Notes: generated from the sequence alone by a model not told the origin. A stretch of DNA of 64,000 nucleotides from Candidatus Latescibacterota bacterium (GCA_965208835.1 OZ242358.1:1312001-1376000), one strand, 5' to 3'; shown: positions 1 to 64,000, numbered from the stretch's first letter. Numbers and translations are program-made.

Positions 1-1122
1 CGGCGGATCGCCATCGAGGCGGATATTGTTGTTGTCCAGTTCGACGCCCGCGGCGTTCTGCTCCAGAGCCACCCTGTATTCGTCATCGGGCAGGTCGGGC
101 GGAACGCCTGTCACCCGCAGGCTGACTTCGGTGGTGCCGTAGCCCTGGATCAGGCGTATCCCGAAGCGATCGTGAAAACGGACGGCGGCGCCCGCGGGAA
201 CGGGCGCGCTGCCGATCATGATCTTTTGCAGTGCGGAAATGTCGTGTCCGGCCGCGTCGAACGCGTCGGCGTCGGCAAGAAGGTCTCGCATGATCGTCGG
301 GACGATGCTGCTTGAAGTGGCTTTCTCTTCTGCGATCACAGGCCAGAAATTCGAGGCGCTGTAGCGGGAGTTGAGAATGAGCGTTCCACCGGCCATGAAC
401 AGCGCTATCGAGAACACGGTTGAATTCACGTGATGCAGCGGCAGGACCAGGCTCAGGCGTTCGTTTCCGTCGAAACGCAGCCACCGGCCGATGCCATCCG
501 CATTGCTTGCGATGCTCTGCCTTGTGAGCAGGACGCCCTTGGGCTTGCCGGTTGTTCCGGATGTGTAGAGGATGATCCCCGTGGTCTGTTCCCCGATGAC
601 GTCGCCGCTCCATTCCGGTTCGAGGTCGGTGGACCGATCAACGTCGCCCGACAGCAGGCCGTCCGTGGCCGCAATCGGGATCTCCGGCGCGACCTTCCGC
701 TCTGAATCCAGGTCGTCAGGGAGGACGCACAGCAATTTGACGTTCGAGTCTTCGAGTTTGTATCGTTTGCGTTCCGGCGTGTCGCGCCTGAGATCCAGCG
801 GGACCGCGGTCGCGCCAAGGCGGAAGAGTGCCTGGGTGATCAGGAGGACTTCGGGACAATTGGGCATGGCCAGGGATACCCGGTCTCCGGGGCCGATGCC
901 ATAGTCAACGTGAAGCCGGTCCGTAAGCGCGGCCGTTTGCCGGCTAAGGTCTCCGTACGTGATAATCGACCGTTCTTGCCGGTCCAGGTCGCGGAAGATG
1001 ATGGCCGCGTGATTTTCACCACGCGATGCCCTATGCCGAAGAAGGTGCGTGAAGTTCTTCCAGGGAAAGCGATAGACGTGAGGGCGGCCATTTTTATTAC
1101 ATGTGAAGATCCGTGGGTCCAT
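1..1122 (-). CDS. AMP-dependent acyl-CoA synthetase/ligase (class I adenylate-forming), runs off the left edge
   Basis: Not in the ORF track. Manual translation from ATG at 1122 gives MDPRIFTC...GIGPGDRVSLAMPNCPE...IILYTSGTTGKPKGV, which contains the AMP-binding signature. Confidence 0.85.
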   Translation of the reverse strand, partial: MDPRIFTCNKNGRPHVYRFPWKNFTHLLRHRASRGENHAAIIFRDLDRQERSIITYGDLSRQTAALTDRLHVDYGIGPGDRVSLAMPNCPEVLLITQALFRLGATAVPLDLRRDTPERKRYKLEDSNVKLLCVLPDDLDSERKVAPEIPIAATDGLLSGDVDRSTDLEPEWSGDVIGEQTTGIILYTSGTTGKPKGVLLTRQSIASNADGIGRWLRFDGNERLSLVLPLHHVNSTVFSIALFMAGGTLILNSRYSASNFWPVIAEEKATSSSIVPTIMRDLLADADAFDAAGHDISALQKIMIGSAPVPAGAAVRFHDRFGIRLIQGYGTTEVSLRVTGVPPDLPDDEYRVALEQNAAGVELDNNNIRLDGDPP

Positions 1123-1173
1123 AGTGATTGAACTGTCGGTCATCGCAACCGTATGAGGCGTCTGGAAGCTTGA

Positions 1174-2265
1174 TCAGGTCCCGAGGGTTTCGCATCGGGC
1201 CCTGTGGAGAAGATGGTGGTCGGCCAGGACGATCGCGATCATGGATTCGACCATCGGCACCGCGCGGGGGAGGACGCAGGGATCGTGGCGGCCTCGGCCC
1301 GATAACGTGGCGGGTTTACCGTGAATATCTACGGTCTCCTGAGTCCTGAGGATGGTTGCGGTCGGTTTGAATGCGGCACGAATCACGATGTTCTCGCCGT
1401 TGGAGATCCCGCCCTGAATACCGCCCGACCGGTTGGTGCGCGTGCGTATCCTTTCTCCGTCATTGTAGAACGGATCGTTGTGGCTGGAACCGGTGAGTTT
1501 CGTGCCTGCGAAACCTGATCCGATTTCGAATCCCTTGCAGGCCGGCAGAGAAAGGATGGCTTTACCCAGGTTGGCTTCCAGTTTGTCGAATACGGGTTCC
1601 CCGAGGCCAGGCGGCACGTTGCGCGCTACGGCTTCCACGACGCCTCCGAGGGAGTCGCCGTCTTTGCGGGCCTGTTCGATCTGTTCGATCATTTGGTCGG
1701 CGATCCTGGAATCGGGGCAGCGGACGATGTTGGATTCGATCTGGTCACGCGTAACCACATCGGGATCGATGTCTGCCTCCAGACCGCGAACGCGTTTGAC
1801 AAAGGCAAGGACCTCAACTCCCAGCGTTTGATACAGGATTTTTCGCGCAATCGCCCCCGCAGCCACGCGGCCGATTGTCTCTCTTGCACTGGCCCGCCCG
1901 CCGCCTTTCCAGTCGCGAACTCCGTATTTTGCCTGGTAGGTGTAGTCGGCGTGGGAGGGGCGGTATTTTACCCTCATTTCCTCGTAGTCTCTGGATCGGG
2001 CGTCCCGGTTCCGCACAATCAGTGAGATCGGCGTGCCTAGGGTCCTTCCTTCGAAGACACCAGACAGGATTTCGACCCGGTCTTCTTCCTTTCGCTGGGT
2101 GGTAATCCTGCTCTGGCCGGGTCTGCGCCGGTCTAGTTCGGTCTGGATCTCCGCCGACGTTATTTCGAGATTGGGCGGGCAGCCGTCAATTACGACGCCC
2201 ACGCCGCCGCCGTGAGACTCGCCCCAGGTGGTGATGCGAAAGAGGTGACCGAATGTGTTGCCCAT
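1174..2265 (-). CDS. aroC: Chorismate synthase
   Basis: [23 protein letters not shown] and GRHDPCV signatures. Confidence 0.97.
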
Positions 2266-2572
2266 GCGACGTTCGCTCCTGGCTGAATTCCTCCGGATTT
2301 CCGTCTCGCGCAGCCGTCGTCCCGCCCCGCCGGAAACGGCCTCAATTTACCGAATCCACAAATCAGGGTCAAGCAAAAGTCTGTGTGTGAGAACGATTTT
2401 GGCGCAGGGACAGACGTGGCGCAAGCCCCCGACCCGCGACATCTTGACAGGGTCGGGACGCGGGCCTATCTTGTGCTCGCCGGGTGTTCTGTCCGGGAAG
2501 CAGATCGCCTGAATTGCCGGGCGGATGTGACGTCTTTCGGGGACGGAACACCGTTCTTCACCGGAGGTCTGC

Positions 2573-3355
2573 ATGGAGGAAAACAACTCGGGTATTCTGG
2601 AAGAAATGACGATCGACCAGGTCCGGGGGCTGAAGCCGGACGTTGCCGTGATTCCGATCGGGTCAACGGAACCGCACGGCCCCGCGCTGCCATACGGTAC
2701 GGACAGCTATCGCGCGGAGGCGATCGCCTACGGCGCCACGCGGGCGGCGAACAGCCTGGGCGGAAGCGTGGTTTGCCTGCCCACCGTCCGGGTCAGCCTG
2801 AACAACAACTTTCGCGCCTTTCCTTTCGCCTGCCGCATGCGCGTGTCAACGTTTATGGCCATGCTGGAGGACCTGGTAAACATGTGCGAGGCGGATGGTA
2901 TCGGGAAGGTGGTATTCGTCAACGCACACGGAGGCAATCCGGACGTGATCCGGGCGGCAATGCGAGATCTGGCCGCCGAAGACGGCGCATTCGTCTGCAT
3001 GATACAGGCGTCTTCCTGTGCGTCGCGGGAAGCGCGTCAGGTCTGCGAGAAGCCCAGCGACCACGCGGGCGAGGAGGAGACGTCTCAAATGCTCTATCTG
3101 CGTCCCGACCTCGTCAATGAAGCGAAGATCGGCGACAATCCGCGGATCCAGCCGTCGCTGGAGGTCCTGACGGAGTTCCAGGTGGATTTCGTCAGGCCCT
3201 GGCATCTTTACATGCCGGCGTCCGCCGGCGGAGACGCAACCCGTGCATCCCGGGAGAAGGGCAGGATCGTAATCGATTCAAGCATTGAGGGTACGGGCAG
3301 GTTTCTGGTCGAACTGTCCAGAGCAGACAGGAATAGCGATTTTCCGTACGCGTAG
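2573..3355 (+). CDS. Creatininase / creatinine amidohydrolase family protein
   Basis: PIGSTEPHGPALPYGTD, VNAHGGN and DHAGEEETS motifs; GGAGG RBS. Confidence 0.9.
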   Translation: MEENNSGILEEMTIDQVRGLKPDVAVIPIGSTEPHGPALPYGTDSYRAEAIAYGATRAANSLGGSVVCLPTVRVSLNNNFRAFPFACRMRVSTFMAMLEDLVNMCEADGIGKVVFVNAHGGNPDVIRAAMRDLAAEDGAFVCMIQASSCASREARQVCEKPSDHAGEEETSQMLYLRPDLVNEAKIGDNPRIQPSLEVLTEFQVDFVRPWHLYMPASAGGDATRASREKGRIVIDSSIEGTGRFLVELSRADRNSDFPYA

Positions 3356-3496
3356 GCGCCGGACTCCCTGTAAGCGTCCCTCCGGCCTGTACGCCGTGTG
3401 CAGAGCAGCGTCGTTCTGCACGGGTACCTTCTGTGCCTTTTGTGGCCAATTTGACTGTTGTCTTTTTTCTAATTGAGGTTAATACCAGAGGAGATC

Positions 3497-4594
3497 ATGG
3501 TAAAATACAGTGACCTGGGGGTAAAGCCCTTCATCAACGCCAGCGGAACGATCACGACCCTCGGCGGAAGTCTGATGCCGGCCGAAGTGCTGGATGCCAT
3601 GCAGGCGGCGGCGGGAGCGTTCGTCGATCTTCCGGAACTGAACGAACAGGCGGGCCGGTACCTGGCAGGAAAGATCGGCGTCGAGTCGGCGTTCGTGTCG
3701 TGCGGCGCGGCAAGCGGCATGCAGCTGTGCGCGGCAGCCTGCCTGACGGGTACGGACGAGAAGAGGGCACGGGCATTGCCGCATACCGAAGGCTGGCGGA
3801 ACGAGTTCGTGGTCAGTCTCGTGGACTCCCATACCTATATTCATCAGGGGATCGAGGTCTGCGGCGGCAGGCTGGTGCGGGTGGGCAGCAGGACCGAGGT
3901 GGCGGTCGGGGACATCCTGGGCGGGATCACGGAGCGGACGGCGGCCGTGGTCCACTTCCTGGGTACGCAGAGTAGGGCGCAGCTCGAAGAGGTGGTTGCC
4001 GGGGCCGACCGGATGGGAGTCCCGGTGGTGGTAGACGCAGCGGCGCAGCTTCCGCCCAGGACAAATCTCACGGAGGTTGCGGGCATCGGCGCGAGCCTTG
4101 TTGTATTCAGCGGCGGCAAGGGTCTTCGGGGCCCCCAGTGTACGGGTCTGGTCCTGGGAAAGGGCGATTACGTGGACGCGGTCCGGTTGAATGCGAGTCC
4201 GTTCAGCGCCGTGGGCCGCGGCATGAAGGTGGGCAAGGAAGAGATCCTCGGGCTGCTGGCGGCGGTGGACCTGTTTCTGGAAGGGAGCGACGAGGAGGAC
4301 CGGACAACCTGGTATCGACAGGCGAAGCGTGTGGTTGAACTCGTGGCGGAGGTACCCGGCGCCACAACGTATGTATTGGGCGAGGGCCAGCAGGCTTCTC
4401 CCGATTTCGCACCCAGGGCGTACGTTGATCTGGATGAAAGTGAAACCCTCCGGGTGATACGGGCGATGCGGGAAGGGGAGCCGCCGGTAGTGGTCCGTTC
4501 AAGCGGGAGTGGAATCGTGGTGGATCCGATGACGCTGACGCCCGGCGATGAGGAGATCGTCGGCCGTCGATTAAAGGAGGAGCTTGGCCGATGA
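3497..4594 (+). CDS. SelA-like PLP-dependent enzyme (DgaE / D-glucosaminate-6-phosphate ammonia-lyase-like)
   Basis: INASGTITTLGGS, VVDAAAQ, FSGGKGLRGPQ (PLP lysine) and RGMKVGKEE; GAGGAG RBS before ATG at 3497. Confidence 0.85.
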   Translation: MVKYSDLGVKPFINASGTITTLGGSLMPAEVLDAMQAAAGAFVDLPELNEQAGRYLAGKIGVESAFVSCGAASGMQLCAAACLTGTDEKRARALPHTEGWRNEFVVSLVDSHTYIHQGIEVCGGRLVRVGSRTEVAVGDILGGITERTAAVVHFLGTQSRAQLEEVVAGADRMGVPVVVDAAAQLPPRTNLTEVAGIGASLVVFSGGKGLRGPQCTGLVLGKGDYVDAVRLNASPFSAVGRGMKVGKEEILGLLAAVDLFLEGSDEEDRTTWYRQAKRVVELVAEVPGATTYVLGEGQQASPDFAPRAYVDLDESETLRVIRAMREGEPPVVVRSSGSGIVVDPMTLTPGDEEIVGRRLKEELGR

Positions 4595-5427
4595 TCGATG
4601 CCCATCTGCATATTGGACATATGGGCAGGAGTATCGAGAATACGATCGGGCATATCGACGGTATCGGGGCGGAGAAGGCTGTATTCCTTCCAATCGAGAC
4701 GGCCGACGGGGAGTACGAGTGGCTCACCGAAACGGTGGCCCAGGCTCATGAGCGGTACCCGGACAGGGTCATTCCCTTCTGCCACGTGGATGTGACTCGC
4801 GACGACGCGGTTGCGGAACTCGAACGACGCGCGGCAACGGGAGTGTTCAGGGGATACGGGGAACAGAAACAGCACCTGCCGTTGAACCATCCCGGTCTGG
4901 AGCGCGTGCTGGCCTTCTGCAACGAGATGCGCTGGCCCGTTACGTGGCATTTCCAGGAGGGGAGTCGGGGTTACAACCAGGGAATCGCGCATTTGGAAAC
5001 GCTCGTGCGCAAGTTCCGTGACATCAGGTTCATTGGGCACGCGCAGTCCTGGTGGTCCAATATCAGCGCTGAGGTGCCGCCGCCGGAGGAGACACTATAC
5101 CCGACTGGGCCGGTGGTTCCGGGCGGACTGGCGGACCGACTGCTGTCCGATTACGAGAATGTATACGCGGACCTTTCAGCGGGGTCGGGACTGGGGGCCA
5201 TCACCCGGGACGAGGCGTTCGGCAGGGACTTTCTGAAGCGCCACCGGCGGAAACTGCTGTTCGCCACGGATTGCCCGTGTGTGGATGGGCGGGGAACCGA
5301 CTATCCGCCGGGATGTTTTGCGGCGAAGAGTCTGCCTCTCCTGAGACGGATGGTGGACGATCCCGAGGCATTGGAGGACATTCTGCACCGGAACGCGGTG
5401 CGCGTGATTGGGCTGGAAGGGAATTGA
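4591..5427 (+). CDS. Amidohydrolase family 2 protein
   Basis: N-terminal IDAHLH metal motif, YADLS, LLFATD, HRNA; overlaps the upstream stop (ATGA). Confidence 0.88.
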   Translation: MIDAHLHIGHMGRSIENTIGHIDGIGAEKAVFLPIETADGEYEWLTETVAQAHERYPDRVIPFCHVDVTRDDAVAELERRAATGVFRGYGEQKQHLPLNHPGLERVLAFCNEMRWPVTWHFQEGSRGYNQGIAHLETLVRKFRDIRFIGHAQSWWSNISAEVPPPEETLYPTGPVVPGGLADRLLSDYENVYADLSAGSGLGAITRDEAFGRDFLKRHRRKLLFATDCPCVDGRGTDYPPGCFAAKSLPLLRRMVDDPEALEDILHRNAVRVIGLEGN

Positions 5428-5727
5428 ACAACAGAAGCCCGATGTCTTTCGCATCAACAGAAGGTCATTTCCCAGATATGCAATTGGTAGGAAAAACCCT
5501 TGTGGTTGGCTTGATTTTGGCTGATTGCTGTTCGCACTCGAATTGTTAAACGGTTGACTAACGCGTTGCCTGTCGCGAACACTACCAGAGCAGAGCGCGT
5601 GGTTCCGTTCTGCGCCGGAGACCGGTTGTAATCCGATGCTGGTAGGGCAAAGAATCGTGTGCGTCCGGTGAGGCGATTCGCGCTGTGCCTGTGGCAGGCC
5701 CGGCGCCCAGCGGCGACAATTCTAAAG

Positions 5728-5858
5728 GCGGTGAGAAGGTAGAGGGAAGCCGGTAGAGGAAGTCCTTGCCCGATATTTTAATCTTTCTTGCCTCTGGCAC
5801 GAGAAGAAACCTCGCAAGGCAGGCAATCTCTACCCTCTCCCGTCTTCCGTCTCCCCGC
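5728..5858 (+). repeat. 131-bp dispersed element with heptamer-repeat inverted arms, copy 1
   Basis: Core TCCTTGCCCG...TTGCCTCTGGCACGAGAAGAAACC...CAAGGCAGGCAATCTCT shared with 31521-31651 and, inverted, with 62146-62276 and 62694-62824. Confidence 0.85.
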
Positions 5859-5988
5859 TCTTAAGGAACTCGCCGAAGGCAGGGAATTTGGGGAGAGGTT
5901 TTGTGTTTGGAGTAAGTCATCCCTTCATTCTCTATAATTCGCCTTTCGTTTCTGTGTAAATTGACATCGCGGGAGTGTAAGGTTCGGG

Positions 5989-7440
5989 ATGTCCATTTCA
6001 ATTAAAGATGCTGCCTTGAACGTCCTGAATATGAGAGCGCGGATGCCCTTCCGATATGGGATCGCGTCTCTCGTCGCCGTGCCCCATCTGTTCGTCCGGG
6101 TGACCGCGGAGATCGACGGACGCCGCGAGGTGGGACTCGCCGCGGATGGGCTCCCGCCCAAGTGGTTTACGAAGAACCCCGAGGCGTCATTCGAAGACGA
6201 CCTCGAGGAAATGCTGACGGTCATCCGGCAGGCGTGCCGGCTGGCTCTGGCGGCGGGCCCGGCGGAGTCCGTCTATGGTCTCTGGCGGGAAACCTACAAC
6301 GGTCAGAAGGAATGGGCTGCAGCCACACCGTACCCGCCATTGCTGTGGGGTTTCGGCGTGAGCCTGGTCGAGCGCGCTCTAATCGACGCGTTTTGCCGGA
6401 ACACCGGGGCAAGGTTCGAAAGTGCATTACGTGAAAATGCTTTCGGCATTCGGCTGGGAGAGATTTGCCGCGAACTTGGCGGGGAGGAACCCCGGGCGTT
6501 GCTGCCCGAAAGAGCGAGCAGGTCGATTGTGGCGCGCCATACCGTGGGGTTGACCGACCCCCTGACAGACGCGGACATCCCGACGGACGAACGCGTGGAC
6601 GACGGCCTTCCGCAATCTCTCGAAGCCAGTATAAAGACGTACGGTCTGTCGCATTTGAAAATCAAGCTGTGCGGCGATTCGGACCAGGACGCGGAACGGC
6701 TGAAGGACATCGCCACATTGATGGAACGACATTCCGGAACTGACTACGCGTTTACGCTGGACGGTAACGAGCAATATACCGAAATCGACCCGTTCCGCGC
6801 GTTGTGGGATTCGATTGCGTCGGACCCGTCGCTCGACGCGTTCATGCGACGGCTGCTGTTTGTCGAGCAGCCGCTGAGGCGGGATGTTGCCCTGGGCGCG
6901 GCAGCGGGTCGGGCGATGCGCGACTGGCCAGGCCGTCCGCCGATGATTATCGACGAGTCCGACGGGACGCTGACCAGCGCGGCGGAAGCGCTGGAACTGG
7001 GATACGCGGGAACCAGCCACAAGAATTGCAAGGGGATCTTCAAGGGCGTCGCCAGCGCCTGCCTCATCGCGGACAGACGGAAGAAGGACCCCGGCCGGAG
7101 ATTCGTTCTGAGCAGCGAGGACCTGGGGAACGTCGGCCCCGTCGCGCTGCTGCAGGATCTGGCGGTGGCCGCGTGCCTGGGCGTGGGTCATACCGAGCGC
7201 AACGGTCATCACTATTTCACGGGGTTGAGCATGTATCCCCCGGACATACAGGAGCAGGTCCTCCGGAATCACGGCGGGCTCTACCGCCGTCACGACGCCG
7301 GGTTTCCGACGCTGGACGTTCGGGGCGGCCGGCTGGATATCGGCAGCGTCGTCGCTGCGCCATTCGGTTACGGGTTCGAGCTGGACACCACGCGCTTTAC
7401 CCCGCTGGAAGACTGGTCGGCGGGATCTCTGGATCTTTGA
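5989..7440 (+). CDS. Enolase superfamily (mandelate racemase-like) protein, uncharacterised subfamily
   Basis: KIK motif; metal-ligand motifs LDGNEQ, FVEQP and IIDES; HKNCKG and ERNGHHY. Confidence 0.78.
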   Translation: MSISIKDAALNVLNMRARMPFRYGIASLVAVPHLFVRVTAEIDGRREVGLAADGLPPKWFTKNPEASFEDDLEEMLTVIRQACRLALAAGPAESVYGLWRETYNGQKEWAAATPYPPLLWGFGVSLVERALIDAFCRNTGARFESALRENAFGIRLGEICRELGGEEPRALLPERASRSIVARHTVGLTDPLTDADIPTDERVDDGLPQSLEASIKTYGLSHLKIKLCGDSDQDAERLKDIATLMERHSGTDYAFTLDGNEQYTEIDPFRALWDSIASDPSLDAFMRRLLFVEQPLRRDVALGAAAGRAMRDWPGRPPMIIDESDGTLTSAAEALELGYAGTSHKNCKGIFKGVASACLIADRRKKDPGRRFVLSSEDLGNVGPVALLQDLAVAACLGVGHTERNGHHYFTGLSMYPPDIQEQVLRNHGGLYRRHDAGFPTLDVRGGRLDIGSVVAAPFGYGFELDTTRFTPLEDWSAGSLDL

Positions 7441-7549
7441 GGATCTTCTGGTGAAATGTGTCGCTTGTTCCTCCGGCCGCCGCGGGATGAAGCGCGTTCA
7501 GCAACCCGGGTTGCAGTGAAGAAGATTCCAGGTTTCTCGGGAGGCAGGT

Positions 7550-8890
7550 TTGGGACAGATCGACTGGAATGCGGTCCGGGACGAGGTGACGGGATACCTT
7601 CAGGATCTGATCCGCCTGGACACGACCAATCCACCGGGAAACGAGATACTCGCCGCGAAGTACCTCGCCGGCGTGTTGCGGCGCGAAGGGTTCGATCCCC
7701 GGGTGACCGAATCGAAGCCGGGGCGGGGAAACGTGACGGCCCGGCTTTCCGCTGGTGGCGAACCGCTGGTGTTGCTGGGGCATACGGACGTGGTCGCGGT
7801 GGAACCCGACCGGTGGCGTCATCCGCCGTTCGGGGGACAGGTGCGCGACGGGTACGTCTGGGGCCGCGGCGCGCTGGATATGAAAAACATGGTCGCGGCG
7901 GAGTTGATGGTGTTTCTGTTGTTGAAGCGGCAACGGATCGATCTGAAGCGTGACGTGATATTCGCGGCCACGGCGGATGAAGAGGCGGGCAAGGGAGACC
8001 ACGGTGTCGGCTGGCTGCTGGACAACCATCCGGAGCAGGTCGACGCGCCGTTTGTGCTGACGGAGGGCGGCGGCGCGGAATTCCGGGTGGGCGATGCCCG
8101 GTTCTATACCTGCCAGACCGGACAGAAGGGTATCTGCAGATTCCGAATGGCGGCCGGCGGTCAGCCCGGACACGGCTCCAGGCCGCACCGGGAAAACGCG
8201 GTGGTGAGGTTGTCGGAAGCGGTCGCCGCCCTGGGGCAGGCCGAGTTGCCTATGCATCCCTCGGAGACGGTCCGGGCGTATCTCGAGAGGATCGCCGAAA
8301 CCCAGGATGCCCGCACCGCGGACAGGCTGCGTCGTGTCCTGGAGCCCGCACACAGCGAGGCGGCGCTCGAATCGCTTCCGCTGGCGCCTGAATTCGTGTC
8401 GAACCTGCGGGCTTCGCTGCGAAATACCGCTTCCGTGACCATGCTGGATGCCGGACAGAAGATCAACGTGATTCCCGCCGAGGCCACAGCGTGGGTCGAC
8501 GGCAGACTGGCGCCCGGACAGACAGAAGCAAGTTTCTTCGAAGAGATCCGACCGCTCATCGGAGACGACGTCCGTATCGAAGTAGACCAGTACAGCCCCC
8601 CTCTGGAGGCCGGGATCGACTCGCCGTTGTACCGGACAATCGTGGAGGTGATGGCGGATCACGATCCGGGGGCGCACGTCGTGCCGTCGCAATCCACGGG
8701 GGGAACGGATGCCAAACACATCTGTCCGCGAAGGCCGTCGACGCAGGTGTACGGGTTCATGCCCTATCGGGGAGCCCCCGGAGAAGAGGAGTGGCAGCTG
8801 ATTCACGGGCACGACGAACGCACATCCGTAGAGAATCTGGCTCTCGCCACCCGGGTGCTATTCGATATCGTCTGTCGCTTCTGCGGCTAA
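7550..8890 (+). CDS. M20/M25/M40 family metallopeptidase/deacylase
   Basis: LGHTDVV, GRGALDMK, ADEEAG, GHGS, GGTDA and IHGHDER; GGAGG RBS before TTG. Confidence 0.93.
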   Translation: MGQIDWNAVRDEVTGYLQDLIRLDTTNPPGNEILAAKYLAGVLRREGFDPRVTESKPGRGNVTARLSAGGEPLVLLGHTDVVAVEPDRWRHPPFGGQVRDGYVWGRGALDMKNMVAAELMVFLLLKRQRIDLKRDVIFAATADEEAGKGDHGVGWLLDNHPEQVDAPFVLTEGGGAEFRVGDARFYTCQTGQKGICRFRMAAGGQPGHGSRPHRENAVVRLSEAVAALGQAELPMHPSETVRAYLERIAETQDARTADRLRRVLEPAHSEAALESLPLAPEFVSNLRASLRNTASVTMLDAGQKINVIPAEATAWVDGRLAPGQTEASFFEEIRPLIGDDVRIEVDQYSPPLEAGIDSPLYRTIVEVMADHDPGAHVVPSQSTGGTDAKHICPRRPSTQVYGFMPYRGAPGEEEWQLIHGHDERTSVENLALATRVLFDIVCRFCG

Positions 8891-8936
8891 TACTCGTCGA
8901 AGCCCGTTTCGGCGGAAACCGATCGGAGGGATTCAG

Positions 8937-9911
8937 ATGCGGGTGCTGGTCACGGACTTTGCGTGGGCCGACCTCAGTGTGGAACAGGGCGTCCTGGAGG
9001 GGATCGGGGTCGAACTTGTGCCCGCGCCGGATGGCAACGAAGAGACGCTGGCGCGGCTTGCCGTCGGCGCAAGCGGCATCATGACCTGCTGGGCCCAGAC
9101 CACGCGATGGGTCATCGAGGCCGCGCTGCCGGATCTGAAGGTGGTCACGCGATACGGCGTGGGGTTGGACAATATAGATGTGGCCTGCGCAACCGCCCGG
9201 AAGATTCCCGTGGCGTACGTGCCGGACTATTGTATGTCGGACGTGGCGGAACACGCGATGGCGCTGTTGCTGGCGCTGTCTAGGAAGGTGGCGGGTTTTG
9301 ACCGCTCGGTTCGGGGGGATGTATGGGATATACAGGCCTGCCTGCCCCTGAATCGCCTGACCGGGCAAACGCTTGGGCTAATCGGTTTCGGCCGTATCGC
9401 ACGGGAGGTCGCGGTCCGCGCAGCGCCGTTCGGACTTCGCGTTCTGACAACGGCGCCGTCGCTGCCGCCGGGCACCACGGCGCCAGGCGGCGTCGAGGTC
9501 GTAACGCTGGATGTCTTGCTGGACACGTCGGACTACGTTTCGGTCCACTGTCCCTCCACGGATGCGACGCGGGGACTTATCGACACGAATGCCCTTCGCA
9601 GGATGAAACCCACGGCCTGCCTGATCAATACGTCGCGAGGCGATATCGTGGACGAGACCGCGCTGGCCGATGCGCTGGATGCGGGCGAGATCGCGGGGGC
9701 CGCCCTGGATGTCCGTGTCGAGGAGCCGCCGGGCGAGGGTGACCGGCTTATCGGGATGCCCCAGGTGATCCATACGCCCCATGCGGCGTTTTATTCGGCG
9801 GAGTCCCTGATCGAACTCCGGGAACGCGCCGCTATGGAGACCCGCAGGGTGCTGCAGGGAGAAGAACCCGAAAACCTGGTGAATCCGGAATACCGGCGGG
9901 CGGGAGGGTGA
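8937..9911 (+). CDS. D-isomer-specific 2-hydroxyacid dehydrogenase (SerA/CtBP-like)
   Basis: RYGVGLDNID, GLIGFGRIA, INTSRG, AALDV and TPHAAFYS. Confidence 0.93.
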   Translation: MRVLVTDFAWADLSVEQGVLEGIGVELVPAPDGNEETLARLAVGASGIMTCWAQTTRWVIEAALPDLKVVTRYGVGLDNIDVACATARKIPVAYVPDYCMSDVAEHAMALLLALSRKVAGFDRSVRGDVWDIQACLPLNRLTGQTLGLIGFGRIAREVAVRAAPFGLRVLTTAPSLPPGTTAPGGVEVVTLDVLLDTSDYVSVHCPSTDATRGLIDTNALRRMKPTACLINTSRGDIVDETALADALDAGEIAGAALDVRVEEPPGEGDRLIGMPQVIHTPHAAFYSAESLIELRERAAMETRRVLQGEEPENLVNPEYRRAGG

Positions 9912-9915
9912 CGTG

Positions 9916-11283
9916 ATGTCCGAAAGACCCAATATACTGGTACTTATGTGCGACCAGCTGCGGCGCGACGCCCTGTCGATTCACGGCGACGTGAACCTGA
10001 AGACGCCGCATATCGACGGACTTGCGACGCGGGGCGTCAGATTCTCGAACGCCTGTTCGACCTATCCGATCTGCGTGCCGTTCCGATTCACGTTCATGAC
10101 GGGAGAGTACGCTCACAGCCGGAAGGTCCCCGGTATCGAGTACCGGATGTCACCCACGGAATACACGTTGGCCGATGCGTTCAACGAGGCGGGGTACGAA
10201 ACGGTATACGTGGGAAAGTGGCACCTGGACGGCGGTCACGGAAGAATGGGCTCCGCGCTCGAGTGCGGGCGTACGCCGGTGCCCCGGGCGTACCAGGGCC
10301 GGTGGGAGAAGTGGTTCGGATTCGAACTCAGAAACGCGCCCTTCGACACGTACTATTTCGAGGACGACGACCCGACGCCGCGGCCCGTTGAAGGCTATCA
10401 GACCGACGGATTGTACGATATCGGAATGAACTACCTTGCATCGGAGCGGGATTCGACGAGGCCCTTCTGTATGGTCATTTCGGTCGAGCCGCCGCACGAC
10501 CCGTTCGAAGCGCCGCCCGATATTCAGGCGGCATGGGAAGCCCGGGAGATTGAACTGCCACCCAATTTCGAGGCGTCCGACGCGGCGCGTTCCGAGGCAT
10601 TTTTGCTGGATCGCAAGCGCTATTACGCGATGGTGGAGAATCTGGATGGCAACGTCAAGCGGATGATGGACTTTCTGGAGGCGCAGGGCCTGGCGGAGAA
10701 TACCGTTGTGATGTTTGTCTCGGACCACGGCGAACTGGGCGGCAGCCACGGTCTGAAAGGGAAGCAGTGGCCGTACGAGGAGTCCGTGGGCATTCCCGCG
10801 ATAATCTTCGACCCCCGTTTTTCAGGTCGTGCGGGTGCCGCCATCGAGGATCCGATCTGCACGGAGGATTTTTTCCCGACGCTGCTGGGTCTGGCAGGGT
10901 TGACCCCCGGCGAACATCTGCCGGGCACGGACCTGTCTCCTCTGATTCGCGGAGAGATTGACTCGCTGGATCGGGAAGGCGTACTGCTGGAGTTTGTGGC
11001 GGAACTCCGAAAGGGAATGGCGTTCAACAGGTGGGTGTGGCGCGGGTTTCGCAGCAGGCGGTACAAGTATATCGTCCGTGGAGACAAAATGGGCGCGGGC
11101 GCGTGGCAGTTCTTCGATCTTGAAGCCGATCCGTACGAGCGGAGGAACCTGATCGATCACCCCGACTTCCAGGATGAAATCGCCCGGCACCACAGGCTTC
11201 TCAGGGAACGGCTGCTCGAGACCGGCGACCACTTTGTATTGCTGCCGGCGTTCGGTTGCGAGGGCGTGAACATGTGGCAATAG
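9916..11283 (+). CDS. Sulfatase (Cys-type, formylglycine-dependent)
   Basis: PNILVLMCDQLR, CVPFR (CxPxR), GKWHL, PPHDP and SDHG. Confidence 0.93.
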   Translation: MSERPNILVLMCDQLRRDALSIHGDVNLKTPHIDGLATRGVRFSNACSTYPICVPFRFTFMTGEYAHSRKVPGIEYRMSPTEYTLADAFNEAGYETVYVGKWHLDGGHGRMGSALECGRTPVPRAYQGRWEKWFGFELRNAPFDTYYFEDDDPTPRPVEGYQTDGLYDIGMNYLASERDSTRPFCMVISVEPPHDPFEAPPDIQAAWEAREIELPPNFEASDAARSEAFLLDRKRYYAMVENLDGNVKRMMDFLEAQGLAENTVVMFVSDHGELGGSHGLKGKQWPYEESVGIPAIIFDPRFSGRAGAAIEDPICTEDFFPTLLGLAGLTPGEHLPGTDLSPLIRGEIDSLDREGVLLEFVAELRKGMAFNRWVWRGFRSRRYKYIVRGDKMGAGAWQFFDLEADPYERRNLIDHPDFQDEIARHHRLLRERLLETGDHFVLLPAFGCEGVNMWQ

Positions 11284-11322
11284 TGTTTGGAACCGAAACC
11301 CCGGTTTGTCCGGCTGGATGAA

Positions 11323-12363
11323 TTAATCGTCCTGGAACCAGGCGCGAAAGGTGGGCTCGTATGGGGGTTGGGCCACGCCCTTCTCGGTGACGATGGCCGT
11401 GACCAGCCGTGCGGGCGTGACGTCGAAGGCCGGATTGTAGACATTGACGCCTCCCGGCGCGGTCTGTCTGCCCATGCCGCGGGTGACTTCTTCCGGTTTG
11501 CGTTCTTCGATGGGAATTTCCTCGCCGCGGGGCAGGGACATGTCGATGGTGGAGAGCGGGGCGGCGACGTAGAGGGGCACGTCGTGCTCCCGTGCCAGAA
11601 TGGCCAGTCCGTAGGTGCCGATCTTGTTGGCCACATCGCCGTTGGCGGCAATGCGGTCGGCGCCTACGATGACGCTGTCGATGTTCTTCTGACGCAGGAC
11701 CGACGCCGCCATACTGTCGCAGATCACCGTGACGTCGACGCCGCTCTGACGGAGTTCCCACGCCGTGAGCCGCGAACCCTGCAGCAGGGGGCGGGTTTCA
11801 TCGGCAAAAACCGCGACCTGTTTTCCGGCTTCAACCGCCGCGTAGATCACGGCCAGCGCCGTGCCGTAATCCGCGGTGGCCAGGGCGCCCGCGTTGCAGT
11901 GGGTGAGTACGGTGGCGCTGTGATTGAGCAGTTCTGCGCCGTTCTTTCCTATCTGCCTGCAGACCTTCCTGTCTTCCTCGAATATCTCCTGCGCTTCCTC
12001 CAGCAGCCGGTCCCGGATCTGAATGGGATGTTGATCGGCGACTTCGCTGAGCCGCCTGCCCATCCGGTCCAGCGCCCAGAAGAGATTCACGGCGGTGGGT
12101 CGGGTGCGAGCCAGTCTCTCAATTGCCTTCCTTGTCCCTGATACGACATCAGACCCGGCGTTCAGGGCCTCCCGCGCGCCGATGACAACACCGTACGCCG
12201 CGGCCACGCCGATCGCCGGAGCGCCCCGGACCCTGAGGCTTTCGATGGCTTCGGCAACGGTTTCCACGTCTCCGCAGTCGATCCGGACGTATCGTTCGGG
12301 CAGAACGGTCTGATCGATCAGACGGAGGGTATCATCTACCCAGGCGATGGTTGGAACAGGCAT
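11323..12363 (-). CDS. mtnA: S-methyl-5-thioribose-1-phosphate isomerase
   Basis: VRGAPAIG, TRPTAVNL, LTHCNAGALAT, ETRPLLQGSRLT and NKIGTY. Start placed at MPVPTIAW because the ORF-track extension is low-complexity repeat. Confidence 0.95.
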   Translation of the reverse strand: MPVPTIAWVDDTLRLIDQTVLPERYVRIDCGDVETVAEAIESLRVRGAPAIGVAAAYGVVIGAREALNAGSDVVSGTRKAIERLARTRPTAVNLFWALDRMGRRLSEVADQHPIQIRDRLLEEAQEIFEEDRKVCRQIGKNGAELLNHSATVLTHCNAGALATADYGTALAVIYAAVEAGKQVAVFADETRPLLQGSRLTAWELRQSGVDVTVICDSMAASVLRQKNIDSVIVGADRIAANGDVANKIGTYGLAILAREHDVPLYVAAPLSTIDMSLPRGEEIPIEERKPEEVTRGMGRQTAPGGVNVYNPAFDVTPARLVTAIVTEKGVAQPPYEPTFRAWFQDD

Positions 12364-12370
12364 CGGTCGT

Positions 12371-12537
12371 AGTGAGTAGCGAGGAGCGAGGTAAGAGGAG
12401 TGAGGAGTGAGAAGCGAGGAGTGAGGAAAGAGGAGTGAGGAGTGAGAGAAACCCACTTCTCTCCACTCTCTCCTCGCCTCTCTCTCTTTTCTCACTTCTC
12501 TCCACTCTCTCCTCGCCTTTCTTCACTCTCTCCTCTA
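12371..12537. repeat. Purine-rich heptamer tandem array (AGTGAGG-like) followed by a pyrimidine-rich arm
   Basis: About 11 units such as AGTGAGG/AGCGAGG, then a CT-rich arm containing CACTTCTCTCCACTCTCTCCTCGCCT twice. Confidence 0.85.
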
Positions 12538-12561
12538 TTCTGTTACCGCGACGCAAGGTCG

Positions 12562-12963
12562 TCAGGAAAGTTCCGCGGGACGTTCAACGGAGGATGCTTC
12601 GGCGAGTGAGGGGTCTTCTTCGATCTGTTCCGATGGGGCGTCGCCCCACAGGCGTTCGAGGCGATAGAACGCCCGCGCCCTGGGCTGGAAGATGTGCACG
12701 ACCACGTCGATGTAGTCAAACAGAACCCAGGTACGCGATTCCTGTCCCTCGATATGCCACGGACGGTAGCCCGCCGCTTTCGTGCCTTCCTGAAGCGCGT
12801 CCGCCAGGGCTTTGACGTGCACGCCCGAATTGCCGGTACAGATGATAAAATAGTCGGCGACATCGGAGACCGTGCGCAAATCGATCAGAAGAAGGTCTTC
12901 GCCCTTTCGGGACTGAAGGCATTCGATGCAGAGGTCCAGCATTTCACGTATCTGATTGGACAA
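12562..12963 (-). CDS. rsfS: Ribosome silencing factor RsfS (Iojap)
   Basis: KGEDLLLIDL, ADYFIICTG, WVLFDYIDVVVHIF and FYRLERLWGDA. Confidence 0.95.
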   Translation of the reverse strand: MSNQIREMLDLCIECLQSRKGEDLLLIDLRTVSDVADYFIICTGNSGVHVKALADALQEGTKAAGYRPWHIEGQESRTWVLFDYIDVVVHIFQPRARAFYRLERLWGDAPSEQIEEDPSLAEASSVERPAELS

Positions 12964-13007
12964 TTCGGTTCCGTTCCGTGACAGGACGACTGCTGTTGCG
13001 TTCGCGG

Positions 13008-13541
13008 CTATCGTCGCGGCCGGTCCGGGGGCAAGATACCCAGGCGTTCGTAATCCCTGCCTATAATGACCGCAACCTGCTCGATGCGATACGGGTCATG
13101 TACGATTTGTTGAATGTGCGTCCGAAGTCCCATCGCACCGGCCACCGTGCGGGCGTTTTCAAGCTTGCCGGCCCGGTCGATCACGATGGTTTCGGGATAG
13201 TTGAAGCTATCGGCATTTTTCCACGACATGACGTCGAAACCCGCTTCCCGCAGGTAACGCCCAACCTTTTCCGCGACCCCGGCAACGCCGCATCCGTTGA
13301 GTACTTCGATCCGGATCGCCTGAATCGTATCCGGCATGGTATTCGAGGAAAGTTCCCGTTTCGGCACGGGGAGAGATTCCGGGATCGGTACGGCGAGAGA
13401 TTCCGGCTTCGGCGCGGCGAAGGGTTCAGGATCTGATATGGCTGAAGGGGGTTCCGACGGCAGCCGTCGATGGATGTCGAAGACGGCAAACCCTGCAAAG
13501 GTCAACGCCCCCACAGCAAGCAGGATGATCTTCCGTGACAT
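13008..13541 (-). CDS. LytR C-terminal domain protein with N-terminal membrane anchor
   Basis: IEVLNGCGVAGVA...VAVIIGRDY; TM segment and Pro-rich linker; usual neighbour of rsfS. Confidence 0.85.
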   Translation of the reverse strand: MSRKIILLAVGALTFAGFAVFDIHRRLPSEPPSAISDPEPFAAPKPESLAVPIPESLPVPKRELSSNTMPDTIQAIRIEVLNGCGVAGVAEKVGRYLREAGFDVMSWKNADSFNYPETIVIDRAGKLENARTVAGAMGLRTHIQQIVHDPYRIEQVAVIIGRDYERLGILPPDRPRR

Positions 13542-13548
13542 CTGCTAT

Positions 13549-13647
13549 CAGTCCGTTGATAAAGTCGCTCTGCAGGCGAGTCCGAGCAACGCAGTATTTC
13601 GACCGCAAGGGCCGGCCGCAGCCCGGATGGACTTTTGCAACGGGCTG
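13549..13647 (+). mobile_element. MITE-like element family A, copy 1 (99 bp)
   Basis: Terminal inverted repeats CAGTCCGTTGATAAAGTC...GACTTTTGCAACGGGCTG; internal GCAACGCAGTATTTCGACCGCAAGGGCCGGCCG shared with the other copies. Confidence 0.8.
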
Positions 13648-13729
13648 CTGTGCCCCAAAAACGGAACGGGACACCGCCCGGCACGCCCGGACGCATGTCC
13701 CGTAAGAAAGAGTGACCCGGAGACGATTT

Positions 13730-14212
13730 TCAATGCCGAAATCGGCTGCCGGATCGATAATAGGGCGAATTGCTCAATTGGATTTCAATCTGGATGTTTT
13801 CCCTGGGCTGGTAGAACATGCCCACGTAGGGAATGACGAGCCTCGTGTTGTTACTGTTACCCAGCCCCGATCCGAAGGTGAAGCTGCCCTGGAGAACGTG
13901 TTCGAGGCCGACCTGCGCCTCGAACAGGAGGGGCTTCTTTGTATTCGCGCGGTAACTGATGGTATTCAGATAGTACTGGCTTGCGCCGCCGAAGGCGCCG
14001 GAGCGGAAGTTGAATCCGACCGTGTTCCTGAACGAAAGCCTGTCTGAGTCGAACAGACCCTTGAACTTCTCACCGAGTCCAAGAGGTTTGGGCGAAAAAT
14101 CGATTGTTTTCAGTGCGGGAAGTTTCGCCGGCTGAGGTTGGAGTAGCGGTTCAGCAGACGCCGAAGAGACTGCGAAAAACGAAATGGCCAGCATAATCAC
14201 AAGCATTTTCAT
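13730..14212 (-). CDS. Hypothetical secreted protein
   Basis: AGGAGG RBS; signal peptide MKMLVIMLAISFFAVSSASA; beta-strand-like mature region. Confidence 0.7.
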   Translation of the reverse strand: MKMLVIMLAISFFAVSSASAEPLLQPQPAKLPALKTIDFSPKPLGLGEKFKGLFDSDRLSFRNTVGFNFRSGAFGGASQYYLNTISYRANTKKPLLFEAQVGLEHVLQGSFTFGSGLGNSNNTRLVIPYVGMFYQPRENIQIEIQLSNSPYYRSGSRFRH

Positions 14213-14476
14213 CTGGTCTTCCTCCTGCATTCCCGGCATGTTACGCCGCATTCAATAAACGTGACAAAGAATACGATAATAAAAATGGCTTGTCAAGGGC
14301 TATTGGCTTCAATCGCCATACTACCTGTTGGACGTTTGAGACGTGAAAAGCGTTCCATAAAGCCTCTGGCGTTGTTGCCGCGCGGCTGGCAGGCTCTGAT
14401 TCTCGGGTGCCGCTTTGGTCCTTATACACCAAACATTGTCGTATGGACTCCCGTTCAAACGTCCCCGGACGGACAT

Positions 14477-15598
14477 CTACGCCTCCTCCATAAGTTCCAC
14501 AAACCGATCGAAGAGGTATTCGGCGTCGTGCGGACCCGCGGATGCTTCGGGGTGGTATTGTACGCAGAAGATGGGCAGGCGCTTGTGCCGCAACCCTTCC
14601 AGAGTGTTGTCATTCAGGTTGATGTGGGTGACTTCCACCTCGTGGTGGTCCAGCGAATCCGCGTCCACGGCGAAACCGTGGTTCTGGGACGTTATTTCCA
14701 CTTTGCCCGTATCCAGTTCCCGGACCGGCTGGTTGGCGCCGCGATGGCCGAATTTCAGTTTGTACGTCCGTCCGCCGAGCGCCAGACCCAGCAACTGATG
14801 GCCGAGGCAGATGCCAAAGGTCGGTCTGACACGCATAAGTGTACGGATGTTCTCCACCGCATAAGTAAGCGGCTCGGGGTCGCCCGGCCCGTTTGACAGG
14901 AAGACCCCGTCCGGGTCGATTTCCAGCAGCTGATCCGCCGGCGAGTCGGCCGGAAATACGGTGACGTCACAGCCGCGGCTGACGAGGTATCGCAGGATAT
15001 TCCGCTTGACGCCGAAATCGTAGACGGCCACGCGGAATCGGGGGTCTTTCCGGAGCGCTTCCGTCCGCCCGTTCTCATAATCGAACAGGCCTTCGGTCCA
15101 GCGGTAGGGTTCGCTGCAACTGGCCGCGCGGGCAAGGTCCCGTCCCACCATACCCGGCGAATTTCTGGCCTTTTCAACCAGGCTGTTCCGGTCCTGATCC
15201 AGGGTGGACAGGACACTCTTCATCGCGCCTTCGGTGCGGATGCGCCGGGTCAGCGCCCGGGTGTCGATCCCCTGTATGCCCAGGATGTCATTGCGTTTCA
15301 GGTAGTCGCCGAGTGATTCGCAAGAACGCCAGTTGCTGGGCAGTTCGCAATATTCCCTGACCACGAAACCCTCCACCTGGGGCCCGGCGGACTCCACGTC
15401 GTCAGGATTGACGCCGTAGTTTCCAATGAGGGGATAGGTCATGGCGACGATCTGACCCTTGTAGGACGGGTCAGTCAGGATTTCCTGGTACCCGGTGATG
15501 CTGGTATTGAATACGGCCTCGCCCACGCATTCACCGGGCGCGCCGAAGGACTCTCCCTCGTAGCAGGTTCCGTCTTCCAGGGCAAGTATTGCTTTCAT
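14477..15598 (-). CDS. carA: Carbamoyl-phosphate synthase small subunit
   Basis: [27 protein letters not shown] and QYHPEAS. Confidence 0.97.
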
Positions 15599-15644
15599 GG
15601 ATGTGGGTCGCTCCTCGGGAGTGCCGGCACTCAGGTTTGTTTAA

Positions 15645-15968
15645 CAGTCCGTTGAAAACGTCGCTCTGAAGGCGAGGTATGGTGTCCCGTCCCGGAAATA
15701 TGTCACCATTCATCCGCCGATTCATCCCGTCTGGCGGCGTTGCCTTCGCTCGGTGACCTTTCGCAGGTCGCCTTGCTCAGACGCCTTGCCAGCCAGGCGA
15801 CTCGGCGTCCGAATTTCGGCAATCTATTTCCGGGTCGGAACACGTGCCATTGTGGGCGAAGACAAGGCGCGCAACCGAGTCCCATCCTTCGATTCGGCGA
15901 GGGCGCGCAACGCAGTATTTCGACCGCAAGGGCCGGCCGTAGTGCGGATGGACTTTTTCAACGGGCTG
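15645..15968 (+). mobile_element. MITE-like element family A, copy 2 (324 bp, longest)
   Basis: CAGTCCGTTGAAAACGTC...GACTTTTTCAACGGGCTG ends and the shared internal block; lies between pyrC and carA. Confidence 0.8.
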
Positions 15969-16005
15969 TCAATGGTCTCCGGTTCGCCGCCTCGCATTGG
16001 GCGCC

Positions 16006-17316
16006 TCAGGCCGTTTGATTTCCGTCGTCGTCCGGGTCGTGGGTCACGCGTCCTCCGAGAATCGTGAGGACTGCCCTGCCGATCAGCGTGTGCCCATGAA
16101 ACGGCGTGTTCCGGGACCTGGAGCGGAACGCACGGGCGTCGACGGTCCAGCTGAGCGATGGATCGATGACCGAGACATCTCCCGGCGCACCTGCAGACAG
16201 GGTGCCGCCGTCAATACCCAGGATCCGTGCGGGCGCCGCGGTAAGCATCCGTATTACGTCGGATGCGCAAAGGATGCCGGGTTCGACAAGATGGGTGAAA
16301 AAGGTCCCCACGGCGGTTTCCAGCCCCAGGATTCCGTTGGGCGCTTCGGGGAAACGCTGGAGTTTTTCCGAAACCGTGTGCGGCGCGTGGTCTGTGGCAA
16401 GTACATCGATGGTGCCGTCGGCGAGTCCCTCGAGCAAAGCGTCGCGATCGTCGGCCGAACGCAGCGGCGGGCTCATCTTGCCCTGCGTTCCGTAGACGGG
16501 CACGTCTTCGTCCGTCAGTGCGATGTGGTGCGGCGTGGCTTCGCATGTAACTTCCAGGTCCTCCGACTTGGCGCGGCGCACGAGATCCACGGCTCGCCGG
16601 ACGCTGATATGGAGAATGTGAAGGCGACCGCCAACCGAGCGCACCAGGTCGATGTCCCGCTCAACCATGGCCGCCTCGCCTTCAGCAGGCATACCACGTA
16701 TGTCCAGTTCGCGCGACACGGCGCCTTCGTGCATGTGCCCGCCCCTCGTGAGCGCGAAAACCTCCGAGTGCGGGCAGACGGGAAACCCGTGCCGTTCCGA
16801 CAGGCGCATGAGATCGCGCATGACGGCGTCGGATTCAATCGGCAGTCCATCGTCGGAGAATCCGACGGCGCCGGCGTCCAGAAGGGCGTCGATATTGGTG
16901 AGTTGCTCCCCGTCCATCCCTTTTGTCGCGCATGCAATCGGATAGACGCGCGCATCCGCATGCCGGGCCTTGTCCAGGATGTATTCGACAGTTTCGGGCG
17001 AATCGATCGGAGGGTCGGTGTTTGGCAGGCAGGCGACCGTGGTGAATCCGCCTGAAGCCGCGGCCCGGCACCCGGTTTCCACGGTTTCCTTCTCGGGGAA
17101 CCCGGGGTCCCGCAGGTGGACGTGCATGTCGATGAGTCCGGGGACGACCAGCATTCCGGTGACGTCGATGACTCGAGCGCCGGCAGGGGGTTCGATTCCT
17201 GCAGCAATACGGTCGATGAGTCCGTCGCGGATAAGAAGGTCCGCGGACGCGTCGACCGCGTTGGCGGGATCGATGATTCTTCCGTTCTTGAGAAGAATTG
17301 ACGTGGCTGGGACCAT
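16006..17316 (-). CDS. pyrC: Dihydroorotase
   Basis: DMHVHLRDPG, CLPNTDP, FSDDG, KMSPPLR and ATDHAPH. Confidence 0.95.
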   Translation of the reverse strand: MVPATSILLKNGRIIDPANAVDASADLLIRDGLIDRIAAGIEPPAGARVIDVTGMLVVPGLIDMHVHLRDPGFPEKETVETGCRAAASGGFTTVACLPNTDPPIDSPETVEYILDKARHADARVYPIACATKGMDGEQLTNIDALLDAGAVGFSDDGLPIESDAVMRDLMRLSERHGFPVCPHSEVFALTRGGHMHEGAVSRELDIRGMPAEGEAAMVERDIDLVRSVGGRLHILHISVRRAVDLVRRAKSEDLEVTCEATPHHIALTDEDVPVYGTQGKMSPPLRSADDRDALLEGLADGTIDVLATDHAPHTVSEKLQRFPEAPNGILGLETAVGTFFTHLVEPGILCASDVIRMLTAAPARILGIDGGTLSAGAPGDVSVIDPSLSWTVDARAFRSRSRNTPFHGHTLIGRAVLTILGGRVTHDPDDDGNQTA

Positions 17317-17490
17317 TAGACAACGGGGGTGCGACGGTGAGGAATTTTGAATGCAAAGTTACCGGCGGGGGCTGTTTCTGTCAAGCGGATTCCTCTTAAG
17401 AAAGGTGTATTGGCGTCACGCGGCTTGCTGTTTCGCAGGACGGTGCGTATCTTTCCCGGAAACGACGTCGAAAACGAATGGAGGCCTCCC

Positions 17491-18621
17491 ATGTTTTCCG
17501 TATTTCTGACTGCGTCGGTATTGATTGCGGTGCTGCTGGGTCCCGCATCGGCCATGGCTTCAACGGAGAAAGGTCCAATGCCGCCTTTTCGTACGTTGCC
17601 CGTACCTGAAGATTTGGAGATTTCATCAGAAGAGGATCGGGCATACCTGGAGAACGTGCTGAAGAGCATCTTCCCGGACGGAACCGGAGGATTGACGGAC
17701 GAGCAGAAAGGGATCGCGATTTTGCGTTACGCGTCGTCTGCTCTCGAACTGAAGAACAACGGCGGGTCCGCCACGAAGATCATAAAGGAGGGCTATGCGA
17801 TCTGCGGCGGGCTCTCGCACGTGCACCGGGTCCTCTGCCGGATGGTGGGGCTGCCTTCCCGGTACATCGGCGCGTTCAATCTCCGTCCGATCATGGGCAG
17901 CCACGCCATCAGCGAGGTGTACTACGACGGGAAATGGCATCTGCTGGACCCCACGTTCGGTCTGTTCTTCTATTCGAGAGAGAATTATGACGGCACGGGA
18001 GAAATCGCGTCCTTCCACGATCTCGTGATGGCGGCGGACCGTTGGACGGCCCTCAAGGTGGTCGAACGGCCGTGGATCGGACGGTACGACGATACGGTCC
18101 GGTCCCACGGGGTTACGGCCGTGGAGGCGGATTACCTGAAGGACAGGTACAAGACGCCGATCCTGGATCTCTACCGGAAATACCTCGCGGAGACATTTCC
18201 GATCGCCTACGGACACAACGACCCGGTGTCCTATCCCGTCGACGCGGACCTGGAAACACAGGAAGAGATGTGGATCGGCGAAGCGGACGGGAGTAACGGC
18301 GACGTCCTGAGATTGGTGACGAACGGATCCGCTTACGTGGGCGGCCACTACCTGGGTGGGTCGTATCCGCCCGGCTTCCATACATGGTCGGTCAGAACCC
18401 CGGGGCCGTGTCGTATACAGATCGAATATTTCAGTACGCACGACAACCCGCCCGTACTCAAGCTGTCTCCGCTGAAGTCGGCGCGAATTGTCTCGGTGCG
18501 CAAGGAGGACAAAAAGGTCGTCCTCGACCTTCAGGCAATCGGGCCGGAGGTTATTGTGTCTGTCTATTGCCCTGAAGGCACGTTTGCCGTGGATGCGATC
18601 AGGGCGGCGCGCATCCGCTGA
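17491..18621 (+). CDS. Secreted transglutaminase-like (papain-fold) domain protein
   Basis: Signal peptide; triad-like motifs AICGGL, SHAISEVY and WHLLDPT. Confidence 0.75.
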   Translation: MFSVFLTASVLIAVLLGPASAMASTEKGPMPPFRTLPVPEDLEISSEEDRAYLENVLKSIFPDGTGGLTDEQKGIAILRYASSALELKNNGGSATKIIKEGYAICGGLSHVHRVLCRMVGLPSRYIGAFNLRPIMGSHAISEVYYDGKWHLLDPTFGLFFYSRENYDGTGEIASFHDLVMAADRWTALKVVERPWIGRYDDTVRSHGVTAVEADYLKDRYKTPILDLYRKYLAETFPIAYGHNDPVSYPVDADLETQEEMWIGEADGSNGDVLRLVTNGSAYVGGHYLGGSYPPGFHTWSVRTPGPCRIQIEYFSTHDNPPVLKLSPLKSARIVSVRKEDKKVVLDLQAIGPEVIVSVYCPEGTFAVDAIRAARIR

Positions 18622-18687
18622 ACAAGCGCGTCCGCGGATCCGCGACAGGACCTCACAGGCGAGCCCCTTCCACAATGGAGCCAGATA

Positions 18688-21183
18688 ATGACCCGGATTC
18701 TGCGTGAGGAACATCCCCGGCTGTACCGTCCGGCCGACGATCCGTTGTACAGGTTCAACCCGCCGGAGGATGAGGCCCGAAAACGTATTCTGGGAAACAT
18801 CCTCGCGGACTGCGAGGAATACCGTTCTCAGCGTCCGTGGAAACGCATCCCCGAACGGCCGGACAGCCCGCACCCGTACCACCAGCTGTACCTCACCTTC
18901 TATACGGGGATGCACGCAACCGCGCTCATGGAGAACTATGCATTCGCGTGGAAGCTGACCGGTGAGCCGCGCTGGCTGAAACGCGCCAGAGACTGGATGC
19001 GGGCGGCGTCTGAGTGGGAGCACAGCGACCGCGTGGAGGAGCATTTCTATACCGCAAATCGCTATATGCAGGCGTTTGCGCTCTCGCTGGACCTGCTGGA
19101 CGATGTGTTGCCGGACGGCGAAAAAGTACGGGCGACGGCGTGCCTCGTTCGGTTGATGGAGCGCTGGTGGCCCGACGTGGAGAGGTCCAGGCATTCGTCC
19201 GACGGACGGCACCACGCCGTGGTCGACAACGGGCACTTCGGCGCGGCGGCCCTGCATCTGCTTGGAAAGCATCCCGATGCGGAAGCGTGGGTGGCGGCCG
19301 TTGTCGACCGGTTTCGTGCCGGGGTGATGCCCAATGGCTGCGGGCGGGACGGCGAGCCCGGAGACGGCGCCTCGTTCTGGCCGTGGGAGAACCTGTGGAT
19401 GCTTCACTTCGCCGACGCGCTGCGAAATGTAACCGGCGAGGATCTCTACAGAGAGTTCCCGAAGCGCCTGGAACGGCCCCTGAAGTGGTTCCGTTACCAC
19501 CTGGCGCCCCCGGAGGTGATCGAAGACAGGGTCTATTATCCGCAGAATTCGAACGTGATTACGGGCAGTCAGCTCAATGCGTGTTCGGTGACCCTGCTTC
19601 GCCTGGCTCAGGAGGCGGGAGACGGGGAGATGCGTGACGTGGCGCTCGGCGATCCGAGATTGGGGAGGCTTTACAGATTCGGAATGGGCGTGAAGGGCAC
19701 CAGTGCCGAGTGCATGGTCTCGTACGGTCCGTATGCGTATTGCTATTGCGATCCGGCGTTCCATCCGTCCCGTCGCAGGCAGGAACTGCCGCTTTCCAGG
19801 ACGTTTATGCGGGCGCACTATGGCGAGGCGGGGATCCTTAGAAGCGGATGGGACAGGGATGCGGTCGTCTGCAGCGTGACCGGATACAAGGGCGGGGGCG
19901 CTCACGGGTATCTGAACCTGCACGCACAGTGGTCCGGTTATCCGGTCCTGAAGTCGATCTCCGCGGAAGAGGCGCAGCCGGTGGCCTGCGGGAGTCTTCC
20001 CTTCGTGGGCGGCCAGAACGAGATCGTTGCGTTTCTGAAGCGGCTGGACAGGCAGGAGCGGTTCGACCGGTTGCGCGTCCAGTCCGTTCGAACGGACCAG
20101 GAATACTGGCTGCTGAAGGGAGCCTGGCCAATCCTGGTGACGGCCTTGAGACGCCGTCGCCGCGGGGTGAAGTTGACGCGAAGACGGAGCGAGGGTTTTG
20201 CGCGATTGAATGGTCGGGACTGTCTGCAGTACGAACGCGGACCTTTCTTCAATCCCAGGGCCGGCGAATTGAAGATGCGTTTCCGGCTGAATGGCGAGCC
20301 AGGTAAAGACGGGCCAGGGGTTCTGTTCAATACGGGAATCGGCGTGGGGCGCGTGATGGGAAGCCGGGTGAACAATTACTCGCTGGCGATAATGGAAGGA
20401 AACGCGCTCACGTTCGTCGTACAGAGCCAGCGAAATACGTCGGTTGAGATGACGTCGCCCGTGAAGATCGAAACCGGCACGTGGCACGACGCGGCCATCC
20501 GTTGGGGCGGGTTCAACCGCCGGGGGGACAGTCCGTTCATCGAGATCGAAGTCGACGGCAGCAGGAACCGGTTCGACGATCCCGCGGTTTTCGGAGAACT
20601 GGGCGTGGATTCGCAGAACCTCGAATCGCGCGACGAGCCCAGGACGTTCTACATCAAGTCGAATACGGTGCTCGCCTTCGGCGGCGCGGTCCAGATGCCC
20701 GGGACAGGGTTGAAATGCGATCTCGCCATGCTGGACCTGAAGTGCCCCGGGCGCCGGCGACTGAAGGTGGATTTCGAGACGGACATGGGGCCCGAAACGG
20801 GAAGCGCTGCGTTTGGTTGGAAATTGAACCCGGTGGACCTGCGGGACGTGCGGTCAGACCTGGCGCAGTTCGGTGCGGGCGAGCGGACCGTCGACGTAAT
20901 GCCGCTTTTCGGCGAGGGCGCCTGTTGCGAGCAGGAGGAGGTCCCCTTCGCACCCGCCGGACTGGCGGCGGGAAGCCTGAAGAGCTTCGTCCCGGGCGGA
21001 CGGGACCCCAGCACGCGCACGCGTCTTTGGACACCCGGGGACGTCCTGGTCTTCGCGTTCCTGGATCACAGCCTTAACGCGCAGGTGACAGCAGACGAGA
21101 ATGGATTCGTGTTCGGGGCGGGCAACGATCGCTACGCGTTCGACGTCAATGGAACGGGCGAGGATATCCTCACCATGATTTAA
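18688..21183 (+). CDS. Heparinase II/III-like / DUF4962-type polysaccharide lyase-like protein with LamG/ConA-like insert
   Basis: Helical N-terminal part (AFAWKLTGEPRW, DGEPGDGASFW), ILRSGW motif, and a LamG-like segment (GTWHDAAIRWG...IEVDG). Confidence 0.6.
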   Translation: MTRILREEHPRLYRPADDPLYRFNPPEDEARKRILGNILADCEEYRSQRPWKRIPERPDSPHPYHQLYLTFYTGMHATALMENYAFAWKLTGEPRWLKRARDWMRAASEWEHSDRVEEHFYTANRYMQAFALSLDLLDDVLPDGEKVRATACLVRLMERWWPDVERSRHSSDGRHHAVVDNGHFGAAALHLLGKHPDAEAWVAAVVDRFRAGVMPNGCGRDGEPGDGASFWPWENLWMLHFADALRNVTGEDLYREFPKRLERPLKWFRYHLAPPEVIEDRVYYPQNSNVITGSQLNACSVTLLRLAQEAGDGEMRDVALGDPRLGRLYRFGMGVKGTSAECMVSYGPYAYCYCDPAFHPSRRRQELPLSRTFMRAHYGEAGILRSGWDRDAVVCSVTGYKGGGAHGYLNLHAQWSGYPVLKSISAEEAQPVACGSLPFVGGQNEIVAFLKRLDRQERFDRLRVQSVRTDQEYWLLKGAWPILVTALRRRRRGVKLTRRRSEGFARLNGRDCLQYERGPFFNPRAGELKMRFRLNGEPGKDGPGVLFNTGIGVGRVMGSRVNNYSLAIMEGNALTFVVQSQRNTSVEMTSPVKIETGTWHDAAIRWGGFNRRGDSPFIEIEVDGSRNRFDDPAVFGELGVDSQNLESRDEPRTFYIKSNTVLAFGGAVQMPGTGLKCDLAMLDLKCPGRRRLKVDFETDMGPETGSAAFGWKLNPVDLRDVRSDLAQFGAGERTVDVMPLFGEGACCEQEEVPFAPAGLAAGSLKSFVPGGRDPSTRTRLWTPGDVLVFAFLDHSLNAQVTADENGFVFGAGNDRYAFDVNGTGEDILTMI

Positions 21184-21218
21184 GGGAGCATGTAGGGATT
21201 TCAGCGGCCACTCGCCGA

Positions 21219-21476
21219 CCCTTCGGCAATCCTTCGGCATTTCGACAAGCTCAATGCAGGCGGGCTCAGGACAACGGCTCAGGGAGCGGCTCGGGGCGCC
21301 CCACGGGGGCTTGCGGCGAAACACTTTGGCCGCGGGCTAAATGACGTTCGTTGAGCAATTCGATGCGTGGTCATTGAGCTTGTCGAAATGCCCGCGATTG
21401 TAAATGTGGTGAACGTCGCTTGGAATCCCTTCCAGGTTGGTTTTTTGTCTTGTAGGGGCGTCCCTTGTGGGCGCCC
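21219..21476. repeat. Cluster of REP-like palindromes (CTTCGACAAGCTCA type and GTAG type)
   Basis: CATTTCGACAAGCTCAATG at 21238-21256 and its reverse complement at 21372-21390; GTAGGGGCGTCCCTTGTGGGCGCCC at 21452-21476. Confidence 0.75.
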
Positions 21477-21514
21477 GGTTTTCGCGGGCGACATCATTTT
21501 CACGATACTTGAAC

Positions 21515-24500
21515 ATGCATCCCAATTCTCCCAATTGTTACATTTCAATTGACCTGGAGGTCGGAAAGAACGACGGCCGCATCCGTGCTTTCGCTGCGGT
21601 TCGCACGGACACCGATCGGTCCATGATCTTCCAGACGGGGAAAATGACAACGGCGTTGGCGGAACTCGACGATTTCGCCAAAGGCGCGGATTTCCTGCTC
21701 GGCCATAACCTGATTGCCTTCGATCTGCCGCATCTCGCAGCGGCGAATTCGAACCTGCGGCTGTTGAAACTGCCTGCCGTCGATACACTGAAACTGAACC
21801 CTCTCGCCTTTCCTCGCAATCCCTATCACCACCTCGTGAAGCACTACCAGGACCCTCAACTCAGACAAGGGCGCTTAAACGACCCGGAACTCGACGCGCG
21901 CCTCGCCCTGGATGTTTTTCGCGACCAGCGCAGGGCATTGGAGACGGTCATTCGGGACACCCCGGACCTTCCCCTGGCGTGGCACTGGCTCACGTCGACC
22001 GCGGGTGACGGTTCAGGCATCGACGCGTTTTCCGGAAATGAAGCGACCGGTCTCGACGCATTGTTCTCCGCGCTGCGACGGAATCAACGGCCTTCGGACG
22101 CCGAGGCAAGCGCAGCCATAGGCAGCCTCTTGAATGGCAACGCCTGTCAGAACAGCGGCCAGGTTGTCATTCAAAATCCCAAAGAGTTCGGCTGGCCTCT
22201 TGCTTACGCCATCGCCTGGCTGTCGGTCGCCGGGGGCAATTCGGTGATGCCGCCGTGGGTACGGCATCAGTTCCCGGATGCCGGTAAGCTCGTTCGCCGG
22301 TTGCGGGACAGGCCGTGCGGCGAGTCGGACTGCGAATGGTGCAATGAGCGGCACGACCCGCGTAAGGAACTGAAGCGATGGTTCGGATTCGACGACTTTC
22401 GACCGGAACCAGCCGACAAAGACGGTCGCCCGATGCAGCAGAACATCTGCGAAGCTGCAATGGCGGGCGATCACGTTCTGGGCATCCTTCCAACCGGAAC
22501 CGGAAAGTCACTTTGTTACCAAATTCCCGCTCTGTCTCGCTATGACAAGATTGGCGCGCTGACCGTGGTGATTTCGCCGCTCGTCGCACTCATGGCTGAC
22601 CAGGTTGCCGGGCTGGAAGCAAGGGGAATATCCTCCTGTGTGGCCATCAACGGACTGCTATCGATGCCCGAACGCGCCGATGCGCTGGACCGGGTGCGTC
22701 TCGGGGACGCCGGGATGGTACTCGTTTCGCCCGAGCAACTCCGCAGTCACTCCTTCCGTCGTGTCCTGGACCAACGCGAAATCGGCGCGTGGGTGCTGGA
22801 CGAAGCCCATTGCCTCTCGCGATGGGGCCACGATTTCCGTCCCGATTACCGCTATATAGGACGGTTCATCCGTGAGAAGGCGGGAGAGGAGCCGATCCCC
22901 CCGGTGATATGCCTGACGGCGACCGCAAAGCCCGACGTCGTCGCCGACATCAGACAGCATTTTCAGGACGAGTTACAGATCGAGTTAAGCGTGTTCGACG
23001 GCGGGGCCCAGCGTACGAATCTGGAATTCGTGGTCGTGAAGACGACCGAACCGGAGAAATTCGCGCACATCCATCAGATACTGATGGCGGACCTGCCGCC
23101 GGATACCCCCGGGGGCGCCATCGTCTATTGCGCAACGCGACGCCAGACGGAAGAGGCGGCGCAGTTCCTCCAAATGAAGGACGTTGCCGCGGAATACTTT
23201 CACGCGGGGCTGCAGCCTGAGACCAAGAAGAGCGTGCAGCAGCGATTCATCGAGGGCGAGTTGCGGGTGATTACGGCCACCAATGCCTTCGGCATGGGCA
23301 TCGACAAACCGGACGTGCGCCTGGTGATTCACGCGGACATTCCCGGTTCGCTGGAGAACTACATGCAGGAGGCCGGCCGCGCGGGGCGGGACCGAAAGAC
23401 CGCGCGATGCGTACTCCTTTACACGCCGGAGGACGTGGAACGGCAGTTCGGCATGTCGGCATATTCGCGGCTCACAAGGCGGGAGATCCACGGTGTCCTG
23501 AGGGCACTCCGAAATCTGGACCGCAAGAAACGGCTTGGCGGTGAGGTTGTTGCTACAACAGGTGAGATCCTTGGTGAAGACCACGAAAATGCCTTCGAAC
23601 GGGACTCCGCCACGGACGATACACGTGTACGAACCGCCGTCTCCTGGCTGGAAGAAACGGTATTGTTGTCCCGGGAGGAAAACCGGGTACAGGTATTCCC
23701 ATCGTCTCTGCGAGTCAACACAGTGAAGGAGGCAAGTGCCAAGTTCCAGAGGCGAAGGATTGCAGAGGGATATCGACGGCAGTTGCTGAGAATCGTCGAA
23801 GCACTCATCGATGCGGATCCCGACGAGGGTATCTCTACGGACGAACTGATGGGCGTGTCCGGGTTGAGTCCCGAAGGCGTACGTCGCGCCATGTACGATC
23901 TCGAGCAGCTCGGTATCGCCAGCAATGATACTGCACTTACTGCCTTTGTTCATGCTGGCGTGGCGCGAAACTCACGGAAGCGCTTTGATGAAGCGGTGGA
24001 GCTGGAGAATGGTTTGATCGCGCAGATGCGGGAGACCGCACCTGATATGAGCAAGGGAGACAAGTGGCCACTCTTTTTGCGCCTTGCCTCTCAGAAGCTG
24101 CGAGACGAGGATGTGGCCGATCCCCTTCCCGAGAGACTGTGGCGCATCTTGCGCAGTATCGCCAATGACGGCCGCGGTGAAGGCGGTGACGCGGGCAGTC
24201 TGGGTATACGACGGCGAGACCCCGATACCGTGAACCTCGAACTGCGACGCGAGTGGACGAGCCTCGCAGAACTCGCGTCGCGCCGGCGTGCAGGGGCGAA
24301 ACTCCTGCTCGATCACCTGCTGTCCTGCCTGCCCCCCAACGCTCGCGGCACGGACCTGCTCGCCGAGACGACCCTCGGCAAGCTGCTCGCCGCGATCACG
24401 TCGGATATCGTCCTGAAGAGCAGGAATCCGGAAAAACTGCTGGATCGCGCCCTTTTGTGGCTCCACGAGCAGGAGGTCATACGACTCCACAAGGGCCTCG

Positions 24501-26728
24501 CGGTCTTCCGTCAGGCGATGACGATCAAATTGACGGATGAGAAGCGAGGCTTTGCCAAGTCAGACTTCGAACCGTTGAGGCTTCACTATAAGGGCCAGGC
24601 GCTGCAGATCCACGTCATGGCCGAATTCGCACAACGCGGGTTCGACAATATGGCTGACGCGTTGCGACTGGCACTTGACTATTTCAGTCTCACACAGGAA
24701 GCTTTCCTCAGCCGATGGTTGCCGGAAAGGGGCAAGGAAATCGAGCGGGAGACCACGCCCGAATCCTGGCGGGCAATCGTCGAAAGCCTCAATAATCCCG
24801 TGCAGCAGCGCATCGTCGCGGACGATCGGGAACAGGTGAACGTACTCGTGCTGGCCGGGCCGGGGTCCGGAAAGACCCGCGTACTGGTGCATCGCATCGC
24901 CTACCTTGTCCGCGCACGTCGCGAGAATCCCCGCGGAATTCTGGCGCTGGCCTACAACAGGCACGCGGCGGTCGAGATTCGGAAACGCCTGAAGGAGTTG
25001 ATCGGAGACGATGCCCGGGGTGTGACCGTCCAAACCTGCCACGCGTTGGCGATGCGACTCGTCGGTGTGAGTTTTCAGGATAGGGAACGGCGGCCGCTGG
25101 ACGACGACGCGTTCCGTGAGGTGTTGCGCCAGGCGGTGGCTCTACTGCGCGGTGAGGGTCTGGAGCCGGAAGACGCGGGCGATCAGCGGGAACGGCTGCT
25201 CAGGGGCTTCCGCTGGATCCTGGTAGACGAGTATCAGGACATTGGTGAGGAACAGTACGCACTGATATCGGCCCTCGCCGGAAGGACTCTGCAGGATGAG
25301 GACCGAAAACTCACACTCTTCGCCGTGGGCGACGACGATCAGAACATCTATGCCTTCAACGGCGCTTCGGTAGAGTTCATCCGTCGCTTCGAAGCGGATT
25401 ACGGGCCGAGACCCAGCTACCTCATCGATAATTACCGTTCTACCGGCAACATCATCACAGTGGCCAACGACCTGATCGAACCCGCTCGACAAAGGTTGAA
25501 AACCGGACACCCGATCCGCATCGACCGCGCGCGAGCGAAGAAGCCGCCTGGCGGCGAATGGGCTGGCCTGGATTCCGTCGCACGTGGAAGAGTTCAAGTA
25601 CTGCCTTCGATTCCTGATCCGATTTCGCAGGCGCAGGTCGCCATGAAAGAGTTTCAGCGCCTCGCAGATTTATCGCCGAATTGGGATTGGTCCGCGTGTG
25701 CGGTGATCGCACGCGAGTGGAAATACCTGGACCCGGTGCGCGCGTTCTGTGAAGTGAATGGTATCCCGGCGCAGATGGCGAATGAGGGGATACCCGGTTT
25801 CTGGCACCTGCGGGAAACCCGCGCGTTTGTCGAATGGCTGCGCGGCAGGGACGCCCGCCTTGTGGATGCATCGGGCCTGACTGAGTGGGTGGGAGCTCAG
25901 CCGAAGGGGACATGGACCGAACTTCTGCGGCAGGCACTCGACGAGCACGCCCTGGAAGCCGGAAACGGCGAAGTGCCGGTGGACCACTTCATCGAGTGGT
26001 TGGCAGAGTGGGGGCGGGATGTACGCCGCCGCCAGCGCGGGCTCTTATTGTCGACGGCGCACCGCGCCAAGGGTCTGGAGTTCGATCACATCGTGGTACT
26101 CGACGGTGGCTGGGACAAGAGGAACGGTGGCGAAGACGACGACGCGCCACGCAGGCTCTACTACGTGGCGATGACACGCGCTAAACAGACGCTCGCGCTT
26201 GTTCACTTTCAGGGATCCCGACACGGAGGTCGTCCCGTACGGTCGGACACCGTTAGCGAACCAGCACCACCAGCGTACCTGGAGCCGCTCCACCCGGCGC
26301 CCTATAGATTTCCCGATAACGGCGCAATTCTGCACCGCAAGACTAGTGCTGTCGCGGAAAACTCCAGCGAACTCAGCCGCCAATATCGGCGGCCGACACT
26401 GAGTGAGGTCAACTTAGGCTTTGCCGGTCGGCGCCACGCAGGACATCTCGTGCATCGCGCAATTGCTGACCTGTCAACCGGCGATCCGCTCGAGACGAGG
26501 ATTGACGAATACGGGCGATGGGAATTGCTGGACAGGTCGGGTACGGTGGTGGGACGCCTTGCCGAGGCGTTTGAACCTCCGCCGGACATGCAGTGCAAGA
26601 CCGCCACGGTCTACGCGGTCGTGGCGTGGAGCCGCGAAGCATCGGAACCTGGGTTCCGTGAACATGCAAAATGCGATACCTGGGAGGTTGTGGTACCGGA
26701 ACTGGTGTTCGAACCTGAGAGCGGGTAG
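21515..26728 (+). CDS. Multidomain fusion: DEDD-like 3'-5' exonuclease + RecQ (SF2) helicase + UvrD/Rep (SF1) helicase
   Basis: Exonuclease: IDLE, GHNLIAFD. RecQ: PTGTGKSLCYQ, DEAHCLSRWGHDFRPDY, AFGMGIDKPDVR, QEAGRAGRD. UvrD: AGPGSGKT, VDEYQD, VGDDDQNIY, NYRS, HRAKGLEF, YVAMTRA. Confidence 0.92.
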   Translation: MHPNSPNCYISIDLEVGKNDGRIRAFAAVRTDTDRSMIFQTGKMTTALAELDDFAKGADFLLGHNLIAFDLPHLAAANSNLRLLKLPAVDTLKLNPLAFPRNPYHHLVKHYQDPQLRQGRLNDPELDARLALDVFRDQRRALETVIRDTPDLPLAWHWLTSTAGDGSGIDAFSGNEATGLDALFSALRRNQRPSDAEASAAIGSLLNGNACQNSGQVVIQNPKEFGWPLAYAIAWLSVAGGNSVMPPWVRHQFPDAGKLVRRLRDRPCGESDCEWCNERHDPRKELKRWFGFDDFRPEPADKDGRPMQQNICEAAMAGDHVLGILPTGTGKSLCYQIPALSRYDKIGALTVVISPLVALMADQVAGLEARGISSCVAINGLLSMPERADALDRVRLGDAGMVLVSPEQLRSHSFRRVLDQREIGAWVLDEAHCLSRWGHDFRPDYRYIGRFIREKAGEEPIPPVICLTATAKPDVVADIRQHFQDELQIELSVFDGGAQRTNLEFVVVKTTEPEKFAHIHQILMADLPPDTPGGAIVYCATRRQTEEAAQFLQMKDVAAEYFHAGLQPETKKSVQQRFIEGELRVITATNAFGMGIDKPDVRLVIHADIPGSLENYMQEAGRAGRDRKTARCVLLYTPEDVERQFGMSAYSRLTRREIHGVLRALRNLDRKKRLGGEVVATTGEILGEDHENAFERDSATDDTRVRTAVSWLEETVLLSREENRVQVFPSSLRVNTVKEASAKFQRRRIAEGYRRQLLRIVEALIDADPDEGISTDELMGVSGLSPEGVRRAMYDLEQLGIASNDTALTAFVHAGVARNSRKRFDEAVELENGLIAQMRETAPDMSKGDKWPLFLRLASQKLRDEDVADPLPERLWRILRSIANDGRGEGGDAGSLGIRRRDPDTVNLELRREWTSLAELASRRRAGAKLLLDHLLSCLPPNARGTDLLAETTLGKLLAAITSDIVLKSRNPEKLLDRALLWLHEQEVIRLHKGLAVFRQAMTIKLTDEKRGFAKSDFEPLRLHYKGQALQIHVMAEFAQRGFDNMADALRLALDYFSLTQEAFLSRWLPERGKEIERETTPESWRAIVESLNNPVQQRIVADDREQVNVLVLAGPGSGKTRVLVHRIAYLVRARRENPRGILALAYNRHAAVEIRKRLKELIGDDARGVTVQTCHALAMRLVGVSFQDRERRPLDDDAFREVLRQAVALLRGEGLEPEDAGDQRERLLRGFRWILVDEYQDIGEEQYALISALAGRTLQDEDRKLTLFAVGDDDQNIYAFNGASVEFIRRFEADYGPRPSYLIDNYRSTGNIITVANDLIEPARQRLKTGHPIRIDRARAKKPPGGEWAGLDSVARGRVQVLPSIPDPISQAQVAMKEFQRLADLSPNWDWSACAVIAREWKYLDPVRAFCEVNGIPAQMANEGIPGFWHLRETRAFVEWLRGRDARLVDASGLTEWVGAQPKGTWTELLRQALDEHALEAGNGEVPVDHFIEWLAEWGRDVRRRQRGLLLSTAHRAKGLEFDHIVVLDGGWDKRNGGEDDDAPRRLYYVAMTRAKQTLALVHFQGSRHGGRPVRSDTVSEPAPPAYLEPLHPAPYRFPDNGAILHRKTSAVAENSSELSRQYRRPTLSEVNLGFAGRRHAGHLVHRAIADLSTGDPLETRIDEYGRWELLDRSGTVVGRLAEAFEPPPDMQCKTATVYAVVAWSREASEPGFREHAKCDTWEVVVPELVFEPESG

Positions 26729-26783
26729 GCCTGCGATGATGGGCGACAGGGTGGCAGATGTTATGGCGTCAGGCAGGTAAATC

Positions 26784-27038
26784 TCATGGAAACCGGTTAT
26801 CAAGGTCTCCATAGATGATTTCGCGCAGATCCTGCCACGAGCAGGATTCCAACGGATCGGACGAACGCGGATTGCCCGTACTTAAATCAGGAAGCCGGTA
26901 TTGAGTTCGAGGCTTCGGTCCGGCGAGTACCTCTCTCAGTCCTTCCTCGACCACCGCGCGCAATGTACGCCCCGACTTCCTCGCGTACTGTTTTGCTCTC
27001 GCCAGCAGTTCGTCTTGAATATCAATCGTTGTTTTCAT
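26784..27038 (-). CDS. VapB-like (RHH / DUF2191-type) antitoxin, orphan
   Basis: MKTTIDIQDELLARAKQYARKSGRTLRAVVEEGLR pattern. Confidence 0.8.
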   Translation of the reverse strand: MKTTIDIQDELLARAKQYARKSGRTLRAVVEEGLREVLAGPKPRTQYRLPDLSTGNPRSSDPLESCSWQDLREIIYGDLDNRFP

Positions 27039-27169
27039 GATTCCCATATAATACGATACAGTCGAGCAATAGAAGCAAGTATTCGGTCGAAACCGCATGT
27101 CGCCACTGTCACATATTGTCCTAGGTAGAACAGGCGCACCCTCCGCGGGGCGCGATCTCGCGGATTCGG

Positions 27170-28429
27170 TTACTCATCAATCAAGCCTCGCATAAGTAGA
27201 CTTTCAAATCTACCGTCGTCCGCTCCGCTCTCAAGGGCTTGTCCGATCGCTGTCTCACTAAAAAGCGGTCCTTCTACATCGAACGGTTCGATAACGGTTC
27301 CAAGCTCGTCACGTCGCACGTTGAAAATGCCGATCTCCTCCTGGCTGATCGACTCTCGCTTTGCCTTCAATATTGCATCTACGAACAACGGTGAATGCGT
27401 GGTGACAACAAGCTGCCTTTGGTTTGCAGCGGTCTCGTTTGGAGTCGTAAGTGACAGCAGCAACTGTGCGATCAGTTCGAGTCTTCGAGGGTGAACGCCA
27501 TTCTCGGGTTCCTCCAGTGCGACCAGCGCGCCACCCCAGGGATTCACCGCAATCGCGCATAACGCGAGTACCCGAAGTGTACCTTCCGAAAGCACGCGTG
27601 ACGAGTAATCGATGCCAGATTGCCTTATTGACAAATTGAGTGTGCCACTTTGTTCGTCGAGCCAAACGCTCAGATTTTCCACGCTTGGAATGACCGACCT
27701 CAATGCACGCGATACGGCGTCGAAATACTTGGGTTGCTGGGCCTTGAGTTTATACAGAAAGGGCGCGACATACTCGCCATGGATGCCGATATCTATGACG
27801 TCGGCAGGCGGGACCTCGTTGCGCATGGACATCCGCGGCTCGAAGTAGTAAGTCCGCCAATTGAGCAACTCCGCCCGTACCTGATCGAGCCATGGAAATC
27901 CATCTCCGCTCAGGCTCTGATCCGATAGGATTGTGTGATTCAATCCCGTTGGCTCGTTGCGCCTCTTCGCTATTCCCTTGCGTCGTATGCGAAACTGGTT
28001 GCCTTTCCTCTCAATGATTGGATTACCTTTCGCTTTCCCATTCATTGTTAGTTGTGCAAGAAACTCGTCGGATATGCTCAGTTGCCCCGAATTGAAATCG
28101 ATTTCGGGTTCGACGCGATACCTGTACCGTCCCCGAACAGTCTGAAGCTCCGCATCCAGCGAGAAGGAGGCGGCGCCCTGTCGAAGTATGGCCTGTAATC
28201 CCTTCGAAGCGAAGGAAAACGCCTCGAAAGCATGGCCACGTATCGGGAAACGACCGCCAAGTGCATCGAACAAGGTTCGGGAATTTCCTATCCATGAAAG
28301 TGCCTGGATCGCGTCTATAAGATTACTCTTACCAGCCCCATTCGGACCGAACAGCACAGCCAAGCGGGGCAACTCGATCGTCACCTCGCCAAGCGATTTG
28401 AAGTTTCTGGCTGTTAGTCGGGATAGCAT
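27170..28429 (-). CDS. AAA_21/AAA_15-type ABC ATPase (defence-associated class)
   Basis: NFKS, GPNGAGKSN (Walker A), LSEGTLR signature, LEEPENGVHP (Walker B) and TTHSP. Confidence 0.88.
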   Translation of the reverse strand: MLSRLTARNFKSLGEVTIELPRLAVLFGPNGAGKSNLIDAIQALSWIGNSRTLFDALGGRFPIRGHAFEAFSFASKGLQAILRQGAASFSLDAELQTVRGRYRYRVEPEIDFNSGQLSISDEFLAQLTMNGKAKGNPIIERKGNQFRIRRKGIAKRRNEPTGLNHTILSDQSLSGDGFPWLDQVRAELLNWRTYYFEPRMSMRNEVPPADVIDIGIHGEYVAPFLYKLKAQQPKYFDAVSRALRSVIPSVENLSVWLDEQSGTLNLSIRQSGIDYSSRVLSEGTLRVLALCAIAVNPWGGALVALEEPENGVHPRRLELIAQLLLSLTTPNETAANQRQLVVTTHSPLFVDAILKAKRESISQEEIGIFNVRRDELGTVIEPFDVEGPLFSETAIGQALESGADDGRFESLLMRGLIDE

Positions 28430-28597
28430 GGTGGCCTCATGTCTCGGCAGTTCTGGACGTGATCAATCGTCCACTTCTTTCCGCTGAATCCAAATTGAAA
28501 CATATAACTCGTTGAAGTTCTCCGACCTTACGATCGCAGGTAGGCACCACCCAAGTACGATTCCCGTTGCAATTCGCTGTTCAGGTACCCAAGGTGG

Positions 28598-28720
28598 CTA
28601 CTGCTCGTTTGCCGGTGCCGCGGCATACGAGATCGCCGCATGGATAGCTTCGCGTGAAACCGAAGGGTAACTCTTCGATATCTCATCGGGATCCACGGTG
28701 ATGTGGTCGCGCCAATCCAT
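28598..28720 (-). pseudogene. Internally deleted DUF433 antitoxin remnant
   Basis: MDWRDHITVDP is joined directly to DEISKSYPSVSREAIHAAISYAA; the central GKxCIxGTR core of DUF433 is missing. Confidence 0.7.
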
Positions 28721-28871
28721 GGTGTTTCTCCCTGACGTTTCTCCTGCGTGCTGGGAGTCGCCCTTGGCGAACTTTGTCGTGCCACACAAATATCCTGCCA
28801 ACCGCTTCACCATTCCCTGAAAACGCAGGCGTGTGCATTCTTTTGTAGTATCGGACGATCCGACGGTTCCC

Positions 28872-30170
28872 TCAATCCGCGGGGACCATGTCGGGGGCCT
28901 TGCGCGCGAAGGTGTCGATGGGCGGGAGGTTGCGGTCGGGGCCGAGTTCGAGCTGGCGGGGGCCGACCAGGATCTCCAGGTTGTCCCGCATTTCGGCCAT
29001 CTCGAGGTAGGCGGTGGAGGCTTCGACTTCGCCCAGGTCCAGGGTGTTCTTAATCCAGAGCACCCGTGCGTCCTCCGGCTCGATGAGTCCAATGGACTCG
29101 AGCCCGATCTGCAGAACCTCCTCGTCCGTGGGAAAATGCATGGGGATGGAGGCGGCCGGGGGGTGCTGCCCGGTAATGGCGTTGATGTTCATCGCATGAT
29201 AGTCGATTTTCTCAATCAGCCGGTCCGTGGTGAATTCGGCCATGCCGACGCCTACGGCATTGCCGTGGGTCTTTTCCGTGAGGTCCCGGACGAAGATCCG
29301 CAGCACGTTGGGCGTCTCTCCGTCCATCGCGCGGCGTTCGTTGCGCTTGCGTCCGACCACGTTGGTATCGATGCCGGAGCCGCTGATGTCTTTACCCATC
29401 TCGTCGATGATCAGCAGGTCCACCTCGTCGAACGGCAGCCGGGGGCACCAGGCCTTGGCTTTGACCAGTAGTTCCTTTTCCGCGCTTTCGAAATCCCGCG
29501 CGGGCACCGCGGCAATCTGCGCGGTTTCATCGTAGCCGTTTTCCAGCAGGGCGACGCCGAACGTAATCGGCATCTTTTCCCGCACCGTCTTACCCACTAT
29601 GCGCACGATCTTGTCGAACGAATGATGAATAATGGCGCGGTGGTAGATCGTCGCGCCCTTGTGCTTGCCGAGGCCAATGAGCATCATCTTCATCAGGCCG
29701 CTCTCGATCTCACCCACGAAGCCCGTGTGGGGCTTTACGCGGTTGACGACGACCACGTGGTCGGCCTCGGAGGCGTATTTGTCGAAATAGACGGGCATGC
29801 CGAAATCGGTGACGCCGATTTCGATCACGTCCATCGAGGATCTGACGGGGGCGCCGACCGCCGCTTCGGTGATGCCGTATTCGGCGAGAATTCCGGCCTG
29901 ACCCTCGGCGGTGCCGCCGCCGTGGCTGCCCATGGCTGGAACGATAAAGGGCCGGGCGCCCAGCGCGACCATTTCTTCGACAATTGTCGCGATGACCGTG
30001 TCCAGGTTGGCGATACCTCTGGATCCGGCGGCGATCGCAACCGTGTGACCGGGCTTGATTGTCTCGCCGGGATTGAGATTCCGGATCTCGCGCCGGGTGG
30101 CGCCGGGAATGTCGTCGACGCGCGGCGCGTCGAAGCGCTGGCGGATCCGAAACATGTGGGGGTATTGCAT
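28872..30170 (-). CDS. LarA-like (lactate racemase / DUF2088 domain) protein
   Basis: AGSRGI, PAMGSHGG, RVKPHT, SGLMKM and GKDISGSGID. Confidence 0.8.
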   Translation of the reverse strand: MQYPHMFRIRQRFDAPRVDDIPGATRREIRNLNPGETIKPGHTVAIAAGSRGIANLDTVIATIVEEMVALGARPFIVPAMGSHGGGTAEGQAGILAEYGITEAAVGAPVRSSMDVIEIGVTDFGMPVYFDKYASEADHVVVVNRVKPHTGFVGEIESGLMKMMLIGLGKHKGATIYHRAIIHHSFDKIVRIVGKTVREKMPITFGVALLENGYDETAQIAAVPARDFESAEKELLVKAKAWCPRLPFDEVDLLIIDEMGKDISGSGIDTNVVGRKRNERRAMDGETPNVLRIFVRDLTEKTHGNAVGVGMAEFTTDRLIEKIDYHAMNINAITGQHPPAASIPMHFPTDEEVLQIGLESIGLIEPEDARVLWIKNTLDLGEVEASTAYLEMAEMRDNLEILVGPRQLELGPDRNLPPIDTFARKAPDMVPAD

Positions 30171-30257
30171 GATAGGCCTCCGGTCGAAGAAGACGATCGT
30201 GAGAATTCGGGTCTTGCATCAAGAGCCGTGCGAATGATGTTCGGATGCGAAGGACTA

Positions 30258-31415
30258 TCACATGGCGGCTTCGTAGAGCGCGATGATGTCCTTAAGTGTG
30301 GTGTGGCGCGGGTTGATCTGGATATTTCCGCTCTTCATCGCGTCTTCCGCCAGCACGGAAATACCTTCAGGCGGAACGCCCACTTCGGTGAGCGTGTCGG
30401 GAATGCCCACGTCGGCAGCCAGGGATTGCACCGCCTCCACGGCAACGTCGGCGGCTTCCACGTGGGACAGGCCTTCGATATTCTCACCCAGCGCGACGGC
30501 GATGTCGGCGAATCGCTCCGGGCACGCGACTTTGTTGAAGTCCATCACCCGTGTGAGCAGGATGGCGTTGGCGACGCCGTGAGGGACCCCGTAATGGCCG
30601 CCCACGGCGTGTGACATCGCGTGCACGTTGCCAAGGCGCGTCTGAGAGAAGGCGATGCCCGCCATATTGCTCGCAAGCAGCATCTGTTCGGTGGCTTCGT
30701 AATTGTGGTTGCTTGAAGCGGCCTGCCGCAGGTTCCGTGCAGTCAGCCGTATGGCGTGCAGCGCCAGGCCGTCGGCTATCGGGTTGGAGGCGCGTGCGAC
30801 GTAGGATTCCACCGCGTGGGTGAGCGCGTCCATTCCGGTAGCGGCGGCGATGGGCATGGGCAGGGTGACGGCTACATTGGCATCCAGAATGCCCACGTCT
30901 GGAATGACGTGCGGACCGCCCACCGCGGCCTTGAAATGGTTGTCGTCCGTGACGACGGCGAAAGGGGTGACTTCGCTGGCGGTGCCGTAGGTGGTGGGCA
31001 CGCACAACAGGAAGGGCACCCGTTTCCGGTCCTGCAGGAGACCGAAGTGGTCTTCGATTCGGCCCCCGTTTTCGGCCAGAACTCCGGCGCACTTGGCGGT
31101 GTCCATCGAAGAGCCGCCGCCGATGGCCAGGAGCCAGTCACAACCTGCTGATTCGTAAAGATCGAAACAGGCCTGCACGACGTGGGCCGGAGGGTTTTCT
31201 TCCACGCCGTCGTAAACCGCAAACGGGATCTCTGCGGCCTCGAGGACGCCCGTGGCCTGCTGGGCCACACCGGCCTTGACGAGTCCCTTATCGGTAACGA
31301 CGAGGGCCTTTTTTTCTGTTCGTTCCGAGAGAATCCCAGGGATTTCCGAAACGCTCCCGCGGCCGGCGAAAAGACGCGTGGGGGAATGGAAGGTGAAGCC
31401 GTTTTGGTCCGTCAC
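30258..31415 (-). CDS. Iron-containing alcohol dehydrogenase
   Basis: GGGSSMDTAK, PTTYGTASE, GMDALTHAVE, HAMSH and HGVANA; GGGAG RBS before GTG at 31415. Confidence 0.93.
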   Translation of the reverse strand: MTDQNGFTFHSPTRLFAGRGSVSEIPGILSERTEKKALVVTDKGLVKAGVAQQATGVLEAAEIPFAVYDGVEENPPAHVVQACFDLYESAGCDWLLAIGGGSSMDTAKCAGVLAENGGRIEDHFGLLQDRKRVPFLLCVPTTYGTASEVTPFAVVTDDNHFKAAVGGPHVIPDVGILDANVAVTLPMPIAAATGMDALTHAVESYVARASNPIADGLALHAIRLTARNLRQAASSNHNYEATEQMLLASNMAGIAFSQTRLGNVHAMSHAVGGHYGVPHGVANAILLTRVMDFNKVACPERFADIAVALGENIEGLSHVEAADVAVEAVQSLAADVGIPDTLTEVGVPPEGISVLAEDAMKSGNIQINPRHTTLKDIIALYEAAM

Positions 31416-31520
31416 GTCAAGTACTCCCAAATGTGCGATGGAACCCGGAACTGCCGTGTCTAATTTAGGCGTTACGCCAATTGCGGACAAGCAGATTCAG
31501 CAGTCAGGAAAGGCATAAAG

Positions 31521-31651
31521 GCGGGGAGACGTAAGAAGGTAGACGGTAGAAGAAATCCTTGCCCGGTATGTTATCGCTTCTGGCCTCCGGCACGAGAAGA
31601 AACTTTACAAGGCAGGCAATCTCTCCCCTCTCCCCTCTTCCCTCTCACCGC
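31521..31651 (+). repeat. 131-bp dispersed element, copy 2
   Basis: Same core as 5728-5858; arms GCGGGGAGACG...CTCTCACCGC. Confidence 0.85.
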
Positions 31652-31724
31652 ATCAAGGAAAACGGCAAGGAACCAGGGGACGTCAGGGCGTGGTTGGGTT
31701 TCAGGGCCAGGAAACTGATCCAGG

Positions 31725-32738
31725 TCAAAAGATCTTGCCTATTTCATCCCGGTCGAACTCGGGAAGGTCGCGATCTGTATCGTTAATGCGGAGCTTGAGT
31801 CCGAATTCGGATGGTTCCGCACGCGCGACAATTTCGCAGGGGATGCCCGCGGCTCGGATGGCGTCGCGGACCCGGTCGGCGTTTTCCGTCGCCACGCCGA
31901 TCAACAGCGCGCCCGATGAGATGACGCCCAGCGGATCGAGCTGGAACGCATCGCAGAGCAGGCGCGTTTCTTCCGAGGCGAAAAGCGCATCCGCTTCCAC
32001 GGAGAGCCCGCAGTCCGAAGCGGCGGCCAGTTCCCGTAGCGCCGTGGCAACGCCGCCCTCCGTGGGATCGTGCATCGCGTGCACCGGCGCGGTTTCGCAG
32101 GCGATGCGCGCCTCCTCGAGAATACTGATCCCCGGAGTATGCAGGTATTCGCGTGCTGTTTTCAGGAGGGCGGCATCGAAGCCCCGGTCGCGCAGTTCGG
32201 CTTCCTTTTCCCTCGCCAGAATGGCCGTGGCTTCGATCCCCAGCCCCCTGGTCAGCAGAATACGGTCGCCGGCCTGCAGGCCGCTGGACCGGACGAGGCG
32301 CTCCCGGGAGACTTCGCCCAGCATCTGGCCCACGACGATCGGCCGATCCAGACCCGCGGTGATTTCGGTGTGGCCGCCGCACAGAGAGACACCGATTTTA
32401 ACCGCGGCGCGTTGGAGCGAGTCGAAGATGGTTCGAACCAGCGTTTCGCTCGTCCGGCCTTCGGGCAGGAGGAGGGTGGCCAGGAACCAGCGGGGAACGG
32501 CCCCCATCGTCGCGATATCGTTGGCGTTGACGTGGACCGCGTAGTGGCCGATTTCGTCCGTGGCAAAGGTGATCGGGTCGGTCTTCACGACCAGGCAGGT
32601 GCCGCCAAAGTCAATAACGGCGGCGTCCTCGCCCACCTGCGGCCCGACCAGGATGCGCTCGTCTTCGGCGGTACATTCGCGCAGCAGGCCGGAGAGCATG
32701 TCCAGCGGAAGTTTTCCGGGTGGCAGGAAGGCACACAT
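31725..32738 (-). CDS. AIR synthase-related (PurM/HypE/ThiL-like) protein
   Basis: GKLP, GEDAAV, KTDPIT, NANDIA, GGHTE and MHDPTEGG; start at MCAFLPPGKL. Confidence 0.88.
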   Translation of the reverse strand: MCAFLPPGKLPLDMLSGLLRECTAEDERILVGPQVGEDAAVIDFGGTCLVVKTDPITFATDEIGHYAVHVNANDIATMGAVPRWFLATLLLPEGRTSETLVRTIFDSLQRAAVKIGVSLCGGHTEITAGLDRPIVVGQMLGEVSRERLVRSSGLQAGDRILLTRGLGIEATAILAREKEAELRDRGFDAALLKTAREYLHTPGISILEEARIACETAPVHAMHDPTEGGVATALRELAAASDCGLSVEADALFASEETRLLCDAFQLDPLGVISSGALLIGVATENADRVRDAIRAAGIPCEIVARAEPSEFGLKLRINDTDRDLPEFDRDEIGKIF

Positions 32739-32931
32739 AGCCGTGACTTGAATGGGATGACAGGATACAGGGGCGCTCGATCCTTCGGAAATTACGATAG
32801 GCCAATTGCGGGGGGATGTCAACCACTTTGGGCGTTCATGTCGCGATCCGAAGTCGGTCGGATCACAGGCACATGAAACGGAAAAAACTATTCCGTGTGT
32901 CCAGTAAACGTGGTCCAGCCCCGCATCGGGT

Positions 32932-34008
32932 TCAGGATTCAAACCAGGATCGAAGTTCGGACGTCCGGGGATCGTTGCAGAGGGGCGTCGAGAGGATTCG
33001 TCGCAGTTGCTCCAGGCGCGCCTCGGGGTTCCGCCACCTGTCCAGCAGCGGATGCCGGGGATCGGGCAGGGCATCGAGGAGAGACTGCGCAGCCAGGAGG
33101 TGAAAGACGAAATGGTGCCCGTCCAGCAGGACCGCAATCTGCTCGGGTGGCTCCTCGCGGTAATTCGAAGCAAGCGCGGCATATCGCCCGGTCAGAGCAG
33201 GCGTCAGCACGCTGACGGTCCCTCCGTCCGTCCGCCCGGCGCCGTGGGAGGTTGTGTATTGTGTGAGCCGGCGTTCGGGCCAGTCCCAGCCGATCTTGGA
33301 GAATTCGATGAAACGGAGCGATCGCGTGGCCGGGTTGATGACGATGTTGCGGGCGTGGTAGTCGGTTGGACCGGGTAGCGGCACTGCCTGGTCGAGGAAT
33401 AGGAGAAGCCCGGTGAGCCGATCTGTCATTGCAGGCAAACGCTTTCGACTCACGGATCGAGAAAGCCGGTCGGCGAGGCGCGGCAGGCCACCGACGAGAC
33501 CTCGGGTTGTTCGCCGCCACGTCCGGCGCAGATCCTGCGGGTAACACCCCGGAAAGGTACGCGGGGCGAAATCGTCGCCATGATCGTGAAACGTGGATTG
33601 AATTCGGGCAAAGCCATCGACGACCAGACGGCCGTAGGCTCCCGCAGCCCCCTCTTGGCAGACGTCGTCGAGCGTGCGGTCGCCGCACCACTCGAAAAAG
33701 ACCAGGTCGTGGTCACTGTCGGCAGCGTAAAGCCTCGGCACAGGCGCCCCGGAAAGGCGTGCGTGCGCGAGCTGTTCAACGGCCAGCAGGTCGTGAGGTT
33801 CTCCGCGTGCGAGGGGAGCGAAAGCGTGTTGTTTGGCAACGAGGAATGAACCGTCGACGAGGGCGACTATCCAGACGTTAGGGTGACCGGGGATGGGTCG
33901 GACATCTTCAACCGGGGACCCGCTGCCAGGGGTGGTGGGAGCGATCCGCCGGATGGCCTCGATCGTCGGTTCGGAGGAAGGTGCGCGCATGGATCGTGGA
34001 CGTGGCAC
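32932..34008 (-). CDS. Aminoglycoside phosphotransferase / kinase-like fold protein
   Basis: VAK lysine; Brenner-like PTDYHARNIV; FIEFS in place of IDF. Confidence 0.65.
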   Translation of the reverse strand: MPRPRSMRAPSSEPTIEAIRRIAPTTPGSGSPVEDVRPIPGHPNVWIVALVDGSFLVAKQHAFAPLARGEPHDLLAVEQLAHARLSGAPVPRLYAADSDHDLVFFEWCGDRTLDDVCQEGAAGAYGRLVVDGFARIQSTFHDHGDDFAPRTFPGCYPQDLRRTWRRTTRGLVGGLPRLADRLSRSVSRKRLPAMTDRLTGLLLFLDQAVPLPGPTDYHARNIVINPATRSLRFIEFSKIGWDWPERRLTQYTTSHGAGRTDGGTVSVLTPALTGRYAALASNYREEPPEQIAVLLDGHHFVFHLLAAQSLLDALPDPRHPLLDRWRNPEARLEQLRRILSTPLCNDPRTSELRSWFES

Positions 34009-35279
34009 TACTTCTCATGCATCTGCCGCTTTCGCAGCGTGAGGAATTCAGGGGCTTCTCGAATGCAGGAAACCAGGACGCCGAGGGAGCGCCTGAATGC
34101 GTTGAATCCGGTCCGGCGGATCTCGGCGGCGGCATCTCCCACGGTGTCGTAGCCGTCGTCCGTGGAGCCGAGACGCTCCCAGTTCCTGAAGAGCCGGCCC
34201 CACTCGCTTTCCAGAACATCCCGCATTCGTTTTCGGGCCAGAAACGGATACCAGAAGGTGTCGTGGTAGAGGACGCTGGCCAGGTAGGACCACGGCGCAA
34301 GGAAGGTCTTGAGAGACCACTCGACAGGCTTCTTGAGTGGTCCCCAATAGATCTTGTGCTGCATTCGGGATGCGAATGTCATTTTGCGGAAGGGACCCGC
34401 GAATTGCCAGTTTTCTTCGGCCGCGGAGGCATCACCCAAAATCCGGATCCCGCGCGGGTCGCCGCAACCCAGGCCCATGTCGTGGGCGAGCCGGATGTGT
34501 TTGATGGATAGCGGATCCATCCCCATCATCCTGGCGGCAACCGCATCGATGGCGACCTGGTCGGCGCTCGCAAGGATGACGTTTTTGGTATAGGGTATCA
34601 TGCATCGGGGACCGGGCCCGTCTCCGGCGAAAGTCCCGTCCATCACCGCGAATACGCCGGGATGGATTTCCTTCTGAATCATCAGCAGATCCACGAGGGT
34701 CTCGTGGATAACCGGATGTGTCCAGTGGCGTCGTTCGTTGAGCAGGCCGCCGAAGGCATTTTTCATTGCTCCGGTTGTGGTGGTAAAGACGTGCGTCTTT
34801 ACAGTGGGCAGGTGGACGATGTTTTCCCCGATCAGTCGGCGGGGAATATGGAAACCGTCGGGGTAGACCTGGTTCAGGCACAGGAACCGGTCCGCGAGAT
34901 TGCCCACCGCATCGCGTATGTGGATCCACTCCTCGCCTTCGTAGAGGTGGATGTTCCGCAGGCCGTGGGCGTTGACAACGTTGACCTGCTTGTTCTCCCG
35001 CTCACCCAGCCGGGCGTCGATGACGACCGTTCGGTTGTGGCAGGCGTGGATCAGGTCTTTGCGATAGCCGTCCCTTGCCATCGCGCGGATTACGCCTTCG
35101 AGTTGCCACGGGGTCGTGGAACTGCCCGGATAGAAAAAGTGCCATGAAATATTGACCTTGAGGGCGGTGTCGAGCTTCCTGTCCAGGACGTCCTGGTACC
35201 CCGCCAGGTTCAATAGCCTGTGATAGTCTCTCAAGACCGTTTCAGGTCTGGTTTTCAGAACGGCTACCTTGCTCTGCAT
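34008..35279 (-). CDS. DUF362 domain Fe-S protein
   Basis: LKVNISW, LPTVKTH, TGAMKNAFG, DGTFAGDGPGP and DQVAIDA. Confidence 0.85.
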   Translation of the reverse strand: MQSKVAVLKTRPETVLRDYHRLLNLAGYQDVLDRKLDTALKVNISWHFFYPGSSTTPWQLEGVIRAMARDGYRKDLIHACHNRTVVIDARLGERENKQVNVVNAHGLRNIHLYEGEEWIHIRDAVGNLADRFLCLNQVYPDGFHIPRRLIGENIVHLPTVKTHVFTTTTGAMKNAFGGLLNERRHWTHPVIHETLVDLLMIQKEIHPGVFAVMDGTFAGDGPGPRCMIPYTKNVILASADQVAIDAVAARMMGMDPLSIKHIRLAHDMGLGCGDPRGIRILGDASAAEENWQFAGPFRKMTFASRMQHKIYWGPLKKPVEWSLKTFLAPWSYLASVLYHDTFWYPFLARKRMRDVLESEWGRLFRNWERLGSTDDGYDTVGDAAAEIRRTGFNAFRRSLGVLVSCIREAPEFLTLRKRQMHEK

Positions 35280-35341
35280 AATGAGCGCTTTCGAGCGTTG
35301 CCGACCTGGGGATCGGCGCGGTAACGGTAGAAGGATACGGA

Positions 35342-36211
35342 TTACTTGAAATAGAGCAGGGTAAAGACGGCAAGAAACCAGAGGCCGCCGTTGATCATCA
35401 GCGACGGGTCGCCCAGAATGGTTGAGGATGGATTACCGCCCTGGTTCTTGGCATAGACCAGATAGAGATAGCGCAGAAGCCCGTAGATCACGAAGGGAAT
35501 GGTGAGATTGAGATGCGGCGTTCCGAGTTTCTGTGCGACGTCGGGTGACATGGTGTAGAGCGCGTACGAGACGAGAGCGCCGGCCGTGACGACGGCGATC
35601 ATCTGGTCCAGGAACCGCGGCGTGTACTCATCCAGAATGCGCCGGTGTTCAGCCGCGCCGGCTTCCAGGAGGATCAGTTCCTGCCGGCGTTTGACGAAAC
35701 CCATGAAGAGCGCCAGCAACACGGTGCAGAGGATGAGCCACGAGGAAATCTCCACGTTGATGACCAGTGCGCCCGCGATGGCTCGCAGCAGGTATCCGGA
35801 GGCGATGATCATCACGTCCAGGATGACAACGTGCTTCAAATGGAGCGAATAGGCGACGTTCATCAGCCCGTAGGCCAGCAGAACCCATCCGAGGGGGATG
35901 CTCAGCAGAAAAGCCAGCGGAAGCACGCAGAGGGCGATAACGATGGAGGCGGTCGTCGCTGCGCCAGGGCTCAACTGGCCCGAGGCTATCGGCCGGTTGC
36001 GCTTCTCGGGGTGACGGCGATCGGATTCGACGTCTCGAATGTCGTTCAGGAGGTAGACCGCGCTCGACATGAGGCAGAAGAGAGCGAACGCGCCGCCACT
36101 GCGCAAAAGGTAGCGCCCTTCGAGCAGGTGTGCTGAAAAGACCAGCGGGGCCAGAACGAACACGCTCTTTATCCACTGGTTGGGACGGAGGGATCGGAGA
36201 AGAGGACGCAT
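35342..36211 (-). CDS. UbiA-family prenyltransferase (decaprenyl-phosphate phosphoribosyltransferase-like)
   Basis: LRPNQWIK, YLLNDIRDVESDRRHPEKRNRPIASG, YSLHLKH and KRRQE; multiple TM segments. Confidence 0.9.
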   Translation of the reverse strand: MRPLLRSLRPNQWIKSVFVLAPLVFSAHLLEGRYLLRSGGAFALFCLMSSAVYLLNDIRDVESDRRHPEKRNRPIASGQLSPGAATTASIVIALCVLPLAFLLSIPLGWVLLAYGLMNVAYSLHLKHVVILDVMIIASGYLLRAIAGALVINVEISSWLILCTVLLALFMGFVKRRQELILLEAGAAEHRRILDEYTPRFLDQMIAVVTAGALVSYALYTMSPDVAQKLGTPHLNLTIPFVIYGLLRYLYLVYAKNQGGNPSSTILGDPSLMINGGLWFLAVFTLLYFK

Positions 36212-36212
36212 A

Positions 36213-36486
36213 AAGAATACGAGACTGCGAAAAGACGAGAATACGAAAAGACGAGAATACGAAAAGACGAGAATACGAAAAGACGAAATGGCGAAACTAC
36301 GAAATGGCGAAACTACGAAAAGACGAAAGGCGAAAGACGAAAGACGAAACTGCGAATGACGCGAATGACGCGAATAAACGAAAGACGAGACTACGAGACT
36401 GCGAATAGACGAGACTACGAAAAGACGAAAGACGAAAGACGAAACTGCGAATGAACGAAACTGCGAATGAACGAGACTACGAAAAG
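36213..36486. repeat. Degenerate 7-9 bp tandem array with invariant CGA(A/G) core
   Basis: More than 30 units such as AATACGAA, AAGACGAG, ACTGCGAA and AGACGAA. Confidence 0.9.
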
Positions 36487-36580
36487 TCAGTGGCTGAAAT
36501 CAAATCCTTGGGAAGGGGCGCGAAAACGGGGATCGATCTGCTGCAGATTCGATCCCCGATCGGTACCAGGGCTACACGAT

Positions 36581-39500
36581 TCAGATTGTCAGGCCGAAGT
36601 AGATCCGGTTCTTGTCAATCTCGCGGCCCAGTATGGTATCGCGGGTGGGAAAGGCGATCTGGAAATAACCATAAAGGGGGATTCGGTAGTGTGTGAACAT
36701 CTGCATGCGGAGTTCGAAGCCCCAGTCGGTCAGAAAAGCGGAGCGCTTGAACCTGTCTTCAGAGTCGAGCCAGACGCGGAGGCTCTCGAAATTCCCGGCG
36801 GCGCCGGTTTCCACAAAGAGAGTCCCGTAGATTTTGTCGAAATGGAAGGGCGGCAGTTCCCTGGCAGCATGCCTGAATATTGGAAACGTGAGGCTGGCTC
36901 TCGCGAGCACGGCTTTTCCGCCGGATGTGGAGAAATACGGATACCCTCTGAGCGTGCCGAGTCCGCCCAGGTAATACCTCAGGGGATAGTAGAACACGCC
37001 CTCTGCGGAACTGGTGTTCTCCTGGACGTCCTTTATGGGCTTGTCCTTGTAGGCGAGGAATCCCTGCAGCGCCAGTGTGGCTCTTCCGGGCAAACCGATG
37101 AATTCATTCCAGGACACGATGTACTCGTTGATGCCCAGCTTGGTCGGGTCCGACATGTAGGTCGGGGCGGCAACGCCGTCCTGATTCAGCTGAGACCTGA
37201 AAAGCGAGTCGGTAACAGAGGCGTTGATACGCCGGTACCTCAGGGTGATCGCCCTGCCCCGGGACGGATTTACGAACATGTCCTTTGCGGGCAGGAAATT
37301 GAAATAACGCCAGCCGACCGTGAGATCGTTGCTCTTGAAGAAGCTGAGGTCACGATACAGAAAATCATCGAAGACGACCTCATCTTCGCCCAGGCCTGGA
37401 ATCTGGTCGGTTATGTCGGTGACGACGCCCTGTCTGTTCTGGACCAGTCTCGTGCTGTCCAGTATGACCTGTTTCGTGTGGGTGCTCTCCTTGTACCGCC
37501 TGTGGCCCCAGGTCATCGAAAGCACCTGACGCCTGCCGATGCTGGCTTCAACGCCCACCACAAAATCGCTGAAGATGTTCTTGTACTTGTCTTCCTGGGT
37601 GAGGGAGAGGTTGGTGAAACTGGTCACACCGGGCACCAGCCGGAGTGTGTCGTCGATCACGATCTGCAATGTGCCAGAGGTGGTGTCCCTTCGGGAATCC
37701 ACAATGCCTCGATCTATCTGGCTGTTGATGGTCTGTTGACTGGCGCCAATAAAGAACCTGGGCGCGTACGTCCGGTCTTCGGTATGAACCGCCGGCAGGC
37801 CCTTCGTGTAGAACGTGGAAAAGTTCGAGTTCAGATCCACGCCTTTTTTCAGATTCTTGCCAACGGTAAAGCCAGCGTAGATATTGTCGCTACCCAGGAG
37901 GTCTCCCCAGGCGGCTTCGGCGCCCGCGCTCAGCTGGTCCAGGCCGAAGCGATTGCCGATAAAGGTCGGTCCCAGTACCAGGATGGGCACGACGCCGATG
38001 GAGGCCAGTCGAGGAGCGTACCGGCCGGTATTGAACAGGTCCCCGACTTTCTTGCCGTTGTAGATGCTGCTGTAGTCCCGCACCAGGGAATCGGCCGCAG
38101 CGGCCGCAGCGGCGTCGGACTTCCGGATGCGGTAGATGTTGTAATTCGCGGCGTGGTAACCCGAATAGAGGATTTCGTCGCCATCGGGAGAAATCGAGGG
38201 CGAGAAGGCGCCTCCGATGACGTTCGTGAGTTGTTCCTGCCTCCCCGACGCCAGGTCAAGGGTGTAGATGTTGAAGATGCCGGTCCGGTCCGAGGCATAC
38301 ACAATGCCTTCGCCGCCGGGCAGCCAGACCGCATCGCGTTCATCGGCCCGTGTATTGATGATCACTTCGAAGCCCGCGTTGTTGGCGTAGGCCAGACTGT
38401 CGGGAAACGCGACCATGCTGTCCCTCTGTGCGGCCTCGGCCAGCGCGAGACTGTCTGCCTCAGCCTGGGCGCTGTCCACCTCGGTCTCGGATTTCTTCCT
38501 TTGGGCGATGCGTTCGGCCAGCTCCTCCTTCTCGGTCTTCTTCGTGTCGGTCTTCTTTGGCCTCGGCGTGGCATCCGTATTGATTAGGGCAATATCCCGG
38601 TCTTTCCCTCGAAAAATGCCGAACAGAAGTCTACTGCCGTCCTCCGTCCACCTGGGCGTGTAATATTGCGTTCCGTTGTTGTTGTTTGTCAGATAGCGGA
38701 TGTCCGTGCCGTCGATGTTCACGATGCCCAGGTTGGACGTCCCGTCCCGGTTGCCCACGAACGCGATTTCCCTGCCGTCCGGAGACACGGCAGGGTCTCT
38801 TCCTCGCAGCCCGACGGTGACCCTGCGTTCCTTGCGGGAGGTGAGATCGTATATGAAGATGTCCCAGTTGCCCCCGACGGATTTGCTGTATACCAGGCTG
38901 TTGCCATCGGGTGTCCAGGAGAAGGGCAGGTTGACGTATTTCCCGTACTTCCGGCTTCTCGCCACCTTTGTCAATCTTCGTGTGGCCAGGTCCATCACGA
39001 GCATTTCCATGATCGCGTAGTCGCTGCCCTCGTTGCTGATGAACGCCATTTTCGTGCCGTCGGGCGAGTAGGTGGGAAAGTGCTCCACGTCGCCCCGGTC
39101 GGAAAGCAGTTCGCCCTCACGCTCTCCGGCAGCGCGGATGGAGTCCGCAAGGGCGCCGTATTTGCGATCGAGATGCGCGGTCCATTCGTCATAAAGATCG
39201 GGCGCCGAGATACCCGTGCTCTTCTTGACGGCGGATTTGAAGTTGACGATCGGCCGGTGGCGGGACATGGCTCGCACGGAATCCGGACCGTAGGTGTCGG
39301 CCAGGTAGTTCAGAAATGCATAGCCCTGGTTGTAGACCTGTTCAGACTTGAAGCCGTCTTTGCCGAAGACGTTCATGTCGGTATATGAAAGCAGGTCGTC
39401 TTCGAGCGCGGCCATCCGCAGGATCATATCCCGGTGGGTGTCCCAGAGGTCACCTCCGTACTCCTCGGCTTCGAATTGTGCGATACCTTCGGCGTACCAG

Positions 39501-40147
39501 TTCGGCATCGCCGAGTGGTAGAGCGGCAGAAAGAAGCCGAAGTCCGGGTTCTGGTTGGAGCGGCTGCTGCCGAGAAGGCCGAATACGAAGGGCATGCTGT
39601 TGTGGGAGGCCTTGAGCGTGATGTGGTGGGTGAGTTCGTGGGTAAAAACGTCGCGCACCCAGTCGTGGGTGCCTCGCGAGTCCCAGTTGAGGGGCGTGGA
39701 ACCGAACGAGATGAGATTTCCAAGGTAGAAGGAGAAGGCATTTCCCAGAATGTCAATATCGGAAACGACCACGTGAATCGGGGCGTAGCGTTCTATGGAA
39801 CCCGGGTAATGGCGGGATATCTTCTCGAAAGTGTCGTCCGCAATCTCAGCGATACGACGGGCGGTATTCTCCGCTTCGGCATAGTAGATGGCGAAGTACT
39901 TCGTGCGGATTGCCCGTGCGCCCGGCACGTGCAGGCCTAGCAGGGAAGGGAAGAAATGACGCTCGTGCCGCTCCCATGTATAATCGGGCATGGTGCGGTT
40001 CAACGGCACATCGGCAATGTCCACTGTGGGGCCGTGTTTGAATTTTCTGGGAAACTGCTGGGCGTCGGAAGGGGACGGCGCGCCGGACGAAATGGCGATT
40101 AGTACAGCGCCGAAGAGGCTGATGGACAGGATCGTGGATCGGTTCAC
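36581..40147 (-). CDS. Outer-membrane protein: peptidase MA-like (HExxH) + PD40/TolB beta-propeller + Omp85/BamA-type barrel
   Basis: Signal peptide; HELTH...WYAEGIAQ; repeated SPDG/TPDG blades; LGGLGTLRGYP (Omp85 RGY motif); C-terminal RIYFGLTI. AGGAG RBS before GTG at 40147. Confidence 0.8.
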   Translation of the reverse strand: MNRSTILSISLFGAVLIAISSGAPSPSDAQQFPRKFKHGPTVDIADVPLNRTMPDYTWERHERHFFPSLLGLHVPGARAIRTKYFAIYYAEAENTARRIAEIADDTFEKISRHYPGSIERYAPIHVVVSDIDILGNAFSFYLGNLISFGSTPLNWDSRGTHDWVRDVFTHELTHHITLKASHNSMPFVFGLLGSSRSNQNPDFGFFLPLYHSAMPNWYAEGIAQFEAEEYGGDLWDTHRDMILRMAALEDDLLSYTDMNVFGKDGFKSEQVYNQGYAFLNYLADTYGPDSVRAMSRHRPIVNFKSAVKKSTGISAPDLYDEWTAHLDRKYGALADSIRAAGEREGELLSDRGDVEHFPTYSPDGTKMAFISNEGSDYAIMEMLVMDLATRRLTKVARSRKYGKYVNLPFSWTPDGNSLVYSKSVGGNWDIFIYDLTSRKERRVTVGLRGRDPAVSPDGREIAFVGNRDGTSNLGIVNIDGTDIRYLTNNNNGTQYYTPRWTEDGSRLLFGIFRGKDRDIALINTDATPRPKKTDTKKTEKEELAERIAQRKKSETEVDSAQAEADSLALAEAAQRDSMVAFPDSLAYANNAGFEVIINTRADERDAVWLPGGEGIVYASDRTGIFNIYTLDLASGRQEQLTNVIGGAFSPSISPDGDEILYSGYHAANYNIYRIRKSDAAAAAAADSLVRDYSSIYNGKKVGDLFNTGRYAPRLASIGVVPILVLGPTFIGNRFGLDQLSAGAEAAWGDLLGSDNIYAGFTVGKNLKKGVDLNSNFSTFYTKGLPAVHTEDRTYAPRFFIGASQQTINSQIDRGIVDSRRDTTSGTLQIVIDDTLRLVPGVTSFTNLSLTQEDKYKNIFSDFVVGVEASIGRRQVLSMTWGHRRYKESTHTKQVILDSTRLVQNRQGVVTDITDQIPGLGEDEVVFDDFLYRDLSFFKSNDLTVGWRYFNFLPAKDMFVNPSRGRAITLRYRRINASVTDSLFRSQLNQDGVAAPTYMSDPTKLGINEYIVSWNEFIGLPGRATLALQGFLAYKDKPIKDVQENTSSAEGVFYYPLRYYLGGLGTLRGYPYFSTSGGKAVLARASLTFPIFRHAARELPPFHFDKIYGTLFVETGAAGNFESLRVWLDSEDRFKRSAFLTDWGFELRMQMFTHYRIPLYGYFQIAFPTRDTILGREIDKNRIYFGLTI

Positions 40148-40305
40148 GTGCTTCTCCTGGACTTCGGGTGTTGGATTGGGCGGCTGCCGGGCGCTTGTAC
40201 GACGCGCATGGGGACAGGTCGACAATCCCGTCTGGCCCGCACCGGCCGCGGTTCGGCTATAAAAGTATACAATTAGACTTGCGAAGACAACGAACAGTTC
40301 CAATT

Positions 40306-41295
40306 TCACGCCGATGGGAGGTGCTGCCGTGTCCGCAGTATACAGGCGACGCTGTGGTTTGCGTCGATTTCGAGCAGTTCAGGCACGATTTTCGTGCAAG
40401 CGTCTTCCCGTTCGGGGCAGCGCGGATGAAACGGGCAGCCTGGAGGGACGTTGGCCGGGCTTGGGACGTCGCCCGTGAGTACCGTGCGTTGCTTCCTGAC
40501 ACGCGGGTCCGGCTCGGGAACGGCCGATAGCAGGGCACGGGTATAAGGGTGCTGGGGATCGCTGCAGAGGGTGCGGCTTTCCGCGATTTCCACGATACGT
40601 CCGAGGTACATCACCGCGATGCGGTTGGAGATATGTTTGACAACGCTCAGGTCGTGCGCGACGAAGAGGAAGGTAAGGCCGAACCGGCTCTGAAGATCCT
40701 GAAGAAGATTGATGATCTGCGCCTGGATCGACACGTCCAATGCCGAAACGGGTTCGTCCGCAACGATGAATTCCGGATTCACGGCCAGCGCCCGCGAAAT
40801 GCCGATACGCTGGCGCTGCCCCCCGCTGAATTCGTGGGGATACCGGCGGGCATAGTCCGGCCGGAGACCCACGGTTTCCAGGAGTTCCGCCACGCGTTCC
40901 CGCGTGTCGCTGCCGTCCGTGAGCTTGTGGATTTTCAGTGCTTCGGCCAGCATGCCCCCCACTGTCATGCGGGGGTTCAGCGAACTGTAGGGGTCCTGGA
41001 AGATGATCTGCATGCGGCGTCGAACGGCCCGGAGTTCAGAGCGCTTCAGGTCGAAGACGTCGGTGCCGTTGAACAGAACGCGGCCCGCCGTAGCCTCGAT
41101 CAGCCTGAGGATGCTCCTCCCCGCGGTTGTCTTGCCGCACCCGGACTCCCCCACGAGACCCAGGGTTTCTCCCCGGTGCAGGGTGAAAGAGACTCCGTCC
41201 ACGGCTCTTACGTAGCCGACGGTCCGGGAGAATACCCCGCGGGTGATTGGGAAGTGTTTCTTCAGCCCATGGACTTCGAGCAGTGGTCTGGACAT
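40306..41295 (-). CDS. oppF: Oligopeptide/dipeptide ABC transporter ATP-binding subunit (OppF/DppF-like)
   Basis: [28 protein letters not shown] and GCPFHPRC. Confidence 0.92.
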
Positions 41296-41296
41296 G

Positions 41297-42295
41297 TCAA
41301 TCCGATCGCGTCACGGGAGATGGGTAATCTTCGACCATCCAGCAGGCGACGAAGCGTCCGCCCGAGGTCGGTTCGAGGCGCGGCTCGTCCGCTTCACATA
41401 CATCCTCCGCCAATGAACACCGGGGCGCGAACCGGCATCCGGCGGGAAAACGGGTCGCATCGGGCACGGTCCCCGGAATTACGGACAGCCGGCCTTTCTC
41501 TTCATTGAGCGTGGGTATGGACTCCAGCAATCCTCTGGTGTAGGGGTGCTGCGGGTTGGCGAATATCTCATCCACCGTTCCGGTTTCCACGATCTTTCCG
41601 GCATACATGACCGCCACGCGGTCTGCGACCTCCGCAATAACGCCAAGATCGTGGGTAATCATCAGGACGGCCATTCCCAGTTCCCTCTGAAGCCGGTCCA
41701 GAAGTTCAAGTATCTGGGCTTGAATGGTCACATCCAGCGCCGTCGTCGGTTCGTCGGCGATGAGGAGTTCCGGATTGCAGCACAGGGCCATTGCGATCAT
41801 CACCCGCTGGCGCATGCCGCCGGAAAGCTGGTGAGGATACTCGTTTGCCCGCTGTTCAGGATCCGGAATGCCGACCAGATTGAGCATGTCAACCGTTATG
41901 GCCCGGGCGGCGTCCCTGCCGAGACCCTGGTGGAGCATAACGGCTTCGTCAATCTGGTCTCCGCAGGTGAATACGGGATTAAGGCTGGTCATCGGCTCCT
42001 GGAAAATCATCGCGATGTCGTTGCCCCGCACACCCTGAAGGGCCGCTTCGTCCAGGCTCAGCAGATTGCGTCCGTTGAACCGGATCTCTCCTGAGACGAT
42101 CTCCCCCGGCGGTTCGGGTACCAGTCGCATTACGGACAGAGACGTGACGCTCTTGCCGCAACCGGACTCTCCCACCAGACCCAGAGTTTCGCCCTTCTTG
42201 AGGGTGAAGGAGACCCCGTCCACGGCCCTGGCGACCCCGCCGTCCGTATGGAAGAACGTCTTCAGATCTCTGACAGTTAGCAGTGGTTCCGACAT
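41297..42295 (-). CDS. oppD: Oligopeptide/dipeptide ABC transporter ATP-binding subunit (OppD/DppD-like)
   Basis: [24 protein letters not shown] and GCRFAPRC. Confidence 0.92.
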
Positions 42296-42400
42296 AGATC
42301 CACCATCTGTTGAAAATGCAACCGTCACGGATACCGTGCGAACCTCAAGCTCCATGCTGGAGAACGGCGTCCCGATGATTTCCTGACCGCCACCTGCGGG

Positions 42401-43144
42401 TCAGAACAGCGGTGGATTCAAATTCAGCCAGTCTTCCAGCAGGAAATCCACGCGTCCGATGAGGAGGGAGATTCGCGCCATGACGGTATAACCGAATGAA
42501 GCGCCGAACGAAACCATCAGGAAATAGATGCCGACCCTGGAGATGCCGCCCACGACCCCCTTATGTTCGACGGAAAAATAAAAGTAAATGAGTACGCTCA
42601 CAACGCCGATCAGGATGATCGCCGGATCCAGAACGGCCCATCCGAAGCCCGCCGACGCCTGTGAAAACGGGAGGATCGTGGGTTCGATCTGCTCGATAAT
42701 GAAGGAGGCGACGCGCCGGGGGATGGCCAGCCCCGCGCCGAGTCCCACGAAGAAGGCAAATGAAATACGGCTGAGCCACACCGCTTTGCCGACAAAGCGG
42801 GTCATCAGAAAAAGACCGAGGCAGGCCGGAACGATCACCAACCACTTGACGCCCGTGTCCGGCGGCGGACGGAACAGAGGGTTGAAGACGTCCAGCAGGA
42901 TGCTCTGGTACCAGACCAGAGCGAGTTCGTACGCGGCGACAACGCCCACGTAGAGATGCTCGGCCAGCTTGAAGAGCGGATTGTCCCTGTAGAGAAAGCT
43001 GTACAGGGCGAGCGTGATCCCTGCGGCGAGGATGATGCCGAATCCCGACCAGCTTGCCTCCAGGCTGCCAGAGGCAAGGAGATAGACATTCACCGCCGCA
43101 AAAAGCAGAAGGAAGATCGGGAAGACGATGTGTTCTCTTTGCAT
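42401..43144 (-). CDS. Uncharacterised multi-TM membrane protein (GlmL-cluster)
   Basis: About 7 hydrophobic segments; YSFLYRDNPLFKLAEHLYVG and GIYFLMVSFGASFGYTVMAR. Confidence 0.8.
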   Translation of the reverse strand: MQREHIVFPIFLLLFAAVNVYLLASGSLEASWSGFGIILAAGITLALYSFLYRDNPLFKLAEHLYVGVVAAYELALVWYQSILLDVFNPLFRPPPDTGVKWLVIVPACLGLFLMTRFVGKAVWLSRISFAFFVGLGAGLAIPRRVASFIIEQIEPTILPFSQASAGFGWAVLDPAIILIGVVSVLIYFYFSVEHKGVVGGISRVGIYFLMVSFGASFGYTVMARISLLIGRVDFLLEDWLNLNPPLF

Positions 43145-43156
43145 ACCGGTATCCTC

Positions 43157-43984
43157 TTACGTCCGTGAGGCGCTGCGGTGCAGAAAGTAGACCGCGTTGC
43201 CCAGCAGGATAAACCCGATGATGACGATGTGTGCGACGGATTGCGGACGCATACCGCTGACCGCGAGGCCTCTCTTGCCCACCAGCGCTTCGTATTCCGC
43301 GGCGCCCGCAAGCCCGCCGATGAGGCCGTTGAGCTGCCGGGACTGAAGGAAGGGGAAGAAATCCGGCGCCATCACCGCGGTACAACCGGCGCCGAGTGGA
43401 AATCGGTATCGTTCCTGCCCATAAGCGATCCATTCGTCCACGCCGGGGTACCCGGCCGCCAGGTCGATCACGTAATCGAAATCCTTCAACGAGCGCAGAT
43501 TGCGGGTGAGAGGCATTTCAGCCGTGTCGACGCCCCGGATGTCTTCCGGAAACGCGGCGTGCAGATCCTGACCCATGTTCAGGATCAGGATCGGACCTCC
43601 CGCCTTGAATCCGAGAAACGCATAGTCCGTCCCGTTTGTCCGTCCGTATTCCCCTGCCGCCGTATCGAACGCCTGCATGGCAAGTCCCACTGCTTCGGTG
43701 ATGAGGGTCACGCCCACCACCCGGATGTTCCGGCTGAAGCAATGGCGCAGAATGGCCAGAGCCATGGGCTGGAGCTCCGGCTGCGAACTGGGACCGTAGT
43801 CGAAGGAGATGAGTACGACGGCATCAGGTTTTCCGGCCAGGCTCTCTACCGTGTCGTAAACCGCGCGTACGTTGGGCGTGGCCTTGATTGGCAGCTGGAA
43901 GCCGATGAGGAGAGGAATACATACGGCCAGAAAGACGGCAATGTACACGATGCGGCGGTCGATGTTCAGGAGGCGCTCGATCAT
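43157..43984 (-). CDS. Uncharacterised membrane protein with extracytoplasmic alpha/beta domain (GlmL-cluster)
   Basis: N- and C-terminal TM segments; FDYGPSSQPEL and GLIGGLAGAAEYE; ATGA overlap with the upstream gene. Confidence 0.8.
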   Translation of the reverse strand: MIERLLNIDRRIVYIAVFLAVCIPLLIGFQLPIKATPNVRAVYDTVESLAGKPDAVVLISFDYGPSSQPELQPMALAILRHCFSRNIRVVGVTLITEAVGLAMQAFDTAAGEYGRTNGTDYAFLGFKAGGPILILNMGQDLHAAFPEDIRGVDTAEMPLTRNLRSLKDFDYVIDLAAGYPGVDEWIAYGQERYRFPLGAGCTAVMAPDFFPFLQSRQLNGLIGGLAGAAEYEALVGKRGLAVSGMRPQSVAHIVIIGFILLGNAVYFLHRSASRT

Positions 43985-44637
43985 TGTCCTTCCTCCCCGA
44001 GATAGGAACGTTCGATGCCGAAGATGATCCGAAGTGCCGTGGCGATTGCGCCGAGGCTCACGCCCAGCAGGATGCCCCGGCGAGCGGCGAGGTTTGGCGT
44101 GGCCATCAGCCACTGGGAAATGGCGGGCAGGTGTTCGGAGATGAGTGCGCCGATGGGCACCCGGCCCAGCATGACGAGCAGAGCGGCAACAAGAAGAACG
44201 ACCGCCTCGACCGAACGGGCCCGAAACGTGCGGTAGGCGGCGGAAGCGATAAAGAAGGCGAGCAGAGAGAACATCGTGGCGCCGCCGGCCACATGAATGT
44301 GGGTATACATCCAGTTCAGATCCAGACCGTCTCCCTCAGCGAGCGGCTGAAGGGGCCCCCGGCCGTTGTTGTAGACGGCAAGCAGGATGGTAACGATGAA
44401 GCCGACGTACACGACGGCGCTGAAGGCCCATCCGGCCTGCTTGCGCCTGATCCGGTGCCAGTGCATCTGCAACAGGCTGTGGATGCCAAGGAAAAGGGCG
44501 AACGCGGCGATGATCCTGTACCAGGTGGAGGTTGTAATCTCGACCGGCTGCGCAACCGGAACATAGTAGGTGAATATGCCGATGACGCCCGCTGCGAAAG
44601 CCACGAGTAGCGGCAGGGTGCGTTGCAGGAAATACAT
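43981..44637 (-). CDS. Uncharacterised multi-TM membrane protein (GlmL-cluster)
   Basis: About 6 TM segments; ATMFSLLAFFIASAAYRTFRARS and LRIIFGIERSYL. Confidence 0.8.
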   Translation of the reverse strand: MYFLQRTLPLLVAFAAGVIGIFTYYVPVAQPVEITTSTWYRIIAAFALFLGIHSLLQMHWHRIRRKQAGWAFSAVVYVGFIVTILLAVYNNGRGPLQPLAEGDGLDLNWMYTHIHVAGGATMFSLLAFFIASAAYRTFRARSVEAVVLLVAALLVMLGRVPIGALISEHLPAISQWLMATPNLAARRGILLGVSLGAIATALRIIFGIERSYLGEEGQ

Positions 44638-44755
44638 TCGATTTTCTCCCAGTGTTCTGTCGCAGAAATTGGTTGCCTGAATTCGGCGGCCGAATGGTGA
44701 GAAATTTATGGGACAGGACACTACAGTCTTGAACTGTTATGCCATGTTCACGCTG

Positions 44756-45991
44756 TCAACTCAGAATCGGCCAGAAGCCGATGCCGGCCAGTAAAGAACC
44801 CAGCACCAGCATAAGGATGAGGATTCCCTTCCCCAGGTCCTGTCCCTTCAGGCTTCCCAGCAGTTTGGGATCTCTGGACAGATAGGCGCTGGCGGCGTAG
44901 AGTTCCTCTCCCATCAGGGTATAGTCGCAGGTTGTGATAAAGAACGGAAGCTGTGTGTAGGCGTCGGTCGCGGCGATCTGGATAGCGCCGGTTGTGGAGC
45001 CGGTCTCCGCCAGGAGCAGGGATTCGGCGTAAAAATACCCCATCAGAAGATTGGCTGCCGGTCTTTCCCGCACCATCAGTCCCTCGAGCGCGGCCGCGTA
45101 GCTGAACTGGTCCGCGGCCGCCAGAAAGACGTTGTCCGGGTTGAACGCATCGGGTCTTCCGGCTTCGATGCAGGATTCTTTGACCACTTCCTGGCTCACG
45201 GACATCACAATCGGATCCCGATTTCCAACCTTGAGCTGAGTGTCGTATTCGGCGGTTCTCTTCGCCACCTGGCCGAGTATATTCACGGCGGCAATGGTGG
45301 AAGGGCTGCCCATGTCCTGGAGACCGTGCACGAACAGCACCGGTTTGCCCATTTCGGTTGCCCGGCCCAGGGCTTCGTCCAGAGCGTCCAGGCCTGCCAG
45401 CCGCCGGATATAAAGATTCTTTCGCCGGGCAAGGCGGATATAGACGAGGATCAGAATGGAGAACAGCGCGGCCAGCAGAAAATTGTTGCTTTTGGTCCAG
45501 TTGAAGTAGTTGCCGCGGGCCCGGGCTTCCACAACCGTGTGGCCTGCGCCGTGGACGCCGAGGCGAACGAAATAGGGTCGGTCGTTCTCGAGCCGGATCC
45601 GGTTCCGTCCGTCGGGATCGAGGTAGGAATCGATGTGTACGAAGTGATGATTGCGGTTCTCCTCCCCACTGCCGAACGTGGCAGACTCGTCGGCCATCGT
45701 CGGAGCCGTACTGGGCTCCAGTTCGGCGACCTGATGAAATGGCCCGTCCGGACGTTCGGAAATGCCGATGCGATATCGCGCGCTGTCAGGCAGGTCATCC
45801 ATCCGGCGCCATGTCAGCGTGATGCTGTGCCCCTGGTCGTTGGGCGTGTCGAATGCCCGGACGTCGGTGGGCGCCGAACCGCCGGCGGCCGGCGCGGCAG
45901 CGATGGCAAGGGCGAAACTGAGGAATAGATGCGCCATTGCGTGTCTCCTGGCGGTTTTAATCAGGCGCGCCTGGACGCTCCAAATCATCAT
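44756..45991 (-). CDS. DUF6754-like protein with N-terminal FN3-like extracytoplasmic domain
   Basis: Signal-like segment; DTPNDQGHSITLTW (FN3-like); TM segment; IRRLAGLDALDEALGRATEMGKP and GEELYAASAYL. Family name recalled from motifs, not searched. Confidence 0.7.
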   Translation of the reverse strand: MMIWSVQARLIKTARRHAMAHLFLSFALAIAAAPAAGGSAPTDVRAFDTPNDQGHSITLTWRRMDDLPDSARYRIGISERPDGPFHQVAELEPSTAPTMADESATFGSGEENRNHHFVHIDSYLDPDGRNRIRLENDRPYFVRLGVHGAGHTVVEARARGNYFNWTKSNNFLLAALFSILILVYIRLARRKNLYIRRLAGLDALDEALGRATEMGKPVLFVHGLQDMGSPSTIAAVNILGQVAKRTAEYDTQLKVGNRDPIVMSVSQEVVKESCIEAGRPDAFNPDNVFLAAADQFSYAAALEGLMVRERPAANLLMGYFYAESLLLAETGSTTGAIQIAATDAYTQLPFFITTCDYTLMGEELYAASAYLSRDPKLLGSLKGQDLGKGILILMLVLGSLLAGIGFWPILS

Positions 45992-47109
45992 GCCTCGATC
46001 CTTTCGGCGTTTGCGCGGGGTATCACGGCCTGTTGTCCGTTCTCGAATTGAACTTCAAGGACACGTACCTGGATTTCCGACTCGACGGCCGCCAGTTCGG
46101 ACGGCAGGGCGGTGACGACACCGGTCTTTCCGAAGAAGGGCGCCCGTATCGTTCGGATTGGATCTCCGATGGACAGGCCGTCCCGGGCGACGGTTTCCTC
46201 GGCGGCGGCTGAATTCTCCGTGTCCGGAACGATGATTTCGGGGCGAAGCACGCCGGCCCGGATCTGGGTTGCGCCAGAGATCGAGGCCTCGTCGCCGTTT
46301 CTCTCGTTCAGGATATCGAAAGTTTTGGTTGCCATGGCGATGTCGCCGAATCCTTCGGTAATCACGACGGTGAGGCCGATTTCCTCCGTGCCCGTAATGG
46401 CCACACCCAGGTCATACCCGAGAAGGCTACGCAGATCATGGTCGCGGATGCCCCCGCCAATGAGGCCGGCTGCGCCGATCTCACACGCTTTCCGGATGAG
46501 ATCCAGTGTGACCAGGCCGCCGGCGATGCAGATCCTGCCGGCACAGGAGGCGTCGATCCGGTCTGCCGGTAGCTGCTCATCGGGTGTGGCGGCAAGTGTC
46601 CGGATCGCACCCCAGCTTTCCCCGCCAATGCCGAAAATCCCCTGAAGAAACGCGCCGACGGTTTCAACTGTGACGCCTTCGCCGGGAATGGTTTCCACAA
46701 CGGTGCCGTCCACGTACGCCCTGACCTGGACAGGTCGGGGCGGCCCTCGCAGAATGACCTGGCCGGTAACGGGCGATACGCTCTCCACGGTGCCCGTGAC
46801 CGGCGATTCCACCGTGGTTTTGAACCAGCTGATGAACGGCCGGGTCTCTGCGACAGGTTCCCCCGACTCGACCGCCTCACCCTCATTCTTGAGCATGAAG
46901 GCCGGCAGTTCGTCCGGTGTGACACCAAGCCTGTTGACCAGGTTCAGGGTGGTCACGTCGCCGGGCAGTTCGGTCCGGGCCACCACCCGATCGCGCTGCA
47001 CGGATTCGCCTTCCGAAACCAATACCTCTCCGGTGAGCGGCAGTTGGCGTCGCTTCCGAACGGTCGCGCTGCGGGTGACTCGCAGGCCGGGTGTGTATGT
47101 ATGTGCCAT
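45988..47109 (-). CDS. Soluble uncharacterised protein with barrel-sandwich hybrid (biotinyl/lipoyl-like) repeats and KOW-like C-terminus
   Basis: N-terminal YTPGL; VSEGESV and NEGEAVESGEPVA...VESPVTGTV; ITEGFG; GATQIRAGVLRPE; GDPIRTIRAPFFG. Confidence 0.75.
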   Translation of the reverse strand: MAHTYTPGLRVTRSATVRKRRQLPLTGEVLVSEGESVQRDRVVARTELPGDVTTLNLVNRLGVTPDELPAFMLKNEGEAVESGEPVAETRPFISWFKTTVESPVTGTVESVSPVTGQVILRGPPRPVQVRAYVDGTVVETIPGEGVTVETVGAFLQGIFGIGGESWGAIRTLAATPDEQLPADRIDASCAGRICIAGGLVTLDLIRKACEIGAAGLIGGGIRDHDLRSLLGYDLGVAITGTEEIGLTVVITEGFGDIAMATKTFDILNERNGDEASISGATQIRAGVLRPEIIVPDTENSAAAEETVARDGLSIGDPIRTIRAPFFGKTGVVTALPSELAAVESEIQVRVLEVQFENGQQAVIPRANAERIEA

Positions 47110-47175
47110 CAGTTCAGGTTTTCGAAGCCGGCGCGCCGCAAAGCCTGCCGTCGCGATCGTCGGCCGGTGATGGTC

Positions 47176-48246
47176 TCACACCTTCATTTTCGGATCCAGG
47201 GCGTCTCGCAGGCCGTCGCCCAGCAGGTTGTAAAGGGTCACGGTGATAAATATGGCGAAACCGGGTACGATAACCAGCCACCAGGCCGCCGTATTGTTCC
47301 GGGCGCCCGCGAGTATCGCGCCCCAGGTGATGGCCTCCGCGGGCACGCCGATGCCGAGAAAGCTCAATCCGGATTCGGCCAGAATGGCGCCCGCCACCCC
47401 GAAGGCCGCCGGGATGAGTACGGGCGCGATCGCGTTTGGCAGAATGTGGATGAACATGATACGGCCGCTGGAATATCCGAGACTCTTGGCCGCGGAAACG
47501 AAGTCGTAGCTCCTGACCTGCAGAAACTGCGATCTCGTGAGCCTGGCGATACCCACCCAGCCGGTAAAGCCGAGGATGATCATCACGAAGAAGAGGCTGG
47601 GTGGAAAGAATGCGGCCACCGTGATGATCAGAAAGAGGGTGGGTATGGCCGCCCAGAGTTCGAACAGACGCGAAAGAACCAGGTCGGTCCAGCCCCCGAA
47701 ATAACCCGCCAGCGCGCCGAGAGCGACGCCGATGATCATCGAGATCGCCACCGAGACCAGTCCGATGGTCAGTGCGTATCGCGAACCGTGGATCAGCCCG
47801 GAAAGAACGTCCCGGCCCAGCCGATCCGTTCCCAGAATATGTGCTGTGCCGGGCGGCTGGTACTTGTCCCCCAGGTTGACGTCGCTGGGACCGTAGGGAA
47901 CGGGCGGAAATATTGCGGATTCCGACCTCAGGCGTTTGAAGTTTTTCCTTCTTCTGAGCGGCTCCGGCCAGTCGGCCAGTCCGAGATGAACGGCGTACTG
48001 GCGGAAGGCGGGGAAATAGGTCTTGCCCCTGTACTTCATATAGTAGGGTTTGTTGCCCGCGAGAAAATCCGCGAACACCGCCGTGAACGCGAGAACGCCG
48101 ATCGCCGCCAGGCTTATGAGGGCCGGCCGGTTCTTTTTGAACTGCCGCCAGACCAGTTTGGAGTAGGTCTGACCCTCCTGGACAGGTTCGGATTCGGGCG
48201 TCGGGACGTCAGGTTCGTTGAGATCGCGCGTTGTCGCGTCGGACAT
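47176..48246 (-). CDS. oppC: Oligopeptide ABC transporter permease (OppC-like)
   Basis: LGTDRLGRD, FVSAAKSLG (EAA loop) and GDGLRDALDP. Confidence 0.92.
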   Translation of the reverse strand: MSDATTRDLNEPDVPTPESEPVQEGQTYSKLVWRQFKKNRPALISLAAIGVLAFTAVFADFLAGNKPYYMKYRGKTYFPAFRQYAVHLGLADWPEPLRRRKNFKRLRSESAIFPPVPYGPSDVNLGDKYQPPGTAHILGTDRLGRDVLSGLIHGSRYALTIGLVSVAISMIIGVALGALAGYFGGWTDLVLSRLFELWAAIPTLFLIITVAAFFPPSLFFVMIILGFTGWVGIARLTRSQFLQVRSYDFVSAAKSLGYSSGRIMFIHILPNAIAPVLIPAAFGVAGAILAESGLSFLGIGVPAEAITWGAILAGARNNTAAWWLVIVPGFAIFITVTLYNLLGDGLRDALDPKMKV

Positions 48247-48250
48247 GGAT

Positions 48251-49552
48251 TTAACCCTGAAGACGGGAAAACTCGATGCGCGGGTCCACGACTTTCAGGA
48301 GGATGTCCGCGAGAAGAATTCCCAGCAACGAGAGGAACGAACCGATGGTCAGAATGGCCATTACCATGGGATAGTCGCGCACGAGTACGGATTGAACGCC
48401 AAGATATCCCAACCCCGGAATGGTGAAGATGGTCTCGATAAAGACCGAGCCGGCGATGATGGCCGGAAGCAGATTCGCCAGTATGGTCACAATGGGAATA
48501 AGTGAGTTGCGGAAGACGTGCTTCAGAATCACGACTTTTTCCGGAAGGCCCTTTGCGCGGGCCGTGCGGACGTAGTCCAGCCTGAGGTTCTCCAGCATGC
48601 TGGTTCGCATGAATCGGGAGAGACCCGCGAAGCTGGCGTAGCTCGAGGCCAGGACCGGCATGGCCATGTGATGGGCGTGGTCCGTCAACAGTCGCCAGAA
48701 TCCCCACTCGGAAGACGCGTCCAGAGACTGAATGCCGGAGGCCGGAAACCAGTAGAAGAACTCCTTGTTGCAGAAAAATACGATGAGCAGCATGCCCACC
48801 CAGAACGAAGGCATGGACCAGAGGATAAAGGTCCCCGTGGTCAGCGTGCGATCGGTCCGGGTATCCTGTTTCACGGCCAGCCAGATGCCGAGCGGCAGTC
48901 CGATGACGTAGGCGACGATCAGACTGATGATGTTGATTTCAATGGTGATGGGCACACGCGCGAGGATATGCGAGATGACCGGCTGCTGATCCTTGAAAGA
49001 ACGGCCGAAATTGAGCGTAACGAAGCGCCGGTCGAAGCAATGGAAGAGGAGCAGGCCGGCGCCGGTATACTCGTAGTTTTCCTCGAGTTTGACGGTCTTG
49101 CTCTCCCAGAAAGAGGAAAGGACGAGCGCCTGCGCCTCGTCCGGATGATATTTTTCGAAACTGCTAAGGAATCGGGCTTTTCGCGCCTCGTTTTCCAGCG
49201 CGGCCAATTCGCTTCTTTCCATGGGTTCCAGGGTCGAGAGAAAGTCGTCAACGCGCCGGCCCATGCGTTCGTAGCTGTTGAGCGGCTCAACGTGAAGAAC
49301 CAGGCTCGATAACCAGTTGAGGTATTGGAGGTGTAGCGGCCTGTCCAGGCCGAGCTGACGGCGAAGGTCCTGGCGCGTTTTTTCGAAATCGGACTGCCGT
49401 TCCGTCGAGATGCCCTCCTCGCCTGCCATGCCGCCGAGAAAGAAGTCGACGGGGTCGCCCGGAGCGAGATGCATGACCAGGAAGGAAATCAGCGTGATGC
49501 CGATCATCGTCGGGATCATCAGCAGGCTGCGCTGCAGGATGTACTGGATCAT
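48251..49552 (-). CDS. oppB: Oligopeptide ABC transporter permease (OppB-like) with enlarged loop
   Basis: APGDP, LGLDRPL, DYVRTARAKGL, ETIFTIPGLG and DPRI. Confidence 0.92.
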   Translation of the reverse strand: MIQYILQRSLLMIPTMIGITLISFLVMHLAPGDPVDFFLGGMAGEEGISTERQSDFEKTRQDLRRQLGLDRPLHLQYLNWLSSLVLHVEPLNSYERMGRRVDDFLSTLEPMERSELAALENEARKARFLSSFEKYHPDEAQALVLSSFWESKTVKLEENYEYTGAGLLLFHCFDRRFVTLNFGRSFKDQQPVISHILARVPITIEINIISLIVAYVIGLPLGIWLAVKQDTRTDRTLTTGTFILWSMPSFWVGMLLIVFFCNKEFFYWFPASGIQSLDASSEWGFWRLLTDHAHHMAMPVLASSYASFAGLSRFMRTSMLENLRLDYVRTARAKGLPEKVVILKHVFRNSLIPIVTILANLLPAIIAGSVFIETIFTIPGLGYLGVQSVLVRDYPMVMAILTIGSFLSLLGILLADILLKVVDPRIEFSRLQG

Positions 49553-49623
49553 CTGCGTTCAGGCCTTTCTGTGCCGTCGTCTGTTCATCGGGGGTCGCAA
49601 CAGGGTCCGGTCGTCTCCCCGGC

Positions 49624-51465
49624 CTATTGGTACAACCGGTTGGAGGCGCCTACCCACCACTCCTGCGTGTCCGCGCCAACGGCATACCAGTTGTCACCCG
49701 CAAAACGCCTGCTGTAGGAAATGGCGTTGCGGGATTTCCAGAGAAACGTATAGGGTTGCTCATTATACAGGATTTCCTGGAAACGCCGGTAGAGCTGTAT
49801 TCTCTTGTCCATATCGAACTCCCTCCGGTAGGTTTCCAGGATGCGGTCGACTTCGTCGTTCTTGAAGCCGATGTAATTCGACCCCTGTCCCTCTGCCTGC
49901 GAGGAGTGCCAGATCTGATAGGAATCCGGCGGTGTGCGCAGGCTGCCGGTCCAACCCAGGGTACAGGCTGCGAAGTCCTTTTTTCGTACGACCCGATCCA
50001 GAAAAATGGTCCAGTCCAGTTCGCGCACGTCGCAGACGACACCGATGTCCTGCAGTTCATATTGCAACGCCAGGGCGATGTCCTTGCGGAGCTGGTTCCC
50101 GGAGTTGACAAGGAATTCGAATTTGAACGGGAGTTTCTCGCCGTCGACGACCTTGTCCAGGATGCCGTCGTTGTCGCTGTCGGACCAGCCGGCCTCCTCC
50201 AGAAGGGTAAGCGCTCGGTCGGGGTCGTAGGAATGGGGTTCGAGGCTGTGGTTGTATTCGGGCCGGAATTTGTGGATGGGGCTCTCAACGGTTTCCGCGA
50301 GGCCGAACATGAGGTTAAGGACCATGCTCTCACGGTCGGTGAGGTACGTCATGGCCTTTCGCACGCGCCGGTCGCGAAAGATGGGGTGCGCGTTGTTCCA
50401 GCCGATGTACACGTAGCCCGATGAATAGATCACGCTCTTCTTGAATCGCTCGACAAAATCCGGAGACCAGCTTTTGTCCTTGAACTGCAGCGGTCTGAGG
50501 CCGAAGTAGTCGATGTTTCCGTTTGTGAGCTCGATAAACGCGGCCTCCTGGTCATTCACGATTTTGAAGACGATCTTCTCCACGTATCCCTTGGGCATGA
50601 GATCGGTCCGTTCCCCTCCCCAGTAGTTGGGATTGCGGGTAAGGATCACTTTCTGGCCCGTGACCACGTCTTCGTCCCAGTCTTTCACGAGATAGGGGCC
50701 GGAGCCCAGCATTTTCCGATGGTATCCGGTGTTGAATTTCTCCGCGAATTGCTGCACGCGCTCCGCGTGCGGGCCGCTCTCCCAGGATCCGTCGATGAGG
50801 CTGCGGATGTCGACCGGTTCCAGCAGCCCGTCGGGGTCGTAGAAGTGTTTGGGAAGGATCTCCATAGCACCCAGGGAGATGTTGTTCCTGAAATAGGGTT
50901 CCCGACAGACGAAACTGATTCTGTGTTTGCCCTCCTGCTTGACGTCGCTGATGGCTGCGTAGTAGTTCCGCAGCGAGGCAGCCAGGACTTTCGGGTTCTT
51001 GATGACCTTGATGCTGAAGAGTACGTCGTCCGCCGAGAGCGGCCTGCCGTCGGCGAAACGGACGTCGTCGCGCAGGTCGAAGGTGTAGGTGAGCTTGTCT
51101 TCGGACACCGAGGGAGGTCCCTTCGCTACCAACCCTCTGAGACTGTAGGGTGATTCGTTCTCGATGTCGAGCAGCGACTCGAAGATATACTGGTGTACCG
51201 TGGAAGCGCCCGAGTCGTTGGATACGTACGGATTGAAGTTCTCCGGGTCGGACAGGAAGTGGTAAACCATCCAGTCTCCGTATTCCGGCTGGGTATCGCC
51301 GGTATACATGGCGGGTACCCGTTCCGTTCCGTCCAGCACGATCGCGGGAGCTTCCCTCGTATCCATAAGCGTGCGTTGAACCTTCTGCCAGGGTGTGTCG
51401 TCATCGCATGCCGCTGAAAAAAGGCAAAACAGCCCCAGGATTACCAATCCGCGCGCGTTTGCCAT
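49624..51465 (-). CDS. oppA: Oligopeptide ABC transporter substrate-binding lipoprotein (family 5)
   Basis: Lipobox FSAAC; YTFDLRDDVRFADGRPLSADDV, GSGPY and DRRVRKA. Confidence 0.9.
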   Translation of the reverse strand: MANARGLVILGLFCLFSAACDDDTPWQKVQRTLMDTREAPAIVLDGTERVPAMYTGDTQPEYGDWMVYHFLSDPENFNPYVSNDSGASTVHQYIFESLLDIENESPYSLRGLVAKGPPSVSEDKLTYTFDLRDDVRFADGRPLSADDVLFSIKVIKNPKVLAASLRNYYAAISDVKQEGKHRISFVCREPYFRNNISLGAMEILPKHFYDPDGLLEPVDIRSLIDGSWESGPHAERVQQFAEKFNTGYHRKMLGSGPYLVKDWDEDVVTGQKVILTRNPNYWGGERTDLMPKGYVEKIVFKIVNDQEAAFIELTNGNIDYFGLRPLQFKDKSWSPDFVERFKKSVIYSSGYVYIGWNNAHPIFRDRRVRKAMTYLTDRESMVLNLMFGLAETVESPIHKFRPEYNHSLEPHSYDPDRALTLLEEAGWSDSDNDGILDKVVDGEKLPFKFEFLVNSGNQLRKDIALALQYELQDIGVVCDVRELDWTIFLDRVVRKKDFAACTLGWTGSLRTPPDSYQIWHSSQAEGQGSNYIGFKNDEVDRILETYRREFDMDKRIQLYRRFQEILYNEQPYTFLWKSRNAISYSRRFAGDNWYAVGADTQEWWVGASNRLYQ

Positions 51466-51485
51466 CTGATGCCTCCCTGTTGCAC

Positions 51486-53270
51486 TTAGTGTCGAGGATA
51501 AAGGTCCAATGCCTGGTTCCAGTCGGCAACCTGCTCGACCGCGTCCCCATCGGAAAACGGAAGCGGCCGTCCGCGCCCGTCGAGAATCAAACCGGCCGCG
51601 CCGCCTCTCACGGTACGGCGAATCGACTGGCCCGCCCCCGCCCCTGCGTCCCAGCCCGATTCGGGATGCAGGCTGACGTCGACCTCCTGGTCGGGGCCCG
51701 CGTGGAACAGATGGATGGATCCGACTTTCAGTTCGCCGGACTCTGTGCCGTCCGGAAGCGCAATTTCGTACGTGGCGCAGACTTCGCCCGGTTTTCCCTG
51801 CCCGGAAGGCGCAATGCAGGTGCCCAGATCGACCAGGCAGTCCCGTTCGAAGACTTCGGCGGCGGCCTGTTCATTGACGCTTGTCAGGACGCCCAGGTGG
51901 GGCATCATGAATATGCTGTCAACGGCCAGCCTCGTGAAACCCTGTGGCTGGAAGGCGTCGATGAGCATGGCGGCCGACTGCGCGCGCCGGGGCGCGTGGG
52001 AAAGTACGCCTCCGCTGCCCACGAGCAGGTCCAGGTCCGGCATGTGAATCAGGCTTTCGCCCGCGGCGGTCTGATCGAAAGCGTCGGAAAGGGTGCGTTC
52101 CGTCTGCACGCCTTTAAGGCCTACGGCCAGGGCCCGGTGCTGCTCGAACGCCAGGCGCAATGCCTCGCGGGCGATGGCCTGCTCGAGCTGCAGCTCCTCA
52201 AGCGTCTGGGGCACGGTGGTCGGACGGATCATCTTGTTCTTGACGCGGTCTCTGAGGTCGGCCTCTTCGATTTCAAATGGGACCCAGCGCATCACGTTCG
52301 GCAGGCCTGCTTCCGCCAGAACGTTCGAGATGCTGTACGACATACCCAGATTGGCGCTCACGGTACGATTGAATCGATCCCCGAACACGCTGAAGACATC
52401 GGTGGTCGCCCCGCCGATGTCCACACCCACGACGTTGATGTCGCGACGCCGGGCCACGGTCTGAATGAGCAGGCCGACCGCGCCGGGCGTTGGCATAATG
52501 GGGGCACCCGTCCATTCCATCAGCTTACGGTATCCGGGCGCCTGCGCCATCACATGTTCAAGGAAGAGGTCGTGGATCACCTGCCGCGCCGGTCCCAGGT
52601 TCTCGCGTTCGAGTTGAGGGCGGATATTGTCGGTGGTTTTCAGCGCGGTTTTTTCGCCCAGGACCTGTTGAACGTCCTCACGTGCGTCGGTGTTTCCGGC
52701 GTAGATCACCGGAAGCCGGAATCCGGCGCCGAACCTCGGTCTGGGGTCCGCCGCGGCGATGAATTCCGCCAGTTCCACCACGTGGCTCACGGTACCGCCG
52801 TCCGTTCCACCTGACAGGAGCACCATGTCGGGACGCAAGTGGCGGATGCGCTCGATCTTCTGGTGGGGCAGGCGACCGTCGTTGGAAGCGAGGACGTCCA
52901 TGACAATGGCGCCGGCGCCCAGGGCAGTACGCTGGGCGCTTTCGCCGGTCATCGCCTGGACAACGCCGCCTACCATCATCTGAAGGCCGCCTCCGGCGCT
53001 GCTTGTGGACACATAAATGTCAACGCCCCGGCCGTCTGCCGCGGGCGTAATAATGCGTTCGCCATCAAGGATGACGCGCCCGGAGAGTTCCTCGACTTCC
53101 TGGATGGCGTTGAGCACGCCCCGGGTAACGTCTTCAAACGGAGCTTCGACCGTGGTTGGCGCCTCGCCGCGACAGGTCTGCCGGTAGCATTCCTCTTCTT
53201 TCTCGATAAGAATGGCCTTGGTGGTCGTGCTGCCGCAGTCCGTTGCGATGATGACGTCCGGTCTATCCAT
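51486..53270 (-). CDS. GlmL/MutL-like (glutamate mutase L family) ASKHA actin-fold ATPase
   Basis: Phosphate-1 TDCGSTTTK; SSAGGGL; phosphate-2 VDIGGATTDV; RTVSANLGMSYS; GSGGVLSHAP; LILDGRGRP. Confidence 0.82.
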   Translation of the reverse strand: MDRPDVIIATDCGSTTTKAILIEKEEECYRQTCRGEAPTTVEAPFEDVTRGVLNAIQEVEELSGRVILDGERIITPAADGRGVDIYVSTSSAGGGLQMMVGGVVQAMTGESAQRTALGAGAIVMDVLASNDGRLPHQKIERIRHLRPDMVLLSGGTDGGTVSHVVELAEFIAAADPRPRFGAGFRLPVIYAGNTDAREDVQQVLGEKTALKTTDNIRPQLERENLGPARQVIHDLFLEHVMAQAPGYRKLMEWTGAPIMPTPGAVGLLIQTVARRRDINVVGVDIGGATTDVFSVFGDRFNRTVSANLGMSYSISNVLAEAGLPNVMRWVPFEIEEADLRDRVKNKMIRPTTVPQTLEELQLEQAIAREALRLAFEQHRALAVGLKGVQTERTLSDAFDQTAAGESLIHMPDLDLLVGSGGVLSHAPRRAQSAAMLIDAFQPQGFTRLAVDSIFMMPHLGVLTSVNEQAAAEVFERDCLVDLGTCIAPSGQGKPGEVCATYEIALPDGTESGELKVGSIHLFHAGPDQEVDVSLHPESGWDAGAGAGQSIRRTVRGGAAGLILDGRGRPLPFSDGDAVEQVADWNQALDLYPRH

Positions 53271-53610
53271 TCAGTCGGTTTTCCGTCTCCACAAGTGTAT
53301 CGATCAGTGCCTGGACACTCTGCCGTTTCTCCAGAAAACGCACGAATCGACCGTATTCCGCGCCTGAGAAGATAAGGGTGACGAAGGGAGAAAGAAAAGT
53401 CAAAAACTGACTGCCTATAAAGTTGAACGGCCGGCCTGCTTCCAGCACCATCAACGCCGGTGTGGTCATTTGCCGGCGAACCACGAATTCCGCCAACTTG
53501 GCAGCCAGAGCACGTTCTTCCTCCGTGATTCGGCTCTCCGGAGGGTTGACGGCGAAAGCGTGTTCGCACCAGGTCCTAAGACGCTGCATCCGCGAGGCGG
53601 GTCTGGACAT
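53263..53610 (-). CDS. Small conserved-looking hypothetical protein (GlmL-cluster)
   Basis: AEFVVRRQMTTPALMVLEAGRPFNFIGSQ; overlaps the GlmL-like start by 8 nt. Confidence 0.7.
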   Translation of the reverse strand: MSRPASRMQRLRTWCEHAFAVNPPESRITEEERALAAKLAEFVVRRQMTTPALMVLEAGRPFNFIGSQFLTFLSPFVTLIFSGAEYGRFVRFLEKRQSVQALIDTLVETENRLNG

Positions 53611-54016
53611 ACTCGATGATTTCCTCCCGATTGTCTCGAAGGCGCAGGAAACAGCCTCGAAACGGATCGAGCCGGTGAGGATGGGCGAACGGGCTGAGAA
53701 AAACGCCATCCGTGACAACGGCATGCCGGCGAATCCGGTTCCACGGAATTGTCCGCCGCGCGCCAAGGTGCGCTATCACGACATGCTTCTCCAGGAGTGC
53801 GTATCGTGTGGGGAGAAAGTAACGGGACATGGATGCCGTGAGGAGCGCTGCCGAAAGAAAACCGTACGCCGGCATGCTGAATTCAATGGCGATCAGTACC
53901 GATAGCCCCAGAATGACCACGATGAGCAGGCCCGTCTTGGCCGGCGGTTCTTCCAGGAGGGGATGGACCGACCAGCGGAGTTCAGATGCCGATTCGTGCG
54001 TCGTCGGTTTGTCCAT
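53576..54016 (-). CDS. Hypothetical 2-TM protein with possible PH-like C-terminal domain
   Basis: LRWSVHP, two TM segments, YFLPTRY and LSPFAHPHRLDPFRG. Confidence 0.7.
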   Translation of the reverse strand: MDKPTTHESASELRWSVHPLLEEPPAKTGLLIVVILGLSVLIAIEFSMPAYGFLSAALLTASMSRYFLPTRYALLEKHVVIAHLGARRTIPWNRIRRHAVVTDGVFLSPFAHPHRLDPFRGCFLRLRDNREEIIEYVQTRLADAAS

Positions 54017-54068
54017 GCTTTCCGTGAGTCGGCAAGGAGACGGCCAGGCTGATTCTTCTAAATTGAAG

Positions 54069-54944
54069 TTATATAATGCGGCGGACGACGCGGGGTTGGC
54101 GCTTGCCGCCTCCGAGGTTCCAGGATTCCGTGCCGTACTTGGTTTCAGCGAGATGTTCGGCGCAGGCGGTTTCCTCGCGAGACAACGTCGATTCGGTCAG
54201 GGTGATGTCGAGGGTCTCTTCAAAACCGTCACGCAGGGCGTGCGCCACGGTGTGGAAGTCTGCCGGGCGGCCCGCTTCCGAAAGGGAGACGGTGTGCCGA
54301 TCCAGTTCACGACGAAAGCGTTCCTTCAGGAGCTGACGGCGGTCCGGCATGAGATCGATGAGATGCTTGTGTTCCGGGCCCAGAAGAAGCGAGCCGTGTT
54401 GAAGCAGCACGCCGCCCAGGCGTCGCTGGGCGCTGCCTATGATTTTCCTGTCTGCGATCGTTACCTCGTATTGCGTAGTACTTGAAAAACAGGGTGAAGT
54501 GAGACCCTCTCCACGGGGAGACGAAGCGGGATTGCGTCGCGGCTCGAATCGGGCGGCCACGCCGAGGAGTTGCAGGCTTGCAACCAGGCAGGCGCTGATC
54601 TTTCGGTAGGACTCCTGAATGGAGCCGCCCAGCAGCGGGTCGTCGGTGCGGCAGGTGACGCTGTATGTGAGTTCGTTCCAGTGGAGGACGGCGCGCCCGC
54701 CGCTGGGCCGGCGGACAAGCTGAATGCCACGCTCCCGGCATCGATCCGCGTCGACTTCGCGAGCGATCCGCTGGGCATAGCCGAAAGAGACGGCGGGGGG
54801 CGTCCAGCTGAACGTCCGGACCGTGGGCGGCGCGGTATCCTCCTCAACGCCCCGCACGATGGCTTCGTCCACGGCCATATTGAAAAAGGCGTTTCCCGAC
54901 CCGGTGTTCAGGAAACGCCACGGACGCGATCCGGTCTTCCGCAT
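54069..54944 (-). CDS. Lipoate-protein ligase A family / LipM-like octanoyltransferase
   Basis: NMAVDEA, VRRPSGGRAVLH, KIIGSAQRR and LQHGS. Confidence 0.9.
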   Translation of the reverse strand: MRKTGSRPWRFLNTGSGNAFFNMAVDEAIVRGVEEDTAPPTVRTFSWTPPAVSFGYAQRIAREVDADRCRERGIQLVRRPSGGRAVLHWNELTYSVTCRTDDPLLGGSIQESYRKISACLVASLQLLGVAARFEPRRNPASSPRGEGLTSPCFSSTTQYEVTIADRKIIGSAQRRLGGVLLQHGSLLLGPEHKHLIDLMPDRRQLLKERFRRELDRHTVSLSEAGRPADFHTVAHALRDGFEETLDITLTESTLSREETACAEHLAETKYGTESWNLGGGKRQPRVVRRII

Positions 54945-54947
54945 GAA

Positions 54948-55706
54948 TCACGAGACTCCAAGCTTTTGCAACGCCTCTTTCGCCGCCATCTGTTGCGCTT
55001 CTTTCTTGCTGCGTCCCTTTCCGAAGCCCATTCGTTCGCCGCCGATCAACACTTCGACGCTGAACGTCTTGTGGTGGTCCGGCCCCTCTTCCGAACTGAC
55101 CAGGTAACGGGGGTGTCCCCGGCCTACGCCCTGCGTATGCTCGAGGAGGACGCTCTTGAAATTGAGGTAGCTGTTGTTGGCGACAATAGCCTCGATGTTG
55201 CTCATGAGGTGGCGCTGTACGAATGCGTCCGCGGCCTTGAGACCGCCGTCGAGATAAACCGCGCCGAGAATAGCCTCGAAGGCATCTCCGATGATCGATG
55301 TCCGGTCTCTTCCTCCCGCCAGATCCTCTTCTCTGCTGAGCAGGATGTGGTGACCGAGTCCGATCTCGTGGCCTCGCTGCGCGAGAATGACTTTGCTGAC
55401 GAGTACTGACTTGATTTGAGTGAGGTCGCCCTCACGTTTGTTCCGGAATTTCCGATAAAGGTTCTCCGTGACCAGCAGGTCCAGTACGGCGTCACCGAGA
55501 AACTCGAGCCGCTCGTTCGATGCAATGCTCCCTTCGTCAGCGGCGTAGGCGTAGGAGCGGTGTTTGATCGCCTGGACCAGGAGGTCGGGATCCGAAAAAC
55601 AGTAGCCGAGTTTTTCCTGGAGGCTTTCCGGGGTATACGCTTCCCGGTCGCGCCCGAGCCATCGTGCAACCGCACGTCGAATTCTGACAAGTCCGATAAG
55701 CTTCAC
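54948..55706 (-). CDS. rnc: Ribonuclease III
   Basis: NERLEFLGDAVL, DAFEAILGAVYLD and dsRBD GRSKKEAQQ; exact start uncertain. Confidence 0.96.
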   Translation of the reverse strand: MKLIGLVRIRRAVARWLGRDREAYTPESLQEKLGYCFSDPDLLVQAIKHRSYAYAADEGSIASNERLEFLGDAVLDLLVTENLYRKFRNKREGDLTQIKSVLVSKVILAQRGHEIGLGHHILLSREEDLAGGRDRTSIIGDAFEAILGAVYLDGGLKAADAFVQRHLMSNIEAIVANNSYLNFKSVLLEHTQGVGRGHPRYLVSSEEGPDHHKTFSVEVLIGGERMGFGKGRSKKEAQQMAAKEALQKLGVS

Positions 55707-55894
55707 CCTGCGGGAATGGAGGTTGTACTCGGCCGTGAAACAAACTGACAAGCCGTCTGCATTCCGCCGTGACGGTGGCGTCCGACGTCCGCCCGGCGAG
55801 TCTGCAGGCTTGTGCGCCATTCGGACCGGCTCTGCGTCCGACAGCACGCCAACAAACTTACGATGTCGTCACAGCCGGGGAAGTCGGGAACTAA

Positions 55895-56041
55895 CAGCCC
55901 GTTGAAAAAGACCATCCGGGCTGCGGCCGGCCCTTGCGGTCGAAATACTGCGTTGCGCGCCTTGTCTTCGGCCGCGATGGCAATCTATTTCCGGGTCGGG
56001 ACACCATACCTCGCCTGCTGAGCGACTTTATCAACGGACTG
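55895..56041 (-). mobile_element. MITE-like element family A, copy 3 (147 bp, inverted)
   Basis: CAGCCCGTTGAAAAAG...CTTTATCAACGGACTG; abuts the fabF stop codon. Confidence 0.8.
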
Positions 56042-57295
56042 CTATCGGCCGTTGTACTCACGCATTGCGAGTACCGCGTTGTGTCCGCCGAATCCGAAGG
56101 AGTTGTTCAAGGCCACGCTGACGGGCATTTCCCGTGCCGTGTTGGGCACGTAGTCCAGGTCGCACTCCGGGTCCGGATGTTCGTAGTTGATGGTGGGTGG
56201 TACCCGGCCGTGATGGATGGCCAGGAGGCAGGCGATGCTTTCGATTGCGCCGGAGGCGCCCAGCAGATGGCCCGTCATGGACTTCGTGGAACTGACCGCG
56301 ACCTCTCTCGCATGATTCCCCAGGACGGACTTAATGGCGGCGGTTTCGGTCCGGTCGCCGATCGGTGTGGAGGTTCCGTGGGCATTGATGTAGTTTACGT
56401 CCTCCGGGTTCAGCCCTGCCTGGTTCAGGGCGATCCTCATCGCCCGGGCGCCGCCCTCGCCGCCCGGGGCCATGTCGGTGACGTGGTACGCGTCGGCGGT
56501 AAAACCCGCACCGGCAATCTCGGCGTATATCCGAGCGCCCCGCCGCCGTGCGTGCTGCAGTTCTTCGAGTATGAGCGCCCCGCAGCCCTCGCCAAGTACG
56601 AATCCGTCGCGCTCAAGGTCGAAGGGGCGGCTGGCACCCTGCGGATCCTCGTTGCGCGTGGAAAGCGCCTTCATCGAAGCGAAACCCCCAAGCGACATCG
56701 CGCTGACGGCCGCTTCGGCGCCACCGGTGACCATGACGTCGGCTTCGTTGTGCCTGATCTCTCTGAAGGCGCATCCTATCGCATGCGCGGCGGAGGAACA
56801 GGCGGAAACGGTGGTATAGTTCGGCCCTCTGGCGCCGAGCAGGATGGAAACCTGCCCCGACGTCATGTCGGGAATCATCATGGGGATGAAGAATGGGCTG
56901 ATCCTCCGTGCGCCCTTCTCAAGGAGGACGGTGTGTTGATCTTCGAAGGTCCAGATACCGCCGATGCCCGAGCCGAAAATCACGCCCATCCGGTCGGGGT
57001 TCCCCGCATCCACGTCCAGATCTGCGTCAGTGACAGCCATCTGCGCGCAACAGATGGCATATTGGGTGCACAGATCGTTGCGCCTCGCCATCCTGCGGTC
57101 GAGACCGAACCGCTCTGCGTCGAAATCCTTCAATTCGGCTCCGAACGTAACCCGGAATCCCGTCGTATCGAATCGGCGGATGTGATCGACGCCGCTTTCC
57201 CCGTTGAGCAGCGCCTCCCAACAGGTATCGGTGTTCAATCCGTTCGGCGCGAGGACGCCGAGGCCCGTCACTACGACCCTTCGGTTTCCATTCAA
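56042..57295 (-). CDS. fabF: 3-oxoacyl-ACP synthase II
   Basis: RRVVVTGLG, SACSS, NAHGTST, KSMTGHLLGA and NSFGFGGHN; start approximate. Confidence 0.96.
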   Translation of the reverse strand: MNGNRRVVVTGLGVLAPNGLNTDTCWEALLNGESGVDHIRRFDTTGFRVTFGAELKDFDAERFGLDRRMARRNDLCTQYAICCAQMAVTDADLDVDAGNPDRMGVIFGSGIGGIWTFEDQHTVLLEKGARRISPFFIPMMIPDMTSGQVSILLGARGPNYTTVSACSSAAHAIGCAFREIRHNEADVMVTGGAEAAVSAMSLGGFASMKALSTRNEDPQGASRPFDLERDGFVLGEGCGALILEELQHARRRGARIYAEIAGAGFTADAYHVTDMAPGGEGGARAMRIALNQAGLNPEDVNYINAHGTSTPIGDRTETAAIKSVLGNHAREVAVSSTKSMTGHLLGASGAIESIACLLAIHHGRVPPTINYEHPDPECDLDYVPNTAREMPVSVALNNSFGFGGHNAVLAMREYNGR

Positions 57296-57418
57296 GGGCA
57301 CCTTCTCCCGCGTATCGGTGTTTGCATCGGCGCAGTGTTGCGACGGTATCGAATTCTCCGCGCCAGGTTCACGATCCGGACGCCGACGCGCTGACCGTGA
57401 CGCCAACTGCCCGGCAGG

Positions 57419-57661
57419 CTATTCACTCAGGCGCTGCTTGAGATAATCCGTGACGTCGCTTACGGTCTCCAGCTTCTCGGCGTCTTCATCGGGAACTTCC
57501 ATGTCGAATTCCTCTTCGAAGGCCATCACCAGTTCGACCGTGTCGAGAGAATCCGCACCAAGATCATCTATGAAATGGGCTTGCGGGGTTACGCTGTCGG
57601 CATCCACGCCCAACTGGTCAACGATGAGATCGACGACTTTTTGCTGAATATCTTCAGCCAT
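57419..57661 (-). CDS. acpP: Acyl carrier protein
   Basis: [14 protein letters not shown]. Confidence 0.97.
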
Positions 57662-57759
57662 GGCTACTATCTCCCTTTCTTATTGCGAACCGCGAGTCAC
57701 GGAGTACAGCCCGGCGCAACGCTCCTTTCACGCCTGTCGCCAGACGGTTCACGATTGAC

Positions 57760-58506
57760 TTACATAACCATCCCTCCGTCCACAACCAGGACCTGCCCGG
57801 TGATATAGGCAGCGTCGCCGGAGGCCAGAAACGCGACCGCCGCCGCTATATCATCGGGACTTCCCGGCGTGCCCAGGGGAACCTGTTCAAGAATCTTCTC
57901 TTTGAGTCCTTCCGGGAGTTTTTCCGTCATTTCGGTGGGGATATATCCGGGCGCGACCACATTGGCGGTGATCTTCCTGCTCGCCAGCTCTTTGGCGGCG
58001 GTCTTTGTGAGGCCGATAAGCCCGGATTTCGCCGCCGTGTACCCTGCCTGTCCGGGGTTTCCCATCAACCCCGTAACGGATGAGATATTGATGATCCGTC
58101 CGGACCGCGCCCGCATCATCGGTCTTACGGCGGCCTGCATACACAGAAATGCGCCCTTGAGATTGACGTCGAGGACGGCGTCCCAGTCTCCCGGTTTCAG
58201 TCGCATCAGCAAACCGTCGCGGGCAATTCCTGCATTGTTGACCAGAATATCCAGCCCGCCCCAGCGGTCCAGGACGGTCTTGAAAAGCTCGCTGACGTCG
58301 GTGGCGTTTGAAACGTCCGCCTGAAGCGCAAGCGCGCTCCCGCCGCGGCTCTCGATGGCCTCAGCCACCGCCTGTGCACGGTCGAGGCTCCGGCTGGCGC
58401 ACACCGCCACCCTGGCGCCTTCTTCGGCCAGCCGGTTGGCGATGGCCGCGCCGATGCCGCGGGATCCGCCCGTGACAATCGCGGTCTTGTTTTTAAGGCG
58501 ATTCAT
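57760..58506 (-). CDS. fabG: 3-oxoacyl-ACP reductase
   Basis: TGGSRGIG, NNAG and YTAAK; fab cluster context. Confidence 0.95.
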   Translation of the reverse strand: MNRLKNKTAIVTGGSRGIGAAIANRLAEEGARVAVCASRSLDRAQAVAEAIESRGGSALALQADVSNATDVSELFKTVLDRWGGLDILVNNAGIARDGLLMRLKPGDWDAVLDVNLKGAFLCMQAAVRPMMRARSGRIINISSVTGLMGNPGQAGYTAAKSGLIGLTKTAAKELASRKITANVVAPGYIPTEMTEKLPEGLKEKILEQVPLGTPGSPDDIAAAVAFLASGDAAYITGQVLVVDGGMVM

Positions 58507-59423
58507 ACCGTAAGACTATCCAGGTCCTTTAGAGTTCCTGCAGACGACACGGCGACGCTCCTGTCGATGCGTCGCATCAGGGCGTTCAACGTGTTTCCCG
58601 GTCCGGCTTCGATCGCACGGTCGACGCCTTCCGAAACGAGCCGCGCCATTGAATCCGTCCATCGGACCGGAGAGACAATCTGTCTGATCAGAAGGTCCTT
58701 GAGCAGGTCCGGATCGGTCGTGGGTTCCGCCGTCGTGTTCGGCACCACCGGGATGCGCGCCGGCGAGAACGGAACATTTGCAAGGGCGCCTTCAAGGGTG
58801 CCGAGGGCGGACTGCATCAGGCCCGAGTGAAAGGCGCCGCTGACCTGGAGTTCCACAACCCTCCTGGCGCCCTCGTCGGATGCGCTGCCCATGGCCCGCT
58901 TCACTGCGGTCGGTTCGCCCGAAATGACGACCTGACCGGGGCAGTTGAAGTTTGCGGGCACGACCACGACGCCGGGCCCCAGCGATTCGCAAATATCCAC
59001 GACCGCATTGTCGTTCAGGCCTATAATGGCAGCCATTGTACCGGGGTGCATTTTCCCCGCGGCGTGCATGGCCCGTCCCCGGATGCCCACGATCCGGACA
59101 CCGTCTTCCAGGGACATCACACCGGCGGCGACCAGCGCCGCCAGTTCGCCCACGCTGTGTCCGGCGACGTAATCCGGATGGATGCCCCTGTCTTTCAGGA
59201 TTTTAAATACCGAGATGCTGTGCGCGAAGATGGCCGGCTGCGTGATGGCCGTCTGCTTCAGGGATTCTTCCGGGCCGTCGAAACAGAAGGTCTTCAACCC
59301 GGTCTCGGAGATGCGGTCGGTCAGATTGAATACGTACTGTGCGATCGGTGAGGCGCTGTAAAGATCGCTGGCCATCCCCACGTATTGCGCGCCTTGGCCG
59401 GGGAACAAGAAGGCTAAGGACAT
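58503..59423 (-). CDS. fabD: Malonyl-CoA:ACP transacylase
   Basis: FPGQGAQ, GHSVGE and VSGAFHS. Confidence 0.95.
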   Translation of the reverse strand: MSLAFLFPGQGAQYVGMASDLYSASPIAQYVFNLTDRISETGLKTFCFDGPEESLKQTAITQPAIFAHSISVFKILKDRGIHPDYVAGHSVGELAALVAAGVMSLEDGVRIVGIRGRAMHAAGKMHPGTMAAIIGLNDNAVVDICESLGPGVVVVPANFNCPGQVVISGEPTAVKRAMGSASDEGARRVVELQVSGAFHSGLMQSALGTLEGALANVPFSPARIPVVPNTTAEPTTDPDLLKDLLIRQIVSPVRWTDSMARLVSEGVDRAIEAGPGNTLNALMRRIDRSVAVSSAGTLKDLDSLTV

Positions 59424-59476
59424 AAGGGTCCAGGAACGTATTCGAAGATGATATCCGGCCATCCACTCCGGAATAA

Positions 59477-59638
59477 GAAGCTGTCTTGAAATTCCCAGCG
59501 GTCTTCGCACGGCTGCAAAAGCGCCGGTCGGCGTTGGTCAAACCGACCCGTATAGACAAATATGGGCCGATTCTCCCGCCTTGACCGCCACTTTTTCGCT
59601 CGTGCTCGGGAACTCACCGGTAATTTCAAAACAGCTTC
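59477..59638 (+). mobile_element. MITE-like element family B, copy 1 (162 bp)
   Basis: TIRs GAAGCTGTCTTGAAATT...AATTTCAAAACAGCTTC; near-identical to 60912-61073. Confidence 0.82.
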
Positions 59639-59646
59639 CAAGGGCA

Positions 59647-60642
59647 TCAGTACGCCCATTTCAGCAGGGCGCTTCCCCAGGTATAGCCGGCCCCGGCGCT
59701 TGACACGACAATGTAGTCGCCCCGCTTAACACGTTCCTGTTCGACTGCTTCGGAAAGTGCGATTGGGATTGTGCCGCAGGTCGTGTTCGCGTATTTGTCG
59801 ATGTTGACCAGTACGCGTTCCGGCGCCAGCTTCATTCGGCGGGCGGTCGCGTCGATGATGCGTTTATTCGCCTGGTGCGGTACCAGCAGGGCGATATCGT
59901 CGCCGCTGAGTCCGTTTCGTTCCAGGAGTTCCGCGGATACCGCGGCCATGCTGCTGCTGGCGAATTTGAGCACGCGAGGCCCGTCCTGGTGAACGTAGTG
60001 CATTTTCTTGTCAACGGTTTCGTGGCTTGCGGGATGCAGACTGCCGCCGGCCGGTTGGCACAGATACTGGCCGCCGGATCCGTCCACGTTCAGGATGAAG
60101 TCCTGGATGCCGGCGCCGGTCTCGTCGGGTTCCAGGAGGACAGCCCCCGCACCGTCCCCGAACAAAACACAGGTCTCCCGGTTGGTGTAGTCGACTACGG
60201 AACTCATTTTATCGGAGCCGATGACCACCACTCTCCTGTGCGCTCCGCTTTCGACAAACTGTCCGCCTACGACCAGGGCGTACAGGAACCCGCAGCATGC
60301 CGCGGAGAGGTCGAACCCCCACGCGTTCCCGGCCCCCACCTCGTGCTGCACCAGGCACGCGGTGGCGGGATACACCATATCCGGCGTTACGGTTGCAACG
60401 ATAATCAGGTCGATTTCACTGGCGTCAAGGCCCTTTTGTTCCAGCAGGGACTCCATTGCCCCGGTGGCCATGTGCGAGGCGCCGAGGCCGTCATCGAGGA
60501 TGCGGCGTTCTGCAATACCCGTTCGTGTTCGAATCCAATCATCCGAGGTATCCACCATCTGTTCCAGGTCGGCATTCGTCAGCCGGCGTTCGGGGAGAAA
60601 GCGGGAGACACCGGTGACGGAAGCTTTGACTCTCTTATTCAT
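59647..60642 (-). CDS. fabH: 3-oxoacyl-ACP synthase III
   Basis: DWIRTRTGI, AACCGF, FGDGAGA, HQAN and ANT. Confidence 0.95.
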   Translation of the reverse strand: MNKRVKASVTGVSRFLPERRLTNADLEQMVDTSDDWIRTRTGIAERRILDDGLGASHMATGAMESLLEQKGLDASEIDLIIVATVTPDMVYPATACLVQHEVGAGNAWGFDLSAACCGFLYALVVGGQFVESGAHRRVVVIGSDKMSSVVDYTNRETCVLFGDGAGAVLLEPDETGAGIQDFILNVDGSGGQYLCQPAGGSLHPASHETVDKKMHYVHQDGPRVLKFASSSMAAVSAELLERNGLSGDDIALLVPHQANKRIIDATARRMKLAPERVLVNIDKYANTTCGTIPIALSEAVEQERVKRGDYIVVSSAGAGYTWGSALLKWAY

Positions 60643-60698
60643 AGGCAAGGACTGAGATTCAGGGAAAGACGAATGGGCAACGCCGCCGGGTCCGGCAA

Positions 60699-60881
60699 TC
60701 AGACGCTATCACCTTCGGTTACTTCGCGGCCGTTGTATTGTCCGCAGGTGGCGCAGACCCGGTGAGGCCTGTGCGGCTGGCCGCAGACGAGACAATTGGA
60801 GAAAGCCGGTCTCAAGAGCTTCCAGTGGGTCCGTCGCTTGCCGGTTCTGGAATTGGAACTCCTGCGTTTGGGGTGTGCCAT
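60699..60881 (-). CDS. rpmF: 50S ribosomal protein L32
   Basis: MAHPKRR...CLVC...HRVCATCGQY. Confidence 0.95.
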   Translation of the reverse strand: MAHPKRRSSNSRTGKRRTHWKLLRPAFSNCLVCGQPHRPHRVCATCGQYNGREVTEGDSV

Positions 60882-60911
60882 TTTGAAATGCTCCTTCAGG
60901 ATTGGTCTACA

Positions 60912-61073
60912 GAAGCCGCCTTAAAATTCCCAGCGGTCTTCGCGCGGCTGCAAAAGCGCCGGTCGGCGTTGGTCAAACCCACCCGTATAGATAAATATGG
61001 GTGGGTTTTCCCGCCTTGACCGCCACTTTTTCGCTCGCGCTCGGGAACTCACCGGTAATTTTAAGACTGCTTC
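60912..61073 (+). mobile_element. MITE-like element family B, copy 2 (162 bp)
   Basis: GAAGCCGCCTTAAAATT...AATTTTAAGACTGCTTC; right TIR overlaps the last codons of yceD. Confidence 0.82.
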
Positions 61074-61573
61074 TTAAGCGCCCGCAGGGCTTCCCAGCGG
61101 GGGTCGATCTGAGTTGACGAACAGTTGCACTGCGTCAGGTTGAGGTTCTCACCGCAAATTGAGCAAAGCCCCTCGCAGGACGTCTTGCACAGGGGATTCA
61201 ACGGCATTTCCAGCAGTATGTAGTCCTTGATTTCTTCGCCGAGGTCGACTTTGTCTCCGGATTCGTCCAGCCAGATCATCGTTTCGTCTTCATCATCTTC
61301 CATGGATTCCGGACGGTTTTTCTGGAAGACGAATTTGAAATCGGAGGAGAGGGAGAACGAAACGGGTTCCAGGCATCGCACGCACTCGAACCGAAGGTCG
61401 GCATTCGTCCGGCCGCTTGCAGATATGGATTCGCCTATCTTGACGAACTTGATACGCGTCTTGATGGGACCCACGAATTGCAGATCTTCATCCTGGATGT
61501 GCAACTCTTCGGGAGTTTCCTCCCAGTCCAGACTGGCCGTGCCCTCTTCGAGTTCATTGAGCGCGACGATCAT
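61061..61573 (-). CDS. yceD: YceD / DUF177 family protein
   Basis: ECVRCL, LCKTSCEGLCSICGENLN and DPRW; upstream of rpmF. Confidence 0.9.
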   Translation of the reverse strand: MIVALNELEEGTASLDWEETPEELHIQDEDLQFVGPIKTRIKFVKIGESISASGRTNADLRFECVRCLEPVSFSLSSDFKFVFQKNRPESMEDDEDETMIWLDESGDKVDLGEEIKDYILLEMPLNPLCKTSCEGLCSICGENLNLTQCNCSSTQIDPRWEALRALKKQS

Positions 61574-61588
61574 TGAATTGTGTCCGTT

Positions 61589-61999
61589 CTAAGTGCTATC
61601 TCCGAAAAAGAAGGCGATTTCATCTTCCGCGGTTTCGGGCGAGTCCGACGCGTGTACGGCGTTGCGCTGTACGGTTGTGCCGAATTCTCTGCGAATGGTG
61701 CCTTCAGCGGCTTTCGCCGAATCGGTTACACCTATGATTTTCCGCAGGATCGACACCGCGTCATCCCGCTCGAGCGCCGCCGGTACGACGGGACCCGAGG
61801 ACATGAAGTCGATCAGGCCAGGAAAAAAAGGTTGTCCCTCATGTACTGCGTAGAACCGGGTGGCCTCCTCACGCGTGAACCGCGTCATTCTCATCTGTTG
61901 GATCTTGAACCCCTTGTCTTCCACACGTTTCAGGATGTCGCCGACGGCATTCCGGGAAACCGCGTCCGGTTTGATAATCAACAATGTGCGTTCCGGCAT
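61589..61999 (-). CDS. ndk: Nucleoside diphosphate kinase
   Basis: ERTLLIIKPDAV, GTIR and NAVHASDS. Confidence 0.96.
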   Translation of the reverse strand: MPERTLLIIKPDAVSRNAVGDILKRVEDKGFKIQQMRMTRFTREEATRFYAVHEGQPFFPGLIDFMSSGPVVPAALERDDAVSILRKIIGVTDSAKAAEGTIRREFGTTVQRNAVHASDSPETAEDEIAFFFGDST

Positions 62000-62106
62000 C
62001 GACACCCGCGCTTTCCGTCCGGATAATAAAGGGCAAGATGGCGTATCACGCTGAAGATGAAGAAGATAGATTTTCTCCGGGGATTTGTCAATATCAAACT
62101 TCGTTT

Positions 62107-62138
62107 TTCAGCTATCAGCCATCAGCGGTCAGCGGTCA
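62107..62138. repeat. Short heptamer tandem repeat (TCAGCNN)
   Basis: TCAGCTA TCAGCCA TCAGCGG TCAGCGG TCA. Confidence 0.65.
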
Positions 62139-62145
62139 CTAAAAA

Positions 62146-62276
62146 CCGGTGAGAGGGGAGACGTTAGACGGTAGAGATGACCTGCCTTGTATGGTTTATT
62201 CTCGTGTCGGAGGCAAGAAGGAAACACTTACCGGGCGTTGATTTCTTCTTCCGTCTAACCTCTAACGTCTCCCTGC
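62146..62276 (-). repeat. 131-bp dispersed element, copy 3 (inverted)
   Basis: Reverse complement of the core (CCTGCCTTG...TTCTCGTGTCGGAGGCAAGAA...ACCGGGC) with heptamer arms. Confidence 0.8.
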
Positions 62277-62279
62277 CTT

Positions 62280-62624
62280 TTAGGTTTTCTTCAGCAGCGT
62301 TCTCAGATGGTATCCCGCCGCCGCGGCGAGTGCCGCGACAACGCCACCGATCAGCGCCGTGAGCACGACCAGCATGGTTGGATTGGAGAGTCCGGCGATA
62401 CCGGCGATCTTCGCGGTGAGCACGCCGCCGGATTTCAGATGGATATAACCGGCTGAAGCCAGCCATAGAATGCCCGCGCCGCTGAAGCCCGCGCCCAGTG
62501 CTTTCCACGCGCTGGGCGCCTTCCAGAAACCCGCCGCGAATCCCGCGACGCCGATTCCCCACCACGGCAGCGTCAGGCCGGCAATCAGGCCGAATACAAG
62601 GACGTATAGAGCGGTTGAGATCAT
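62280..62624 (-). CDS. Hypothetical small membrane protein
   Basis: About 4 Gly/Ala-rich TM segments; LPWW motif. Confidence 0.7.
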   Translation of the reverse strand: MISTALYVLVFGLIAGLTLPWWGIGVAGFAAGFWKAPSAWKALGAGFSGAGILWLASAGYIHLKSGGVLTAKIAGIAGLSNPTMLVVLTALIGGVVAALAAAAGYHLRTLLKKT

Positions 62625-62693
62625 ATAGAGAAAGCTATCATCAAAAAACCGGGGAGACGTTAGACGGGAGAGGGGAGGAGAAAAAGCCTAAAA

Positions 62694-62824
62694 ACGGGTA
62701 GACGGGAGACGTAAGACGTGAGAGATTGCCTGCCCTGTCAGGTTTCTTTTCGTTCCGGAGGCAAGGAGGGAAGACATACCGGGCGAGGATATCTTCTACC
62801 GTCTAACCTCTACCTTCTCCCCGC
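62694..62824 (-). repeat. 131-bp dispersed element, copy 4 (inverted, with extra arm fragments outside)
   Basis: AGAGATTGCCTGCC...CCGGAGGCAAG...CATACCGGGCGAGGA; additional heptamer arms at about 62649-62677 and 62828-62851. Confidence 0.8.
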
Positions 62825-62846
62825 ATTTCTTCTACCCTCTACCGTC

Positions 62847-64000
62847 TTACGGTTTTGTGACCAGCGTCAACCGTTCCTCGATACGCCCCTGGCCGTCTTT
62901 CGGCGTTTTCATAAACAGCAGCTCGTCGAGTTCGCCTCTTACCCATCTGTCGACGAAGTCGTCGTAGTGACGGCTGCCCGGGTTGCCGGATTGTCCGCCC
63001 GGATAGATTCCCCACGCCCGCACGTCAGGTCCCATCGCAACGACCATACGCCAGCAAGGGCCGTGGCCCCCGCGAGTCGCATTGACGATGTCGCGGCCGC
63101 CGCCGACGAACAGATCCATTCGCGAGAATTCAGGGATCCTCAACAAATGCCTGATTTCCGCGCCCCTGCGACCCCATTTCCATGTCTCGCCGATTGGACC
63201 CAGCCTGATGTTCAAATCTCTGCACGTTGACGCAAACGTACTGCGGGTTAGGTCGGCCAGCGTCTCCACAGGTTCCGTCCGAGTGTCGTCGAACCATCTT
63301 GCTTCGGGCTCATCGAGAATCATCCTAACCGTTCGATCCGCGGAAGGGCGTTGCAATCCTGGGCCTGATCCGCTGAATTCATCGTCCCATACTGCCCGGT
63401 AGAGTTTTCCCCACCAGGTTTGAAAAATGGTGGGGGCAATCTCGCCTGCATTCGCGAAATAGTCCCAGTCCCGGAGCGTACGGTAGACGGCCGCCTGATC
63501 GGGACTGAGTGACTGTCGATCGATACACGCCAGCAGGACGGGCAGGACGGCTTCGGCGCGGAGGTGCTTCGTATCGAGCTGCAGGTTCCTGAAGTCCTCG
63601 GGCGTAATGTCCTTCATTTCGGCCAGGCGTTCGTTGATTCGGCGTGCTCGCGTCGGCGAGGAGTAGACGTCTGCCAGCCAATAGGGATAGGTTGGGTCCG
63701 CCGGCCGCTGATTGGCGGAACTGACGAAGCCGCGAGCCGGATTCCTGACGTGGGGCTTGTGGGCGTGCGGTATCCAGTCCTGCCAGTCGTGGAGAGGGTC
63801 CGAGCCGTCAGCGGTGAAGGCGCCCTGGCCCTCCCACCTTGCCGGGAACCGGCCGTTGTGCCAGACTGCGATATTCCCTTCAACGTCGGCGTAGGCGAAG
63901 TTCTGCCCGGGAGCGGTGAGATACGGGAGCGCCTCGACGAAATCGTCGTAGCCGCGCGCGGCATTGAGCCGGTGGCAGGCCAGCCACTCGTTCCCGCCGT
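62847..64000 (-). CDS. Penicillin acylase family (S45, Ntn-hydrolase) protein, N-terminus beyond the right edge
   Basis: The reading frame extends past the ORF-track start: QNFAYADVEGNI, VSSANQ, RMVV and PGGQSGNPGSRHYDD. Confidence 0.9.
   Translation of the reverse strand, partial: GGNEWLACHRLNAARGYDDFVEALPYLTAPGQNFAYADVEGNIAVWHNGRFPARWEGQGAFTADGSDPLHDWQDWIPHAHKPHVRNPARGFVSSANQRPADPTYPYWLADVYSSPTRARRINERLAEMKDITPEDFRNLQLDTKHLRAEAVLPVLLACIDRQSLSPDQAAVYRTLRDWDYFANAGEIAPTIFQTWWGKLYRAVWDDEFSGSGPGLQRPSADRTVRMILDEPEARWFDDTRTEPVETLADLTRSTFASTCRDLNIRLGPIGETWKWGRRGAEIRHLLRIPEFSRMDLFVGGGRDIVNATRGGHGPCWRMVVAMGPDVRAWGIYPGGQSGNPGSRHYDDFVDRWVRGELDELLFMKTPKDGQGRIEERLTLVTKP

Follow-up and report, generated by a model that had tools for sequence, protein, structure and literature searches.

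GlmL/MutL is the accessory protein of the B12-dependent glutamate/methylaspartate mutase, and the related Or-4 protein belongs to ornithine degradation. The glycerol and diol dehydratase reactivases also contain an ATPase of the actin/Hsp70 fold: according to a review on glycerol dehydratase (PMC7674605), their alpha chain combines the ATPase with a swiveling domain that binds a Rossmann-like beta subunit and lets it go when ATP is hydrolyzed. Other described systems that invite comparison are the Na+-NQR and Rnf complexes, whose NqrA and RnfC proteins carry an N-terminal hybrid domain, and the ABC peptide importers of the Opp/Dpp type.

The window analyzed here is a 64,000-nucleotide stretch of DNA from a Candidatus Latescibacterota bacterium. 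It contains eight co-oriented ORFs, all on the minus strand, which code for s146, s167, a GlmL-like ATPase, protein A, the DUF6754 protein B and the membrane proteins C, D and E. In Latescibacterota and Planctomycetota, the genes of this core have stayed together, and the set has the appearance of an ATP-driven membrane machine of a kind not yet described. That it is a two-module, ATP-driven membrane system, and not a B12-mutase accessory, has in our estimate about an even chance of being correct.

The GlmL-like ATPase and true GlmL

The ATPase (positions 51486 to 53270, minus strand; 594 amino acids) matched Pfam MutL (PF13941) with 430.9 bits over residues 7 to 478 and profile positions 1 to 450, above the gathering score. 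By its sequence, it is an ASKHA ATPase of the GlmL/MutL family (hydantoinase branch). Both phosphate motifs pointed out in the preliminary description are intact (DCGSTTTK from residue 11 and DIGGATTD from residue 284), and these motifs, the actin-fold core and PF13941 are common to the window ATPase, GlmL and Or-4. The protein scored below the cut-offs of all three GlmL models of NCBIfam, namely, GlmL NF040745 (229.7 bits versus 475), the GlmL family TIGR01319 (168 bits versus 204.05) and the GlmL-related Or-4 model NF040744 (212.8 bits versus 600). Similar scores against the GlmL models were obtained with the ATPase of Scalindua and with fused relatives. A second MutL gene, located elsewhere in the same genome, reached 540.5 bits with the GlmL model (cut-off 475) and adjoins a B12-binding ORF; judged by sequence, it is a true GlmL paralog separate from the window ATPase, with which it shares 34% identity over 261 residues. 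GlmE (PF06368) had no match in this genome, which is 97.8% complete, and a Pfam scan detected no mutase or B12-binding gene in the cluster of the window, as reported earlier. The scores below all three GlmL cut-offs, the missing GlmE and the presence of the true GlmL elsewhere argue against a role of the window ATPase as a mutase accessory. Unlike GlmL, the window ATPase has genes for A and for membrane proteins, not for mutase subunits, as its companions, and it carries an additional domain of ~115 residues at the C terminus, for which a separate search with residues 480 to 594 returned no Pfam family. The ATPase is 60 to 70% identical across phyla, and sequence searches found no relative in the PDB.

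Proteins of the core

Protein A (45988 to 47109, minus strand; 373 amino acids) is the putative soluble partner of the ATPase. The predicted structure (pLDDT 86.2) comprises a barrel-sandwich hybrid domain (residues ~49 to 123), an RraA-like swiveling domain (~130 to 300) and a KOW/SH3-like domain (~310 to 373). The hybrid motifs noticed in the preliminary description were thus recovered in the model, although the Pfam matches to HlyD_3, RnfC_N and Biotin_lipoyl were all below threshold. Structural matches (VIA-align) included RraA (Z 9.6, 132 residues aligned), PTS enzyme I (Z 9.1), KOW domains (Z 8 to 9), NqrA (Z 7.7) and RnfC (Z 7.3). Conserved polar clusters were observed across 121 relatives of 27 to 53% identity, and the most conserved polar residues of the family sit in the RraA-like swiveling domain. 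The enzyme I match raised the candidate function of a PEP-utilizing mobile domain, which was rejected, since a conserved phospho-accepting histidine is missing: no histidine is present among the invariant columns of residues 130 to 300 or among the columns conserved in at least 90% of the 121 relatives.

Residues ~49 to 123 of A superpose on the N-terminal hybrid domain of NqrA and RnfC over 64 to 65 residues, with Z scores (7.3 to 7.7) of a size that unrelated folds can also attain. Some relatives of A (P0252 and P0199) reach the Pfam cut-offs for NQRA_N or RnfC_N; window A remains below that of RnfC_N (17.2 versus 25.6 bits). Like NqrA, A is soluble and is encoded with small polytopic membrane proteins. 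Unlike in Rnf and Na+-NQR, no Fe-S, FMN, FMN_bind or NADH domain and no Rnf/Nqr family was found by Pfam in A to E, and none of the Rnf/Nqr, FMN_bind and Fe-S families had a match among 26 relatives of E and 22 of C at E values up to 1.

Protein B (44756 to 45991, minus strand) matched DUF6754 (PF20539) with 379.6 bits over residues 159 to 405 (gathering score, 27), so that both family assignments of the preliminary description, MutL and DUF6754, held in profile searches. The gene overlaps that of A by the ATGA reported at 45988 to 45991. The predicted order is a signal peptide, an outer FN3 domain, a membrane helix, the cytoplasmic DUF6754 and a second membrane helix, this topology being based on hydropathy, on the K/R-rich inner flank and on the outer domain, for which the model confirmed the FN3 fold proposed earlier (Z up to 10.7). 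Among relatives of B, the outer part varies from a single FN3 up to some 1000 residues containing PQQ-like propellers or HEAT repeats, while the DUF6754 part retains 50 to 68% identity. Residues H222, C355, D356 and E362-E363 of DUF6754 are invariant. The model shows an alpha/beta part at residues 199 to 290; residues 292 to 379, the most conserved half of DUF6754, were modeled with a pLDDT under 50.

Of the three remaining large proteins, listed as membrane proteins in the preliminary description, C and E are polytopic and D is not, having one helix per end. The ORF of C (43981 to 44721, minus strand) probably starts at position 44637, giving a trimmed form (43981 to 44637) of 218 residues; its relatives have 216 to 219. 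Hydropathy indicates about six helices for C and six to seven for E (42401 to 43144, minus strand; 247 amino acids). Pfam returned only subthreshold matches for 22 members of C and no family for 26 members of E, and no channel-like or carrier family was found in either set. In D (43157 to 43984, minus strand; 275 amino acids), whose ATG lies inside the ATGA overlap with C (43981 to 43984, as first reported), the predicted helices flank an alpha/beta-looking domain of ~220 residues. This domain probably faces the periplasm, according to predicted topology, the tails being rich in K/R (3.4 in 11 residues and 2.9 in 7 residues). No Pfam family was found for D, and the best E value in a PDB profile search (0.006) was not significant. 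Proteins B to E matched no family of known function, and we found no mention of them in the literature.

The first gene of the core, s146 (ORF scan; 53576 to 54016, minus strand), codes for a small membrane protein with a strongly hydrophobic stretch near residues 30 to 48, followed by a soluble tail of ~85 residues, and without a Pfam family. In s167 (ORF, 53263 to 53766, minus strand), alignment revealed conservation only from about residue 60, including the motifs HAFA and LESxRPLNFxGSQ; because only the last ~108 residues are conserved, translation probably starts at 53589 or 53610, the trimmed form (53263 to 53589) having about 108 residues. The s167 stop overlaps the ATPase start by 8 nucleotides at 53263 to 53270, in agreement with the preliminary description. 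None of the eight core proteins matched a PADLOC-DB model of known anti-phage defense (E values up to 0.001).

Conservation of the gene cluster and its relation to opp genes

The eight-gene span of the preliminary description holds as far as the presence of the genes is concerned, but three ABC-importer genes inside it went unmentioned. Because genes for an SBP_bac_5 binding protein (49624 to 51465), an OppB-like permease (48251 to 49552) and an OppC-like permease (47176 to 48246) lie inside the span, between the ATPase and A (47176 to 51465 in all), the eight genes are not contiguous in the window. Genes for OppD-like (41297 to 42355) and OppF-like (40306 to 41295) ABC ATPases directly follow E, together occupying 40306 to 42355. 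All five genes are on the minus strand, were assigned with Pfam and NCBIfam and are outside the core, whose eight proteins contain no ABC_tran ATPase, BPD permease or SBP domain according to the same two databases. A gene for a peptidase-like PD40 protein follows oppF.

Synteny was analyzed in loci collected through DUF6754, retaining the best 80 of 587 relatives. Complete ORFs for the ATPase and A to E were found in 47 of these 80 loci. All four genes of B-C-D-E occurred in 62 loci, forming a contiguous group in 52, and the ATPase and A occurred together in 57, as direct neighbors in 35. Among the 47 loci with all six larger genes, 38 have a relative of s146 upstream of s167, as do the Planctomycetota loci L125 and L129; s167 adjoins the ATPase in Scalindua, Brocadia and other Planctomycetota. 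Synteny alone overcounts, given that related genomes of a single phylum contributed many of the 80 loci. All six larger genes were additionally found in 7 of 10 further Planctomycetota loci, with a GC content of 45 to 67%, and the core order recurs in the second phylum at 31 to 70% protein identity. The eight-gene arrangement, recurring in two phyla, is far beyond chance.

Insertion of opp genes is confined to some of the lineages. By a strict count, 12 of 57 loci have the SBP/OppB/OppC insert between the ATPase and A, to which L007 and L013 may be added; 35 of the 57 lack it there. Among the 80 loci, an OppD relative was found within 1.2 kb after E in 37 and an SBP_bac_5 gene ahead of s146 in 12. 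Genes for Opp/Dpp-type importers are encoded in and around the cluster here and in part of the related loci; unlike such importers, the core occurs without opp genes in many genomes.

In a sample of 151 Latescibacterota genomes, DUF6754 was detected in 126 and A in 125, with both present in 123, DUF6754 only in 3, A only in 2 and neither in 23 (agreement, 146/151). The five mismatches were all in genomes that are 60 to 89% complete, and in one family (f10) A and DUF6754 were each absent from all 13 genomes. Of 81 Planctomycetota genomes, 23 contained DUF6754 and 21 contained A, all 21 having DUF6754 (agreement, 79/81). Most genomes contain one copy of the system. The preliminary description would have been contradicted by a lack of co-conservation or by a GlmL-like protein that always tracks with B12 mutases. 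Neither was found, because the genes are co-conserved in both phyla and co-inherited without glmS/glmE.

Fusions and rearrangements delineate two groups of genes. Of 65 long relatives of A (679 to 2000 residues), 64 carry PF13941 and are thus ATPase-A fusions; in P0143 and P0213, MutL occupies about residues 12 to 489 and A extends from residue 621 or 641 to the end. Brocadia has s167-ATPase-A at one site and B-C-D-E at another, and L125 combines a single ATPase-A pair with two complete B-C-D-E sets. Among other variants, E is duplicated in L127, only A and B occur together in L124, and no ATPase is present beside A in L130. In a distant branch of ATPase-A fusions, about 25 to 34% identical to A, no relative of B, C, D, E or s167 was found within 6 kb at 14 loci (tblastn and HMMs); hence, the ATPase-A pair is able to occur separately from the membrane genes or might have other partners. 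Together, the fusions, the tandem doubling of B-C-D-E and the matching presence and absence of the genes argue for one functional system.

Possible modes of action

In the two-module system that we favor, the GlmL-family ATPase and A would form a soluble module, which s146 and s167, as small membrane proteins, may tether. The membrane module would consist of B-C-D-E and expose domains to either side of the cytoplasmic membrane, with the variable outer domain of B outside, its highly conserved DUF6754 inside, the domain of D probably in the periplasm, and C and E as polytopic components. In this scheme, we infer the hydrolysis of ATP, all contacts between proteins, the substrate and the direction in which the system acts: the ATPase would hydrolyze ATP and act through A, which would grip and release a portion of the membrane module on the cytoplasmic side, most likely the DUF6754 of B. 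The work thereby performed within the membrane or across it could be, for example, transport or the remodeling of something at the cell envelope. The earlier proposal of an ATPase driving a membrane machine is partly supported by the co-inheritance without glmS/glmE, the transporter it suggested being just one of several possible activities. Its qualification as non-ABC overlooks the full Opp importer interleaved with the cluster in the window.

Alternatively, by analogy with GlmL and the B12 dehydratase reactivases, the ATPase and A could, rather than power transport, act as a repair or activation chaperone keeping a cofactor-bearing B-E membrane enzyme active, ATP serving to open the enzyme and to swap a damaged cofactor or subunit. 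We regard this as unlikely, though deserving the first place among the alternatives. Named members of the Pfam MutL family accompany B12 mutases, and A would provide the actin-fold ATPase with a swiveling-type domain, as in the reactivase alpha chain described in PMC7674605; here, the domain is on A, which is often fused to the ATPase. The alpha/beta part of the B model and the invariant residues of DUF6754 also speak for this reading. However, the likeness is one of domain types only, the reactivase did not appear in the top 50 structural matches of A from either VIA-align search, and, unlike in dehydratase reactivases, the partners are membrane proteins and the window's cluster holds no B12 enzyme. 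No cofactor-binding family was found in B to E, no enzyme-like family or known active site was recognized, and the variable outer domain of B would be odd for a plain enzyme.

It is rather improbable that the system mediates transmembrane sensing or envelope anchoring, with the outer domain of B binding an external ligand or envelope layer, C-D-E transmitting signal or force, and ATPase-A acting as a PilM/FtsA-like scaffold or switch under c-di-GMP control in some lineages. The variability of the outer part of B next to a conserved DUF6754 is consistent with such a role, as are a PilZ domain fused to A in P0043 (E value, 1.5e-14) and, in L126 and L127, a gene for a PD40 (TolB-like) propeller that separates the ATPase from A, together with an OmpA-family gene after E. 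Yet each of the PilZ, PD40 and OmpA links is confined to one lineage, and an active enzyme would better account for the extremely conserved ATPase sequence with its intact phosphate motifs. The GlmL/hydantoinase branch is not known to form scaffolds.

We consider it improbable that the eight genes serve the interleaved Opp/Dpp-type importer, for example in processing, gating or recycling of imported peptides. In the window, the cluster interrupts the series of importer genes, the frequencies of OppD and SBP_bac_5 genes next to the core and the peptidase-like gene after oppF point in the same direction, and the Planctomycetota locus L132 reads ATPase-A-B-C-D-E-s167-SBP-OppB-OppC-OppD-OppF on a single strand. 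Against this, the core has no opp genes nearby in Scalindua, in Brocadia and in most of the other Planctomycetota loci, the neighboring genes are unrelated in L016 and L022, and the ATPase and A are adjacent in the 35 loci devoid of the insert.

Finally, adjacency through shared descent or chance of genes acting separately, to which the relatedness of many of the 80 loci might lend weight, was already disfavored and is very improbable, given the same gene order in a second phylum, the gene fusions, the duplication of B-C-D-E as a block and the joint absence from whole families.

Arrangement and co-inheritance of the gene set

All genes across positions 40306-54016 are carried by the minus strand. 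In transcription order, the eight genes under study (the core) start with those of two small proteins, s146 (53576-54016) and s167 (ORF 53263-53766, conserved only in its last ~108 residues in an alignment of relatives), followed by the MutL/GlmL-family ATPase (51486-53270; PF13941, 430.9 bits), its soluble partner A (45988-47109), the membrane protein B (44756-45991; DUF6754, PF20539, 379.6 bits), and the ORFs of three further membrane proteins, C (43981-44721; 216-219 aa in most relatives), D (43157-43984), and E (42401-43144). Pfam and NCBIfam models assigned the interleaved genes to an Opp-type ABC importer. The genes of its SBP_bac_5 binding protein (49624-51465) and of its OppB-like (48251-49552) and OppC-like (47176-48246) permeases separate the ATPase from A, and those of its OppD-like (41297-42355) and OppF-like (40306-41295) ABC ATPases come after E. 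The gene overlaps and ATPase motifs quoted in the preliminary description proved exact on re-reading of the sequence. Its eight co-oriented genes are indeed all on the minus strand, but three ABC importer genes that it did not mention lie inside their span. A scan for promoters and terminators returned counts close to those of shuffles.

Gene order was compared in the best 80 of 587 relatives' loci from a DUF6754 search performed with B, with one genome per species. These loci came from Latescibacterota (some labelled Gemmatimonadota) and anammox Planctomycetota, and counts refer to complete ORFs, since contig ends cut many of the loci. B, C, D, and E were all present in 62 of the 80 loci, contiguously in 52, and the ATPase and A were both present in 57. 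All six larger genes were found in 47 loci, which additionally contained s146 in 38 cases and s167 in 32. The six larger genes also occurred together in 7 of 10 further loci from sampled Planctomycetota genomes (GC content, 45-67%), and identity to the window proteins was 31-70% in these seven loci. The proposal that the genes are conserved as a set was thus borne out by their neighborhoods. The gap between the ATPase and A was below 400 nt in 35 of 57 loci and 475-1745 nt, with other arrangements, in 8; it contained SBP-OppB-OppC, as in the window, in 12 (plus L007 and L013 by a separate reading). Because this arrangement is found in only part of the loci, the opp genes are an insertion in part of the lineages and lie outside the core.

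Phylogenetic profiling, suggested as a check, gave matching distributions. In a sample of 151 genomes from the window's phylum, DUF6754 was present in 126 and A in 125; comparison of the two tables showed both genes in 123 genomes, DUF6754 alone in 3, A alone in 2, and neither in 23. All five mismatches were assemblies 60-89% complete, and both genes were missing from whole families (e.g., 0 of 13 genomes of family f10). Among 81 Planctomycetota genomes, DUF6754 was detected in 23 and A in 21, and all 21 genomes with A also had DUF6754. Because the sampled genomes are mutually related, these presence counts are a pattern, not a statistical test. DUF6754 was missing from all 14 genomes of well-known organisms used as controls, which would explain how the system escaped study.

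The ATPase and its soluble partner

The window ATPase scored below all three NCBIfam GlmL cut-offs (229.7 versus 475, 212.8 versus 600, and 168 versus 204 bits), as did, with similar scores on these models, a Scalindua homologue and two fusion proteins. The window's genome encodes a second MutL protein that passes the GlmL equivalog cut-off (540.5 bits), shares 34% identity over 261 residues with the window ATPase, and is encoded next to a 490-aa DegT-like PLP protein and a small ORF containing a B12-binding domain. The glutamate mutase subunit GlmE (PF06368) was not found in this genome. Judged by these comparisons, the window ATPase is not a mutase accessory, in keeping with the earlier remark that the window contains no mutase or B12-binding gene. 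To our knowledge, B12 mutases are the only partners to which GlmL-type ATPases have been assigned to date. The ~115 additional C-terminal residues of the window ATPase matched no family; a second, free-standing copy of this domain (46% identity, residues 427-592) is encoded in a Brocadia genome between the ATPase and A (L090:5101-5613). The second MutL neighborhood (C1:4356500-4362100 of the genome; L083:6538-12042), which also encodes a 619-aa protein without family, may be an undescribed B12/PLP mutase set.

The A family comprises 3244 representatives at E ≤ 0.001 and 1000 at E ≤ 1e-30 (clusters at 50% identity). A MutL domain was detected in 64 of the 65 relatives of A with a length of 679-2000 aa, and in two of these fusions (P0143 and P0213) the N-terminal ~490 residues correspond to the ATPase and the last ~370 to A. 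The sources label the fusions, which come from Neomarinimicrobiota, Planctomycetota, and Cloacimonadota, as "glutamate mutase L." Because they occur fused, the ATPase and A are, on this comparative evidence, halves of one functional unit. In 14 distant fusion loci, neither a relative of B to E or s167 within 6 kb nor a conserved neighbor was found. Since the sources label some DUF6754 proteins as Cloacimonetes, the membrane genes of this branch may lie elsewhere in the genomes.

The structural model of A (pLDDT, 86.2) has three domains, namely, a barrel-sandwich hybrid resembling the N termini of NqrA and RnfC (Z scores, 7.7 and 7.3), an RraA-like swivelling domain of beta/beta/alpha fold, matching RraA at Z = 9.6 (132 residues), PTS enzyme I at Z = 9.1, and rifampin phosphotransferase at Z = 8.7-8.8, and a KOW/SH3-like domain (Z = 8-9). 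These folds are likely, short of certain, because the Z scores are only moderately above those of unrelated models. Residues conserved in at least 90% of 121 relatives of A (27-53% identity) cluster in the swivelling domain (Q156, G157, G160, G162, E164, T239-E242, T251-G255, and G279-E291). None is a conserved histidine, which rules out A as a phosphohistidine carrier. The hybrid motif of A is lipoyl-like, and an LplA-like lipoate-protein ligase (54069-54944, minus strand; PF21948, 126.9 bits, below the NCBIfam LplA cut-offs) is encoded directly upstream of s146. Lipoylation or biotinylation of A at K97 was set aside, as this residue is invariant in close relatives and conserved in less than 90% of the 121 wider ones; LplA immediately precedes s146 in only 13 of 80 loci, which was also counted against such a modification. 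In Scalindua sediminis (L044), an LplA-like gene accompanies GcvP2 ~2 kb upstream of the ATPase. P0043 and P0045, both from Latescibacterota contigs and the former representing one cluster, have a PilZ domain fused to the N terminus of A; members of the same 90% cluster were called with PilZ (473 aa) or without it (372 aa).

The membrane proteins and the two modules

B starts with a signal peptide, followed by an FN3 domain (Z up to 10.7) and a DUF6754 domain flanked by two helices; the match list of the fold search was filled by the FN3 domain, so that only this domain was assessed. The flank following the first helix is rich in K and R (4.4 in 15 residues), which predicts a cytoplasmic location for DUF6754. 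The most conserved stretch of B, residues 292-379, is poorly folded in the model (pLDDT < 50). The outer part varies among 755 longer relatives, being formed by FN3 domains, PQQ-like propellers, HEAT repeats, or ~1000 residues without family. The ~220-aa domain of D probably faces outward, given the K/R-rich tails at either end of the protein. The membrane module is thus predicted to present parts on both faces of the membrane. No family was matched by C or E, both of which are polytopic. Searches of the PDB by sequence and profile gave no significant match for A, B, D, or the ATPase, and a search of named ESM Atlas clusters with the DUF6754 part gave no usable match. Comparisons by hhalign gave probabilities of 0.35 for the B inner domain versus D and 0.41 for C versus E, and homology was rejected in both cases.

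The eight genes are inherited together and comprise a soluble and a membrane module. Brocadia genomes carry s167-ATPase-A at one place and B-C-D-E at another. In locus L125 (G170:C20:97000-116999), a single s146-s167-ATPase-A set precedes two complete, tandemly duplicated copies of B-C-D-E, and E is doubled in another locus (L127). Combined with the ATPase-A fusions, this split and these doublings indicate two modules that travel together. An apparent A-B fusion (P0271, 707 aa) was taken as a read-through or gene-call error, being a single member that keeps the B signal peptide and ends inside B.

Candidate mechanism and genomic surroundings

In the mechanism that we propose, the ATPase would hydrolyze ATP, movement would be passed via A to a portion of the membrane module on the cytoplasmic side, most likely DUF6754, and the outcome would be work in or across the membrane. 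That the ATPase and A drive the membrane module, through subunit contacts that we infer, has in our judgment an even chance of being correct. The nearest mechanistic model would be the reactivase of B12 glycerol/diol dehydratases, whose ATPase, according to a review, frees a subunit held on a swiveling domain upon ATP hydrolysis (PMC7674605). The ATPase and A could alternatively act as a repair chaperone for a membrane enzyme, which we regard as unlikely, and it is rather improbable that the core set is a sensing or anchoring device. A known defense system was discarded, as none of the eight proteins matched PADLOC.

The system matches no described kind of machine. As a more specific form of the drive by the ATPase and A, we tentatively suggest a new class of membrane machine, in which a GlmL/hydantoinase-type actin-fold ATPase motor, distinct from ABC, P-type, V/F-type, and AAA+ ATPases, would act through a swivelling-domain adaptor on a four-protein unit (DUF6754, C, D, and E) with an exchangeable outer domain; the class would be common in Latescibacterota, anammox and other Planctomycetota, Marinimicrobia, Cloacimonadota, and further uncultured phyla and absent from model organisms. 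If this is true, ATP would be coupled to membrane work by a novel route, and a function would be gained for DUF6754 and four unnamed protein families that are almost ubiquitous in Latescibacterota (126 of 151 genomes) and also occur in anammox bacteria, which are important to the nitrogen cycle. Fusion, synteny, and co-inheritance tie a large and very conserved sister group of GlmL to membrane proteins without described relatives. In the sources, the proteins are labelled hypothetical, "DUF6754 domain-containing," or "glutamate mutase L." A literature search, which covered texts outside supplements, retrieved no paper on DUF6754, PF13941, or PF20539, and among the matches listed for GlmL, "GlmL family," TIGR01319, and "glutamate mutase L," only unrelated ones were found. 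The main text of a Kuenenia expression paper mentions neither glutamate mutase, hydantoinase, MutL, GlmL, nor oligopeptide.

In Latescibacterota, the core lies downstream of fab genes, rnc, and the LplA-like gene, the RNase III and FabF genes of the window occupying 54948-57406 (minus strand); relatives have it after a fabH-fabD-fabG-fabF-rnc block, a housekeeping neighborhood. In this phylum, oppDF and a PD40 protein often come after the core, or an SBP gene before it; neighbors are unrelated in other lineages, and a full opp operon directly follows the core in one Planctomycetota locus (L132). Such associations point tentatively to peptides or the cell envelope, and none is general; a role of the core set as an Opp accessory is improbable, the opp genes adjoining it in part of the lineages. 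Directly after oppF, the window encodes a protein of 1242 aa that combines a Peptidase_MA-like region with TolB-like PD40 repeats (36581-40309, minus strand), relatives of which follow the core in many Latescibacterota loci. In one Planctomycetota lineage (L126 and L127), the ATPase and A are separated by a PD40 beta-propeller gene, and next after E comes a gene of the OmpA family with a coiled coil (PD40 and OmpA genes at L126:724-1794, L126:9041-9805, L127:12381-13421, and L127:3506-4420). B is giant in this lineage, with 1272-1312 aa.
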